From contig NIVC01002033.1 in assembly GCA_002269645.1 (NCBI GenBank), forward strand, positions 1 to 64,000: DNA of 64,000 nucleotides, in the 5' to 3' direction. The position numbers and the translations under genes were made by a program. Below are positions 1 to 64,000 of this stretch, piece by piece. Within the stretch, counting starts at the first letter, position 1; each line of letters opens with the position of its first letter. The notes beneath the pieces are model-generated. The model had not been told where the DNA came from. It worked only from the letters and a program-made list of their open reading frames with translations, and ran no database searches. This DNA comes from Macrostomum lignano (Eukaryota).

Positions 1-890
1 GTGCCAATTTAAGCTTGTTGCGACTATACGGCCTGATAGAAGTCCGTAACATGCTTCATTTTGCTGTTTGCAATCGTCGAGCACAATTTCGTTCTTGAAC
101 AAAGCATTTCGCGCATTTTTCAGGCAGTGAGGGATATCAATGATGACAAAAACAGGCTCGTTTGTCACTGGGTGGTGCAGAAACGGCTTGGAAGAGCTTG
201 GTAGCTCCACTGGCTTGTCTCTTGGTCTGCAACCAAAGCTACAACGATAATTCCTGCATGATGACACGCCGTCAGACAACTTTCAATCGCGTTACGAAAA
301 CCTTCCTGTCCGAGACTCCGATGCGCAGGGTAATATGCAATCGATTGCTTCCAGTTGTGCAAAATACCGCGAACTACGCCTGCTACCGCTTCGTCTACAA
401 CTTTTGGTGCATCCGCTTGAGCAGGATCAGTCTCAAAGCCAATTATCTTGTCCTTGTACTGGCTGTAACGCACACATCCTGACAAGCTCATTCCATCAAA
501 GCAAAGAGTGGCCACTCGCTCTTTCTCTGTGCAGTCTTGCAACTTTTTTCTCATCAGCTTCATGGTAACTTCACAAACGCCTTCTTCCTGAAAAAACAAT
601 CTGATGCGCCGCTTAATTGACGTCTCTGATGGAAATGGCATCTTCCACTGATCTCGCAGAAGTCGGTACGCGGCAGGACTTTTGTGATGCACTTGAATAG
701 CAGAGCAGATGTCTTCGACAGCCCAATGCATGCCACGGTGGCGAGACTTTGTTTGCTTCATAGAGCTCTGCACTAGACGGTGGAGGGCGCTGCTGCTGCT
801 GCTGCTGAACTTTCCAACCTGCGAGTCTTCGATTTTGCGCCGCAGCTTATCGATCGTCTTCTCCTGCCGACACAGCTTTCGTCGCTGTGT
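1..890 (-). mobile_element. Degenerate P-element/THAP9-type transposase fragment, runs off the window start
   Basis: ORF 165-773 has P-transposase features (KSPAAYRLLR..KMPFPSETSIKR, TLCFDGMSL, GVVRGILHNWKQSIAY, VVALVADQ). The frame extends upstream to a tttag acceptor at 890. Downstream, frameshifted pieces give PFLHHPVTNEPVFVIIDIP/CLKNARNAL, the D-x-P-H-x-x-K-N-x-R-N motif. Confidence 0.8.
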
Positions 891-1097
891 CTAAAGAAAT
901 TGTCTAAATGCTAGTACTTTAGGATGCCTAGGCATTTTTCAGTTGACTTCTTTAACTTGCACTCTCTCCCTCAAGTTACATGTAGCTAGAAATTTCTAGG
1001 TAGAAATTCTAGAAAAGTCTGATTGCTTTAGCTATGGCAGTTGAAGCCTTTTCACTAACATTCTTTAGACAAACGAATCAAAATCTTTTTCATCAAA

Positions 1098-1150
1098 ATG
1101 CCAATGAAGTGCTGCGTCCAAGGATGCCGAAACAATTCAGGATTGCGTTC
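1098..1150 (+). other. Possible truncated THAP zinc-finger N-terminus
   Basis: MPMKCCVQGCRNN matches the M-x-x-x-C-C-V-x-G-C-x-N start of THAP domains, then switches abruptly into LINE sequence. Confidence 0.35.
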
Positions 1151-1159
1151 ACTGACGTC

Positions 1160-1860
1160 TCTGCTCTGCCAAAAACTACGAGCTCATGGTGTCCGGCGAC
1201 CTCAACGCCCACCATACTCACTGGGGCAGCACTGGCATCAATCAGAGAGGCGAAGACCTCATAGCCTACGTTGCCTCTACGATCCTCGAGTTTTGCAACT
1301 CTGGGTCCACCCCTACATTTGACAACGGACGGTGGTCGGAGGTGATCGACGCCACACTCGCAACACACAAGCTCTACTAGAGTATTGGGGCGTGGCGGGT
1401 GCTTCCAGCGTCCTCACTCCCGATCACAAGTTCATTTCCTTCAACCTGATGGCCGCGCGTAGCGCAAATCGTGTTACGTGGAGACCAGAACGCCAGAAAC
1501 ACTGATTGGGAAACCTTCGGGCTCGCCCTGAAGGAGTTCCATCGGCCAACCATTCACCATCACGTCATGCCAATAAGCAAATGAGTGGGCGACTGTGCTG
1601 ACAGAAACGCTAACCGCCGCCTTTGAGGCATCCTGCCCTTTAAAAGCCTATAAAGGGAAAAATCCGCGCCGTGGTGGAATCTAAGCGACTCCACCGCAGA
1701 GCAACTAAAACTAAGAGCCCATCGGACCAAACCGCCTATCATGAAGTAGTCCATGAGTTTAAAAGGCAGGTTAGGAACGCGACAGCTCAGAATTGCGTCA
1801 ATACTACGAGGAGCTAGAGGGCTCACGCCCGACCTTCAGAACTGTGAAAGCCCTTAAACT
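1160..1860 (+). mobile_element. Non-LTR retrotransposon fragment (apurinic-type endonuclease domain), degenerate
   Basis: ELMVSGDLNAHHTHWGS...NQRGEDL...NSGSTPTF...SEVIDATLAT followed by DHKFISF and KTDWETF: the GDxNAH, PTF, ID and DH motifs of the LINE ORF2 endonuclease. Confidence 0.8.
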
Positions 1861-1873
1861 GGACAAAATGTCT

Positions 1874-2092
1874 TAGAGCTTTCTGTTCATCCCTTGAGAC
1901 AGGTTCTTCAGAAAGGTTACTCGCTGTCTTCCACGATCTCTTTTTCCTTCAATCTTCCCAGTCTCTGACAGCTGCTCGATTCCTCCCTTCCTCACAATAT
2001 GACCAGAGAACTTCGCCTGCCGTCTCCGAATGTTCGCCATCAACCTCCTTTTACAGTCAGCTCTTAGTAGAACAACTTCATTCGCTGCGTGA
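1874..2092 (-). mobile_element. RTE/BovB-like LINE ORF2 C-terminal fragment
   Basis: Manual translation ANEVVLLRADCKRRLMANIRRRQAKFSGHIVRKGGIEQLSETGKIEGKRDRGRQRVTFLKNL matches the RTE-clade GHIxR...GKIEGKRxRGRQR tail. Confidence 0.75.
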
Positions 2093-2411
2093 AGATGTCA
2101 AGCCTGCAGTGGCATTATTTAGATTTTGAATTGCCCGATCGAATTACGAACGAATCGAGCTTGGGAAGTCACGCCCCATAGACTACACGCGCGTCTGAAG
2201 CCTTACACGAAGCGCGCAGACTTTCTACTTTGAATCCTAATATCTAGGAATGGGAGCTGGAACTGACCAAAAAGATTGAATTTCAAAATCAATCAAAATC
2301 GCTGAGGTCACGCAAAATCGGTCAGGTTAGCCTACTTTTATCTACCTAAGGTATTTAAGGATTTGTTTGGCCATAGTAACTAGCCCTATAGTTGACGATC
2401 AAGCTGCATCA

Positions 2412-5029
2412 ATGGCTCATTATGTCGCTGGAAGCTCAGATAATGTTCAGCAGGAGACGATTCTGCTTGAGCAGTTTAAACAGCAGATTGTTACTCACCT
2501 GCTGATTACCCTCGAAGTCCACAGTCGGATGGAGTGCGGGACTATCAAGACAATGACACGGATGAAGAGGACTGCGATGCGACAGTTGAATCAGCCAGAC
2601 GCTTTGCTCAAACTGATGACAATCTGCGCAGGTGATCTACTCAGCTATCTACTCATCTAAGTGCTGACGTACTCAGCTATCTACTCATCTAGATACTGAC
2701 ATACTCAGCTATCTACTCATCTAGATACTGACATACTCAGCTATCTACTCATCTAGCTACTAATCTAGCTGCTCATCTACTCATCTAAGTGCTGACGTAC
2801 TCAGCTATCTACTCATCTAGATGCTGACATACTCAGCTATCTACTTATCTAGCTACTAGCTGCTCATCTACTCATATATTTTTTATTACAGTAGGGGCTG
2901 TGTGCACCCTGGGCGCACTTTAAGCGACACTGCCACACAACCCATTCCGCCGACTCCCCTGAGCAGGCACACAAGCGCACGGATACGTACGCAGTCATAC
3001 GCACAGGCACACACTCACACAGGAGTGTACAGCGGCCCTAACTTTATTTATCGTTAGGCATGTACACTTCACTGTGCCTTGGGGGTTGGTCCTCAAGGCC
3101 GTTAATTGCACGAGCAGAGCCAAGCCGGGATTCCAATTTAGCCCCACATCTGAGCCGCTGGCACATTAGAGTGCCGCACTAGACTAGGATTCGGCCCCCC
3201 TTACTCATCTGTCTAGTCGTCTGTTTACATAGCTGCAGTACAAACAAATCTAACAGATGGCTAGTCGCCCGCAACTGGGACCTGGATTCGGCGGTCGCAA
3301 TGTACAATACCGCTGCCGACTTCCGTCTGCGTCATCGGCCGGAACGGCTGCTCACTCCGCAGGCTGAGCAGCGCCTGCCGGAGGTCCTTCGCCGCCATCT
3401 GTCCGGCGGTTTTGTCGGCTTCGATCGCTCGGGTCGGCCAGTTCGAGTCGAACTATTCGGCGCCCTGGATCTGCCCGGACTATTGCGCGCCAGTCGATGG
3501 CGCCATCTGCGCCGAGCCAAACTGCGCGAGTGCGAATTGGCGCTGCGCCTTTGCCGGCGCCAGACCCGGCGCCTTGGCCGGCCGGTGATCGGTATGACAG
3601 TGATTTTCGACATGGCTGGTGCTACGGCGCGTTTTCTATGGCCGCCGGGAGTGACCGCCTACCTGCGGCTGGTCCGAATGCTGGAGGATAATTATCCCGA
3701 ACTTGTCAGCCAGCTGCTGGTGGTCAATAGTCCCACAGTAGGCAAACCTCGATTTGGGAATGATTAGTCACAGATATGTTTGAATTGGATCTAGTCAGAT
3801 TGGTGACTAGATTAGTCAGATTGGTGACTAGATTAGTCAGATTAGTGACTAGATTAGTCAGATTGGTGACTAGATTAGTCAGATTGGTGACTAGATTAGT
3901 CAGATTAGTGACTAGATTAGTCAGATTAGTGACTAGATTAGTCAGATTGGTGATTAGATTAGTCAGATTGGTGACTAGATTAGTCAGATTGGTGACTAGA
4001 TTAGTCAGATTGGTGACTAGATTAGTCAGATTAGTGACTAGATTAGTCAGATTGGTGACTAGATTAGTCAGATTAGTGACTAGATTAGTCAGATTGGTGA
4101 CTAGATTAGTCAGATTGGTGACTAGACTAGTCAGATTGGTGACTAGACTAGTCAGATTGGTGACTAGATTTGTTAGGTTGGTGACTAGATTAGTCAGATT
4201 GGTGACTAGATTAGTCAGATTGGTGACTAGATTAGTCAGATTAGTGACTAGATTAGTCAGATTAGTGACTAGATTAGTCAGATTAGTGACTAGATTAGTC
4301 AGATTGGTGATTAGATTAGTCAGATTGGTGACTAGATTAGTCAGATTGGTGACTAGATTAGTCAGATTGGTGACTAGATTAGTCAGATTGGTGACTAGAT
4401 TAGTCAGATTGGTGACTAGATTAGTCAGATTAGTGACTAGATTAGTCAGATTGGTGACTAGATTAGTCAGATTGGTGACTAGATTAGTCAGATTAGTGAC
4501 TAGATTAGTCAGATTAGTGACTAGATTAGTCAGATTGGTGACTAGATTAGTCAGATTGGTGACTAGATTAGTCAGATTAGTGACTAGATTAGTCAGATTG
4601 GTGATTAGATTAGTCAGATTGGTGACTAGATTAGTCAGATTGGTGACTAGACTAGTCAGATTGGTGATTAGATTTGTTAGGTTGGTTCCTACACTAGTGA
4701 TATCGGTTGGACTGCATCAATAAAATATGAACTCCCAATCCGCACAGGTGTTTCCGTTACTGTACCGCCTTTGCCAGCCGTTGCTATCCACAGCTATGCG
4801 CAACAAAATCCACGTGCTCAGCAGCGACCCGCGGCAGGCTACGATGGAGCTACTGGATCGAGTCGCGTCCGACCAGCTGCCCGCTTATTTAGGCGGCGAA
4901 TTGCGAGATGAAAACGGCGATCCGCGTTGTTCGTCGAAAATCTGTCAGGGAGGACGCGTGGCGGCTGGTTACTATGGCAACGAGAGCGCCGACGGTGCTA
5001 GCGGCAGCGGAGACAGCGATATTGATTGA
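2412..5029 (+). CDS. SEC14-like (SEC14L2/3 family) CRAL-TRIO lipid-binding protein. Exons about 2412-2631 (one frameshift), 3257-3737, 4748-5029
   Basis: Splicing gives TDDNLR-R-WLVARNWDLDSAVAMY (CRAL-TRIO N motif), then GFDRSGRPV, VIFDMAG, LEDNYPE..LLVVNSP-T/VFPLLY..PLLS..RNKIHVL, DQLPAYLGG. GT-AG sites are in phase. No GOLD domain seen before the stop. Confidence 0.85.
2640..2875. repeat. Intronic minisatellite, 32-bp unit (actcagctatctactcatctagatactgacat)
   Basis: Direct tandem copies with a 32-nt period in SEC14-like intron 1. Confidence 0.85.
2885..3045 (-). repeat. Interspersed repeat, SINE/LINE-3prime-like, related to 34666-34835
   Basis: The reverse complement shares agggccgctgtacac-cctgtgtgag, tgcgtac, cgcttgt, ggaatggg and cagggtgc..cagccc with the second copy, and is followed by an A-rich tail. 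Confidence 0.55.
3785..4680. repeat. Intronic minisatellite, 21-bp unit (ctagattagtcagattggtga)
   Basis: About 40 tandem units; source of the spurious (RLVTRLV)n ORF. Confidence 0.97.
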
Positions 5030-5673
5030 TTGAGTCGTTTTTAGTTGCTAGAGGGTTAAGTGTATCGTTCTGCTTGAGAGTTAGTGAGTTCATTGTTTGC
5101 AGCTTGTTTGCAGACTTGCGTTTCGGTCCCCATGAAGAGAATTACACGGCAAATATCACAGGCAAATTTTAATGCACTGGCCCGAAACGAATGACGTCGT
5201 GCACGGAATCAAAGCTTGGGTACTTTGTTGGAAAAGTCGTCGCCACCAGCTCGTTTTAATCTTGAAGGTGGCTCTCAGCGTGAAACGCATCAACAAGGAC
5301 TACTCAAACTACTCCTAGGTGCTCAAGGGAGTTTGTCAGAGCTTCCCTGTGTTTCAGCGTTATGCTGCTTGACGGTGTCGACCACTGCCTGACGCAATGC
5401 CACATCGAATTTAGGCTTAAAAAAATGAGTTACAATAATCAATTATCTGCAAACAAGCCCAAGTGATTGATGAAATTAAAATTGTTTAAATTAAAAGAAG
5501 CTTAATTTCTGATGAGATGTAAAACAAAACGTTCAAGCGATGTTATATTTAGTTAAACTGATCAGTCTGGAGTCAGAAGTTCAGAGTCCGGTCGTCTGTG
5601 AGTTGTCGTCAGTGCCAGCGAGTCTCAAGCTCCGATGAAGTGAGCTGGATGTCAGGTGTGGCTGCGGTAGCAT

Positions 5674-5868
5674 TTAACCAAGCCTAATCCTAGCCCTGAC
5701 CCTGACAAACTTCTTGGCGTTGTCGACGGCCTCCTCCGACATGCTGGACTCGTCCACGTTGGACAGAGCCTCCAGAACGGCCATGGCCTCAGCCTTCTCC
5801 TCCTGGGTGGGCACGGCGACAGCCAGGGCTGCGCACAGCAAAAGTCCGAGAGCGAGTTGCCACTTCAT
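5674..5868 (-). CDS. Secreted prepropeptide copy 1 (64 aa): signal peptide, acidic propiece, KK, FVRVRARIRL-G
   Basis: Intact ATG-TAA single-exon ORF with a hydrophobic signal (MKWQLALGLLLCAALAVA), a Glu/Asp-rich spacer, a dibasic site and a terminal Gly. The near-identical paralog keeps the frame. Confidence 0.8.
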   Translation of the reverse strand: MKWQLALGLLLCAALAVAVPTQEEKAEAMAVLEALSNVDESSMSEEAVDNAKKFVRVRARIRLG

Positions 5869-6529
5869 GATTGCTTGAGTAGGATCGATTCGAGTGTTTG
5901 AGCTGAGTCGAGTCTGAGCTTGTTATCTTGAGCAGTCGGCAGATGCGAATTTATGCACATCGGATTGGCACGTGTTTCCGGTCGGAGCGGCGACGTTGGT
6001 TGAGTTGAAAGCCTTCATGTGAGCAGGGCGGAGCAGATACTGCATGGCTTGCTTGTCTGTGAAGATTAGACAGCATTGTTTGCTTCATGACAGCTCAGCA
6101 ATCAAAAGTGTGTTTAACAGAGTTTTCTCAGTGCAAGTGTATGCAGCTGAACAGTCTATTTGACTCTTATGACCTTTTTATGATTTTGATTGACACTTTA
6201 TTGACTCTGAAGTGCTCATCGTTTTGGGCCATTGGCGAGAATTACACGAAAAGCCACAGTTCGGTCAGCTGCGAGCTGTCAAGTTCAGTCAGCCTCAGTC
6301 TTTGATTAAGCGACTTCGATATCAGATCTAGCCAATATAATCCCTGTTAGCCGCCTCATACGAATATATAGATTGTGTGCTTACAGGAAAGCTGTTTAAG
6401 TTATTCCCCTGACCTAGTTAGTCTTCGATTGCCAAAAACGTGTGAGCCACAGGGCTCAAAATAGAACAAGCGTAACAGTGATGAACTGCTCAACAGGAGG
6501 ATTTATTTTGTAGCTGCTTGCTACATCGC

Positions 6530-7563
6530 CAATGAAGCTGCTTGTCGCCTTCCGTTCCAACGGAAAACAGCACCGCCGACGATTGCGATCAAACCCTGGA
6601 GATAGACGTCTCGGCTGAAGAGAGCCGATGCCTTCAACCATTGGAGGCAATCGCGAAAGTCAATAAGTGGGAGGAGGACGTCCTGAAGACACGCATTCAT
6701 CGATCAGCTCGGTAAAAAAGCTTTTAACCTGCTGGCCTTACTCCCTCACAAACCACAAGACAAGACTTTCGACGAGCTGAAGGAACTTCTAAAGAATCAA
6801 AGGCGATAAAGGTCAGGACTGGTCTATCGGTACGTCTTTCACTATCTGAAGCAAGAGGATAGCGAAGACACACCTGCTGCTTACTCCAGAAGGCTTCATC
6901 AGGCGGTCGAGAGCTTCGAATTGACAGGCCTGAACGATAGGCTCCGCCACCAGTTTTTATTTGGCTTGGCCATCAAGTAGATTGTCAGAAAGCTCCTTAA
7001 GGAAAAATTGAAGGACATCACTTGGGAGAAGGTGAAGTCTGGTCAGTGCATGTGAAGCTGTCCCGTGCGGCGAAGGAGAAATGAAAGGGAGTGACGCTTT
7101 GTTAATCAATAAGACAGCCCCACAATGCAAGCTGGATGCGCGACACAAGGATCACAAAGCATTCCAGTCTCATGGGAAGTGAAATCAATGGAACTGTGGC
7201 AGGGACGGAAGAGAACGGGAAGTGGTGCCTAGTGCACCCAGACTACTACGCTGGACCTTTCAAGGGACAAGCACCTACTTTTACTCGTTGACGCCTAAAG
7301 TAAATTGGCCGAGGGACATGTTACATGCTGCGCAGTCGACTACATCGGCAGAAACCCTCCGGCAGTAAATGGGCCGATGGGCATGTTACATGCTGCGCAG
7401 TCGACTACATCCGCAGAAACACTCCGGCGCTTCTGGAGAACATTTTACTATTATGAATTCTTGGACGGCACCAAGGACTACTGGGTAGGAGTGTTAGGCG
7501 TCTCATAAAATATCTATCTCATAAATAAAGCTGCTTGTCACCTTCCGTTCATTGCAAAACTGA
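6530..7563 (+). mobile_element. Internally deleted, degenerate Gypsy-like LTR retrotransposon
   Basis: Gag-like pieces (KPQDKTFDELKELLKN; LNDRLRHQFLFGL), an integrase piece (DYYAGPF..LLVDA*SKWPE-like), and a direct repeat aagctgcttgtc(g/a)ccttccgttc at about 6535 and 7527 consistent with LTR ends. Confidence 0.6.
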
Positions 7564-8086
7564 CAATCCCCAATCTAAAAGGTCTTACTCGGGTCCAAAA
7601 CACGCTGGGAAACTTCCGGCCGCACAAAATACAGATAATGAAGCTCAGAGCCCGGGCTGTCGATGAACCGTAGAATCGTGCCTGTTCTTGCAGGTATGGC
7701 ACCATACCTCAGCGTGAAATGCGTCAACTACTCGTAGGTTCTCCAGGGAGTTAGTCAGAGCTTCCTGTGTCTTAGCGCAATACTGCTTGACGGTGTCGAC
7801 CACTGCCTTACGCAATGCCACCATTTTGCTTTCGGGAGCACTAGACTTGCCCGCGACGCATTTTTCCTGCATTGCACTTTTTCCCCAATGCTTTGTAGCC
7901 GTTGATAAAGAGATTTAGCAAATCAAAACCTTCCAGTAGTAACTATCAAGTTACAATCAATGATTATCTTCAAATAATTTCAAGTACCAGTTCACTACGC
8001 AAAGACTGGACTGGCGACTAGGCGAAATTCAAAATGTTCAATAAGACGAAGCTTAATGTTCTGCTGAGATCTTAAACAATAACCTA

Positions 8087-8470
8087 GCTCTTGATGTTAT
8101 ATTTTGTTAAACTGATCAGTCAATAATTATGCCGTCAGGAGTCAGAGTTCAGAGTGAATTCGTCAGTGCCAGCGAGTCTCAAGCTCCGATAAAGCGAGCT
8201 GGATGTCAGGTGTGGCTCTTGATGTTATATTTTGTTAAACTGATCAGTCAATAATTATGCCGTCAGGAGTCAGAGTTCAGAGTGAATTCGTCAGTGCCAG
8301 CGAGTCTCAAGCTCCGATAAAGCGAGCTGGATGTCAGGTGTGGCTCTTGATGTTATATTTTGTTAAACTGATCAGTCAATAATTATGCCGTCAGAAGTCA
8401 GAGTTCAGAGTGAATTCGTCAGTGCCAGCGAGTCTCAAGCTCCGATGAAGTGAGCTGGATGTCAGGTGTG
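8087..8470. repeat. 128-bp unit triplicated immediately 3-prime of peptide gene copy 2
   Basis: Units start at 8087, 8215 and 8343. A single diverged homologous copy lies 3-prime of gene copy 1 (about 5540-5665). Confidence 0.92.
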
Positions 8471-8483
8471 GCTGCGGTAGCAT

Positions 8484-8678
8484 TTAACCAAGCCTAACCC
8501 TGACCCTAGCCCTGACAAACTTCTTGGCGTGGTCGACGGCCTCCTCCGACATGCTGGACTCGTCCACGTTGGACAGAGCCTCCAGAACGGCCATGGCCTC
8601 AGCCTTCTCCTCCTGGGTAGGCACGGCGACAGCCAGGGCTGCGCACAGCAAAAGTCCGAGAGCGAGTTGCCACTTCAT
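8484..8678 (-). CDS. Secreted prepropeptide copy 2 (64 aa): predicted mature FVRARVRVRL-G
   Basis: Same architecture as copy 1; 7 nucleotide differences in 195 nt. Confidence 0.8.
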   Translation of the reverse strand: MKWQLALGLLLCAALAVAVPTQEEKAEAMAVLEALSNVDESSMSEEAVDHAKKFVRARVRVRLG

Positions 8679-9952
8679 GATTGCTTGAGTAGGATCGATT
8701 CGAGTGTTTGAGCTGAGTCGAGTCTGAGCTTGTTATCTTGAGCAGTCGGCAGATGCGAATTTATGCACATCGGATTGGCACGTGTTTCCGGTCGGAGCGG
8801 CGACGTTGGTTGAGTTGAAAGCCTTCATGTGAGCAGGGCGGAGCAGAGACTGCATGGCTTGCTTGTCTGTGAAGATTAGGCAGAATTGGTTTGCTCGATG
8901 ACAGCTCTGCAATCAAAAGAGTGTTTAACAGTTTCGTCAGTGCAAGTGTATGCAGCTGAATAGTCTATTTGACTCTTATGACTCTTTATGACTTTGATTG
9001 ACGTTCGCTTGCATAGTAAAGCGTAATGACAGTCTAAGTTTAGTTAAGTTTAAATGACAGTTCAGTGCAACCGAGTTGCTAAGGCACTAAGCAGGCACAT
9101 ATTTAGACTCCTTAGACACTTTACTCCTTAAGAATTGGCTTGAGAAGTACAGAGTGCAGTCTATTTGTGTTCCGTGCTGCTATAGCCTTCCGGATGCTCT
9201 GGGACGCCTTGGAGACCAATTTTCATGTACTAGCCCCAATTTAATGATGTCGAGCACGGAATTGAGTCGAGCACGGAACTGCACTTACAGTTCGAGAGTC
9301 GGACACTGAGCTACAATAAGTACAACCGAATGAGCTGCAATCGTATTGGTCTACGTTAAATAAATGTTCATGTTTATGTGGCGCAGTAGGCTTACGAATA
9401 TTCTTGGTAGCTCGTACATCTAAACCGCGGGATGTGTAGCCATGCCATTGAAATCTAGTGGCGGCTTCACTATACCGGTCATTAATATTTGTTATTTTTG
9501 AACTCTTCTCCTTTAGTTCAGTTACAAATTTTTCACTAGACAAAAACTGCACCAACTAAAAATACAATCTAATAATTACCGGGTTCGGATCCGCTGAGCT
9601 CTGTTTGAGTAAGAACACCGCTCAATTCAAATTTCGTGTTTGGATTATTAAAAAGTAAGACATAGAGAAAGCTTCTCATTTCTTCATTTAAAAGGTTATT
9701 TGCATATTAGCTGTATGTTTTTTTTAAAATATTGTATATTATTCTTTATTGTAGATGTTTACAGGTGAAGTAGTAGTTATTTGCGGCAAAAGGTACCGTT
9801 TATACCAATAACCCGCCAGGTGTAAAATAGCTTTAGATGCATTAAATTGTTTTTGTTGCCAGATCGACCGTAGTGGAACCGTATTACACATCAACGGTGA
9901 AAATGAATTGGAGAAACTGAGGCGCCCCTGTGTTGGGACATTGTGGGAATCA

Positions 9953-11388
9953 TCAGGACTCAGCAGAGGCTGAAGGAGCTCCCGACGCGGTGCTCAAAGT
10001 GCTGCTTTGGCCGACACCCTTAACGCTGTTGTTTCCGCAGCCATCGCCCTGAGCTACTTCGCCTCCGCCGCCGCCGCCGCTACTGCTGGAGAACATCTGG
10101 AGAACTCCGCAGGTTGTCGATGGGGAAGATTCTCGATCAGCTTTGTCTTTCTCTTTGCCCTGCTTGCTTTTATTGCTGCCAGCAGTGTTGCTTTTTCTAC
10201 CGCTGCTAGATGAGCCGTCCAGTTGTTGGCTGAGTCGCAGCATCAGCTTCAAGCGTCGCTGCTTGCTCTCCGACGACTGTTGATTGTTCAGCGAATCTTC
10301 CTGGCTAGCTGACTGCTGGGCCAACGGAGTCGGCGGATGTGGCAGCGGCGAAGGCGTCTGCAGCGACCCGTTTTGCGCGGACCTGGTGACCGGAGTCCAC
10401 GACGGCCGACGAACCTGACTGCCGGCTAAAGCCTCGGCCAGCTTCGACGGGTGCAACCTCGTCTTTTGATGGTAGCGACGTCGGCAGTTTCCATGCCCAG
10501 AACTTTGACATGCATAATGTCGCTTACGGAACGATGCCGAGACCTTTTATCAAGCAAAGATGAAGTTGTGAAGCTGACGTTTATCATGTACTGTACTGGT
10601 ACATAAACTTGTACGAGCAAATATAGTGTCCACAGTAGGGGCGAAGCCAACATGAGTAGGGGTGGGGTGCGACCGCATCGCCGATAAAAGTACACGTATG
10701 TCGCCAGATCATAGATGGAGATAACTTGATAAAGCGAAATCAATTATGATATGATAGTACAATAACTTACTTTAGCCACTCCAGCACGTTGCGCTACAAA
10801 CATCTTCGCTGACTTTTCGCCGCAGTTCGCAAATCGCAAGCGGCCCGGCTGCCTCACCAACAATGACGCTTTCCTCGATCTGCCGCTCAGTTGGTCGTCG
10901 CCGTGCTCGTCCGCAGCTGTCGCAGCAAAGCTGGCAGCTTCGGCCAGCTCCAGAATGGCCGGCAAGTTCCACTGGCTTGGCTGAACCCTGCTGGTGAACT
11001 GACGACGCAGCCGATGGCACAGCTGCTCGTTGTAACGCTTGAGCTGCTTCTCGGACGTCGCCTTGCTACCAACTTCGCCAAGACCGCAAAGCTCTTCAAT
11101 GGCTCGCGCGGCAGCAGCCGGATCGAGGCCCGCGCACTTTTTAGACGCCTCCTCACGAAGCGTCGAATTCGTATTGTTCCAAACTGTAGTATTTCGACGA
11201 CGCTTCTCGACGTCCTCGATGTTGCTGACGCTGTCGGCTTTGGCATCGACGAGGGAGAATGCGTAGAAGGCCAGGCCGCCAGCGATACAGGCGAGTAGAG
11301 CTGCGCCGCTTGTAGCCAGCAGGATTGCCAGGCCAGGAGAGTCGTAAAGCACGGATGAGTCGACAAGCGGTTCGAGTATGGGCGCCAT
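9953..11388 (-). pseudogene. Membrane-protein coding segment, possibly a highly degenerate two-pore K+ channel (K2P/TWK)-like sequence
   Basis: ORFs 10744-11388 and 10426-10743 share a frame, separated by one TAA. They give a TM1, a cap-like segment, QWNL, ANCGEKSAKMF and further hydrophobic segments ending LWTLYLL..MINV. A Ser/Gly-rich tail follows in another frame. No GYG/GFG filter motif. Confidence 0.35.
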
Positions 11389-13038
11389 TATCTTATTGGT
11401 GCGCGCGGATTGCGCTGTTCGATGATTTTTTCACGTACGCCAACTCTATAAAATGCTTGGATGATTGCATTTATCGCCATAGACGCTTTCCATTCGAGCA
11501 TTGAAAGATTTAAATAATTAGATTTTTCACACACGGACTTTAGACGGTTAAGGAATAGACAAAAAAGCATATTGCAGAGATGAGAAAATTATGAGCTTAT
11601 TATGTCTGTAGGGTTTCGCTCGCAAAAATTAGACATTAGCAATAAAGAATAAATACGACAATAAGTTTTTTAAGCAGCTTAAAATGATTGCATTAATCCC
11701 AAAAGTACTTATTTACTCTTAAGCTGTTTATGATTGTGAAAACGGTTTTGATAGGCGTAGCAATTGTATAACGACATCTGTTTTGGAGCGAATTTGAATT
11801 CGATTTAATTCACCTAAATAACATCAAGGGTGCATGGAGGCTGTGCAGATTTCAAAATGTTGAAATGACGCTGCATCGACGTCATAGTCACAGAAATAAT
11901 TAATAAAGGAGCTCAACTTTGCGGCATCCCTTTGAGTTTTTTATTTGTTAGATATTGACTTTGTTCTGCTGGTGCGTTCTGCTGGTGGCTTAGTAGAATC
12001 ACTGAAAATAACTTTTTAAATAATTATTTTTAAGTGCCATTAAAACGTACTCAGTAATGTACGCAGTAAAGCGAAACAAGTTATATGATATTAATGCAAA
12101 TTAAAATGGCACTTTATAGTTCGATAAGTGAGAAATAATAACAAAAATTATGATTTTTAGTAACTTATTTTCGGCTAGTACTAATCGTATGGGGTGAAGA
12201 AGCATTTTAAGCATGCCAAATACCGGTTTAAATCATAGTTGATATATACTGAAGTAGTCGCGTCTACATGGACATTGAAGCGCAGAAATTCAAAATTTTC
12301 GTTGGCTTTCAATTTTATCGAACCTGTCTGTGCACAACAACATGTGCTTCAATACGGGTTTCCACTCAAACTTGTGCATGAAAGTCCAATCTGCAGCCAG
12401 AGAGTGCGGATGTGCTGAGAGCAGCTGTGCACTTCTCCTGACAAGCCGACCGACACCGAGCCCAGAACCCAGACGATGTCATCCTCGGGCAACAACGGTG
12501 GGGCCAGAAGCTTCAACGGCCATGACCTACCTCTCTCTTGGTTCGAAGCACTGCGGCTGATGAACGGCTGAAGACCAAATGTCTTCAACTTGCTGACGGC
12601 GGCAGCCTCGCGAACTTCGGCATACCCTGTCGGCCAGAGAGTACGTGTCAAGCTCGACGTAACCCTATTATGGGGAATTGCTGGGATGTCAAGGCTTATG
12701 GGGAATTTCTAAGATGTCAAGGCTTGTGGGATTGTTGAGATGTCAAGGCTTACTGGGAGCATTGCTAAGATGTTATTGTCAAGGCTTACAGCTGGTGGAA
12801 TCGCTGAGATGCCGAGGCTTACTGGAAGCATCGCATGGGTCTATTCTTTAATATATTAGCAATATTTTCATTTTCCTTTTTGCACTCCCCGAACAGGCTG
12901 GATTGCTAGTATTTTCTAACTTCAACTTTGCGCCTGTGCTACGAGTAGTACGCGCTTGGTCAGCCAATTCTGTGCAAGTATTCACTCGCAATGCGCCTGG
13001 TCAGCCAATTATTCTCCATCAGCATGTCAAGAGTCGAT

Positions 13039-13554
13039 CAAGGACTACTTAAGAACACAAGGGTTTAGTAAGAAAGGAATCTGAAACTGAGAGACATCAA
13101 AGCGGTGTTGGTGCAAGACGGTTACGAAAATTAAACTCCGATTAACTTTGTGACGAATTTATTACTATTTTCACTGTCATCTTTGCTACCATCGTGTTGC
13201 TTCTACATTTTAAACAAGTCCATGAATCGGGAAATGAGCGAATAAGTATTATTATTGTTGATTAAGTGTAGTTCCTATCATTCAATATTGTCATTATTGT
13301 TATTTTTGGGTATTTCTTCGTTTTTTGTTAAACTTCTACACCCTGTTCACGATCACCTTTTGGAGAAAATATAAATATTTTGTCGGTATACATGCATATA
13401 AAAAGCTTTATTCACTAGGCTTTAATTTCTATTCATGTATTATACACATTGTTTCAAATGGCAAAAAGGCCACTAAAACCATAGACACATGCATTCAAAG
13501 CGAATTCTGCCAATATTTGCAAGTGTAACGTCCTGTGTTCTTAAGTAGTCCTTG
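13039..13554. mobile_element. hAT-type MITE, 516 bp
   Basis: Perfect 21-bp TIR CAAGGACTACTTAAGAACACA / TGTGTTCTTAAGTAGTCCTTG, flanked by an 8-bp direct repeat GAGTCGAT (13031-13038 and 13555-13562). Confidence 0.9.
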
Positions 13555-14411
13555 GAGTCGATTAGGATCATATATTATCCTGATAAAGGGTTAGTCCAAA
13601 AACACTCAACTAGGCCAGTTACTAAGGAGATCCGCTCTGGCCTCGCCGACACCTGAATGAGAAACCTCTTTGTAGGCTCGTACCAACTGCGAGGCCTAGC
13701 CTATAAGCGTAAAAGACTTGGTTGACCCAGTCTGAGACTGTGATAAACTAACTGCAGAGCTTCTTTTCGATCTTGCGTCTGTTGCTTCCTGAAGCAGACT
13801 CTGCTTAAATAGTCAGCTCTTTTACAAATTCATGTTGATGTAGAATGCTAGCAGGTGCACACAACATCTTGTGACGAAGATCCAGGCGCGTTCATACCAA
13901 TAGCAATGAAAGCGCAGATTTCATTGGCCTAACCAGCTCATTTCTGCCGATACCATCAAGGAAACTAGATGGACGCAAGACTGGGTTGTTGGTCGTTGCT
14001 GTCTCCTCTCTCCTTGGTGCACACAAGCAGCTCTTTGAAGGACTCAAAGCGGGTCGCAGAAATACTTGAGTCGGCCTTCCTCAGATGATTGTGCTGTGCA
14101 CACGGCTTCCAGGTATCCCTGCCTGCCCGCAGCACTGCTAGCCGCACTCCAACAGTTTCGCAGCCCCGCGCCACCAGCATGCGGAACGGCGACCCGCCTT
14201 CGCCCCATTTCTCAAATTTCATAATTCATACTCAGCGCTGGGCATCAGAGGGGATGAAGGGCTGTATTCTGATCCTGACGGCTTGGACAACTGGTTGCTA
14301 GGGGCGATGAAGCTCAACAACGGGAGCAGGATAAATTTTAATGCATGCAGGATTTCTTCCGTCTGCCCCACTCCCGAAACATCGCATCCGCAATATCACA
14401 CTGCAGCCAGC

Positions 14412-15437
14412 ATGGCAACCAGCTTCATTGCTACTTCAGCCTCCGTTCTGCTCGCAGCGGCCTGCCTGGCCCAGCTGGTCCACTGCGAGAGCCTGCCGGG
14501 CTTCTGGCACCGCCTGAGCAGCCCGCAGTGCCTGCCTGAGAATCTGACAGTGCGGGCTGCTCAGAACCTGAGAGGAACCATCGAGTGCCTATACGAGGCT
14601 GGCTCGAGCGGCCTGCAGGTGGCCCAGTTCGACTCGGACACTCGCCAGTGCTCGCTCTTCCAATACACCGCAGTGTGTCACCTCATCGATGGATTCGCTG
14701 CTGCAGGGATCTCGCAGCCCCGCCGCTGTGCCGCATTCGCCAATGCCAGAGCCGCCAAGTTCCTCACCTTGAGCAGGAAGCGCATGCTGAGTGTGGGCTC
14801 GAAGCTGAGGGCGGCCTAGGTGATGAGCGACGATGCGGACGCCAGCAGGAGCAACTTGGTGTGCGGCCAGACGCAACAGTGGATGTCGGAGAGTGTGGAG
14901 TGGAGCAGCGAGGGAGCCAAATTCGACGGAGTGTCGTCCAAGATGCGGCTGGAGAACGCGGAGCTCGCAAACTATCAACAGGCATTCACGTGGCTGGTCA
15001 GGTTTAAGCGGTAGATCAAGGAAGCACCAATTCTGGAGAGCTACGACTGCACCACTAGGAACTATGGAGCCGCCTTCTGGGACGGCTTGCCAACTATAAA
15101 AGGGCTGTTTGCCGTCAGGATCGCTTCGAGCTATTCTTCCTACAAAACCGCACAGGAAACGAACTCGTTTGACCCGAATTCGTTCGTGGAAGTCGGCCTG
15201 ACGTCGGCGTCTCTCTCCAGCCGAAATTTTTTCTCCTACGGAGGCTTCGTGCCGCCAGCGCAGGTGACTCAAATAGGCTCATTATCTGCATTTTGCATTC
15301 CCAACTGCACCTGCCTGAGACTGGGATTTCAACATGGCAACTCGAAAATGCTGAACGGCACGGTGAAGGCGGTGGCCATCATAAGCGACACAATGACCGA
15401 GGCTGAAATCCGCAGCTTCTTCGATCTGGTGCGCTGA
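14412..15437 (+). pseudogene. Secreted PAN/apple-like plus LamG/ConA-like protein frame interrupted by two in-frame TAG codons
   Basis: ORFs 14283-14819, 14820-15014 and 15087-15437 are one frame. It has a signal peptide (MATSFIATSASVLLAAACLAQLVHC), a Cys pattern with FDSDTRQCSL, and LamG-like LRAA*VMSD, FTWLVRFK, LRLG..LNGTVKAVAII. TAGs lie at 14817 and 15012. Confidence 0.6.
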
Positions 15438-15489
15438 ACTGCTGGTGAAAACAGGACTAGACTCGAAACTAAGAAGGGTATGAATAAAT

Positions 15490-16380
15490 CCCAGTTGATT
15501 TAATCCGAGTTGCTTTAATCCCAGTTGCTTTAATCCCAGTTGCTTTAATCCCAGTTGCTTTAATCCCAGTTGCTTTAATCCCAGTTGCTTTAATCCCAGT
15601 TGCTTTAATCCCAGTTGCTTTAATTCCAGTTGCTTTAATCCCAGTTGATTTAATCCCAGTTGCTTTAATCCCAGTTGCTTTAATCCCAGTTGCTTTAATC
15701 CCAGTTGCTTTAATCCCAGTTGCTTTAATCCCAGTTGCTTTAATCCCAGTTGCTTTAATCCCAGTTGCTTTAATCCCAGTTGCTTTAATCCCAATTGCTT
15801 TAATCCCAGTTGCTTTAATCCCAATTGCTTTAATCCCAGTTGCTTTAATCCCAGTTGCTTTAATCCCAGTTGCTTTAATCCCAGTTGCTTTAATCCCAGT
15901 TGCTTTAATCCCAGTTGCTTTAATCCCAGTTGCTTTAATCCCAGTTGCTTTAATCCCAGTTGCTTTAATCCCAGTTGCTTTAATCCCAGTTGCTTTAATC
16001 CCAGTTGCTTTAATCCCAGTTGCTTTAATCCGAGTTGCTTTAATCCGAGTTGCTTTAATCCCAGTTGCTTTAATCCCAGTTGCTTTAATCCCAGTTGCTT
16101 TAATCCCAGTTGCTTTAATCCCAGTTGCTTTAATCCCAGTTGCTTTAATCCCAGTTGCTTTAATCCCAGTTGCTTTAATCCCAGTTGCTTTAATCCCAGT
16201 TGCTTTAATCCCAGTTGCTTTAATCCCAGTTGCTTTAATCCCAGTTGCTTTAATCCCAGTTGCTTCAATCCCAGTTGCTTTAATCCGAGTTGCTTTAATC
16301 CCAGTTGCTTTAATCCCAGTTGCTTTAATTCTAGTTGCTTTAATCCCAGTTGCTTTAATCCCAGTTGCTTCAATCCCAGT
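15490..16380. repeat. Minisatellite, 15-bp unit (ttaatcccagttgct)
   Basis: About 59 near-identical copies; source of the spurious (KQLGL)n ORF. Confidence 0.97.
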
Positions 16381-17975
16381 TAGTCAGTCAGCCAGTCAAT
16401 CATGAGTCAATATTCTTAGTTACTGAGTAGGCTCGTACGTTTCAATGTCAGTTAAAAATGATTTAAAGTTATTTTAAGTCATTTACGGACATTTAAAGCT
16501 ACTCGAACGCACCCTAAAAATCAGTTAGATGTAAATAACAGACGTGTTACATTTATCTCATAAATCAACAAAGAAAATTAATGATATTTTATCGTAAATT
16601 TAAAATGCACTGACAGACTTAGGTGGCACGTTACAGACTTGTCCATACAGAATATCCTGCATATAATTTGTATGTAAAGTACATACAGTACTGATATAAA
16701 ATTACGTAACCAAGTGAAAAGTACGAATAACTTAATTTTTAAAGGCTTCTAGCGCATACTTTAACTATACATACTATTGAATACATACGACACTTTTGGT
16801 AAGAAAATGACCGTATAATATTGCTATAACAAGAGACAAACAGAAAACTACATGTCACATGTATAGTTTTAAAATAACTCTAAAATATTTTAAATCTTAC
16901 GCAGGGCTAAAAAATTGTTCACAAAAAGTTCTTTCTTAATATACGAATACATTTTAAGAAGACATCCAAAAGACAGTGGCCTCTGTAAGAAAATCAAAGA
17001 AAACAGAAATTATTAATGCAAAAATTAGGCATAAATTTTGACACGCGAAAATCAATTATGAATGTTCGGTAAGGTAAGAAATAAGCAAACAGTATGAAAT
17101 TACAATATGAGGCGTGTATTAGATCAGTTGTTGTGCGATTTTCATATGCATATAATGGTAAGAAAAGTCTTTGTTGCCGTTAATGAGGATTTTTAGACGC
17201 AATAAATCGAAAGAATTCGAATTAATTAAAAGTAATGAAATCTACAAGATCGTGGACATGACTAAGGTTTCATTTACAACTTACTCCTATTGGTTAACTT
17301 TACGTACTGCCCTACTATCGCGAGTAGGGAGGGAAGGCTCGCTACCTAGCCAATCAGCGAGCGAGAAGGAACGAGGGGAAAAAGAGAACGGACTGCATAT
17401 CAATTAGCTGGAGAAATGTACGCAGTCAGGGGAGGGGCGGGTGGTCATGGGAATGAGGGACTTTATCGATCCGACACACGCACACACGCAACCGGGAAGG
17501 AGAGACGTTTGATGTTATTGTTGGCCGATGGGTTATGACGGGTGGCTAATTTTAATTTTTTTGCAATCAATAATATTTTATAGTCAGTTATTAACTAAAC
17601 GAAACTCGGCAAAAGATAAACCTGCCCTTAATTTAAATCGCGAAGTTCAGCTATGTCAGTTGACGAGTTCTTGAACTTCAGGATGGCGCCCAGTCAAATA
17701 GAATAGAATTTATATCGTGGCTATACGTCCCTCATGTCACGACAGGTGGCAATTTGGCAGTTCCGGTTCGTTTGTGCATTAATAATCACCGACATTGCCT
17801 AACTTCTTTTTCAAGTATGAAATTAATAGCTGTTGCTAACTAATGTAGCTCAGCAGGATTTTATTTAGGTACACACTGTACTTTAATCATTCATCGTTTT
17901 TCCCACTCGTCTAAGCATCCAGCAATTGAGCGTCGGCAGTTCGTCGTTTCCTATTAGTCCTGGCCGCAATGTGAG

Positions 17976-18224
17976 CGGTGGCGGCGCAGGGGGGGGGGGC
18001 AGAGAGTGGCCGAGGCTGCTGCCCCCAGTTGACCACCCTCCCATCCATCCATGGGGGTGACCCACCATAATTTTTTTAGTACGAGCTCGTAATATGCGTT
18101 TTTGTGAGATTTTAGCGTAATGCGCTGGCACTGCTCTAATTCTATAAAAATTCGGTAGGAGAAGGGGTTGACCACCCATACCACTGCCCCCCCCCCCCTA
18201 ATAGGAGGTGCTGCGCTGCCACTG
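17976..18224. mobile_element. hAT-type MITE, 249 bp, inserted in the last coding exon of the zinc-finger gene
   Basis: TIR cggtggcggcgcag / ctgcgctgccactg with subterminal G/C runs, and an 8-bp TSD AATGTGAG at 17968-17975 and 18225-18232. Confidence 0.88.
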
Positions 18225-19431
18225 AATGTGAGTCCGATTGAGGTGCCTAGTCATGCTGCCAGACTGGGAGAACTTCTTGCCGCACAGGTTGCATTTGAAC
18301 GGTTTAGAGCCGGCGTGGACTCGCATATGAGTCGCTAAGTTGGATTGGCGAGAGAAGCCTCGACCGCAGACGCTGCACTTGTGCGGCTTGTCCCCCGTGT
18401 GGCCAAGTGCGTGCACCTTCAGTGCCCAACGTCTTGAGAAAGTGCGGCCGCAGTATTCGCAACTGAAGTGATGTAAATATCATAGGGTATTCTAACTTAG
18501 AGAGCAACGTATGCACTGTGACCGGATATCGACCGACCGTTTTTGGCGCACATGCATACTATACACAGCAACATTGAAAACCGCCACCCCAGACGCCTGC
18601 CTTTACCCTGCCCTACCCACCTCCGCCTGTTCTACCCCACCTCCGCCTGTTCTACCCCACCTCCGCCTGCCCTACCCCACCTCCGCCTGCCCTACCCCAC
18701 CTCCGCCTGCCCTACTCCACCTCCGCCTGCCCTACCCAACCTCCGTCTGCCCTACCCCACCTCCGCCTGCCCTACCCCACCTCCGCCTGTCCTACATCAC
18801 CTCCGCCTGCCCCAACCCAACCTCCCCCTGCCCCACTCCACCTCCGCTTGCCGCACCCGCACTTCCGGTTCGCCCCAACCGCAGCCCCCCTTTTTTAATA
18901 AATAAAGTTTGTTTTTAAGTAATTTGATATAGCTTTTGGGCACTTTTTCGAGATGGCCATAATTTGTCAGCTTTTTTATCCACTTAAAATCCATTCCAAT
19001 ATTTTGACTGATAAAATTACCACCAGGTTTATGGTTCCTGTAGGTCCTTACCGATGCTCCCGCAGATGCTCCGCACGATGCTTTCGCTTGCCTGGAGTTT
19101 TACTAGGAGGCCGGCCTGGCGGCCTGTGGCCAGTCGGTTTTATAAGGCCACCAGTGAGTTTTGGGGCGGCTGTAGGCGCTGGCATCTGTTTTAATAATGC
19201 TGCTTTTTGTTTCGGTTGCTGTTGCTGCTGTTGCTGCTCAATCTCAGGCGAGTAGATAATAAAATTGCGCAAGTCAACCTGCTCAGGCCGACCATCTTCT
19301 TCTAAGCTGGCACTGTTCTCTTCCTCTTCATCGCTGCTATCCTCGCTGTCGGTCATAAACAAAGCGGCGCATGAAACTGCAGGCCAACTATTGATTGATG
19401 ATGACACAGGACACGACTGCAGTTGGGCCAT
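18198..19431 (-). CDS. AT-hook plus three C2H2 zinc-finger protein. Exons 19431 (or 19356)-19052 and 18462-18198
   Basis: A phase-2 splice (CG|gtaagg ... cttcag|T) gives HR-CEYCGRTFSRRWALKVHALGH-TGDKP-HKCSVCGRGFSRQSNLATHMRVH-AGSKP-FKCNLCGKKFSQSGSMTRHLNRTH. Upstream are an acidic tract, polyQ and RPPGRPP. Confidence 0.85.
18590..18860. repeat. Intronic minisatellite, 20-bp unit (cctaccccacctccgcctgc), G-rich on the sense strand
   Basis: Tandem copies within the zinc-finger gene intron. Confidence 0.9.
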
Positions 19432-19764
19432 TGTGCGGAGCCTAGCTGAAATTCGTAATGTCATTTGTTCACTGTTCGTCGTTATTACCTTCGAGAATTT
19501 TACAAAAAGTACATATACAAGTTTATGGCTCGTGTCAGACAAGAATAAGCAATAAAAAACCGCGCCTGTAATTGAACTTGAAGTGCCGCGGTCAATTAAC
19601 CATCGTCTTATCTTATCTCATCTGCACCCTTTGGAGCGTAAGATGAAGACATGCATATTATAAGCACATTCCAAATGAGCTCACGCTAGCAATCACACCT
19701 AGCCTCATCGCCTCGACTTGAACCCCCCAGCCAACCCTAATTTACTGTGTTGTCCATTTCCTCT

Positions 19765-19845
19765 CTGATTGGCTAGTTCATTACCCTTCCTGCATCGCTG
19801 ATTGGTTGGCTCTACGGCTCTATAGTTTAATAATCGGCCCAATCA
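19765..19845. promoter_or_regulatory. Cluster of CCAAT boxes upstream of the zinc-finger gene
   Basis: ctgattggct at about 19766, ctgattggtt at about 19798 and gcccaatca at about 19837, roughly 350-400 bp upstream of the ATG. Confidence 0.45.
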
Positions 19846-21499
19846 TCAAGAGGACCCCAAACCCCATTTCTAACCAAAGCATTCCGTAGCTTTTATTTAG
19901 CTTATTTTTTACACAACTAGCTCTATTGTAGTAGAAGAAAATGTTTAATTTTCAGCGCAAGTGATTTTAATTAGAGCTAAAATGACAACTATTCTGCTGC
20001 TCTGCTCTAGTTAGCAATCAATAAAAATGATAGTTGCGAAGAAAATCATTTTGGAATTTGTAAACCAAAAAAGTATCGTGTGTAAGTTTCGTCAAAAAAA
20101 GTTTCGTATTTTTTTACTTTTGCTGAACCTGAACGCTTCCATGTTGGATGCATGTTGGATATAATTAGAAGCAGCGCAATAGCTACAATTTTTGGATTAA
20201 GGCAAAGAAGCTAAATGACCCATATGCTCAATAATACTGAAAAGTCGCCATATAGCAAAATGGAGAGTGAATTCAGTTTCACTTTTCCATTGATTGACTT
20301 TTTCTTATAGCTTAGTAAAGCGCTTTATTTTTGGATCAAGGAGGTGAACTAACAAAATAAAAGCAATAGTTCATCGGACATTCCTACTGTTTTCCATTAT
20401 TCTGGTCTCCAAATATCTGGAAAATACTGAATCAAAATAAATAGTCTAAATCAGTAAGTCAGGATTAAGCATCAGCCTTTTCAGCATTAATGAAAAGGAA
20501 CTTAAATTTCCCATCACATCCGCCTATGCTAAATATCATATATTAAAACAAAAAAACATATTCCGATTTCATGGCTCTATAAAATCTAACTAAGTATTAG
20601 TATTAATAAGTAATAACCATAGGCCCTGCCCTACGAATAAAAAATGATCGACTTCGAATGAGCTAGACTACACACATCACATGTATGCTCATTGCTCCAA
20701 TAATCATCAAACTAAAGTATCAAAGCAATTAAGGCCAGGATTTAAGGGCATCAGTTAAAAGTTTATCGCTTAGGAGACCATAAATAAAACTCTGGGTGAC
20801 ATGCGAAAGAATACATTGTCGAATGAATAGTTTGATTAGAATTTTTGAATGCTGGTAAGCCAGAAAAGTAAGGAAAGGGTTTTAAACTTAAAAATTACTG
20901 TTGATATGAAAAATAAGTTGTGAAAAACAGTAAAACAAAAACTATCGACGCTTTACTGGCTTCAAAAGTAAAAAAAATGTTTTGCAATTTTTTGTATTTT
21001 ATTTAGTGTATAGTGTTTAACCAATTCTATTCAGTTTTCTAAACAAAGCCAGGTTTAAAAGCCGGACAAACTAACTCAAAACAAGAAAAAATACAACGCG
21101 TCTTCGAAGACGTTAACCACAACAGTTTCACAATTTGACTCGCACGTGCTTTATAGTCTTCTTAAGACATGTTAAGTCTGACTAACTAAAACATAGCATG
21201 GCCTAGGCCTATTTAACTCCTAAGGCCTAGAAAGAATTCCTTAATTTTATCAATGCATCATTCAGACTCAGACCTAGGCCTACTATTGTCATATGTCATT
21301 GACAATTGTCATTGAACACAATTACAGGTAGGCCTAGCTAGGCCTACTACTACTACAACAATGTATCATGTCCATCTATCATGTCCAACTAGGTCTATGC
21401 GGGATGCCAAACTATACTAATTGTTACATTTATAATTACTTTTAACTACCCTTTTTGTAGTTGGCACAGCCACAGTTATGAAGCAATTAAGGCATTCTT

Positions 21500-22250
21500 T
21501 AATTTTACAATCCCCTTAAATTTGTCCTATAGTCTAGAACATGGCACTTTCATTATATGAGCCCTTATGTAAAACTAAAAGATAGGAGTCTTGTTTGCAT
21601 ATCAGTAGAGTATATTTGAAACATAATTACCCTAATTAATCGTAAGCCACTATTCTTGGCAAGAGTAGGGACATTATCTATATTCACTTTTGTTATACAG
21701 TCATTCAAATAGAGGAAATGTATAATAGAAAGGGATCGGATAGGGCCTAACAAAACTTGGGCTTTTCATCAATTTTGCAATATGATGCTACAAGTTTAAA
21801 ATTTGTTTGCAAGGGATCATGCACCTTGTCTAACCTCTTGTCTAGGCTACCTAATGGAGATTCCACAAAATAAGTCATGATTTTTTTGGCGTCCCTCCAT
21901 TTTCTTTTTTTAAACCCCCTCACTTTCATTATATAATCTCCAACAGCATGAAACAATGTTGTCTGTACTGTAAGGGGATTGTAAAATGAAAGTGAGGGGG
22001 TCAGGCATGGAATTATTAGATATTATATAAACTATCTTTACTTTATCTATAAGTGCAATACCTTGATTTCATTTTTGATATATAATCCCCTGCAAACAAA
22101 TTTTCAACTTGGGTGATTGTATTACAAAATTGATGAAAATGAAAAGCCAAAGTTTTGTTATCCAATCCCTTTGTATACATTTCTTCCACTTAAATGACAG
22201 TATAAGGAAAGTGAATATAGAGACATCCCTCTCTTTCCAAGAATCTTGTT
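21500..22250. repeat. Diverged inverted duplication (foldback) centred near 21955
   Basis: 21653-21830 aligns by eye to the reverse complement of 22075-22245 (about three-quarters identical). Inner arms are ccccctcactttcatt and aatgaaagtgagggg. Confidence 0.75.
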
Positions 22251-23851
22251 GTGGCTTTGTTTGATTGCCTTGTTTTGGTGGAACTCCTCTTCAAATATAC
22301 ATCAATTAAAACTGCCTTAATGCAGACTGCATATGCAGTGCCTTTGACTCATAGATAATGTTTCTTCTGGTTTCTATTCTTTGATTGCATCTTTTACATG
22401 GGGATCATATAACAAATGTGCTTAGGAATGGGGATCGTAAAATGAGAGAATGCCACAATTAATACTAATCATCATATTACTATATTAAATAAGACAAATG
22501 ACATAATTTTAGCATGATCATAAACCACAATTGCTTGTTATTTATGGGCCTATTATTATTGTATTGCCATTGGCATGGTATGGTATCATCTTAACTTAAG
22601 ACTAGACTAAGTATAGTATCAAGCAATTCAGGCCTATGATATATGTACAAAAAGTTTTATTAAAATAAAGATAAACAGATAATTTTTCTAAAATCTATCA
22701 AATCTATACTATGATGACTTGATATTATGAGTTTTGCATAAGCTAGGCTGTTTTGGGGTTTGGCCTGCACTAGGGAATTAGGCATATTTGTCTATTGAAT
22801 TAGATTAGAATGTATGCACATTTTGCACAAAAGTATATATAATACCATAGCCTATTATCTAACTGGCCTTTTGAGCCCTCATGTATTTGACTACCAAATA
22901 ATTGATTCTATTAAATGTTCTTAGATAGATCAATAAATATAGATCACTTTTTATTTTAATATATAAGGCCTAGGCTATAATTATAGATTATATATTCATA
23001 TTATGATTATTATGACACATACTATTCCTAAAATAGATTTAGAAAGAGGTCTAATAAGCTAGGCTAGGCCCTTACCCAAGGAAATAGTTATTATATAAAA
23101 AGCAAATTGATGATTCTTTTTGTTTTTATTGTCATTGTTGACTTATTAGGTTAAGCTAAGGCTAAAAATTAATATCCCTATATGGTACAATGGCACTAAC
23201 AATATTGCATATAATTGTCTTCTTATATAAATAATCTCTATGCAACTATACAGCCATGCAACTTGTTTTAACTAAAATATAGCTCATACATGCGCAACCT
23301 TGGAAATCATCTAAGTATTTCTATTAGCAACATATACATGTAAGTTGCTATTGGCTAAAAGCAGGCATGTGACTACTATTCAGTCCAATAGTGACTTACA
23401 TATGTGTTGCCAATAGAAATGGCCAGGTGAATCCCAAGGTTGCACCCAAGCATGATATAGCTTAGTTTTGTGACTTACCTGAGACAAAAGAATAAAAATT
23501 CAATTTATTACTATTACCAACTTTTGTCTTTTGAGTAGGCCTAAAGCTTATCAAATAAATTGTGACTTACTCTTGGTCTATCTCAGTTTATCCTGGCCAC
23601 TTCTGCAACTTCTAAGTCAGAAAGGCACTGTGTCATTCAGATTTTAATTCTTAAAAAGCCAGATATAGCTCCAGCTCATAAATTCATAAATTAGACAAAT
23701 TTGCATCTATCTAAGGCTACTATTTACTTTTGTGCAATTATGAACTATAATGTTTTCTGCGATTCTTCTGCTTGGCATAGTCATCCGGCTAGCAACTGGT
23801 GCAACCTCATCTTGCCAATAGATATCATATCAATAAGAGACATCTATAAGA

Positions 23852-26800
23852 ATGTCTAGCAAATCTGGAACTACTAAGCGCAAGTCTGAGCGAGTGCGCA
23901 CCACCAGCACTACTGAGTCTGAGGCTTCAAGCGCTGCCGCCGCTGCCCAGAGTGAAGTCTCGGCCACGACTGTTTCTCCACAGAAGCAGGTGTCTGGTAG
24001 CACTGTTACTACTACCACTACCTCTAGTCGAAAGGTAAATTTGAAAGTATCCATTTTACTGTAGAAAGGAATTTAATACCGAATTTATTGTAATAAACAA
24101 GTCTTAATTTAAAGCTAGCACCTTAGGATACCCTGAAGCACCACTGGTCTTCTGACTACTGTACTGGATGGAGGTAACAGAATGGTCCCCTGAAGCTCCT
24201 TCCTGTGGGTATCAGGCTCCCCTGAAGCTCCTTCCTGTGGGTATCAGAACTATCAGGCTCCCCTGAAGCTCCTTCCTGTGGGTATCAGGCTCCCCTGAAG
24301 CTCCTTCCTGTGGGTATCAGGCTCCCCTGAAGCTCCTTCCTGTGGGTATCAGGCTCCCCTGAAGCTCCTTCCTGTGGGTACCAGGCTCCCCTGAAGCTCC
24401 TTCCTGTGGGTGTCAGGCTCCCCTGAAGCTCCTTCCTGTGGTTATCAGGCTCCCCTGAAGCTCCTTCCTGTGGGTATCAGGCTCCCCTGAAGCTTATTCC
24501 TGTGGGTATCAGAACTATCAGGCTCCCCTGAAGCTCCTTCCTGTGGGTATCAGGCTCCCCTGAAGCTCCTTCCTGTGGGTATTAGGCTCCCCTGAAGCTC
24601 CTTCCTGTGGGTATCAGGCTCCCCTGAAGCTCCTTCCTGTGGGTATCAGGCTCCCCTGAAGCTTCTTCCTGTGGGTATCAGGCTCCCCTGAAGCTCCTTC
24701 CTGTGGGTATCAGGCTCCCCTGAAGCTCCTTCCTGTGGGTATCAGGCTCCCCTGAAGCTCCTTCCTGTGGGTATCAGGCTCCCCTGAAGCTCCTTCCTGT
24801 GGGTACCAGGCTCCCCTGAAGCTCCTTCCTGTGGTTATCAGGCTCCCCTGAAGCTCCTTCCTGTGGTTATCAGGCTCCCCTGAAGCTCCTTCCTGTGGGT
24901 ATCAGGCTCCCCTGAAGCTTATTCCTGTGGGTATCAGAACTATCAGGCTCCCTGAAGCTCCTTCCTGTGGGTATCAGGCTCCCCTGAAGCTCCTTCCTGT
25001 GGGTATCAGGCTCCCCTGAAGCTCCTTCCTGTGGGTATCAGGCTCCCCTGAAGCTACTTCCTGTGGGTATCAGGCTCCCCTGAAGCTCCTTCCTGTGGGT
25101 ATCAGGCTCCCCTGAAGCTCCTTCCTGTGGGTATCAGGCTCCCCTGAAGCTCCTTCCTGTGGGTATCAGGCTCCCCTGAAGCTTCTTCCTGTGGGTATCA
25201 GGCTCCCCTAAAGCTCCTTCCTGTGGTTATCAGGCTCCCCTGAAGCTCCTTCCTGTGGGTATCAGGCTCCCCTGAAGCTTCTTCCTGTGGGTATCAGGCT
25301 CCCCTGAAGCTCCTTCCTGTGGGTATCAGGCTCCCCTGAAGCTCCTTCCTGTGGGTGTCAGGCTCCCCTGAAGCTCCTTCCTGTGGGTATCAGGCTCCCC
25401 TGAAGCTTCTTCCTGTGGGTGTCAGGCTCCCCTGAAGCTCCTTCCTGTGGGTGTCAGGCTCCCCTGAAGCTCCTTCCTGTGGGTATCAGGCTCCCCTGAA
25501 GCTTCTTCCTGTGGGTATCAGAACTATCAGGCTCCCCTGAAGCTCCTTCCTGTGGGTATCAGGCTCCCCTGAAGCTCCTTCCTGTGGGTATCAGGCTCCC
25601 CTGAAGCTCCTTGCTGTGGGTATCAAGCTCCCCTGAAGCTCCTTCCTGTGGGTATCAGGCTCCCCTGAAGCTCCTTCCTGTGGGTATCAGAACTATCAGG
25701 CTCCCCTGAAGCTCCTTCCTGTGGGTATCAGAACTATCAGGCTCCCCTGAAGCTCCTTCCTGTGGGTATCAGAACTATCAGGCTCCCCTGAAGCTCCTTC
25801 CTGTGGGTATCAGAACTATCAGGCTCCCCTGAAGCTCCTTCCTGTGGGTATCAGAACTATCAGGCTCCCCTGAAGCTCCTTCCTGTGGGTATCAGAACTA
25901 TCAGGCTCCCCTGAAGCTCCTTCCTGTGGGTATCAGGCTCCCCTGAAGCTCCTTCCTGTGGGTATCAGGCTCCCCTGAAGCTCCTTCCTGTGGGTATCAG
26001 GCTCCCCTGAAGCTCCTTCCTGTGGGTATCAGGCTCCCCTGAAGCTTCTTCCTGTGGGTGTCAGGCTCCCCTGAAGCTCCTTCCTGTGGGTGTCAGGCTC
26101 CCCTGAAGCTCCTTCCTGTGGGTATCAGGCTCCCCTGAAGCTCCTTCCTGTGGGTATCAGGCTCCCCTGAAGCTCCTTCCTGTGGGTATCAGGCTCCCCT
26201 GAAGCTCCTTCCTGTGGGTATCAGGCTCCCCTGAAGCTCCTTCCTGTGGGTACCAGGCTCCCCTGAAGCTCCTTCCTGTGGTTATCAGGCTCCCCTGAAG
26301 CTCCTTCCTGTGGTTATCAGGCTCCCCTGAAGCTCCTTCCTGTGGGTATCAGGCTCCCCTGAAGCTTATTCCTGTGGGTATCAGAACTATCAGGCTCCCC
26401 TGAAGCTCCTTCCTGTGGGTATCAGGCTCCCCTGAAGCTCCTTCCTGTGGGTATCAGGCTCCCCTGAAGCTCCTTCCTGTGGGTATCAGGCTCCCCTGAA
26501 GCTCCTTCCTGTGGGTATTAGGCTCCCCTGAAGCTCCTTCCTGTGGGTATCAGGCTCCCCTGAAGCTCCTTCCTGTGGGTATCAGGCTCCCCTGAAGCTC
26601 CTTCCTGTGGGTATCAGGCTCCCCTGAAGCTTCTTCCTGTGGGTATCAGGCTCTCCTAAAGCTCCTTCCTGTGGGTATCAGGCTCCCCTGAAGCTCCTTC
26701 CTGTGGGTATCAGGCTCCCCTGAAGCTTCTTCCTGTGGGTATCAGGCTCCCCTGAAGCTCCTTCCTGTGGGTATCAGGCTCCCCTGAAGCTCCTTCCTGT

Positions 26801-29800
26801 GGGTGTCAGGCTCCCCTGAAGCTCCTTCCTGTGGGTATCAGGCTCCCCTGAAGCTTCTTCCTGTGGGTGTCAGGCTCCCCTGAAGCTCCTTCCTGTGGGT
26901 GTCAGGCTCCCCTGAAGCTCCTTCCTGTGGGTATCAGGCTCCCCTGAAGCTTCTTCCTGTGGGTATCAGAACTATCAGGCTCCCCTGAAGCTCCTTCCTG
27001 TGGGTATCAGGCTCCCCTGAAGCTCCTTCCTGTGGGTATCAGGCTCCCCTGAAGCTCCTTGCTGTGGGTATCAAGCTCCCCTGAAGCTCCTTCCTGTGGG
27101 TATCAGGCTCCCCTGAAGCTCCTTCCTGTGGGTATCAGAACTATCAGGCTCCCCTGAAGCTCCTTCCTGTGGGTATCAGAACTATCAGGCTCCCCTGAAG
27201 CTCCTTCCTGTGGGTATCAGAACTATCAGGCTCCCCTGAAGCTCCTTCCTGTGGGTATCAGAACTATCAGGCTCCCCTGAAGCTCCTTCCTGTGGGTATC
27301 AGAACTATCAGGCTCCCCTGAAGCTCCTTCCTGTGGGTATCAGGCTCCCCTGAAGCTCCTTCCTGTGGGTATCAGGCTCCCCTGAAGCTCCTTCCTGTGG
27401 GTATCAGAACTATCAGGCTCCCCTGAAGCTCCTTCCTGTGGGTGTCAGAACTATCAGGCTCCCCTGAAGCTCCTTCCTGTGGGTATCAAGCTCCCCTGAA
27501 GCTCCTTCCTGTGGGTATCAGGCTCCCCTGAAGCTCCTTCCTGTGGGTATTAGGCTCCCCTGAAGCTCCTTCCTGTGGGTATCAGGCTCCCCTGAAACTC
27601 CTTCCTGTGGGTATCAGGCTCCCCTGAAGCTCCTTCCTGTGGGTATCAGGCTCCCCTGAAGCTTCTTCCTGTGGGTATCAGGCTCCCCTAAAGCTCTTTC
27701 CTGTGGGTATCAGAACTATCAGGCTCCCCCGAAGCTCCTTCCTGTGGGTATCAGGCTCCCCTGAAGCTCCTTCCTGTGGGTATCAGGCTCCCCTGAAGCT
27801 CCTTCCTGTGGGTATCAGAACTATCAGGCTCCCCTGAAGCTCCTTCCTGTGGGTATCAGAACTATCAGGCTCCCCTGAAGCTTCTTCCTGTGGGTGTCAG
27901 GCTCCCCTGAAGCTCCTTCCTGTGGGTGTCAGGCTCCCCTGAAGCTCCTTCCTGTGGGTATCAGAACTATCAGGCTCCCCTGAAGCTCCTTCCTGTGGGT
28001 ATCAGAACTATCAGGCTCCCCTGAAGCTCCTTCCTGTGGGTATCAGAACTATCAGGCTCCCCTGAAGCTCCTTCCTGTGGGTATCAGAACTATCAGGCTC
28101 CCCTGAAGCTCCTTCCTGTGGGTATCAGAACTATCAGGCTCCCCTGAAGCTCCTTCCTGTGGGTATCAGAACTATCAGGCTCCCCTGAAGCTCCTTCCTG
28201 TGGGTATCAGGCTCCCCTGAAGCTCCTTCCTGTGGGTATCAGGCTCCCCTGAAGCTCCTTCCTGTGGGTATCAGGCTCCCCTGAAGCTTCTTCCTGTGGG
28301 TATCAGGCTCCCCTGAAGCTCCTTCCTGTGGGTATCAGGCTCCCCTGAAGCTCCTTCCTGTGGGTATCAGGCTCCCCTGAAGCTCCTTCCTGTGGGTATC
28401 AGGCTCCCCTGAAGCTCCTTCCTGTGGGTGTCAGGCTCCCCTGAAGCTCCTTCCTGTGGGTATCAGGCTCCCCTGAAGCTCCTTCCTGTGGGTACCAGGC
28501 TCCCCTGAAGCTCCTTCCTGTGGGTGTCAGGCTCCCCCGAAGCTCCTTCCTGTGGGTATCAGGCTCCCCTGAAGCTCCTTCCTGTGGGTGTCATGGTCCC
28601 TTGATGACCCTGCAATAGATTCCCCTGACTACTATTTAGCTAAAATAAACAAATATCTAATGAATCAAGGACTAAAACTCCAGATGACCAAGTCTTCTCT
28701 AACTGGCGCCCCAACTGTTGGCGCCGCCTCAGGCGAGCCGTCAACCTCGGGCGGCGCCGCTGGCGCCAGGCGTCGCTCCCACAGCCCGTTAGCGATCTCT
28801 CGCGAACAAGAAAAAGAAGAATTGGCTCATTTGAACACGCAGCTGGCCTGCTACATTGAATTTGTCCGGTCGCAGCAGCAGTCTGCCGATACAGTCCGGC
28901 GTCAATATGAAACCTTGAGCGAATCGATGACTCACGAACGGGAAGAATCTAGCGGCTTATACGAACGAGAGATTAACGGCCTTCGTCATCAGTTGGATAA
29001 GCTGGCCGGAGAGAGGGCGGCGCTGCAGTTGGCCTTGGACAAAGCCAATGGAGAACGAGCCGAGGCTGACAAGTTTGTTTAGCTTTTGTTGTTGCTGTTG
29101 TTGTTTTGCTAACTGTAGTGAAAGTTTATTACGAGCTAATTTATATCCTACGAAGTATCCCTTCCAAAACTGCGAAAGTTGTTCTAGCAATGTCCAACAC
29201 TATTTTGGTTTTCGGAGTTATGATATTTCAGTTTTGTGATATTTCGGTTTTGGGTCAATGAGAATTGCCCGCCGAGGTTTGCCCGCAATGCTTTTTTTCC
29301 TGCAGCGCATTTATCCACACGGCAGATTTTGTCTGCATTGCCTCCCCAATGCTTAGTAAGTTTTAATAGAGATTTACCCGATCAAAACGTCTTGATAGTA
29401 ACTGCATATCAAATGCATATATTCTTTTGGGGGGAGGCAATGCAGACAGAATCTAGCTGCCAAATGCGTTGCAGGAAAAAAGCATTGCGGGCAAACCTCG
29501 GCGGGCAATTCGTCTGTGGGAATTTCTCGTGCTCCCTTCGGTTTTATGATACTTTTGGTTTGTGATGGGCGTTGCTAGCAAGTTCGGAGTTATTATATTT
29601 CGGGCTTGTGATGCCACCCACTCAAATGCACTTAAGACGCTACTCAGTGATTCTACAGCTACTCTAGAACGCCATAGATACTGTCTAAGACCTCTTTCGC
29701 CTAGATCACCTTCGCCGAAACCTCTTTCGCCTAGATCACCTTCGCCGAAACCTCTCGCCTAGATCACCTTCGCCGAAACCTCTTTTGCCTAGATCACCTT

Positions 29801-32800
29801 CGCCGAAACCTCTTTTGCCTAGATCACCTTCGCCGAAACCTCTTTTGCCTAGATCACCTTCGGCGAAACCTCTTTCGCCTAGATCACCTTCACCGAAACC
29901 TCTTTCGCCTAGATCACCTTCGCCGAAACCTCTTTCGCCTAGATCACCTTCGCCGAAACCTCTTTCGCCTAGATCACCTTTGCCGAAACCTCTTTCGCCT
30001 AGATCACCTTCACCGAAACCTCTTTCGCCTAGATCACCTTCGCCAAAACCTCTTTCGTCTAGATCACCTTCACCGAAACCTCTTTCGCCTAGATCACCTT
30101 CGGCGAAACCTCTTTCGCCTAGATCACCTTCACCGAAACCTCTTTCGCCTAGATCACCTTCGCCGAAACCTCTTTTGCCTAGATCACCTTCACCGAAACC
30201 TCTTTCGCCTAGATCACCTTCGGCGAAACCTCTTTCGCCTAGATCACCTTCGCCGAAACCTCTTTTGCCTAGATCACCTTCACCGAAACCTCTTTCGCCT
30301 AGATCACCTTCGCCGAAACCTCTTTCGCCTAGATCACCTTCGCCGAAACCTCTTTCGCCTAGATCACTTTTGCCGAAACCTCTTTCGCCTAGATCACCTT
30401 CACCGAAACCTCTTTCGCCTAGATCACCTTCACCGAAACCTCTTTCGCCTAAATCACCTTCGCCGAAACCTCTTGTTCCCTTTATAACTCCCGACCAGGT
30501 AAGGCTGTATTGCACTAAAAACTCGCACAAACCGGATTACTTATTCCTTCCGCGCCGACAGACGCGCCGCAGGCCTGGAGCGCACTCTGAAAGAGCAGGA
30601 GCGCCAGCTGGATCGCCTAGCCGAAGCCGATACTGAAGCGCGCAACGCTCGCGCCGATGCTGATCGGCTGCGCAGTCAGCTGGCCGCCGCCGAGAAAGAG
30701 GCCGCCTCAGTAGCCAAGGAGCTGGCCGCCGCTCGTAAAGGCCTGGCCAATGCTGAGCGCAACGAACGCGACGCTAAACGACTGCAGGCTGAGCTAAACG
30801 ATAGCCAGGCCCAGCTGAAAGCGATGCGGGACCAGCTGGAGACTGAGGTAAGCTTATGCGATAATATTAAGCTTACGATAATAAGCATATACAAGATCTT
30901 GATCAGGAGTCTGATACCCAGCAATCAGATCTCAGTTACCAGTTCTCAGCTATCAGATCTCAGCTATCAGATTTCAGAAATCAGTTCTCAGTTACTAGAT
31001 CTCAACCATCATATCTCAGCTATCAAATCTCAGCTACCAAATCTCAGCTATCAGATCTCAGCTGTCAGATCTCAGCTATCAGATCTCAGCTGTCAGATCT
31101 CAGCTAATAAATCTCAGCTATCAGATCTCAGCTGTCAGATCTCAGCTACCAAATCTCAGCTATCAGATCTCAGCTGTCAGATCTCAGCTATCAGATCTCA
31201 GCTGTCAGATCTCAGCTAATAAATCTCAGCTATCAGATCTCAGCTGTCAGATCTCAGCTGTCAGATCTCAGCTATCAGATCTCAGCTATCAGATCTCAGC
31301 TGTCAGATCTCAGATATCAGATCTCAGCTGTCAGATCTCAGCTAATAAGTCTCAGCTGTCAAATCTCAGCTGTCAGATCTCAGCTGTCAGATCTCAGCTA
31401 CCAAATCTCAGCTATCAGATCTCAGCTATCAGATCTCAGCTATCAAATCTCAGCTATCAAATCTCAGCTATCAAATCTCAGCTATTATATCTCAGCTATC
31501 AAATCTCAGCTATCAGATCTCAGCTATTAAATCTCAGCTATCAGATCTCAGCTATCAGATCTCAGCCATTAGATCTCAGATATCAGATATCAGATCTCAG
31601 CTAATAAATCTCAGCTATCAAATCTCATCTATTATATCTCAGCTATCAAATCTCAGCTATCAGATCGCAGCTATCAGATCTCAACTATCAAAGAATTCAA
31701 AAAGGTTGCGTAAATGAGATTCTGTCAAAAAGAAATAAAAAATACGTCTCTTCAACTTCCTATTTAACTGAAAGTCGCTTAATTGCAAGTATGAAATATA
31801 GAACTAACGAAATGGAAGCATAGTGAAATAACTGTTGGATACTACTGGATTTATGAGTAGCTTAAAATGGTTCTTACTGCAAAGCAGTTGTTACAACAGT
31901 GCTTTCAATAGTATAATAGTACTCTTCGTTGAGCTACTATGTCATTAAATATGAATTAGATACTACTGATCAGCAGTAGTTGGCCCTCGCGACTGCTCAA
32001 CTTTCAATTATAGTGTATTTTAATTTTTGTATTTGAAAACCAGGTGAAACTGAAAACCGAGCTAGAGAATCGGGTCCAGACAGCTACAGAGGACGCCGCA
32101 TTCAAGGAGAGCCTGCTCAAAGAGGAGCGCAGCCGTTATCAAGAGCGCAGCGTCCTAATCGAAGAGGTCAGCCGAGTTCGCGAGGCCGACTTCGAATCGC
32201 GCCTGTGCGAAGAGCTGCGCCACGCCAGAGAGGAGGCCGACCAGGCCGCTGCCGCGTTCAGACTGGATTTGGAGGCCACTTTCCGGGTGAAGATGGACGA
32301 GCTCAGGTCCGCTTCGGAGCGCTATTCGCAGGTTTGTTGCTTCTAGTCTGTCTTACCTTTATTGTCTCTATCTAATCTCTAACATCAGTCATATTCTATA
32401 ACTTAAAGTTTCGCCATAGCTATGAATATGGTTACGGGAAAGCATATTCCCATATCTAGTTCCTGTATCTACATCTACGATATATCTACAATGTAGTAAT
32501 ATTGGCAATTCAAAATTTGAGACTTACAAGACTTAAAAAATCATTGTTGCTCTTTCTTGATTTCATGGGTGGCAGGTAGAGCAATAGAAATGAATGAATA
32601 TTGCCGGTTTCAAAGCTTTTATGAGGAGACCTCTTAAGTCCCTGGAGAATATCTAATCTCTAATCTCCTATATCTAATCTCTAATCTCCTATATCTAGTC
32701 TCTCTTTTCCTATATCTAATCTCTCATCTCCTGTATATAATCTCTTATCTCCTATATCTAATCTCATCTTCTATGTCTAATCTCTTTCCCTGTATCTAAC

Positions 32801-35800
32801 TAATATCTTTGCATGTATGTCAATATCAAACTTCCACTTCTTGATATAAAATCTCTCATTTTTCATATCTAATCTCACAAATGCCCAGGACGCTCGAGCC
32901 AGTCGCGACGAAATCGTTGAGCTGCGCCGCCGTCTGCACGACTCCGGCCTTGAGCTGGAGAAGGCGCGCAAAGAGGCCGACCTGTTGCGCGCTAGCAATG
33001 CTCGCTTGGAATCCGCCTTGGCCCAAGAGCGCGATGCGTTTGAGCAGCAATTAGACTACCTGCGCCAGGAGGAGAAGCGCAATAGGGAGCGCCTAGCCGA
33101 GCAGCTTGAGGAATACAATAATCTATTGACTAGCAAGCTGGCCCTGGACCAGGAGATCCTGGCCTATCGCCAGCTGCTCGACGAGGAGCAGCGTCGTACG
33201 AATTATTCGCCGCACAAGCATTCCAATCCGTCCGACGCGTCGTCTCCGTTCGCGCGCGGATCCAAGCGTAGAACCGCCGATTTTGATGACGAAGAATTGT
33301 ACTCTTCTATGGCTTATACGGTGCGTGTTATGCGTAATTCTTATTCATGCGGTATAATATACCTTTTCAACTTTGGATTCGTCAAAAGTGAGTTTATATT
33401 CGTCAGCGAATGCAAAACTATATAGCGCTCAAGGGGAAGAGAATGAGGGGTCGTACTATAAAGCTGTCGTAGCCCTGTTACTTGCGAGAGGAAGCTACAC
33501 GCGTTTCTGAAGCTCGATTTGAACCATAGACTATGCGCTTTGACTCTTCTGAGTGAGTTGATTTTTCTTCTAGTTAAAGTGTTGCGTTTTAAATGTTGCT
33601 GAGTGTAAGTTCGATCGTACGTCGGAACTTTTACACTGCAGAGATAGGAGCTAAGAATGATCTTATCTTACGATGGCTTTATAGAACGGGCCCTGAGTGT
33701 CTATGGTAAATTTTTAGAGAAAGTGACTTCGAATTCGTCACTTTAATTCGAATTCGCAGGAGCAGCAGGAAAATCTGCAACAAGCTTTTGCTGCATTTCT
33801 TTGAGGGTCACAGTCGGCTTGGCTTCTCTTCCACATACCTCGTCAACACCCCGAGCATCTCCTCAGAAAACCTTGCCTTGGTCTCACTGCACCGCCACGC
33901 GCGTTAAGATCGATCCTACCCTCATCAACATATCTCCTGATGATGTCACTGGCAGTTGTCCTCTTGATATCCTGTTCAATTGCGAGTTGTCTCCAGTCTC
34001 GTCCTTGTTGAAAACATCGCACGAGTCTAGAGCGATCCACAGACGAAATTCTCATGTAGGGCATCTCTGACAATAATCAAAGCATGAAATGAAGATTTTA
34101 AGAAATTGGACTACTTTTCCACAGACGAACTTCACTCACTTTCTTACTTAAACTTACCATAGACACCTTCTTTTCCTACCATGGACAAAGCAGACACTTT
34201 TTCTGATCAGACTGCATTTGCGCTGACGAATCTCAATTCCCATTCTAAGAATCACAATCCCCATTCTAAGAATCACAATCCCAGTTCTAAGAATCACAAT
34301 CCCAGTTCTAAGAATCACAATCCCCATTCTAAGAATCACAATCCCCGTTCTAAGAATCACAATCCCCGTTCTAAGAATCGCAATCCCCATTCTAAGAATC
34401 ACAATCCCCGTTCTAAGAATCGCAATCCCCATTCTTAGAATCACAATCCCCGTTCTAAGAATCGCAATCCCCATTCTAAGAATCACAATCTCCATTCTAA
34501 GAATCACAACCCCATATTAAATTCTCTTCATATTAAAATCATATTTCGGAGCTGCTCAGCGGTAATTTTTCGAGCCACGGCCATTTGTTCAATTCCATGC
34601 GCGACCACATTCATTTGGGGCTTGTACGTGCTCGAAGCATTGGCCGGTGGGTTCGTGCAATTCACAGCTGTAAGGGCCGCTGTACACCCTGTGTGAGCGT
34701 GTGTACGAGTGCGTGCCTGCGTACAGTATTGACACGCTTGTAAGTGCTCACGGAATGGGCAGAACTGCCGTCAGCGCTGGCTGCGGGACGATGTCATCGG
34801 AGGCGTTGTGTCAGGGTGCCCGCAGCCCTCCTACATGATTCCTATTATTAATCCATATTCATATTCCAAGAATATCCCTATCCTAACCCCCATCGTCTCC
34901 ACAACATCTCAGGTGCACCAGGAGCAGTGCGGCGCAATCCACGTGCACGAATTGGACCCGGAGCGCGGCCAATTTGTCCGATTGCGCAACACTTCGCCGG
35001 ACTCCGAAGTTGCCATCGGCGGTTGGACGCTGCGTTTAGAATGCGACGGCGTCACCAGCGCCTTCAAGTTCCCGGCTAAGACAGTTTTAGCGCCACTAGC
35101 TGAGGCTACCGTAAGTAACAGCCTGGGCATTGTTTGTTTATAACAGTCTGTTGTTTGTTGGTTATTCTCCTTACTTGACCCTACCATTAGTCTCCACCTG
35201 ATTCTGTACGGCCTCTACTTCATTCTACTATCTGACTTATTTCTATTGTTCTCCAGCCAATTTCTACCTTCATTTTCACTGACACAGGTGTGGAGCTCCG
35301 ACGCCGGCGTAGCTCATAATCCGCCAGCGGATTATGTTAGCAAAACCAAAGCCTGCGGTCAGGGCGAAAATATTCGCGTCCGATTGGTTGACGGCAGTGA
35401 TAAGGTAAAATTATTGCATAAAATTTTATTCAATATGCAAATCACCCCACTTTTAGTAAAAATTTAAGTAAAAATCCATTTTTAGGCCAAAAAAAGAATT
35501 TTTACTGAAATTTACAACTCACTAAGTATAGTAAACATATGGGTAGAAAACAACTATTGAACAGAAAACAAAAAAATTCTTCTGAAATTTGCAGCTCACT
35601 CTACTTATACAAAAAACATAAGTAGCCCTCTGGTAAATAAACCAGATAACATCACAAGATAACTTTTGCTCAAACGAGATAACATGTCCTATTACGGTTA
35701 TGTAAAATGTTATCTTGTATAAATCCCGTTTGCGTGACGAAATCTTACGTTTCCTTGTTTCAAACAAGATAAAAATAGGATTCACTGTCCAGGTAACAGT

Positions 35801-36353
35801 CGGGTAATTCGTGCGAATCCTGCAGGGAAACATAGTGTTATCCTGTTTGTTATCTTGTTTGTTATCCTGTCTGACAAACAGGATTCGCTGTCCAGGTAAC
35901 AGTCTGGTAATTCTTGCGAATCCTGCAGGGAAACATCGTGTTATCCTGTTTGTTATCTTGTTTGTTATCCTGTCTGACAAACAGGATTCGCTGTCCAGGT
36001 AACAGTCGGGTAATCCATGCGAAAAAAATCCGGAAGGCATTGACATCAAATTTCGCCGTTAAGAAGCGTATAAAAAGTTGGTGCTTCGAGATGTTGTGAG
36101 TAGCATCTATTTAACAGCGGGGTGTTATTTGTAAGCGCCTTATAGAAACTACAGGGTAGCTCAACAGGAACGGAAACTTCTGGAGAACAGCGTGGCATCC
36201 GTCTGAGTTGCGGGAATCCAGTTATAAGTAGACCTACTTATACTGTGGATACCAATTGATACTACAGAATAGGTGATCTGGTGCGATCTGGTGCTGAGTC
36301 GCAGGTCGGACCTGCTGTACTCGGACGCGAATCTGACGGCAGTTGAGGCGTGA
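23852..36353 (+). CDS. LMN: Lamin-type intermediate filament protein (about 657 aa). Exons 23852-24034, 28684-29072, 30562-30847, 32044-32331, 32889-33320, 34913-35110, 35288-35404, and 36273-36353 (last exon tentative)
   Basis: SHSPLAISREQEKEELAHLN..YIEFVR (CDK1 site plus coil 1A), ELENRVQT..E, EYNNLLTSKLALDQEILAYRQLLDEE (IF consensus), a KRR NLS-like motif, and a lamin tail domain (GQFVRLRNTS..IGGWTL..FKFP..VWSSDAGVAHNPP). All splice phases are consistent. Confidence 0.9.
24185..28590. repeat. 4.4-kb intronic satellite, 32-bp unit (ggctcccctgaagctccttcctgtgggtatca) with a 42-bp variant
   Basis: More than 120 tandem units filling lamin intron 1; the variant carries a 10-bp insert. Confidence 0.98.
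29258..29515. mobile_element. Hairpin/MITE-like element with about 90-bp imperfect inverted arms
   Basis: gaattgcccgccgaggtttgcccgcaatgctttttt... is mirrored by ...aaaaaagcattgcgggcaaacctcggcgggcaattc. No clear TSD. Confidence 0.7.
29690..30475. repeat. Intronic minisatellite, 30-bp unit (cctagatcaccttcgccgaaacctctttcg)
   Basis: About 26 copies in lamin intron 2. Confidence 0.97.
30920..31690. repeat. Intronic minisatellite, 14-bp unit (agatctcagctatc)
   Basis: Tandem array in lamin intron 3. Confidence 0.95.
33843..34073 (-). mobile_element. Tc1/IS630-like transposase N-terminal HTH fragment
   Basis: YMRISSVDRSRLV...LAIEQDIKRTTASDIIRRY...G..RGG matches the paired-like HTH plus RGG linker of Tc1-family transposases; truncated. 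Confidence 0.6.
34230..34510. repeat. Intronic minisatellite, 21-bp unit (aagaatcacaatccccattct)
   Basis: About 13 copies in lamin intron 5. Confidence 0.95.
34666..34835 (+). repeat. Second copy of the interspersed repeat at 2885-3045
   Basis: Shared terminal blocks and internal motifs with the 2885-3045 copy. Confidence 0.55.
35775..36010. repeat. 103-bp unit, about 2.3 tandem copies
   Basis: aggattc(a/g)ctgtccaggtaacagtc recurs at 35777, 35880 and 35983. Confidence 0.9.
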
Positions 36354-39300
36354 GCCAGACATTTAAAAGATCGGGTCGCGCGCGCGGACGGCGATTAATG
36401 AGACCACTGACACCGGCGCAATGGAACGACTCTGCATTATAAAGTTAAATTAAATGGCGATGGAAGGCAGTTTCTCAAAAAAATACACAGTTATAAGGAA
36501 GCAGTAATAACACATTCGATCTTCTAGCTCTAACAGACAGCGATGGTTTCTTCGACAGGCATTGCCAGATTGCACGACTGTTCACTAGTAATATCAGCTG
36601 CGTCGATAGAATTGTCATTCGTAGCATAGTCGTCATCCGGAAACAATTGACTTTCGTTGATCGGCTGCTCGTAGACCGGAGACGAAGTGAATGGCGTATT
36701 ATCTTATGCACCGGCTCGCGCGGCGATGGCTTCATCGTGCAGTTGCGTCCACGAAATGCCGACTGCGCTGGAAACTCTTATCTGATTGTCTTCGCAATCC
36801 CGTGTGCCAACGGTAATATCCAACCGACTTGGCGTTGCAGATGTACCAATATCGAACTCCTGTTCGTTAAGGCACAAATGTGGCCGACCGTACAGAACTC
36901 CGACAGCTTCGTGCACAATTCGATGCCGATGTCGCCGACGGCGGATCTCCAAACAGGTGTATTCTATATGGACTCCGCAAACGCATACTTTGCGTCGTCG
37001 GTACTCAGTCGCAGTGTGCTTAGTGGACCAACCGTGCGATTTGAAGCGCCGGACATCTGTAACAGAGAGAAGTGGATGTTGTGCAGCGTGGCCGGAAAAG
37101 AGTCGGACACCAGCGATCGTGAGATGGGAGAAAGGATTGAAAGGCCGTTGGGCATTTGTTTTTATAAAATAACTTAGCACGATTCAGCATATACAACTAA
37201 CTTAACTCCGCACCCCGGCACAAGCCGGTTGGGGTAGACTGCAAAATCTCTAGCAAATCAAAACGGGCTGTGCAATAGAACTCAAGGCGGCGTACAAACG
37301 CGTATAGTGTTGTATGATTTGTAGCAGAGATGTTCAAATCTTTTTCCAAATTTAATACGTTACTATGTAGAGGCACACAAATTTATGGTAACAAGACGGT
37401 AAATATTAAATGACGTTCAGTACATTTCATTTTTTTCGTGCTAAAAATGCTCGACAATGAAGATATTGAAAACTGTTTGGAAAAAGGCTGGAAAAAGTGT
37501 ATGTAGTATAAATGATACTTTTGAATATTAATAGTAACATTAAAGCATGTGGAGTGTGGACATTGTAGACGATACTGACGTGCGTGCTGCACTCGTTGGT
37601 CCATGTTTACGGGGGAATCACGTGCCCGATGGCCCCTCCTGGTACTGTAGGAGGTGAATTCTGGTTCTAAAAGTAGGTTCTAGTTCCCAAAGTATAACAA
37701 AGTCACGCAGTCTTACGTGCCTTGGGGCAAAGGGGATTCCCACATATAAGTAAGACCCCTTACATCGTTGTTTCCGTCAAGGAGTTGTGGCTGGCCTTTC
37801 TAAGTTTAGTCCTACTTCGAATCTTAACTCACATTGAGCGTGAAACAGTAAACGTTAAAACTTAAACAAACAACAAAAAAACTAAAATAAGCACACAATA
37901 ATAAATAGCAAAATACCGGACTAACTTTAAAAAGATTAGCGTCCCCTAATAAATTAGCAGATCTGGTATGGGACGAAGCGTGCCAAACAGGACGAAGTAC
38001 TGTGTAAAAAAACAGACAAAAACAGTAAAACAGTTCAGCAGCTCCCTCGATGGCTTCCTCGGCGGTGCCGGCCAGCTGCATCCTCTTTGCGGCGCGCCAT
38101 CTTTTCACACAGCTTCCGATTTTTTGGTCTTCTCCTCGGGAGCCATCCGGCATTTAATGGCAGTCTCGCGGCACTGATAGTGCTGGCGCCGAAATTCCTT
38201 TTCACCTACGTTCACGCCGACCTGCTTGGCGTATGCTATCGCCACAGTTCGCCGTCGTCGCATCGCTGGCCACCTACCTGACCCTTGACGCGGCCCGAGC
38301 AGGTCTCCCGCAAGAATTGGTCCTCGCTGAATAAAGCGCGAAGGACCGCGCGCATAAACGCGCTCTTAGTGGTGGCACATTTTTTTGGCATCTGGCAAAA
38401 ATGTCACCGATCAGTTGATGAATGGCTTTTGTTCGCTGCTTGAGTTCACGCTTGTCATTCGACTCTATCAGTAAAGCCGTCGTCGTTTGACAGGCTAACC
38501 AATGCGTTAGGATTGGCCTCGCGTGGCCGCATTGTAACAATAGCGTCGGCAGCCTGCACAGCACTCATAGTCTGCTTCATTTGCGCCGACTGATCAATGG
38601 ACCAATGACTGTGGGTATAAATACCAACTTCTCGAGGTTCGTCATCGATTAATGCCTGACCAGTTTCGTCTCTGCGTCGACACTATCAGAGCCTCCAATT
38701 GTGCGTCTGGCAACATGTAATGCACTGAGTAATCGTTCACACCGGCGCTCAACCACGCTCATAGTCTGCTGCATCCTGGCGTCTCGACTGGAATCAGAGT
38801 TTCCGTTTTGCGCCATTTGTTCCTCAAGTGATTGCAGTTGAGCGCAAAGTTGATGCACTTGGTTCAACAACTGCGTATTACTTTGCGCCAGGTGTGCCGA
38901 ACGTTTCCTCTCGTCTTCTATATCCTTCTCGAGTGCCCGAATGCGATAGATAGAGTGAGTTCATATAAATCTCGAGGGGCACTTTTTAAAGAATTTAATG
39001 ACCACCTATTAAATACAATGATAATGACATCAAAAACAATAGTTTCTTGATAATCACACTGTCATCATTCGGTGTAGAAAAGGATTGATCGTTGATGTAG
39101 CGATCGTATGAACTCTTGCCTTATTTCGATTTCGGCGTGAATAAACGTTCATACAAAAGTTAAAAAGTTTATAAACAGAGCGGCAACATAAAGTGGAACA
39201 TATATCTCTCAGTAAGGAGCGGTACAGTACTTGACAGTACGAAGACTGCTTAATAAGTTCGTAGAAATTAAAAGTATTAAAATGCAAGCATCAAATGCCG

Positions 39301-42300
39301 AACTGGCAAGTATTTAGTTATTACAATGAAATGAAAGCAAGCAATGCAACAACTTGCAAGTTAACAGAAATACGCACTTACGTAAACTTGCAAACAGCAC
39401 AACGGCAACAAGAGATAGTAGTTATTTCTTTTCAAATGAAGGATATTCAACAGATGGACGCAATGCGACAAGGAAATTTGCACATTTTAAGAGGTGGCAT
39501 CTGCAAGATCTTACAAGGGACAAGCATGAAGGGTGATGAATAGGATATAGAAACGACAAATTAACGAACTGACGAATAGACGAACGATAGACAGAGAAGC
39601 AAAATAGCACGTGTATAAAGGAAAAAATACTCTACTAGGCACTTGGGTACGCGGCTTTGGCGTCGGAAACTCAGGCACGACCAAAACTCTATACTTTGGC
39701 TGGAAGATCTACCGGCCTCCGCACAGACACCGGAGTGGCCACATTTGCCCTGCTAGACTGTTCACTCGCTGCGATACCGTTTTTCTGCATTTATCGTTTC
39801 ACCGATGCAACAGCTTTCCAAAGTAACTCCCAGCACTGTCATCTAGAAACCCCGCGGTCACGGTGGACATCGGCTAATTCTAATTACTTATACTCGTACC
39901 TGCGAATGGAACACGCCTTCGAGTGAACAGGCTAGTAGAACAGAAAAATGCAAAACGGGGAGGGGTATCGGCGAATAACAATGCTAATATCAAAAGCCTA
40001 ACTGGCGAATACAAGTCCGTTCTGACAGTTCCTGTGCACGCCTATTTAGTTGCAACCGATCACAATTCGCAGCTCAATTTATGCAAGGCAGCAACATGCA
40101 CAGAAACTGTCTGACTGAACTATACATAATTAGACGCTTCTTCACAGATCACAAATGAGTTCGTGAACGGGGCATCGCCGTCTCTGTGCATACATTTGGG
40201 AATAAAGTCCTCCGGTAAGGAGCACAGCAACTCTTCCATCGACAGGTTGTCCGTGCTGCACGCGGCATGGGCATACCGAGTGGCCAGAACTCGCGGGACG
40301 TTGACCCGGTCAGGCAGTAGTTCCATGCTGGCGAAAGCGTCTCTGCGACGTGTCGCCTCGTCGCCGGCGCACTTTTTAGTACGACACTGGCCTCGCTAGC
40401 ATCAAAATTAAAATAGTGGCCTTCTATGACAAGCATAACGCTGTAGCATAGTACAATATGAGGCAGACACTTGCGTTGGTTGGGCCCAGCTTTAATCAGT
40501 CTGGCGCAGGCGTCACCAAGCAGTGCGTCAGTTATTCGGCGCCGACCGCCGCCGCTGCTTCCTTGACCGCCAAGTTGCTCATATCCAAAGCCCAGGAACA
40601 TCGCCTGCGATTCCATGCACAGCAGTGCATCGCAATCGGCACTGTCCTGCATACTGTGGTACGCAGGCTTGGACTTTGCAGGTAGTTTTAAATGCTTTCA
40701 GCGTATGCCGTAGCATATATTGGGCCGCGTCAAAGCTAGAACCTCGGTGTGGATGGTCTAGTCATCCACATGAGTCTGATGCAGACCCAATATAAGCAGG
40801 GCCAGACGCCGTGCTTCAAGAGGCGGTTGGCCTCAGACTGCTAGGCATGTTTTGTTGGCGTCCTTCAAGCTCTTTCGCATATTTCTCTGGTCAAATGCTT
40901 GCTGTGGCCGAGGCACGCGTACCATCATTAGAAGCTGCTCGCGCAGCTGCGTGACCGAGCGGTCTAAAGCACTTTTTCGATGGTGGATTGCTTTTTGCAG
41001 TATAATGCAAGGTCTGAAATTGCAGGATACATTTATCGCCGAATTGAACGCACGGTATTGACATTGTAGTACATGTTCTATCTCAGTGAATATTTTTGAA
41101 AACTGTAATTACGAGCTAATGCTAAACATTTGAATTCCGAACTACTTTTGGTACGATTGTTGACCTGATCTAAGAATATATACGAGCTATCCAAATGGCG
41201 TATAAAGCTTCACCGGTATCGAATTCGATCTCGGCAGTTTTATGGACAAAATAAATGATTATGTGCAACTCGATGATGCATCAGGCTATCAGAGATAAAT
41301 AACATAAATAACTGTTTGAAGTTTCTTGCCAAATTTTTATATAGTAAATTCCTATATATTAAAATTGAGTTATCTGTAACTCAGTTATCTGTGCAATATG
41401 CGCTCCGTTACCCTTTGATATTGGCGCTAGTGTACTAAAACTACCAATATTAAAATGATAAGAAAGAAATGAATGCAAAACTTATAAACTGACAAAGCTA
41501 ATATTCATAGTTTTATTTGCGCCAGCTGTACAGGATTTGTAGGAAAGTATCACCAGTTTCGCACCCAAACATGGAAATCGGTGGAGATTCACAAATTATT
41601 TTGTGGTGTTATCTGGTTTAATTTTCTCGCGGCTTAAAAGTAAAATTCAACGCCGCGAGAACAAGCGATTTTAGCTCAAGGCGAGGCCTAAAAAGGCACA
41701 GAACACAACCACCCAGCCCAACGCCGCAAACCCACCCCCACGGGTGGAGCCAAACAACCCCCCCCTAGCCAATCGCAAACGCCGGTTAGCCCACGCCGTA
41801 CAAGCTGGCTGGGCAAACTGGTAAAAGAAAACAACTATTGAACAGAAAACAAAACAGTCTACTAAAATTTACAGCTCACTCTACTGATAGTAAAAATATA
41901 AGTAGAAAACAACTATTAAACAGAAAACGGAAAAATCCTGCTGAAATTTACAACTTACTCGACTGATAATAAAATTTAATTAGAAAACTACTATTAAAAA
42001 TATTCTGCAATTTACAGCTCACTCTACTTATAGTAAAAATGTGAGTGGGTGCGTGAAAAGCAACTATTGAACCGAAGGAATAAATAAAATTACAAAAAAA
42101 TAAACAACTCACCCTATTGATAGTAAAAATATAACTAAAAAGCAACCAAAACCGCGCGGCCCACAGGAAATGGCCTCGCGCCACATGCAGCTGGACCGGA
42201 CTAAGCTGGCCGCCGTTCGCGCTGGCAAACGTATGCGCCGAGGCGGCGCCGAATCTAGCGATCGTTGTAGCGTTATGTGAGACAGCGCTGATGACCTTGA

Positions 42301-43864
42301 ATAAAACTCTTGTAAGACGTTTGATCAATCTTTGGACAAATTTTCTTGTGTTGTATTGTCGTGGCTCTCCCATTTTTTCCATTATCCAACGTTTTTATTA
42401 TTATTCAAATAAACTCCCGAGTGTGCGATATATTTGTCGTATTAAACAATTTCAATTTTTTCTAATTTGATTTGACTTTTTTACCGTGATTCAGCGACGC
42501 CATGTTTGGACAATGCAAGCTTTGTCGTAACTGTTTAGCTAAACACGATAGATTAAAAATTAGTTGTCAATTGTTAAATGACACAAGTTATTCTACAAGT
42601 TTTTTTATAACTGCAAAATTTTCTATCCGTTACAACTGAAATATGCTTTTTTGTTTGTTTGTGTTGTGCGCTAACCGGAGTAAAACAGCTTTCTACTTTC
42701 AGTTCAGTAGCAAAGAAGAATAAGTAAGCTATTTTATAAAAATTAAGGCAGCTGAGATAACTTTGATAACTTTAGAAGCCCACAAGCTTGCAGATGTAAA
42801 CAAATTGCTAATTGGTTCATTAGCCAGTCCACTGAAATGTACATGGGCGGGGGTAGTGTGGAAAGGCGCGGTTGGAGAGTTAAAGCGAGGGGTAAGAGCC
42901 AATAAATGAGTCTTGGCTTTAAAAATACAATAAAATGCTTCAGTTTAACTTACTACTGAACTGAAAGTAGTTTACACGAAAATGTGCTGAGTGGCCCACC
43001 TAGTTATTTTAGTATGTGTCGCTAGCTGAAGCTAGGTAAGGTGTTTAACAATTAGCAAGAATCTCTCAATAATAATTAATACCTAATCATTGTTCAGCAC
43101 TTTTCCACGGAATTTGTCTCTGTGTGTTTTTTATCGAGTCAGTTGATAGTCGCATTTTTAATAATCATTTATGCGTAACTCAACTGACAATAAAGGTCAA
43201 GGCTGCAGTGCTTTGTGTAATCTCGCGTGTTCATCCAAGTTAGCTGCTTTTTTAATTTATCCAATTGTGTTTTGCCGGTTTTATTGGTATTATTAGTTAA
43301 TATTTATAGTGTTGATACTATTTATTAGTTAATTAAAAATTTTTAGTCATCAAAATTAATTGTTTTTTGCTTCTAATTGTGTGAGTATTCATAATGTTTA
43401 GTAACTATGTCAATCAAATATTATATAGGACAATATTTTCAGTCATAGAAAAAAGCTAGGCTTCTCTGGCGCCCATTAATATTTTGTGGTTTCCATATTT
43501 TCCGTCAGTCTGCCGCATTCAGCACGATTAGAATGTATGTATTCGAAAAAGCCACTTTAAATAAACCAAACAATTGTTAACTAAATATTTTTGGACGACT
43601 TTTGTGGAGAAAATTGACCTTTGTTTCTCTGTTGTTTTTGATAGAATTCTCAGTTCGTAGCAGAGTTAATGTCCTTTTTAAAGGGTATCTTAGTTGGAAT
43701 GTCTTAGTTGAAGTATCTTAGTTGGGGTATCTTAGTTGGGGTATCTTAGTTGGGTAGCTTAGTTGGGTAGCTTAGTTGCTGAATGTATAGAAAACTTCTG
43801 TTTGAAAACTTTAGAAAAATTTTGTGCCCAATAAGTGACCAGTTGGATAGCAAATATGTAATTA

Positions 43865-44205
43865 GGGTGTCTCAGTTGCAGTTGGGTATGTCACTTTGGG
43901 TATCTCAGTTGCAGTTGGGTATGTCACTTTGGGTATCTCAGTTGCAGTTGGGTATGTCACTTTGGGTATCTCAGTTGCAGTTGGGTATGTCACTTTGGGT
44001 ATCTCAGTTGCAGTTGGGTATGTCACTTTGGGTATCTCAGTTGCAGTTGGGTATGTCACTTTGGGTATCTCAGTTGCAGTTGGGTATGTCACTTTGGGTA
44101 TCTCAGTTGCAGTTGGGTATGTCACTTTGGGTATCTCAGTTGCAGTTGGGTATGTCACTTTGGGTATCTCAGTTGCAGTTGGGTATGTCACTTTGGGTAT
44201 CTCAG
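43865..44205. repeat. Minisatellite, 33-bp unit (ctcagttgcagttgggtatgtcactttgggtat), just upstream of KDELR
   Basis: About 10 essentially identical copies. Confidence 0.97.
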
Positions 44206-44349
44206 TTACGCAGATAAATTAAGGCGTGTTTAATTCAATTCTAAATTAATGTGTTTCAGTATTTTGTCTAGTGGATGCTACTGATAAACTACTGATTAAC
44301 TCGTGACCGTGACTGATTCATTAATAAGTTCGATAATCCAGCGTCAAGC

Positions 44350-44840
44350 ATGAACATATTTCGCCTAATCGGTGACCTCAGCCACCTGGCTGCAATTCTT
44401 CTGCTTCTGCTGAAAATCTGGCGCAGCCGATCCGTGTCCGGAATTTCCGGCAAGTCTCAGCTGCTGTTTGCCGGCGTGTTTCTCACCCGCTATCTGGACC
44501 TGTTCTTCGTCTTCGTGTCGCTCTATAACACCGTGATGAAGCTGGTGTTTATCGCTACCAGCTGCCTCACCTGCTACCTTATTTATCGGCGCTTCCCCGC
44601 CACTCGGGATTCCAATCAGGTTGGCTTATTGGCTTGTGTTTGTGTCTGTCTGTCTGTGTGTCTGTCTGTCTGTGTGTCTGTGTGTCTGTCTGTATGTGTG
44701 TCTGTCTGTCTGTGTGTCTGTCTGTCTGTGTGTCTGTCCGTCTGTCTGTCTGTCTGTGTGTCTGTCTGTGTGTCTGTCTGTCTGTGTGTCTGTCTGTCTG
44801 TCTGTGTGTCTGTCTGTGTGTCTTTCTGTGTGCCTGTCTC

Positions 44841-44871
<31 letters not shown>

Positions 44872-44920
44872 GCCTGTCTGTGTGTCTGTCTGTCTGTCTG
44901 TCTGTGTGTGTGCCTGTCTC

Positions 44921-44963
<43 letters not shown>

Positions 44964-45006
44964 GTCTGTCTGTCTGTCTGTCTTAGTGTCTGTCTGTCTG
45001 TCTGTG

Positions 45007-45037
<31 letters not shown>

Positions 45038-45160
45038 ATTTCTGTGTGTCTGTCTGTCTGTGTGTCTGTCTGTCTGTGTGTCTGTCCGTCTGTCTGTCTG
45101 TCTGTGTGTCTGTCTGTCTGTCTGTGTGTCTGTCTGTGTGTCTTTCTGTGTGCCTGTCTC

Positions 45161-45215
<55 letters not shown>

Positions 45216-45264
45216 GCCTGTCTGTGTGTCTGTCTGTCTGTCTGTCTGTGTGTGTGCCTGTCTC

Positions 45265-45295
<31 letters not shown>

Positions 45296-45824
45296 GACAA
45301 TTTTTGTGTGCCTCCTCCGTCCCGTGCAAGCCATAGTTACACTCCCTCTTTTGTGTTTGTGCATGTATGCCTCTGACTGTCAGCCCCACAATCGTAGTTT
45401 ATTGTTTTTCTTACAATATATCTGCGCAACTGCCCCCCACCCCTGTCCGCCGCAGGACACATTCCGAGCCGAAATTCTGGTCATCGCCTCGGCCGGCCTA
45501 GCCTGCCTAATTAACCACGAGTTCAGTCCGCTAGAGCTGCTATGGACATTCAGCATCTACCTGGAATCCGTGGCCATCCTGCCGCAGCTGTTCCTCATTA
45601 GCAAAACTGGCGAAGCGGAGACCATCACCTCGCACTACCTGTTTGCCCTGGGCTCCTACAGGGCCCTGTACATTCTCAACTGGATCTATCGGCTTGTAGT
45701 TGAAGGCCAATACGACGTAATTGCCATCGCTGCTGGCTGTTTGCAGACCGCTCTGTACGCTGACTTTTTCTATCTGTACGTTACTATAGTACTCAAAGGT
45801 AGAGCGATGTCCTTACCGGCTTAA
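44350..45824 (+). CDS. KDELR: ER lumen protein-retaining (KDEL) receptor, 212 aa. Exons 44350-44619 and 45456-45824
   Basis: [37 protein letters not shown]; DTFR; [16 protein letters not shown]; [16 protein letters not shown]; YADFFYLY. Phase-0 intron. Confidence 0.97.
44640..45297. repeat. (TGTC)n/(TG)n microsatellite in the KDELR intron
   Basis: Directly visible; source of several spurious SVCL/TDRQ ORFs. Confidence 0.97.
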
Positions 45825-46364
45825 ACGGCCGATTTTATTTATATTAATTTAGCTATTTTATATTTTTAGTTGTCTTAGTGAATGTTTTATTTATCATTTT
45901 TTCTGATCTGAGCACGTATATTAACTTATGTAGGTAAGAGGACGTATTAGTATATGATTAATGAGGTCGTAAGGTAGTTTTTAAAGTCTATTTACTTTTT
46001 TGAATAAGCATTTTTAAAAGTCCATGTTCTACTATTGCATCTGTACGTTGTCTATTTATCATTGTCTTAGAGTACAAATTATAATAGTTCAACGTGTTTG
46101 TTTATTATTTACTCTCAATTAGTATTGCAACTGTAAGCACAATCAGTTTTTTGATGGCAAGTCGATCTCTAATTTATAATTTCGTTTTAAGCGCATTGTC
46201 TTTGCCATGCTTAGATTTATCCGATTAATTGTAACTAGATCTGGTAATCTTAAATGCGTAGATCAGTGATTCTCTAAATTTCTTATAGTTCCTCAAGTGT
46301 TTTTTGTGGTTTCTAGGGGATTAGCCATGTGTTTACTCAATTGCTAAGGGGATTCCCCAAAAGT

Positions 46365-46570
46365 ATATTTAGTCGCTAGGGGATTGCCCACAAGTGTACT
46401 CAGTCGCCAAGGGGATTCCCCACAAGTGTACTCAGTCGCCAAGGGGATTCCCCACAAGTGTACTCAGTCGCCAAGGGGATTCCCCACAAGTGTACTCAGT
46501 CGCCAAGGGGATTCCCTACAAGTGTACTCAGTCGCCAAGGGGATTCCGCACAAGTTTACTCAGTCGCTAG
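46365..46570. repeat. Minisatellite, 32-bp unit (gccaaggggattccccacaagtgtactcagtc)
   Basis: About 6 contiguous copies with no spacers. Confidence 0.93.
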
Positions 46571-47779
46571 CGGTTTACTAAGATTGCGTTATGAAATCCA
46601 GATTGTTAATGTCATCCTTTCAGTAAAATATTGTAAAATGGCTTCCGATTCTTTACCTGTTATCTATACCTGTAGTTTTAGGATGTACACAACATATGCC
46701 TATTTATATTGGGTTATTAGTCAGACAACTTGTTGCCATTTTTTGTTGACTTGTTAGCTTTCTTCATTCACATGTTTAACTGTTATTATTTATGCCTTTG
46801 CTCGTTACTACTGTAGTGAAGATAGACATTTGCAGTGTTAGAAATATTTACAAAATTTAAGCACCATTAAGGCTGTTATTTGTTTTATTTATAATTCACT
46901 GCATTTTGTCATTAAAGAAAGTCTTTTGAATTTAATAGCTTTAGTTAATTATATGCACAAATTTGGAATATATTTATTTTGAGTGTGTTTATTAGTGTCT
47001 CAAGTATATATACTTTTTTCTGTTGGTAATTCCGTGCTTCGGCTATGGTGATTTGACAAAACAATTAACAAGGACTACAGCTTTACTATTGCTTTGGTAC
47101 TCAATGTGTGTCAGTTTTGTGTGTTGCGCATTTTTAGCAGTGCTTCGACAATAAAATTAAATAAGAAAAAAAATTAAACTTTTTCTCGGTATACATTACA
47201 TGTATTATCATGATTGATAGTGCTGTTAATTTATTTTCAAATTAATTTCTTGCTTGGGTAGTCAATCAACAGTAGTATATAGTGAGTATATATATGTCGC
47301 TCTTTCAATAGACAACATAGCAAGCTTGGCTGTTCAATGCTAGGCTTGATTTGTCTCTTAGTCAAGTTCTCGGTCAGAAATCTGCGTGTTGTCTATGGCC
47401 CAACCTTTTTTACTATAGGCTTGGAACCTTAGGTGTCAGTTTTCTAACTTCGCATGTTTATTTCTCTCTCGTAACTTTGTTTTTATATTAGGTAGGCTTA
47501 GCCTTAGCCCTAGGAAGTGTGCACTGGGTATATGATGGTAGATTGATTTATATTCAGTGGCTGCACAATGCAAAAACTATTGTTGGCTAAACTAAATTAT
47601 TAATCAGCACTTTCTTCATTTTCTCTAGCCGCACCAGTTTCATTCAGTTGACGCGTGGCTTTATATAGATGTGTGTAAACAGTGGATCCACGTAGTATGA
47701 AAAGTGGAGCTATTTTGAAAGCATTATAAAAATTATTTTCAAACTAAGTACCAACGTATCTGGGAGATTTGATTTAAAA

Positions 47780-48260
47780 ACGTGAGTGAGATTAGATTTA
47801 AGAAACATGGGGTGAGATTAGATTGAGAAACGTGGGTGAGATTAGATTGATAAACGTATGAGTGAGATTATAATCAGAAAACTTTGGATGAGATTAGATT
47901 AAAAAACGTGTGGACGAAATTAGATTGAGAAACATGGTGTGAGATTAGATTGATAAACTTATAGGTGAGATTAGATTGAGAAACGTGTTGGCGAGATTAG
48001 ATTGATAAACTTATGGGTGAGATTAGATTGCGAAACATGTGCGTGAGATTAGATTGAGAAACATGTGCGTGAGATTAGATTGAGAAACATGTGAGTGAGA
48101 TTAGATTGAGAAACATGTGGGTGAAGTTAGATTGAGAAACATGTGGGTGAGATTAGATTGAGAAACATGTGGGTGAAATTAGATTGAGAAACATATACGA
48201 GTGAGATTAGATTGAGAACATGTGGGTGAGATTAGATTAAGAAAAGCGGAAGATTAGATT
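47780..48260. repeat. Minisatellite, about 26-bp unit (gagattagattgagaaacatgtgggt)
   Basis: Degenerate tandem array upstream of WDSUB1. Confidence 0.9.
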
Positions 48261-48557
48261 AGATTTTATAATACACAAAGGGTTGGTATATAGAAAATGG
48301 GATGGTAATATCTGTTGACTCAATTTTGTTAAAATCCAAATGTCGGCACCCAATCATAAACTGACCTATGTGAACAGCCAATGCAATCAAACCCTTTATT
48401 TTGAGAATATACTCGTCGTTATAAGCTTAGGTGAAAGTTTGTATCTATTCCAGAAGCTTGAGAATACCCTGTTAGCCTTTTAAATATTACATGCAAAATG
48501 TGCAGCATTTGCCATCTATGCCCCTATTGCATGCATGGCCTCCGTGATAGTCTAGTT

Positions 48558-51500
48558 ATGCGAGTGTCTGCTAAGCTTGCGGCTGGCCTGGCCGCCCACT
48601 CTGGCGATGTCAACGGAGTCGCTTTTAGTAATCGGTATTTAGCCACCTGTTCCGGCGACAAAACTGTGCGGTAAGTGCGCCAATGTGATTGACAGCTGTG
48701 TGTTCTGACAGGCTGTTTGTGACAGCTAGTGTGTGTTCTGACAGGCTGTTTGTGACAGCTAGTGTGCGTTCTGACAGGCTGTTTGTGACAGCTAGTGTGT
48801 GTTCTGACAGGCTGTTTGTGACAGCTAGTGTGCGTTCTGACAGCCTGTTTGTGACAGCTAGTATGTGTTCTGACAGGCTGTTTGTGACAGCTGTGTGTGT
48901 TCTGACAGGCTGTTTTTGACAGCTAGTGTGCGTTCTGACAGCCTGTTTGTGACAGCTAGTATGTGTTCCGACAGCCTGCTTGTGACAACTAGTGTGTGTT
49001 TCGACAGCTTGTTCCTAACAGCGTGTGTGTATTCTAAATCTAATAGCACGATCTTGATAGCCTGAATCAGTAATAGCTAGTGCTTTTATTTCCTTCTAGC
49101 GTATACTGCAGTGCATGTTAACATTTATAATACGCGATCCTAAGTCCCGCTTTCTATTTTTCGCCCTCAAGACTGTGGGAGGCCGGCACCATGCGAGAAG
49201 CCGCCTGCTCTCCGCTGCTTGGCCACACCTACTATGTCAATTGCGTGGCCTTCTCGCCGTTCAGCACCATTCTGGTCAGCTGTTCCACCGATGGAAATAT
49301 CATCTTTTGGGAGCCCGATACGGGTGAGCTGAGTAGTAGATTGAGCAGGGACTTAACTTGGGTGAATATGGAGAAGAGAGGATTGCCAGAGAATTAGAGA
49401 AGATAACGAGAAAGTAGAGAATAGTGAGAGAAGTAAAGGGGATAGTGAGAGAAGTAGAGGGGATAGTGAGAGAAGTAGAGAGGATAGTGAGAGAAGTAGA
49501 TAGGATAGTGAGAGAAGTAGAGAGGATAGTGAGGGAAGTAGAGGGGATAGTGAGGGAAGTAGAGAGGATAGTGAGAGAAGTCGATAGGATAGTGAGAGAA
49601 GTAGAGGGAATAGTAAGAGAAGTAGAGAGGATAGTGAGAGAAGTAGATAGGATAGTGAGAGAAGTAGAGAGGATAGTGAGAAAAGTAGAGGATAGTGAGA
49701 GAAGTAGAGAGAATAGTAAGAGAAGTAGAGAGGATAGCGAGAGAAGTAGATAGGATAGTGAGAGAAGTAGAGAGGATAGTGAGAAAAGTAGAGGATAGTG
49801 AGAGAAGTAGAGGGAATAGTAAGAGAAGTAGAGAGGATAGCGAGAGAAGTAGATAGGATAGTGAGAGAAGTAGAGAGGATAGTGAGAAAAGTAGAGGATA
49901 GTGAGAGAAGTAGAGAGAATAGTAAGAGAAGTAGAGAGTACAGTGAGAGAGAAGTAGAGGGGATAGTGAGAGAAGTAGAGAGAATAGTGAGAGAAGTAGA
50001 GAGAATAGTGAGAGAAGTAGAGAGAATAGTGAGAGAAGTAGAGAAGATATCAAGAGACAAAAAAGAGCAGCAAAAACAAATTACTCCATCCCCGTTAGGC
50101 CAGAAGCTGGGCCTATTCACCCATCCCAGCAAGTGCGGCATCCGGTCCGGCGTGTTCTCGCTCAATTCCCAACTATTCGCCAGCGGCAGCGAAGACGGCA
50201 GCATCTGCCTATGGGACGTGTCCAGCAGGTCAATGCTCAGACAGTTCTCTGGCGGGCACGAAGGCTCCGTGTTAGGCCTGGCGTTCACTCCGGATGCTCT
50301 CTATCTGGTTAGCGGATCAACTAGCGGCGACCTGCGAGTGTGGGACAGCAAGTACGGCCACGCCAAGTCTCTGCACCTGCAGTTGGATGGGCACGACTTG
50401 GGAGTCGGCTGTCTGGATGTGTCTCCGTGTATTGGTGCGTTGGGATGGGCTGGGGCGGAACTGGGTGTTTACAGGGGCGGGACTGGGTGTTTACTGGATC
50501 CGGACTGGTTGTTTACTGGATCCGGACTGGTTGTTTACTGGATCCGGACTGGTTGTTTACTGGATCCGGACTGGGTGTTTACTGGGGCGGGACTGGGTGT
50601 TTACTGGATCCGGACTGGGTGTTTACTGGATCCGGACTGGGTGTTTACTGGGGCGGGACTGGGTGTTTACTGGATCCGGACTGGTTGTTTACTGGATCCG
50701 GACTGGGTGTTTACTGGGGTGGGACTGGGTGTTTACTGGGGTGGGACTGGGTGTTTACTGGGGTGGGACTGGGTGTTTACTGGATCCGGACTGGGTGTTT
50801 ACTGGATCCGGACTGGGTGTTTACTGGGGCGGGACTGGGTGTTTACTGGATCCGGACTGGTTGTTTACTGGGGCGGGACTGGGTGTTTACTGGATCCGGA
50901 CTGGGTGTTTACTGGGGCGGGACTGGGTGTTTACTGGATCCGGACTGGGTGTTTACTGGATCCGGACTGGGTGTTTACTGGGGCGGGACTGGGTGTTTTC
51001 TGGATCCGGACTGGTTGTTTACTGGGGCGGGACTGGGTGTTTACTGGATCCGGACTGGGTGTTTACTGGATCCGGACTGGGTGTTTACTGGATCCGGACT
51101 GGGTGTTTACTGGATCCGGACTGGGTGTTTACTGGGGCGGGACTGGGTGTTTACTGGATCCGGACTGGGTGTTTACTGGGGCGGGACTGGGTGTTTACTG
51201 GGGCGGGAATGGGTGTTTACTGGATCCGGACTGGGTGTTTACTGGGGCGGCATTGGTGTTTATTGAGTCGGGAATGGGTGTTTATTGGGGAGGGAATGGG
51301 TGTTTATGGGACTGGGCCAGGGTGTGTACTAGAGCGAAAGTCAGTGTGAAGGTCACTATTATTTGCTTAGATATCTACTGTGGAATCATCATTCGGTCCC
51401 CGTCTGTTGCCTGGTTTGCTTTTTGCTAATTTTCCTTGTTTAACTGCACAAAGAATCTTTGATGCGGCCTTTGAAACACAGAAATAGTTTTGCTAATTAA

Positions 51501-52047
51501 TGGCAAGTAAAATTCGGATTAGTAGATTTACAATGCATCGGATTCAGATTGAATCGCCCCCCATCCCCTGTAATTGCAGATCCCATCGAGAATGGACGCG
51601 TGTTAAAAAATCGATACACGGTGGCTACCGGCGGCTTCGACAATCTGGTGAAACTGTGGCACCTGGTTGCTACCGGCGAGGATTTGAGTGAGGACGAGTT
51701 TTTTTAATTTTAACACCTCGGTTTATTGATTTGTTGTGTGTGTGTTTTAATAATCATATGCAATCGTTTCATAATTTTCTCTGCTATCCATTTGCCAGGA
51801 TTTGCAGGTATATGGTTTCATTTAAAAAATTATTATTTACTTGCCTGTCTCTCCTGCTAGCTATGCTGTTTCTAGTGCTTGATTTTCTCGTAGTTTTTCC
51901 TGTTGTTTTTCGCTTTACTCCTTGAATATCTTAGTTAGAATTCTGGTGTCGTACTGTATTTTTGTAATAAGCCATCACTCAAAATGCACTGTTGCACTGC
52001 TATGGTGGTCTGGTTTCGACAGACCGCTAGACAGACAGACAGACAGC

Positions 52048-52095
<48 letters not shown>

Positions 52096-52137
52096 ACAGA
52101 CAGACAGACAGGCAGACAGGCAGACAGACAGACAGGC

Positions 52138-52170
<33 letters not shown>

Positions 52171-52173
52171 GGC

Positions 52174-52238
<65 letters not shown>

Positions 52239-54823
52239 GTAGTCTTTGATATCCTACTCAACTATTTCTGTCAGCTCTATCTGTCTGAGCCAATGCATGG
52301 AAATAATTTAATTGCTTAGTGAATTTCTGCAGTTTCGTATCGTATTTCAATAGTGCAGTGTCAATTCTTCAACGCCCTAAGTATACTCATTATTAATCAA
52401 AATAATATTTTTATTGCCCAATACAGACGTCACGCTAACTCTGGCATCAGTTCTCAAGGGTCACAGCGGTGCCGTGAATTCGATAAAGTTTTCGCCAAAT
52501 GGAAAATTATTAATTTCTGGGTGCGTTTTATATAACTAACTAAACCTGAGTATTAATTGCCGTAATTGGGTTTCGTAAAGAATTTATTTACAAAATCAGT
52601 TTCGTTCTGTTTCAGTTCCGGCGATCACACTGTTCGAGTTTGGAAGCCTGTGAGCACAACCATAAAACCATATTTTATGGCTTGTTAATTATTTAAATGT
52701 ATGTGCAAATCTTTATTAAATTTGAATTTGAATTGCTTAATTCCAGGATAAACTTTCCCTTCTGCATATGATCGATGCTCACTCAAGGTGAGTATTTTAA
52801 ATTTGCCATTTAATTCAAAATGTACTTTTAGTACATTTTAGTAGTTTACCATTTTTAGTATTTAGTAGCTTACTTATAGTAGTCAGTAGGAGCATGGTTC
52901 TTTTAACTTCATTATTTTAGATACGTGACCAGCTGTTGCTGGTCTAACGACGGCCTGTCCATAGCCAGCGGCTCAAACGATCGTCAAGTTCGCGTGTGGG
53001 AGCTGGATATAGATGAGGAGACACCCGACTCTGGTGGGTTATTGTTAATTTATGCAATTATTTAATTACAAATTCTAGAGAGCCTCTTGTAATTTTTTTA
53101 TTTTCGTATCATACGCTGAGTCTTTTACTGTGATGGCTATGCCCTTGAATTATGATGAAAATCTGCAGTCTTTGTCTACTCGTAGGGAACCTCAAGAGTT
53201 TTTTATCTCACTTAGTATATCTCAGTCATTATTCCCTCGGGGCTTTTCCTACAAAGCCTGTAAAATTTGTGTGCCAAATATTCACAAAAGTTCGTAGAAA
53301 GCCTCCCGAAATATTGTCAATAGTACCGACTTATTCATATGGGTTCTTCGAGACTCTCCGAGATATTATTAACCAATTATTCACGCGAGTTCGTGGAGAG
53401 CCTCCGAGATATTATTACCTAATTATTTACGTGGGTTCGTAGAGAGCCTCCAAGATTTTATTACCCAGTTATTCACGCGAGTTCGTAGAGCCTCCGATAT
53501 TTTATTACCCAATTATTCACGCGGGTCCGTAGTGAGCCTCTGAGATTTTATTACCGAATTATTCACGCGGGTTCGTAGTGAGCCTCTGAGATATTATTAC
53601 CCAATTATTCACGCGGGTTCGTAGAGAGCCTCTGAGATATTATTACCCAATTATTCACACAGACTCGTAGCGAGCCTCCAGTGTCAATCTGGGACTTAAA
53701 CCTCTTTCGAACACATTCTCAGAGGTGCCCCTGCCAGATTTGGCAAGCGAAGCTGCCGAAGCTCCAGTTGGCGCGCCCAGCTGGTCTCCATTGCCAGCCT
53801 GGACTGTGGATCACGTCGCTAGACTGTTCTCTCGATTAGGCCTTGGCCAGTACAGTAGAGCAGTCTACGAACAGGCTGTCGATGGCCGAGTATTGATGTC
53901 GCTATCTGACGCGCAATTGCGCACCGAGCTGGGCATGGGTGAGTGTGTTTGTCTATATTTTCTACTTACGCTACTTAGTAGTAGTCTGGCGATCATTTTT
54001 CTACTAAAATACAAAACCATAGTGTTTAAAATGACTCTTGTTAAATTTTTCAGCCGTACTAGGGCACAGACAGAAGCTGCTGGATGCTATCGAGGCCATG
54101 AAAAATAATCGGACTGTGGCGGACAAGGACGCCGGTTCGTGTTTTTAGGGGTTTTCAATTTAGGAACTTGTTTGTCTGCCAACATTAGAATGTTATATAT
54201 CATTATCCCACTTTATAAGCATTACTTTTTGTGATTACCCCTTCGGCCCTTCTAACTTTATGATTGATCCCATTTATGATTTTTCCCTTTATGATTTATC
54301 CCATTTATGATACTCCCCTATATGATTCATCCCATTTATGGTTCTTCCCTTTATGATTTATCCCATTTATGATACTCCCCTTTATGATTTATCCCATTTA
54401 TGATACTCCCCTATATGATTTATCCCATTAATGATTCTCCCCTTTACGATTTATCCCATTTGATTATCCCCATTCATGGTTTATCCTAACGTATTTATGA
54501 TAATTGCCTTTATAATCCCCCGTGATTCTGCACGCTTTGCGAAAAGCTGCTCCTTTTATATTCCCGTAACCGATTGCTCCTCCCCCCAACCCGCAGGCAT
54601 CCCGGACGAGTATCTGTGCCCCATCACTCGCGAGCTGATGCGCGACCCGGTCATAGCGGCAGACGGCTACACCTACGAGCGCGGCGCCATCGAGTCCTGG
54701 CTGGAACGCGGCCGAACAACCAGCCCGATGACTAACGAACTGATGAAGCCACAGCTAATTAGCAATCGCAGCCTCCGCGTACTTATCCAGCGCTACATCG
54801 AGGATCACTCTGCTCCGACTTGA
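48558..54823 (+). CDS. WDSUB1: WD repeat, SAM and U-box domain protein (504 aa). Exons 48558-48670, 49172-49323, 50099-50434, 51580-51687, 52427-52520, 52616-52649, 52747-52787, 52921-53033, 53723-53938, 54054-54134, 54597-54823
   Basis: WD40 repeats ([23 protein letters not shown]; [13 protein letters not shown]; [14 protein letters not shown]; [15 protein letters not shown]), a SAM domain ([26 protein letters not shown]) and a U-box ([28 protein letters not shown]). The 1515-nt spliced total is in frame. Confidence 0.95.
48690..49010. repeat. Intronic minisatellite, 33-bp unit (ctgacaggctgtttgtgacagctagtgtgtgtt)
   Basis: WDSUB1 intron 1. Confidence 0.93.
49410..50045. repeat. Intronic purine-rich minisatellite, 21-bp unit (gatagtgagagaagtagagag)
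   Basis: WDSUB1 intron 2. Confidence 0.93.
50450..51300. repeat. Intronic G-rich minisatellite, 22-bp unit (ggactgggtgtttactggatcc / ...tggggcg)
   Basis: WDSUB1 intron 3; two interleaved unit variants. Confidence 0.95.
52020..52240. repeat. (GACA)n microsatellite
   Basis: WDSUB1 intron 4. Confidence 0.97.
53365..53680. repeat. Intronic minisatellite, about 46-bp unit (ttattacccaattattcacgcgggttcgtagagagcctctgagata)
   Basis: About 7 copies in WDSUB1 intron 8. Confidence 0.88.
54255..54480. repeat. Degenerate short-unit array (tttatgatttatccca-like)
   Basis: WDSUB1 intron 10. Confidence 0.8.
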
Positions 54824-56074
54824 TTAGTTAACAGATTTTTTATAAACACTCGAATATTGCTACTTTTCACTGCCATTCGATAGTAGTGCAATCAGTAAGT
54901 TTCTCGTGACTTCTGATAACATTTTATTATATCAATATTACATACATACTACTCTTACAGCCTGTCTGTTGTAATTCTTTTCAAAAAGATAATCTCTCTG
55001 TGATTTATATATTCTCGTATGTACAAAATGCTTTTGTAATTTCTTATATATTGAAGCTAAATTTCTTTTATCAAACGTGGATTATCATTTCTAATCGCTT
55101 ACTCAATGTCGTGTTGTAAATCCAACTATGTGTTGTGTTACTATTGATATTTGATTTGCTTATGAAAATCATTCATTTTTATGTTTATCAAATATTCTGA
55201 CCAAAAGATTGACTGCCTTAACTAAAATTCCTTGGTACACAGAGTCCTCATCGATATCTGTTAAATATTCAGACTGTGGGTATAACAGATTGATATCAAT
55301 CCCACCATTGCTTTTTTACCTGCAACCTCATTGCCTTTCTCTTTTTCAAATAAAAAGCATTCAACTCTAAGACAGACAGTAGTTATTGATTGAGAACTTT
55401 TAATTTATATGTTTAATTGACATGATTTCTATAATCAATCAATTTATAAAGACTTCTGATGGTTTTTATAGACTGAACGCCTAAGCTACAATAGAAAATG
55501 ACATCATACATTTACTTTAGGAATACTACTAAACTAATAAAGCTACTATAATGCGTGATTAAATGTATTCATAAATTCAAGGTCACCAGGGAATGAAGCG
55601 CTCATTTCACTTTCAACACAACCTTGCACTGCGATTTTACAGGAAGTCACGGGATGTGATATAGCTGGATATGAACTGAATTACATTGAAATAGCCTCTG
55701 TTCTGTTAACAACTGAATTCGTTAATTCTCGATAATTAACATAAAACGCCTTCATATGCACAAACATTTGTTTATAACCAAGAAAAATACTTTTTGTTTA
55801 TTTATCAATAATTTTCAAAAAGATGACGAACTATTATTTAAACTAACAATGGTATAGAAAATAGATGATCCAGAACTGAACTTGGGCGTCATAGTGACCA
55901 TTGCGACGAATTTAACAAAAAGGTCACGGTAGGTTAGTGTATAGGTTAGAAATCCTTGCATTTTGGGATAAGATAGACCTGAAATATGCCTAGGCCCTAA
56001 TTGTATAATTTAGAGACTAAACTATACCTAGTTATCTAATGTGAAACCTAAATTATACGTAATTGTAAATTGTA

Positions 56075-56345
56075 AGACTTAAGCTACGTCTAATTGTCTA
56101 ATTCAACATTGAGCTACGTCTAACTGTCTTATTTCAGAATTAAGCTGCGCCTAATCGTCTAATTAAGACTTGAGCTACGCCTAATTGCCCAATTTAGGAA
56201 TCAAGCTACGCCTAATTGCCCAATTTAGGAATCAAGCTACGCCTAATTTAAGACTTGAGCTACGCTTAATTGTCTAATTCAAGAATTAAGCTACGCCTAA
56301 TTGTCTAATTTTAAACCTCTACTATGCGTAATTGCCTAATTCAAG
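56075..56345. repeat. Degenerate minisatellite with a recurring aagctacgcctaattgtctaatt core
   Basis: Lies between the convergent WDSUB1 and transaldolase 3-prime ends. Confidence 0.85.
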
Positions 56346-56467
56346 ACCCAAAATTTACTTGCATGCTTCATGTCTCTAAAAGGCTCCTTTTAAAAGCAAA
56401 CATTTTCTTTCTATTCTCGGGTCTTAGGGGTCACTTCAGGTCACAATCCCAATCAATGCAAGACTCT

Positions 56468-57238
56468 TCAAGCGCTGGACTTGGCGACCAGAGCCGCTTC
56501 AATCTGCTTCTCCAGCGTGGCAGCGTCGGCGGCGAATCGGCGAATACCTTCGGCCAGTTTGTCCGTCGCCATCTCGTCTTCGTTCAGCTGCCAGCGAAAC
56601 TCGGCCTCGTTGAGTGAGCGGGCGGCGCTGTCCGGGCAGTCCTGGCTGGCCCGTTCGCTGCACAGCCGCCTGGGCACTTCGGCTGGTAGCACCCGGAGCT
56701 GCTCCAGCAGGGCTGGGCTGATGGTGAGCAGGTCGCAGCCGGCCAGCTCAAGGATTTGCATTGTATTGCGAAAGCTGGCGCCCATAATTTCAGTTTTATA
56801 GCCGAACTTTTTGTAATAATTGTACACTCCGCGAACGAACCGAACGCCCGGCTCGGATTCGCGATCGAACGAGCTGACGCCGAGCTTTTTGCCGTACCAG
56901 TCCGTGATGCGACCGACGAATGGCGAGATTAGTGTGACCTTGGCCTCGGCGCATGCGATCGCCTGGCAACCGGATTGGATTAGTGAGTATTAAATTTATC
57001 TCAGTTTTAGATTTTAACGATACTGAATGCGAGCAATAACTGACGGGGGAAGAAAAACAGACAGACAGAAATTCGGTCAGACTCATAGAGGTTAGAGGTA
57101 CATGTAGACTCTAAGACAGAAGGACAGACAGAAAGCCAGACACAGGTGCAGACAGACAGGCAGACAGACAGACGACACGGATACAGACAGACAGACAGAC
57201 ACACAGACAGACAGACAGACAGACACAGACAGCCAGCC

Positions 57239-57311
<73 letters not shown>

Positions 57312-58074
57312 CAGACAGACAGACAGACAGACAGACTGACAGACAGGCACGCAGATAGAATGACATTAACATAGTTAGACAATAGACAAAGAAATGCATA
57401 ACATGCATTAACAGACTCGATAAGACAAACAGATACACAGACTATAAAAACTTGAACCAACAGCATTTCGAGAGTTTAATTTAATGCTACTGCACATACT
57501 CGCATCCCAGCTTTAACAAACCTGCGGCATAGAAAACATCAGCGTCAGATTGCAGTGAATGCCTTCAGCTTCCAACAGCTTAGCGGCTTGAATTCCCTCC
57601 CAGGTGGAGCTCAGCTTAATGAGCACGCGCTCTTTGGCTATGCCGGCGTCTGCGTACAGCTTGATGAGGCGTCTGGCCTTGGCCACTTGAGCATCTTTGT
57701 CGAATGACAGTCTAAAATATATATTAGACATTATTTGCATTAAAATTGTTTTACTAAAAAGGCTTGTTAAATTGTTTAAATAAATAAAATATTTATTAAT
57801 GTCTAAAAATCTGATTTTTCATAGGCTGTGCCAAACTTTGCCATTTTTAAAGCATGCATAATTTACCTAGCATCAACCTCAGTAGACACGCGACCAGGAA
57901 CCACTTTGAGAATCTCTAAGCCAAATGCAACAAACAGACGGTCCATTGCTTCTTCAAGAGTGGCGCTGCTTGATACAGTAGAGTCTACCAGCTGCTTGTA
58001 CTGTGGCATCTTAGCAGCAGCCAGAATCAGTGAAGGATTGGTGGTGGCATCAGTTGGCTGGTAGGTCTTAATAG
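56468..58074 (-). CDS. TALDO1: Transaldolase, 5-prime partial. Exons 58074-57867, 57711-57522, 56962-56468; first coding exon not found
   Basis: [25 protein letters not shown], the catalytic-Lys motif [53 protein letters not shown]. Phases are consistent. Confidence 0.96.
57110..57350. repeat. (GACA)n microsatellite in a transaldolase intron
   Basis: Directly visible. Confidence 0.95.
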
Positions 58075-59138
58075 CTAAAATGGCAATACAATTATGATGA
58101 CAAAAAACATTTTTTCAAGTAAAAAAATGATGAAATTATTTGAACTTGTTGATTTTGTTTATTGTTGCATTAAAGGGTTTAGAATTATGGAGGTGATAGA
58201 GGTCTATAGTGTGGTAGCCACTATGCTGAGAACCACTTCTATTTCATTTCTTACTGGCCTGCCTAAGTATATCTGGCCTGCCATCACAAATTAAAGCCAT
58301 AATCTATTTTGTGACCACTAGCGCAACTAGGGGGCGGGGGCGGGGGGGGGGGGCCGCCCCCCCCCCCCTTACGGGTGACCGTCTGACCAAACAGAATAAG
58401 ACATGATTTTTGTTCATTGATGATATCGAGGGATTGAGGTAATACTAACATCTTTTCTGTTTACAGTTTAGATTTAGAAGGAAAGCCTACTGGAGTAAAG
58501 TAACCAAATATGTCGCTTGGCAGGCAGGCAGCCCCGGCTGGGCACAGCAGACTGCAGTTTTGTAAGCTTAAGCTAAACCGCCTTCCTCCCTATGCCTATT
58601 GGCCCTTTTGCTGTTGGCAGTCTGACCCTCTTCCCTTCCCTTCCTATCCTACCCTAAACAAGCTAGCCCCCCAACCCAAGCCAACCATGCCAAGGCCCAA
58701 ATGTACAGTAGTTGTTATTGAGTCTTCAGTGTTGTGTTTTAATCGAAATGTGTAGTATTGGACATTAGACAAGGGAAGGAAGGAAGAGTGGTGATGGACG
58801 TGGTCCAAGGGAAAGGAAATGTGTGACTGAGCCTGAGGTGGGCCTAGTCTTGGTGCCTCTACACTGGTGCCTGCCTTCCCCACCCCATCCCCACCTCACC
58901 CTTCCCAAAGAAAGATGTACATGTAAAGAGGATCGATGATGTACAGTACAAGTTCAATTTCTGACTGTTATTTCTACTGTTGTTATTGCCTACTGGTACT
59001 GGTATAAGAGCAGAGCAGAGTTTTTAACATTAGGAATACTTGGATATTAACTGTTCTAACGGCAATTGTCTGTTGACTTGACTTATTAAGATTTCAGTCA
59101 ATTAAGTAATTAAATCAACACGCAAAAAGCTGCAAAGC

Positions 59139-62100
59139 CATAGTTGCCACACCTGCGCTATTTTAGCGCTACTGCGCTATTTTGTTTCAGCTGCGCTACT
59201 GCGCTATTATCTTTGAAATGCTTTCAATTCTGCGCTAAATGAGTTTTATAGTTACACTAAGTCAACATTGTTTCCCTTCCTCTAAGTCTAAGTCAAAGCA
59301 CACTCTTTACTTTCTTTAAGAATTGTGTAGAAAGAACTAAAAAGATGCAGTCAGTCGGGGCTTGCCACTTGGCCTTACCCATCCCTTAGTCTGGTGGGGT
59401 GTTGCTGATTGGGGCCCTGATCGGATACCCCAAGTTTCAAGCCCTACCCCCCCCCCAAAATGGCCAATTCCTATTGGCTTAGCAAATAGTCAATCCCACT
59501 CACCCCCATGGGTCTGCTTTTTATTCCACTTTAAAATCAAAACATGTTATCGAACTTAAACTAAATAAACAAGAAAGTGTCTGAGTCCAGACATAGAGTT
59601 CTTGTATCAAGGACAAGCATAATGCCTCTTAAAACAAAGCCAAGTCAACGAGGCACAAAATGGGACAACGATTGGCTACAAGAAAAAGACAACTCTGGCG
59701 TTCTAATCTCTAAGTGGTGTCAACAAGACAGAATTGAAGGCAAGGCCTATTGCAGGGCCTGCTCCAGGTCATTCTCAATAATGCAGCATGGAATCAGCGC
59801 GATTCGTCAGCACGCTGATGGACAAAACCACAAAATTCAAATATCTGCTATTGGTCAACAAAAGACCATGACAAGTTTCTTCTCGGTTATGAACGACGAT
59901 CCAGCAAAGCAAGCTGTGAGTTCGACTACTATCAGCGAGCAAGCAATGGCGGCCAATTTGCGTTTTTCATTACTGGTGGCCCAAAAGGATCTGTCATTTA
60001 ACCTAATGGACCAGTTTACATCGCTGCTTCCGGTTGCATTTCCGGACAGTGCTATCGCTCAGCAATTTGCCTGCTGCAGAACTAAAACGACCTATCTTGT
60101 TAACGAGGCATTGGCACCATTCGCAAAGGAGCAAATGTTTGACCTTCTCCGCAAGTCGCATTTCTCCATTATGCTGGATGAGGGCACTAAACGTGATCGC
60201 TCCTACCTGGCAGTACTTGCAAGAGTATTCTCCACTGAGCACCAAAATGTCCCAATTGTAATGATTGGCATCAAAGAGCTGACGGACAGCACTGCTGAAG
60301 GAATGAAGACAGTTGTTAAGGAACTACTTCGTGAAGGGAATATACCTGTTAAGCATGTTCTCTCGGTGATGACTGACTCATGCAATGCAATGCGAGGTGA
60401 GCAATTGCAGAACTAGCTTGTTCTTTTATATGAATGTCCTAATTACCTATAATAATAAGTATGTACTTATAATGAAAGTTTGTGACTGCTACATGCACTA
60501 CTATTTACATGTCTCTACTACTGTCTCTACTATGTCTCTACATGTACATTTGCTATTACTACGCTCGTGCGAGTAGTAGCAACTGTCTTATATTATAGAA
60601 ATAGTATACTAGTAAGTAGTAACGTACGTGATACAGTAATCTAACAGTTAGCAGTTTTTTTTCACAACCTTATTACAACATGTGAATGACATGATAACTT
60701 TGTAAGTTTTTATGGAATGTTTAATGAATAAAACTATTTATCCTAACATTCCGAAGGTCAAAACAATGGCCTGCTTGCTAAACTGAAGGAGGAGCTACCG
60801 CACCTAATCGATGTTGGCGGGTGTAGCCTACACCACGTGCACAACGCTGTCCAATATGCGGTAAAGGCTTTGGACACTTCTGGAGAGACAGAAGGACTCC
60901 TGGATGATGTTTATAACAATTTTCGGTTCAAAAGTCGACGCAAAGCCTTCCATCAGGTATGCCTCTTGTGCGAACAAAGTTTATTTCTGGTTTTAAGAAT
61001 AAGAACAATTACAAATACATATATTCTGTCTTTGTGATACTTTTATCCAACTTAACTGAACTTCTGTCGGGCATAATTTATTGAGATAATAAAAAGATCA
61101 TAGTAAGTACACCATAAAGCAAATGAGCAAATTATAGCAAAATGCACATGTTCTTTTACCTATTACTATCGCTGATAGTGATATCATCAGTTTGTTGCCC
61201 CTGAACTCTATGAATAAATGCTTCTAGTTCTCTCCATATTATTCTAAACAGTACCGCTCATATTGCTCTGCCACCCACTGTTGCATTTTAGATTCAGACA
61301 GCACTGAATCTGACTGAGCATGCATTTATCCGCCGAGTGGAGACCCGTTGGCTCCAGGTGCTAATAGTGGTGCGTCGTATTCTCGAGCAGTGGCCTGCGC
61401 TGCAGCATTTCTTCTCAAACCAGCAGAACATTCAGAATGACCGAGCTCGCCGCATCAGGGAGGCCTTGACCGACAAAGCTCTAGCACGCCTCCAGTTTCT
61501 CGAACAAGCTTTGCCCAGGTGCGAGAAGATTGAGAAGCTATTTCAAAATGAGTCTACTCAGGTCCACCTTCTTTCATCGTCACTGGACGATCTCTGCGGC
61601 TGCATCCTGACGTGCTTTGTCCGAGAAGACGTTTTTAATGAGACCAACTCTCTGTCAGACCTCGCCGATCGTGCCAAGGAACGCTCCAATCAGTTGAACA
61701 ATGCAAGTCTGGTGATTGGTGGCAAGACCCGTGAGACTGTCGACAGACTGTCGCCAATTGATCGCATTGGATTCTACAAGAGCGTTCGCGATTTCTATTG
61801 TGAGTTAGTGCAGAGGCTTTTTTCATATCTGCCACTGCAGAACAAGATCCTCCGAGCTCTTCGCTTTGTCGACCCTAACTATCTACTCGGAGAGGACTTC
61901 AACTTCGACAGAACCTTGCTAAGGGTCGCCAAAACGATGAGCACCGTCATCGCAGTTGATGAGCTTGATGAGCTGCGTCTCGAAGTCACCAGGTTGCGTG
62001 TCTCAAACTCGGAGCTCGAAAAGTCGAATCCTGAGAAGTTCTGGTCATGCCTGCCCACTGCGACTTACCCGCTGCTATCAAAGCTAGGGCGCAGTGCATG

Positions 62101-63229
62101 CTGCATTCCGCATGGCAACGCGGACAGCGAACGGTTTTTAAAGTGGTTGGCCAACGACTTAACGAAGCAGCGGAACAAGCTTTCCGAGTTTACGCTCAAC
62201 TCTCTGCTCACTATCAAGACCTGGCTGAAGGCAAATTTGGCCACTGCACATACAGTCACAATTGAACCAAGCCTAATTGCCATTGGCTTTGAAGCCCGAA
62301 GTAAAGCGGCTGATCGCGCTCGATTAGAACAGCGGCAGCAGGCGATGAAGAGACTGCAGAAGAAGATGGAGGAACAGCGCGCGATTGAAGCTGCAGCGAA
62401 GAAGGCTCAAGAGGAACAGCAGCAGCAGCAGGAGGATTTAGTGACGCAGCAGCAGACTGTTGACGAGATGCGAAGGAAGGCGCAAGAAATGCTGGCAGCT
62501 GCATCGAAGGCGGAAGCTGCATTCCGAAAACGGCTTAAGCGACAGAGCGTGTCCAGTCAGCCTAGGGGCGGTAACAAAATTGCGCGAATCGAAGGTGCTA
62601 CTGCCGCCGGACCCTCTAACAAGTGAAGTGAACATTGAAATTTTTGCTAGTTTGACTTTTATGTTAACTGAGCTGACGGAGAGTTAGAACTTAGTTTGAT
62701 TTCAAAATAAAAAAATGAGTTTAAAATCGAAATCAATCGACTATAGTGACAGATGCTTTTTACAAAGCGATTCCGGAACCAATAGAAGAAAAAATGTAAC
62801 TAATAATTGTTAAGAACATAATAAAGTAAGAAATTCGTACGATTTTAAAACTACCTTTAGTAAGTCAAGCCTTTCCCTAAAGTTATCAAATATCTCTAGG
62901 CTTTTTCTCGTCTAGGAGCTACTCGAAAATAGTTATTCACATACTTGTGTAGGAGTATGTGTTCGAGCTATATGTACATGTATGTGTACTTGCTGTGCAA
63001 GTGTAATCCAATCCAATTGTCAGTAACTGAAATAAGTTTTTTATTATCATTTCGTTACTCAAATAAACAGGTTAATGTAGCTTTTCGGTTTCCTAAGACT
63101 TGACTTACTATTATTTATTAATCCGTGGTTGCTTTTTAATGATTACATAACTTTAAAACTAATTATTTTACGCTGCGCTAAATCTTTTCTGCTGCGCTAA
63201 TATTCTTTTATTTTCCTGTGGCAACTATG
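59139..63229 (+). mobile_element. Full-length hAT DNA transposon, 4091 bp
   Basis: 13-bp perfect TIR CATAGTTGCCACA / TGTGGCAACTATG, an 8-bp TSD TGCAAAGC (59131-59138 and 63230-63237), and clustered TGCGCTA subterminal repeats at both ends. Confidence 0.95.
59622..62626 (+). CDS. hAT transposase (about 769 aa). Exons 59622-60396, 60757-60956, 61292-62626
   Basis: BED-like finger (YCRAC..HADGQNH), MLDEGT, TDSCNAMRG, CSLHHVHN (CxxH), ETRWL, and the dimerisation-domain motif IPHGNADSERF. No stop or frameshift after splicing. Confidence 0.92.
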
Positions 63230-63259
63230 TGCAAAGCAGGAGAGATCTAGTCTAGATCT

Positions 63260-63781
63260 ATGAACGGTATAGATAATCGGGACCAGGACTCGCAGTCCCC
63301 CCAGTCGGAGTTGGAGTCGCTTCGAGTTCGAGCTGCTGCTGCAATTCCTGTTTCTGCAAAAACATGTGATTCAGCTTCATCAGCAGCACCACTATTGGAT
63401 GATGATGAAGTGCAATCGGCGTCGGCCTTGGCCTCACTTCCTGTTCCTGCTCCAACACGTGATTTTGTGCCACTTGTGCCTGAATGCCTATGTGACCCTG
63501 ACCCAGATCGAGGACCAGCACGAGTTGGTCCACCACCAAAGAAGTGTCAGCGGCTCCTAACATCCTTTTTTGGCCACAATTCACCTGGACCCATCAGTGC
63601 GTCTGCTGACCCCGTGGCCGCTACTGCAGCTGCAGCTGCTAAATCAGGTTTAAATCATGATCCTGCTAGAGCTGGTCTGAACGAGTCTGCTCTGGATGGC
63701 GCAGATGCCAGGCCAAGTTCAAAGCCTATGCCAGCGGATTCATCAGTAGAATCAACAAGTGCTCCAGCTCTTTCAAAGTAA
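63260..63781 (+). CDS. Low-complexity N-terminal exon of an unidentified protein, probably the outer element transposase
   Basis: 173-aa Ala/Ser/Pro-rich ORF containing PPPKKCQRLLTSFF and ending at a likely gtaagc donor near 63778; the rest is outside the window. Confidence 0.4.
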   Translation: MNGIDNRDQDSQSPQSELESLRVRAAAAIPVSAKTCDSASSAAPLLDDDEVQSASALASLPVPAPTRDFVPLVPECLCDPDPDRGPARVGPPPKKCQRLLTSFFGHNSPGPISASADPVAATAAAAAKSGLNHDPARAGLNESALDGADARPSSKPMPADSSVESTSAPALSK

Positions 63782-64000
63782 GCAATCAGAAATTGGCATA
63801 TTTTACTTCAGGACTGCTGTACAAAACAAACGTAGAAATGTTACAATGTATTGCAGAATTTGCTTTCGCAGATGACAATGTCAATGCATGACATCGACAC
63901 GATACATTAACTAATTCAAGGTATTTACCCAATCAGCTTAACTGTTTTCCTCTTTATTCAGGCTTGACATTGGACTCTTCTCTAACCCTGCTGATTCAGC

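Follow-up and report, generated by a model that had tools for sequence, protein, structure and literature searches.

What could be the role of two neighbouring genes whose very small translation products end in a strictly alternating hydrophobic/Arg decapeptide? The genes lie in the window analysed here, which was the first 64 kb of the Macrostomum lignano contig NIVC01002033.1. We considered the pair itself, the family to which it belongs, the way in which its peptides vary and the functions that would fit these observations.

The gene pair and associated elements

The preliminary description of this DNA had reported two intact 64-codon ORFs on the minus strand, and both were found exactly where it had placed them (Table 1). 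Copy A was translated as MKWQLALGLLLCAALAVAVPTQEEKAEAMAVLEALSNVDESSMSEEAVDNAKKFVRVRARIRLG, and the translation of copy B ended in ...AVDHAKKFVRARVRVRLG. The earlier count of differences was also reproduced exactly: 7 nt separated the copies and 5 of them fell within the 30-nt mature segment, where they altered only V, A or I and left the Gly and all four Arg (each encoded by AGG) unchanged. The other two were a synonymous change at P20 and the N50H replacement. A 432-nt block (-170 to +70 around the CDS) was identical between the copies except for these 7 nt, and the location of 5 of the 7 in the mature segment had a binomial P of 3e-5, or 3e-3 when adjacent changes were counted as single events. 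Moreover, an AGG-NNN-AGG-NNN-AGG-NNN-AGG run was present only at copies A and B in the 64 kb, with 0.02 occurrences expected. The rarity of this run, the clustering of the differences and the existence of intact paralogues indicated that the pattern of the two copies was not a matter of chance. A second, inverted copy of the gene pair, with the same spacer between the genes, was located about 160 kb away on the same contig (L006).

Table 1. Positions of the gene pair and associated elements in the 64-kb window
Feature	Position	Strand	Remark
Gene copy A, 64-codon CDS	5674..5868	-	intronless; annotated gene in GCA_002269645.1
Copy A putative signal peptide	5815-5868	-	aa 1-18
Copy A acidic propiece	5716-5814	-	aa 19-51; net charge -8
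Copy A KK	5710-5715	-	
Copy A putative mature peptide	5680-5709	-	FVRVRARIRL; hexamer-repeat core
Copy A predicted amide-donor Gly	5677-5679	-	
Copy A stop	5674-5676	-	TAA
Copy A 3' untranslated region	5530..5673	-	
Copy A conserved 3' element	5542-5564	-	TGATCAGTTTAAC-TAAATATAAC
Copy A promoter module	5949..5983	-	87 nt before ATG
Copy A promoter motif	5968-5983	-	GACCGGAAACACGTGC
Copy A TATA-like element	5949-5955	-	CATAAAT
Gene copy B, 64-codon CDS	8484..8678	-	absent from called genes, public annotation
Copy B putative signal peptide	8625-8678	-	
Copy B propiece	8526-8624	-	
Copy B KK	8520-8525	-	
Copy B putative mature peptide	8490-8519	-	FVRARVRVRL; hexamer-repeat core
Copy B Gly	8487-8489	-	
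Copy B stop	8484-8486	-	TAA
Copy B promoter module	8759..8793	-	identical to that of copy A
Copy B promoter motif	8778-8793	-	
Copy B TATA-like element	8759-8765	-	CATAAAT
Duplicated unit A	5539..6194	.	93% identical to unit B; contains 432-nt block
Duplicated unit B	8349..9002	.	
Inter-copy spacer	6195..8086	.	without intact long ORF
65-bp x2 repeat	7299-7428		within spacer
128-bp unit, 3 tandem repeats	8087..8473	-	copy B whole 3'UTR and conserved end element triplicated

In the promoter module of copy A, a CCAAT-containing spacer separated the GACCGGAAACACGTGC motif from the TATA-like CATAAAT. Of the 21 family ORFs described below, 14 had the module at a distance of 115-135 nt on their upstream side, and the fetched DNA contained it nowhere else. 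The TGATCAGTTTAAC-TAAATATAAC element was likely to be a poly(A) signal of the AAUAUA type. Each family gene was thus a compact unit that lacked introns, had a conserved promoter of the TATA type and was estimated at about 400 nt altogether.

Extent of the family and layout of the precursors

A profile search of 1.84 billion representative proteins extended the family from the 15 clusters of the first search to 29 protein clusters. The matches were M. lignano hypothetical proteins, and no match at E <= 0.001 was obtained outside the Macrostomum-type group, to which the family was restricted. The only relative from outside NCBI, in Logan SRR31628392 (L008), resembled the M. lignano loci only in the prepro coding part (73-83% nucleotide identity) and the promoter motif. 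Further paralogues had been proposed as something to look for, and the 243 kb of fetched DNA contained 18 further loci with intact paralogues of the same layout. Its 21 intact ORFs corresponded to 20 distinct loci, one of them carried on two contigs, and all 21 had the common start, KK, Gly and stop. Tandem arrays were common, several with 4-5 genes per 10-20 kb. Public M. lignano gene models were derived from genome-guided transcript assembly of RNA-seq data (PMC5730564), and the '5'-partial' models of the family ran straight across the genomic 5'UTR; both points supported transcription of the family.

The suggestion that this was not a described family held up, as neither the databases nor the searchable literature gave a match. 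Neither the peptides nor the signal-peptide sequence nor the gene IDs had a match in the literature searched, the family was not found in the literature on Macrostomum antimicrobial peptides and on Macrostomum neuropeptides, and its gene IDs were not found in Macrostomum papers on ageing, genome, ploidy, intestine and sex-limited evolution. The profile search of the 1.84 billion representatives gave no homology to arminin, preprodermaseptin or defensin precursors. Pfam 'Lock_Gag1-like' was the only domain match; it covered a 17-residue acidic stretch, was marginal (below or just at threshold), passed the threshold only in a chimeric model carrying the acidic stretch twice, and was judged not meaningful. 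NCBI model P0001 (85 aa) was rejected as a longer isoform because it was chimeric, its splicing having joined two copies that lie in tandem on one contig, and UniRef P0005 ('SERPIN domain-containing'), with a C-terminus unlike that of the paralogues, was set aside as a probable mis-spliced model. An AlphaFold2 model of the precursor was all-helical but of low confidence (mean pLDDT 66, pTM 0.26) and uninformative.

A complete prepropeptide layout had been assigned to copies A and B. Its acidic propiece, KK and terminal Gly or Gly-Lys recurred in the family, and its signal peptide was a prediction from sequence: an N-terminus of MKW, a 15-residue hydrophobic core and A-V-A, near-invariant across members, would be expected to act as one. 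The KK preceded the tail in almost all members, being invariant in alignment A1 and replaced by EK in one class. Copies A and B and most paralogues ended in -G stop, and P0026, P0034-36 and P0040-41 in -GK stop. The family thus displayed the sequence features of putative amidated-peptide precursors (PHM/PAL substrates), namely a terminal Gly or Gly-Lys together with a preceding dibasic site. Convertases favour KR or RR over KK. For this reason the cleavage remained an assumption, which counted against a role in defence. In planarian prohormones, PC2 cleavage and amidation were documented by MS/MS (PMC2953531).

The proposal that the acidic propiece balances a cationic peptide was supported across the family, where the two charges were correlated (Spearman rho = -0.71, n = 28, the relatedness of the 28 members being ignored). 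Propiece charge ranged from -4 to -12 and tail charge from 0 to +14, with matched propiece/tail pairs such as -11/+11, -10/+10 and -12/+14. In copies A and B, the propiece charge of -8 exceeded the need of a +4 tail, which was another point against a defence role.

Variation of the C-terminal peptides

The core of copy A read TTT GTC AGG GTC AGG GCT AGG ATT AGG CTT, and that of copy B read TTT GTC AGG GCT AGG GTC AGG GTT AGG CTT, in which TRF reported a period-12 repeat at 8493-8516. The mature segment was a hexamer repeat of GTC, GCT, GTT or ATT plus AGG (NNN-AGG), and its units were telomere-like, TTAGGG being read as AGG-GTT (Arg-Val). Since AGG was fixed in the repeat unit, the retention of Arg in the A/B pair was not independent evidence of selection. 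The 5 mature differences corresponded to a swap or indel of whole hexamer units, and therefore repeat instability explained them as well as selection or point mutations did. Distant paralogues had CGT or CGC, or the His codon CAT, where copies A and B used AGG, and they retained Gly and the stop after differing residues (L, I, F, H). Since the codons at the basic positions differed between paralogues, the alternation was held at the protein level. A telomere-like repeat artefact as the full explanation was ruled out by these codons and by the intactness of all the ORFs.

The term 'diversifying', which had been applied to the peptide, was not borne out: pooled dN/dS in the mature part was 0.59 and thus below 1, an estimate based on few sites and confounded by repeat-unit indels, and the values for the signal and the propiece were 0.30 and 0.96. 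Relative to the signal, the tail was raised 5-fold in dS and 10-fold in dN. The four copies on the contig showed 0-3 differences in the prepro part (162 nt) versus 8-15 in the upstream 250 nt, and 0-9 in the 33-nt tail, one 6-nt indel included. The logic of an antimicrobial-peptide precursor, earlier attributed to the pair and shared by toxin precursors, was thus recognised at the level of a multigene family (29 clusters, tandem arrays) with a conserved prepro part and a hypervariable cationic tail.

Tail length across the family was 6-33 aa, and the C-terminal residue of the peptide was L, I, F, H or P. The classes included 8- or 10-residue (hydrophobic-Arg)n tails, counterparts of these with His, and Arg-rich and Pro/Arg-rich tails of 18-33 residues. 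Arg/Trp-rich, Pro/Arg-rich and two-Cys cationic tails also occurred, as is characteristic of other classes of antimicrobial peptide. Members with His only (FIHIHF, GFHVHFH, FHLHLP), without Arg or Lys, promise little as antimicrobials at neutral pH and counted against a defence role, as did the size of the window peptides, since few natural antimicrobial peptides are as short as 10 residues. The expectation that strict alternation gives a beta-amphipathic pattern was confirmed for the window peptides by hydrophobic moments of muH(180) = 1.39-1.45 versus muH(100) = 0.17-0.28; 2-4% of shuffles reached the observed 180-degree value.

Possible functions of the putative secreted peptides

Copies A and B were tandem paralogues in a multigene family that is confined to Macrostomum and encodes prepropeptides of very small size. 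Judging by these sequence features, our preferred reading, which we held with about even confidence, was that the products are host-defence-like secreted peptides. The precursor would pass into the secretory pathway with its acidic propiece neutralising the cationic tail in transport, a prohormone-convertase-type protease would cleave after KK, and the terminal Gly would be converted to a C-terminal amide. The predicted products, FVRVRARIRL-NH2 and FVRARVRVRL-NH2, with expected monoisotopic masses of 1283.84 and 1269.83 Da, would have about +5 net charge and be patterned as perfectly amphipathic beta-strands. Once released, they may target anionic surfaces outside the cell, most likely microbial membranes, and thus act as host-defence effectors. 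Variants would be born mainly through gain, loss and shuffling of 6-nt units (hydrophobic codon plus AGG), which would shift the length in two-residue steps and leave the reading frame and the alternation unbroken.

A conserved signal and anionic propiece combined with a hypervariable mature peptide are known from amphibian preprodermaseptin-type skin peptides, Hydra arminins and alpha-defensins. The Macrostomum precursors were similar to these in having a predicted signal, an acidic spacer, a basic site, a cationic C-terminal peptide and a terminal Gly, through which such peptides are often amidated, as well as in their propiece/peptide charge balance, tandem paralogues and conserved prepro part with a hypervariable mature part. 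On the other hand, they had no sequence homology to them and carried KK instead of KR, and the peptides of the window subfamily were much shorter (6-10 aa), hexamer-repeat-encoded and beta-strand-patterned rather than helical or disulphide-stabilised. Pro/Arg-rich and Arg/Trp-rich antimicrobial peptides are represented by PR-39, the bactenecins and the indolicidin/tritrpticin type. Compositions of the PR-39, bactenecin and indolicidin type were found on the same prepro scaffold in the relatives P0018 (FLRVRLPRVRMPRVRLPRVRLPRLRVRFRW...) and P0034-P0036 (WRIRFRRIRIRWRR...), a likeness of composition without homology that concerned these paralogues and not the window genes. Among synthetic peptides, IRIKIRIK (IK8L) is bactericidal (PMC4330034), VRVRVRVRV-type hairpins form beta-sheet fibrils, and MARG1, an Arg-containing MAX1 analogue, is antibacterial (PMC12940918). 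The window peptides shared with IRIKIRIK-NH2 and MAX1/PEP8R (VRVRVRVRV-DPPT-RVRVRVRV-NH2) the strict V/I-R/K alternation, 8-10 residues per strand and the C-terminal amide (predicted here); in contrast to these synthetic designs, they were gene-encoded and had an N-terminal aromatic residue and a charge-masking precursor.

The preliminary description had reached its reading without the flatworm I/Lamides and had missed that the FVR start and the predicted -VRL/-VRI-amide end are reminiscent of AFVRLa and GFVRIa (PMC2953531). This likeness of the peptide ends kept a signalling role alive, which we regarded as unlikely: the products would be I/Lamide- or lophotrochozoan FVRIamide-type peptides released from neurons or gland cells and acting on a G-protein-coupled receptor, and the family would have arisen in Macrostomum by multiplication of an npp-1-like gene (npp-1 encoding AFVRLamide and GFVRIamide) whose FVRL-Gly cassette had grown longer through inserted (Val-Arg) hexamers. 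The window peptides began with FVR and, with 6 residues between this start and the final L, ended in -IRL-Gly or -VRL-Gly. Some paralogues ended in -VRI-Gly or -VRF-Gly, and paralogue tails overall ended in RI, RF, HI, HF, FH or LP. Among the neuropeptides confirmed in flatworms are AFVRLa, ASFVRLa, GFVRLa, GFVRIa, AVRLMRLa and GLRLMRLa (PMC2953531). Schistosome I/Lamide precursors, also from flatworms, are likewise small (80-115 aa; PMC4723143), and signal, spacer, dibasic site, peptide and Gly make up the standard prohormone layout. However, I/Lamides have 5-7 residues, are conserved between species and come from one or few genes, whereas the Macrostomum peptides were variable and encoded by dozens of genes in 29 protein clusters and tandem arrays. 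Neither the C-terminal residue (L, I, F, H, P) nor the length (6-33 aa) was constant. Several relatives bore long poly-cationic tails of +9 to +14 with matching acidic propieces. The peptide was the least conserved part and the prepro region the most conserved; neuropeptide precursors, as far as is known, have the opposite pattern, with a conserved peptide in an otherwise variable precursor. No similarity to annotated neuropeptide precursors was detected in the profile search of 1.84 billion representative proteins, and a motif-based query for a canonical FVRI/L-amide precursor gave one insignificant, uninformative match.

A use as building blocks or modifiers of extracellular material (mucus, rhabdite-type, adhesive or release secretion, egg shell or seminal fluid) was another minor possibility. 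Alternating hydrophobic/Arg or hydrophobic/His strands would then form beta-sheet fibrils or coacervates upon charge screening by seawater salt, polyanions, a pH change or metal ions. The 180-degree periodicity was perfect, and a bulk secretory product would suit the high gene dosage and the TATA promoter. FIHIHF, GFHVHFH and FHLHLP resembled designed pH- or Zn-switchable beta-sheet peptides, and IHIHIQI-type peptides are catalytic amyloids. A His variant of MAX1 gels with ZnCl2, and an all-Arg VRVRVRVRV hairpin gives hydrogels (PMC12940918). Nevertheless, the peptides were very short and highly charged, so that a counter-ion would be required for assembly, family members that are long and helical or rich in Pro did not fit a shared assembly motif, and no link to gland-specific data sets was found in the Macrostomum papers named above.

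It was less plausible still, and we offer it as speculation, that the family includes a natural series of ultra-short amidated beta-strand amphiphiles, (hydrophobic-Arg)n or (hydrophobic-His)n with n = 2-4, whose length is tuned by telomere-like hexamer slippage. Such a series, perhaps born by repeat expansion in an FVRL-amide neuropeptide cassette, might undergo salt-, pH- or metal-triggered self-assembly on surfaces and be contact-killing or material-forming. If so, it would be nature's version of the designed IRIKIRIK-NH2, MAX1 or His-based catalytic amyloids.

It was very improbable that the acidic 33-residue 'propiece' is itself the functional secreted product and the basic tail serves only for sorting or neutralisation or is disposable. 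In the window subfamily the prepro part hardly varied (0-3 differences per 162 nt), in contrast to diverging flanks and tail; family-wide, however, the propiece was near-neutral (dN/dS 0.96), its charge followed that of the tail, which fits a servant role, and the Gly or Gly-Lys end and the alternation were maintained at the protein level. Finally, the tail was an (NNNAGG)n repeat, a minisatellite in the same window read (LVRLVTR)n within a long ORF and copy B was unannotated, but chance or decaying frames derived from repeated telomere-like hexamers in a genome rich in repeats, giving no peptide product, were hardly credible given 21 of 21 intact ORFs that agreed in start, KK, Gly and stop, Arg codons that varied among paralogues, a prepro coding part conserved far better than its flanks, a conserved promoter and transcript-based gene models (PMC5730564).

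To our knowledge, and in the literature searched, hardly any gene-encoded antimicrobial or effector peptide of a free-living flatworm has been characterised. The family would supply tractable candidate innate-immune or secretory effectors in M. lignano, the only flatworm known to be routinely amenable to transgenesis. It would also be a clean example of a conserved 'delivery cassette' (signal, charge-matched propiece and promoter) reused for very different cargo peptides, and the gain and loss of hexamer units would be a simple way for mutation to adjust the length and charge of a peptide while avoiding frameshifts. If active, the amidated peptides of 6-10 residues would rank with the shortest beta-type cationic peptides in nature and be the natural counterparts of peptides to which materials chemists came independently by design.

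The gene pair and its family

The two minus-strand ORFs of the pair, copy A and copy B, were re-found exactly as the preliminary description had given them, with the same coordinates, 64 codons each and 7 differing nucleotide positions. One difference was synonymous, one produced N50H, and 5 fell within the 30 nt encoding the tail, that is, the C-terminal peptide after KK. Both copies lay in a duplicated unit of ~660 nt with 93% identity. Inside this unit, a 432-nt block that began ~170 nt before the ATG and ended ~70 nt beyond the stop contained only the 7 differences, and the remainder had 54 differences in 242 columns. The placement of 5 of the 7 within 30 of 432 nt was strongly non-random (P = 3e-5, or 3e-3 with the two dinucleotide changes taken as single events). 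The genes seemed to be intronless, with an estimated length of ~400 nt each; copy A was an annotated gene in GCA_002269645.1, where the window makes up the opening 64 kb of contig NIVC01002033.1, and copy B was uncalled there.

Positions of the gene pair, its relatives and other features (window positions unless another sequence is named)
Feature	Location	Strand	Details
Copy A ORF	5674-5868	-	64 codons: MKWQLALGLLLCAALAVA / VPTQEEKAEAMAVLEALSNVDESSMSEEAVDNA / KK / FVRVRARIRL / G-stop
Copy B ORF	8484-8678	-	64 codons; as copy A except N50H and tail FVRARVRVRL
Duplicated unit	5539-6194, 8349-9002		one gene copy in each
Invariant 170 nt upstream of copy A	5869-6040		module sequence GACCGGAAACACGTGC
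Promoter module	5949-5983 (copy A), 8759-8793 (copy B)		also in fetched stretches L001, L002, L006, L009-L011
Triplicated 3'UTR of copy B	8087-8473		128-bp tandem repeat
Second tandem pair	L006 10001-10189 and 12747-12935 (NIVC01002033.1, about 168-171 kb)		inverted relative to the window pair; same spacer
CDS on L008 (Logan SRR31628392 contig)	541-813		Pro/Arg-rich 33-residue tail on family prepro scaffold
CRAL_TRIO-domain exon	3300-3767		directly followed by the next feature
Minisatellite, 21 bp, 42.6 copies	3792-4686	+	reads (LVRLVTR)n in 315-codon ORF 3776-4723
Transposase remnant	165-773	-	TNP-like RNase H N-terminal domain (P-element/THAP9 type)
Transposase remnant	59577-62626	+	ORF with hAT-family dimerisation domain
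Minisatellite, 32 bp, ~130 copies, 4.4 kb	24186-28604		immediately upstream of the next feature
Intermediate-filament/lamin-like exons	28588-29082, 32985-33425		Pfam Filament
KDEL-receptor gene	44350-45824		ER_lumen_recept
(TGTC)n microsatellite, 650 bp	44643-45296		between exons of the KDEL-receptor gene
Similar (AGAC)n/(GACA)n arrays	52018-52239, 57114-57346		
WD40-repeat exon	49375-51306		21-22-bp minisatellites either side (32 and 38 copies), giving long spurious ORFs in several frames

The encoded proteins matched M. lignano entries named 'hypothetical protein BOX15_Mlig...', which formed 15 clusters in the first search and 29 (at 90% identity) or 9 (at 50%) in profile searches. The further paralogues whose search had been proposed were present, and 243 kb of fetched DNA held 21 intact family ORFs. 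All clusters came from M. lignano save one 929-nt contig of sequencing run SRR31628392 (L008), the only member from outside the M. lignano assembly; beyond these, profile searches of 1.84 billion representative proteins returned no relatives at E <= 0.001. The genes occurred in arrays, with 4 in 10 kb on L001 and 5 in 20 kb on L002. A second tandem pair, on L006, was located ~160 kb from the window pair, and both its copies encoded the 8-residue FVRVRVRL-Gly. The NCBI model P0001 (BOX15_Mlig004661g1, 85 aa) was considered as a real longer protein and rejected as a chimera spliced across this second pair. In public records all members were hypothetical or uncharacterised, except that one UniRef entry, a mis-modelled one, bore the name 'SERPIN domain-containing'.

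The public gene annotation of M. lignano was derived from genome-guided RNA-seq transcript assembly (PMC5730564). Several models were '5'-partial' ORFs that ran through the genomic 5'UTR; the start of protein model P0003, AQTRLSSNTRIDPTQAIMKWQ, was the translation of the 51 nt preceding the ATG in the window. Both observations speak indirectly for transcription of family members.

A conserved scaffold with variable tails

An N-terminus of the form M(K/R)WQ(L/F)(A/V)LGLLL..., the putative signal peptide, and an acidic propiece were common to all members, and KK was found in every class but one. The tails comprised (hydrophobic-Arg)n peptides of 8 or 10 residues (FVRVRVRL, IFRVRVRI, WLRVRARVRI and the window type), a mixed Arg/His peptide (FVRVHVRF), His-only peptides (FIHIHF, GFHVHFH, FHLHLP), Arg/Trp-rich peptides of 18-33 residues (FRIRIRWGRVARNVLRLL, WRIRFRRIRIRWRRVYRVVRTAYRIYRHLPFP), a cationic peptide that we read as possibly helical (WRRRRRFRWRKAIRVAGKVAKAVL), and two-Cys cationic (WRIKSACKIFRRLLHLARKCYAKKG), Pro/Arg-rich (FLRVRLPRVRMPRVRLPRVRLPRLRVRFRWSKK) and Tyr-rich (AVYKPNYYKD) forms. 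Tail lengths of 6, 8 and 10 followed two-residue steps. In most members the last residues before the stop were -Gly or -Gly-Lys, which is the canonical signal for amidation.

Among the four copies on the contig, the 162-nt part coding for the signal peptide and propiece had 0-3 differences, compared to 8-15 in the 250 nt upstream, 18-66 in the 150 nt downstream and 0-9 in the 33-nt tail (a 6-nt indel included). For nine distinct paralogues, pooled over few sites and with paralogue relatedness ignored, dS, dN and dN/dS were 0.10, 0.03 and 0.30 for the signal peptide, 0.21, 0.20 and 0.96 for the propiece, and 0.51, 0.30 and 0.59 for the tail, so the tail changed fastest and the signal peptide slowest. 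Net charges of propiece and tail were -8 and +4 in the window pair, and across 28 distinct combinations they were inversely correlated (Spearman rho = -0.71, P = 3e-5, without correction for phylogeny). In the long members the balance was almost exact, at -11/+11, -10/+10, -9/+9 and -12/+14.

A promoter module, GACCGGAAA(A/C)ACGTGC followed after 20-25 nt by a TATA-like (C/T)ATAAAT, was positioned 115-135 nt upstream of the ATG; its motif contained a GGAA and an ACGTG core. Of the 21 family ORFs, 14 were preceded by it; the fetched DNA had it at no other place, and L008 had a recognisable variant. Since even the most divergent classes carried this module, common regulation is implied by the sequences. 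The shortest annotated 5' end followed the TATA-like box by ~30 nt, a distance that would be expected of a TATA promoter. About 110-130 nt past the stop there was a conserved element, TGATCAGTTT(T/A)AC..AAATATAAC, probably a poly(A) signal of the AAUAUA type. The entire 3'UTR with this element was triplicated in copy B, and was single in copy A and in the second pair.

Taken as a whole, the genes formed a lineage-restricted, expanded and tandemly arrayed prepropeptide family, in which the part serving delivery was conserved (promoter, putative signal peptide and charge-matched acidic propiece) and the cargo was highly variable, mostly cationic and mostly Gly-terminated.

Hexamer units behind the alternating peptides

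The tails of both window copies were encoded by a hexamer repeat, TTT GTC AGG GTC AGG GCT AGG ATT AGG CTT GGT TAA in copy A and TTT GTC AGG GCT AGG GTC AGG GTT AGG CTT GGT TAA in copy B. The GTTAGG and GTCAGG units were permutations or near-copies of the telomere repeat TTAGGG, which in the frame AGG-GTT reads Arg-Val. Four AGG codons in this spacing (3 nt) occurred in the 64-kb window only in these two tails (expected 0.02). Four of the 5 tail differences were an exchange of GTC and GCT units, and the 8-residue form of the second pair (GTC AGG GTC AGG GTT AGG CTT) equalled copy B less one AGG-GCT unit, or copy A less one unit plus one substitution. Given this unit swap and the form one unit shorter, 6-nt units that are gained, lost or shuffled suffice as a mechanism for the diversification of the window pair. 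No pooled dN/dS exceeded 1, and positive selection on the peptide, which had been called diversifying, was not supported.

Changes of hexamer units automatically preserve the frame, the Arg positions and the alternation. The four Arg and the terminal Gly were indeed kept in both copies, as had been noted, but conservation of the Arg follows from the repeat and is not independent evidence of selection. Repeat-made patterned peptides do arise in the M. lignano genome, as the (LVRLVTR)n minisatellite in the window itself shows. The reality of the gene pair rests on family-wide evidence and not on the pattern within the pair. In distant paralogues the basic positions were encoded by CGT, CGC or AGG, or were His (CAT), the hydrophobic positions were limited to V, I, L, A and F, and GGT plus stop was always retained though the preceding residue changed. 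Since alternation and ending were kept with other codons, the peptide pattern itself is under constraint.

Possible functions of the peptides

Based on knowledge of prohormone processing and on flatworm data, where PC2-dependent cleavage was shown and amidation was confirmed by MS/MS (PMC2953531), the precursor would be secreted and cleaved after KK, and the terminal Gly would become a C-terminal amide. The predicted products are FVRVRARIRL-NH2 and FVRARVRVRL-NH2, with calculated masses of 1283.841 Da ([M+3H]3+ 428.954) and 1269.826 Da; the amides predicted for three paralogue tails come to 1042.688 (FVRVRVRL-NH2), 811.449 (FIHIHF-NH2) and 878.430 Da (GFHVHFH-NH2). Their hydrophobic moment was maximal at 180 degrees (1.4, versus 0.2-0.3 at 100 degrees), and therefore a beta strand would have one hydrophobic and one guanidinium face.

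A host-defence-type secreted effector was the best-supported reading, to which we give about an even chance, because conserved prepro with variable cargo, charge balance, tandem arrays, and Arg/Trp-rich and Pro/Arg-rich paralogues jointly point to it. The closest functional analogues of the window peptides were synthetic designs: the beta-sheet-forming, broadly bactericidal octamer IRIKIRIK (IK8L; PMC4330034), VRVRVRVRV-containing hairpins that form beta-sheet fibrils, and MARG1, an Arg-containing MAX1 analogue that kills bacteria on contact (both PMC12940918).

A neuropeptide of the flatworm I/Lamide type was an unlikely but live alternative. The FVR start and the -VRL/-VRI-amide end recall AFVRLa and GFVRIa, and the window peptide can be written as FVR-(XR)3-L, an FVRL-amide with inserted repeat units. 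However, the many genes, a peptide more variable than its precursor, the varying C-terminal residue and the poly-cationic relatives argue against it, and the profile search of representative proteins found no precursor homology to neuropeptide precursors. A self-assembling or material-forming secretion, also doubtful, would agree with the perfect alternation and above all with the His-only tails, which are similar to designed peptides switched by pH or Zn. It was very improbable that the acidic propiece is the active product, and non-functional repeat ORFs were hardly credible given the protein-level constraint, the conservation and charge pattern, and the shared gene anatomy.

The peptide strings, signal-peptide string and gene IDs were in no paper found in the searchable literature, which excludes most subscription journals, and within that scope the earlier view that this is not a described family held. 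Systems of this kind, in which a secreted cationic peptide is combined with an anionic propiece, a dibasic site and amidation, are already known; what appears to be undescribed is the family itself, with its very short Arg/His peptides in strict alternation, its changes in length by repeat units and the promoter cassette that its members share. The gene family is well supported, and the host-defence function proposed from its sequences is an attractive and readily testable hypothesis.

Follow-up and report, generated by a model that had tools for sequence, protein, structure and literature searches.

Introduction

Gene ends derived from transposons are known from plants, where Tourist and Stowaway MITEs have supplied them, and from vertebrates, whose genes include transposon-derived coding segments. 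In some eukaryotes, DNA transposons have also created introns. Here we analyse a 64,000-nucleotide stretch of the Macrostomum lignano genome (hereafter the window), in which the last exon of a small zinc-finger gene runs into a 249-bp inverted-repeat element. The reading that we favour, at a probability of roughly 0.8, is that this exon received a short, non-autonomous DNA transposon of the cut-and-paste type, which re-tailed the gene, and that the insertion happened long ago and is fixed in this line. As in described transposon-derived C-termini and 3' UTRs, a transposon in a terminal exon provides a stop codon together with a few residues and joins the 3' UTR while the host domain stays intact. 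What sets the present event apart from those cases is its host, a free-living flatworm, and its fixation in all three subgenomes of this neopolyploid. A literature search for comparable cases returned nothing specific.

The genome of M. lignano lends itself to dating such an event. About 70% of the Mlig_3_7 assembly consists of three-copy paralogous blocks, which have been read as the subgenomes S, L1 and L2, and the genome is neopolyploid, with a SNP divergence among three-copy blocks of about 2.2% (PMC10733133). The three subgenomes thereby act as internal replicates that separate old insertions from young ones.

Results

A three-finger C2H2 gene whose protein models end inside an inserted element

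The host gene, Mlig009774.g1, lies on the minus strand of M. lignano scaffold NIVC01002033.1 and encodes a small, three-finger C2H2 protein. The coding part of exon 1 (19052..19431, minus strand) begins at the MAQLQ start used in GenBank, with in-frame ATG codons both upstream and downstream of it, and ends at the donor CG/GTAAGG (the slash marks the splice junction); its product comprises an acidic and poly-Q region as well as a basic cluster, GKRKHR, situated just before finger 1. The single intron, in phase 2 (18463..19051, minus strand), contains a 20-bp minisatellite at 18607-18852 and is followed by the coding part of exon 2 (18198..18462, minus strand), which specifies the three C2H2 fingers, an isoleucine, an eight-codon new tail and a TAG stop. 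Pfam zf-C2H2 matches three stretches of the product (E=3.7e-19, 68.4 bits against a cut-off of 25.2), the C-x2-C-x12-H-x3-4-H pattern can be read directly in the translation, and the three fingers end in ...SGSMTRHLNRTH-I. Counted from MAQLQ, the spliced product is 214 amino acids long and agrees over the shared length with GenBank PAA61420.1/PAA90725.1, a 5'-partial model that is three residues longer at its N-terminus.

The sequence QWQRSTSY forms the C-terminal end of all five protein models in the cluster, which come from GenBank and UniProt (the latter being A0A1I8H3J2, A0A1I8IFT9 and A0A1I8HFA4). Annotation of assembly GCA_002269645.1 in GenBank was built from RNA-seq transcript assemblies (PMC5730564), which indicates that the gene is expressed and that a model ending inside the element is transcript-derived. 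No mention of Mlig009774 was found in a full-text literature search for an expression record. Neither a word-indexed protein search nor a HMMER scan of 1.84 billion representatives, queried with the N-terminal region plus finger 1, yielded an orthologue outside M. lignano; all protein matches from outside the species align to the zinc fingers alone, one of them being an insect ZAD-type protein.

Structure and class of the 249-bp element

The original prediction placed a 249-bp terminal-inverted-repeat element with an 8-bp target-site duplication just after the last histidine of finger 3, and our analysis bears this out: the element occupies 17976..18224 (minus strand), is non-coding and lies between two perfect 8-bp duplicates. 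The octamer AATGTGAG is found twice, at 17968-17975 and 18225-18232, and identity stops at 8 bp. Its gene-side copy (18225..18232, minus strand; CTCACATT on the gene strand) holds the last histidine codon of finger 3 and the isoleucine codon, and its far copy (17968..17975, minus strand) is a perfect repeat of it. Inside these duplicates stand a gene-side terminal inverted repeat, CAGTGGCAGCGCAG (18211..18224, minus strand), which is the same in all three copies of the locus described below, and a far terminal inverted repeat, CGGTGGCGGCGCAG (17976..17989, plus strand), which matches it at 12 of 14 positions, such that on the gene strand the element opens with CAGTGGCAGCGCAG and closes with the reverse complement of CGGTGGCGGCGCAG. 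Beyond a 12-bp indel there is a second, perfect 14-nt inverted match (G11CAG versus CTGC11), and the element as RNA folds at -109.5 kcal/mol (z = -4.0 against shuffled sequences). With its terminal inverted repeats, fixed-length duplication and small size without coding capacity, the element is structurally apt for the label MITE.

We estimated how often such a structure arises by chance from 300 first-order Markov simulations of 64 kb, allowing termini 80-1500 bp apart. An exact 8-bp duplication combined with inverted termini matching at 12 or more of 14 positions is expected 0.01 times per 64-kb simulated sequence (3 of the 300 had one). Outside a palindromic minisatellite, the real window contains two such structures, one of which is the 249-bp element.

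Searches for relatives of the element came back empty. Its six-frame translation has no homologue among 5.8 billion protein clusters, and a SINE, tRNA or known-RNA origin was rejected given that neither Rfam nor ARAGORN gave a match. Apart from the orthologous site, blastn detected no second copy in the 64-kb window or in the three loci (roughly 64 kb, about 43 kb of it outside the window), and exact-pattern scans of JGI metagenome contigs detected none either. With no second copy in window, loci, predicted proteins or JGI metagenomes, the element is at most a putative member of a MITE family.

A target-site duplication of 8 bp is indicative of a DNA transposon of the hAT or P class, and the CAGTG start of the element fits the usual hAT terminus (YARNG). 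The element is thus most likely a hAT-type deletion derivative, with the reservation that the P superfamily also makes 8-bp duplications, which are therefore not exclusive to hAT.

Both classes are represented elsewhere in the window. A full-length hAT transposon at 59139-63229 (Dimer_Tnp_hAT, E=1.4e-8) has a perfect inverted repeat, CATAGTTGCCAC, and an 8-bp duplication, TGCAAAGC. A protein search queried with this transposase brought up just two entries, a UniProt protein of M. lignano and an unrelated one from ENA. A P-like transposase fragment lies at 165-773 (TNP-like_RNaseH_N, E=6e-21). The termini of the 249-bp element are shared with neither of the two, and we rejected the hAT transposon as its autonomous partner, the repeat CATAGTTGCCAC being unrelated to that of the element. 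A separate palindrome of a G-run and a C-run is located at 58322-58370. Closer to the gene, 5 kb from the 249-bp element, is an intergenic 516-bp inverted-repeat element (13039-13554) with a perfect 12-bp repeat, CAAGGACTACTT, and an 8-bp duplication.

The element supplies the present C-terminal tail

The insertion lies 3 bp (one codon, ATT) past the last zinc-binding histidine codon of finger 3 (CAC, 18230-18228), and finger 3 is consequently intact. From there, translation reads into the element as CAG TGG CAG CGC AGC ACC TCC TAT TAG, giving QWQRSTSY and a stop codon (18200-18198) that is 25-27 nt inside the element. The original prediction derived this tail from the inverted repeat of the element. 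Its origin in the element stands, but the new tail with its TAG (18198..18224, minus strand) is made up of 14 nt of inverted repeat and 13 nt of sub-terminal sequence, a segment that is absent from the far end of the element and that encodes the last four residues and the stop.

Deleting the element and one duplicate in silico restores an open reading frame, as had been predicted: ...ACT CAC ATT then joins GCG GCC AGG ACT AAT AGG AAA CGA CGA ACT GCC GAC GCT CAA TTG CTG GAT GCT TAG, the reconstructed end reads ...THI-AARTNRKRRTADAQLLDA-stop, and the reconstructed empty site would read ...THIAARTNRKRR.... This former tail, AARTNRKRRTADAQLLDA plus TAG (17911..17967, minus strand), is 18 codons long with its stop at 17913-17911 and is now 3' UTR, in agreement with protein models ending in QWQRSTSY upstream of it; the original prediction had put the element itself in the 3' UTR. 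Right after the former stop are two candidate poly(A) signals (17860..17887, minus strand), ATTAAA at 17887-17882 and AATAAA at 17865-17860; direct reading of the element sequence reveals none inside it. Chance alone would leave 18 codons open with a probability of about 0.4, and openness in itself is therefore no statistical evidence for the former tail. What makes this tail credible is that the insertion sits in an indispensable zinc-finger codon context and, given that neither protein collection holds an orthologue from outside M. lignano, the case for it is the logic of the target-site duplication.

The sequence of events that we envisage is the following. Insertion into the last exon of a three-finger C2H2 gene made translation run eight codons into the element and stop at TAG. 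The transcript probably reads on past the end of the element and through what was the 18-codon tail, as far as the original poly(A) signals. The 3' UTR would then measure roughly 350 nt, as against roughly 70 nt before, and include a strongly self-pairing segment. Junction-dependent nonsense-mediated decay should leave this transcript alone, since its new stop codon falls in the last exon; this is the general rule for the pathway, given, for instance, in PMC1854916. The gene, then, would work with a transposon-derived tail, and the simplest reading is the tolerated and fixed replacement of a short, unstructured tail.

We regard it as unlikely that the tail swap was instead adaptive, that is, that an orphan relic was exapted and that all three subgenomes have retained it from a time before the whole-genome duplication. 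Under such a scenario, loss of the RKRR tail or gain of the G12...C11 segment in the 3' UTR would alter the localisation or post-transcriptional control of a zinc-finger regulator restricted to this lineage. The original prediction likewise spoke of an exaptation. Among the three copies, the new tail shows no difference over its 27 nt, a degree of conservation that is expected by chance in about 14% of cases per pair at a background divergence of 6-8%. The original prediction took the swap to have removed the NLS-like RKRR cluster of the former tail; the case for a lost nuclear localisation signal is weak, and loss of nuclear import does not follow, because a comparable basic cluster, GKRKHR, is kept upstream of finger 1.

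The insertion is shared by three diverged copies of the locus

In assembly GCA_002269645.1 the locus exists in three diverged copies. They are syntenic: in each, a lamin-like gene lies upstream and one and the same small gene downstream. One of these, L003, is the window itself (100% identical to NIVC01002033.1); L002 is on scaffold NIVC01000104.1, as is L001, which is in inverted orientation and carries the annotated gene g2. Their number fits the three known subgenomes of the species.

In all three loci the element occupies the same site with the same gene-side duplication. L001 retains the whole element at 252 bp, with the CTCACATT duplication on both sides and a far repeat, CAGTGGCGGCGCAG, that matches at 13 of 14 positions. 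In L002, only the gene-side half is left. About 131-133 bp, corresponding to window positions of about 18074-17942, have been deleted there, and with them the far half of the element and the duplicate beyond it, as well as 26 nt from the start of the former tail. Having lost these, the element in L002 is immobile and the former tail is unrecoverable there; in L001, the former tail bears one non-synonymous change.

These observations speak against the suggestion, made in the original prediction, that the insertion is recent and possibly polymorphic, since three of three homeologous loci are occupied and the element copies are 5.7-8.3% apart. The prediction had also proposed searching homeologs for empty sites, and our in silico version of this check found none at the site of the 249-bp element. 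Such sites are detectable by comparison of the loci: the 516-bp element is present in L003 and L001, and L002 has a clean, single-octamer empty site in its place.

Substitution patterns across the copies point in the same direction. Neighbouring non-coding DNA differs between copies by about 0.4-7% in a mosaic manner, L001 and L003 for instance being 99.2% identical downstream and 91% identical upstream. Exon 2 differs by 0-0.4%, and the whole coding sequence by 0-6 substitutions in 645 nt (0-0.9%); L002 and L003 have identical coding sequences, and L001 differs from them at 3 synonymous and 3 non-synonymous positions (pN/pS about 0.29). The element and the former tail thus change like non-coding DNA, and the gene, new tail included, has stayed intact. 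Three occupied copies, a near-invariant coding sequence and a decayed element together indicate an old insertion, fixed in this line, rather than a recent one. It predates the divergence of the S, L1 and L2 copies or spread among them long ago.

The mosaic structure of the copies indicates that recombination or gene conversion occurs among them, which in principle could have spread the insertion in place of its inheritance by all three. In its strong form, this means that the element inserted recently into one copy and was passed on by gene conversion or by duplication in the assembly, with empty alleles that may still segregate. The state of the assembly gives some substance to this idea, as about 36% of its length is in chimeric scaffolds (PMC10733133) and L001 and L002 are on one scaffold. 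We nonetheless find a recent spread quite unlikely. The substitutions between element copies are accompanied by indels and by the deletion in L002, and the divergence of the element equals or exceeds the 2-7% of the surrounding non-coding DNA, so that any spread must be older than most of the differences at the locus. The element-derived tail is present in the UniProt models too.

A more radical objection is that the duplication and the repeats reflect chance, or an insertion not due to a transposon (e.g. templated repair at G/C homopolymers), and that the gene never had another tail. The lack of a further element copy in any of the collections searched is in keeping with it, and the palindrome at 58322-58370 demonstrates that G-runs and C-runs of this kind do arise in the M. 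lignano genome. We judge this very unlikely all the same, considering the simulated expectation of 0.01 per 64 kb, the better repeat of L001, which points to an originally near-perfect one, and the two other clean 8-bp-duplication elements in the window, one of which has a demonstrated empty site. Moreover, the duplicated 8 bp include the essential histidine codon, meaning that the sequence beyond them must once have been contiguous coding sequence.

Least probable of all is that the element is spliced out as a new, introner-like intron, from a donor CA/GTGGCA at the gene-side repeat to an acceptor ...GGCCAG/G after the far-end C-run, joining ...ATTCA to ...GACTAATAGG in the mRNA and leaving the protein with the near-unchanged tail THI-Q-TNRKRRTADAQLLDA: by direct reading this junction is in frame and a pyrimidine run (C11) precedes the candidate acceptor, but the donor, TCA/GTGGCA, agrees with MAG/GTRAGT only at +1 to +3, in contrast to the real donor of the gene, the RNA-seq-based models of all three copies stop at the element-internal TAG, and L002 lacks both the acceptor and 26 nt at the start of the former tail, yet its coding sequence is identical to that of L003.

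Discussion

Replacement of the gene's C-terminal tail by an old transposon insertion, the reading that we favour, constitutes a clean and datable case in which the end of a protein-coding gene was rewritten by a DNA transposon, in a flatworm that serves as a regeneration model. As a single event it is unsurprising and opens no long-standing question. The comparison of subgenomes on which its dating is based could, however, be applied genome-wide, timing transposon activity relative to polyploidisation.

With hAT-type MITEs the element shares its 8-bp duplication, short CAGTG repeats, length of 249 bp, lack of coding sequence and strong fold-back, and the same window contains a full-length hAT transposon that likewise has an 8-bp duplication. 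It departs from them in having no second copy in any of the DNA searched, and in the unusual long runs of G12 and C11 beside its repeats; the P superfamily, for its part, also gives 8-bp duplications and has left a P-like fragment in the same window. The 516-bp element belongs to the same structural class, combining an 8-bp duplication with an inverted repeat. By contrast with the 249-bp element, which is present at every copy of its site, the 516-bp one is intergenic, subgenome-specific and empty in L002, showing the behaviour that the original prediction had expected of the 249-bp element. Overall, the locus is an ordinary though tidy case of a known phenomenon, the reshaping of a gene end by a transposon.

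Subgenome copies of the zinc-finger locus

Comparison of the three subgenome copies of the zinc-finger locus (L001, L002 and the window copy, L003) revealed that they are mosaics, with L001 and L003 set against L002 around the zinc-finger gene (L003 9300-21240). Downstream of the intron, L001 and L003 share 99.2% identity across a stretch of 10.7 kb; upstream of it, their identity is no higher than 91%. The coding sequence of the gene is identical in L002 and L003. This mosaic pattern of identity suggests that recombination or gene conversion has taken place among the subgenomes. Within the same locus, a 516-bp element at window 13039-13554 (L003 15887-16402), bounded by an inverted repeat that is perfect over 12 bp (CAAGGACTACTT) and by a duplication of 8 bp, occupies two of the three copies and is cleanly absent from the third, in which L002 16588-16595 represents the empty site. 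Its distribution therefore reflects either insertion after the copies diverged or loss through excision or conversion.

Three CCAAT-box-like sites, formed by repeated CCAATCAG motifs, are located some 300 bp upstream from the first ATG of the zinc-finger gene (19740-19810, minus strand); the motifs recur roughly 500 bp downstream from the gene's old stop (17340-17360, plus strand). One database model of this gene, P0053 (UniProt A0A1I8IFT9), uses an alternative acceptor that omits CEYCGRTFSR; this skip would abolish finger 1 and is probably a prediction artefact.

Minisatellites are unusually abundant across the window (e.g. 24186-28604, 3792-4686, 15487-16381 and 18607-18852), with examples including a 32-mer in 130 copies, a palindromic 21-mer in 43 and a 15-mer in 60. 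The array at 18607-18852, a 20-mer repeat in the intron of the zinc-finger gene, varies in length among the subgenome copies.

Other transposons in the window

A full-length hAT transposon of 4091 bp occupies positions 59139-63229, where it is delimited by an inverted repeat that is perfect over 12 bp (CATAGTTGCCAC) and flanked by a perfect 8-bp duplication (TGCAAAGC). Of its two ORFs, one at 59577-60416 and the other at 61337-62626, the latter encodes a hAT dimerisation domain and, across the 66% of its length that aligns, shares 99% identity with an M. lignano protein in UniProt (P0055); given this identity, the transposon is possibly still mobile. At the window edge (165-773, minus strand), an ORF encodes a transposase domain of the P-element type (TNP-like_RNaseH_N, E=6e-21).

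Finally, a perfect-looking palindrome composed of a G-run and a C-run, TAGGGGGCGGGGGCGGGGGGGGGGGGCCGCCCCCCCCCCCCTTAC, is found at 58322-58370. It resembles the G12/C11 runs that adjoin the inverted repeats of the 249-bp element that supplies the present tail of the zinc-finger protein, and it could be a collapsed relative or a mere homopolymer artefact of long-read assembly.
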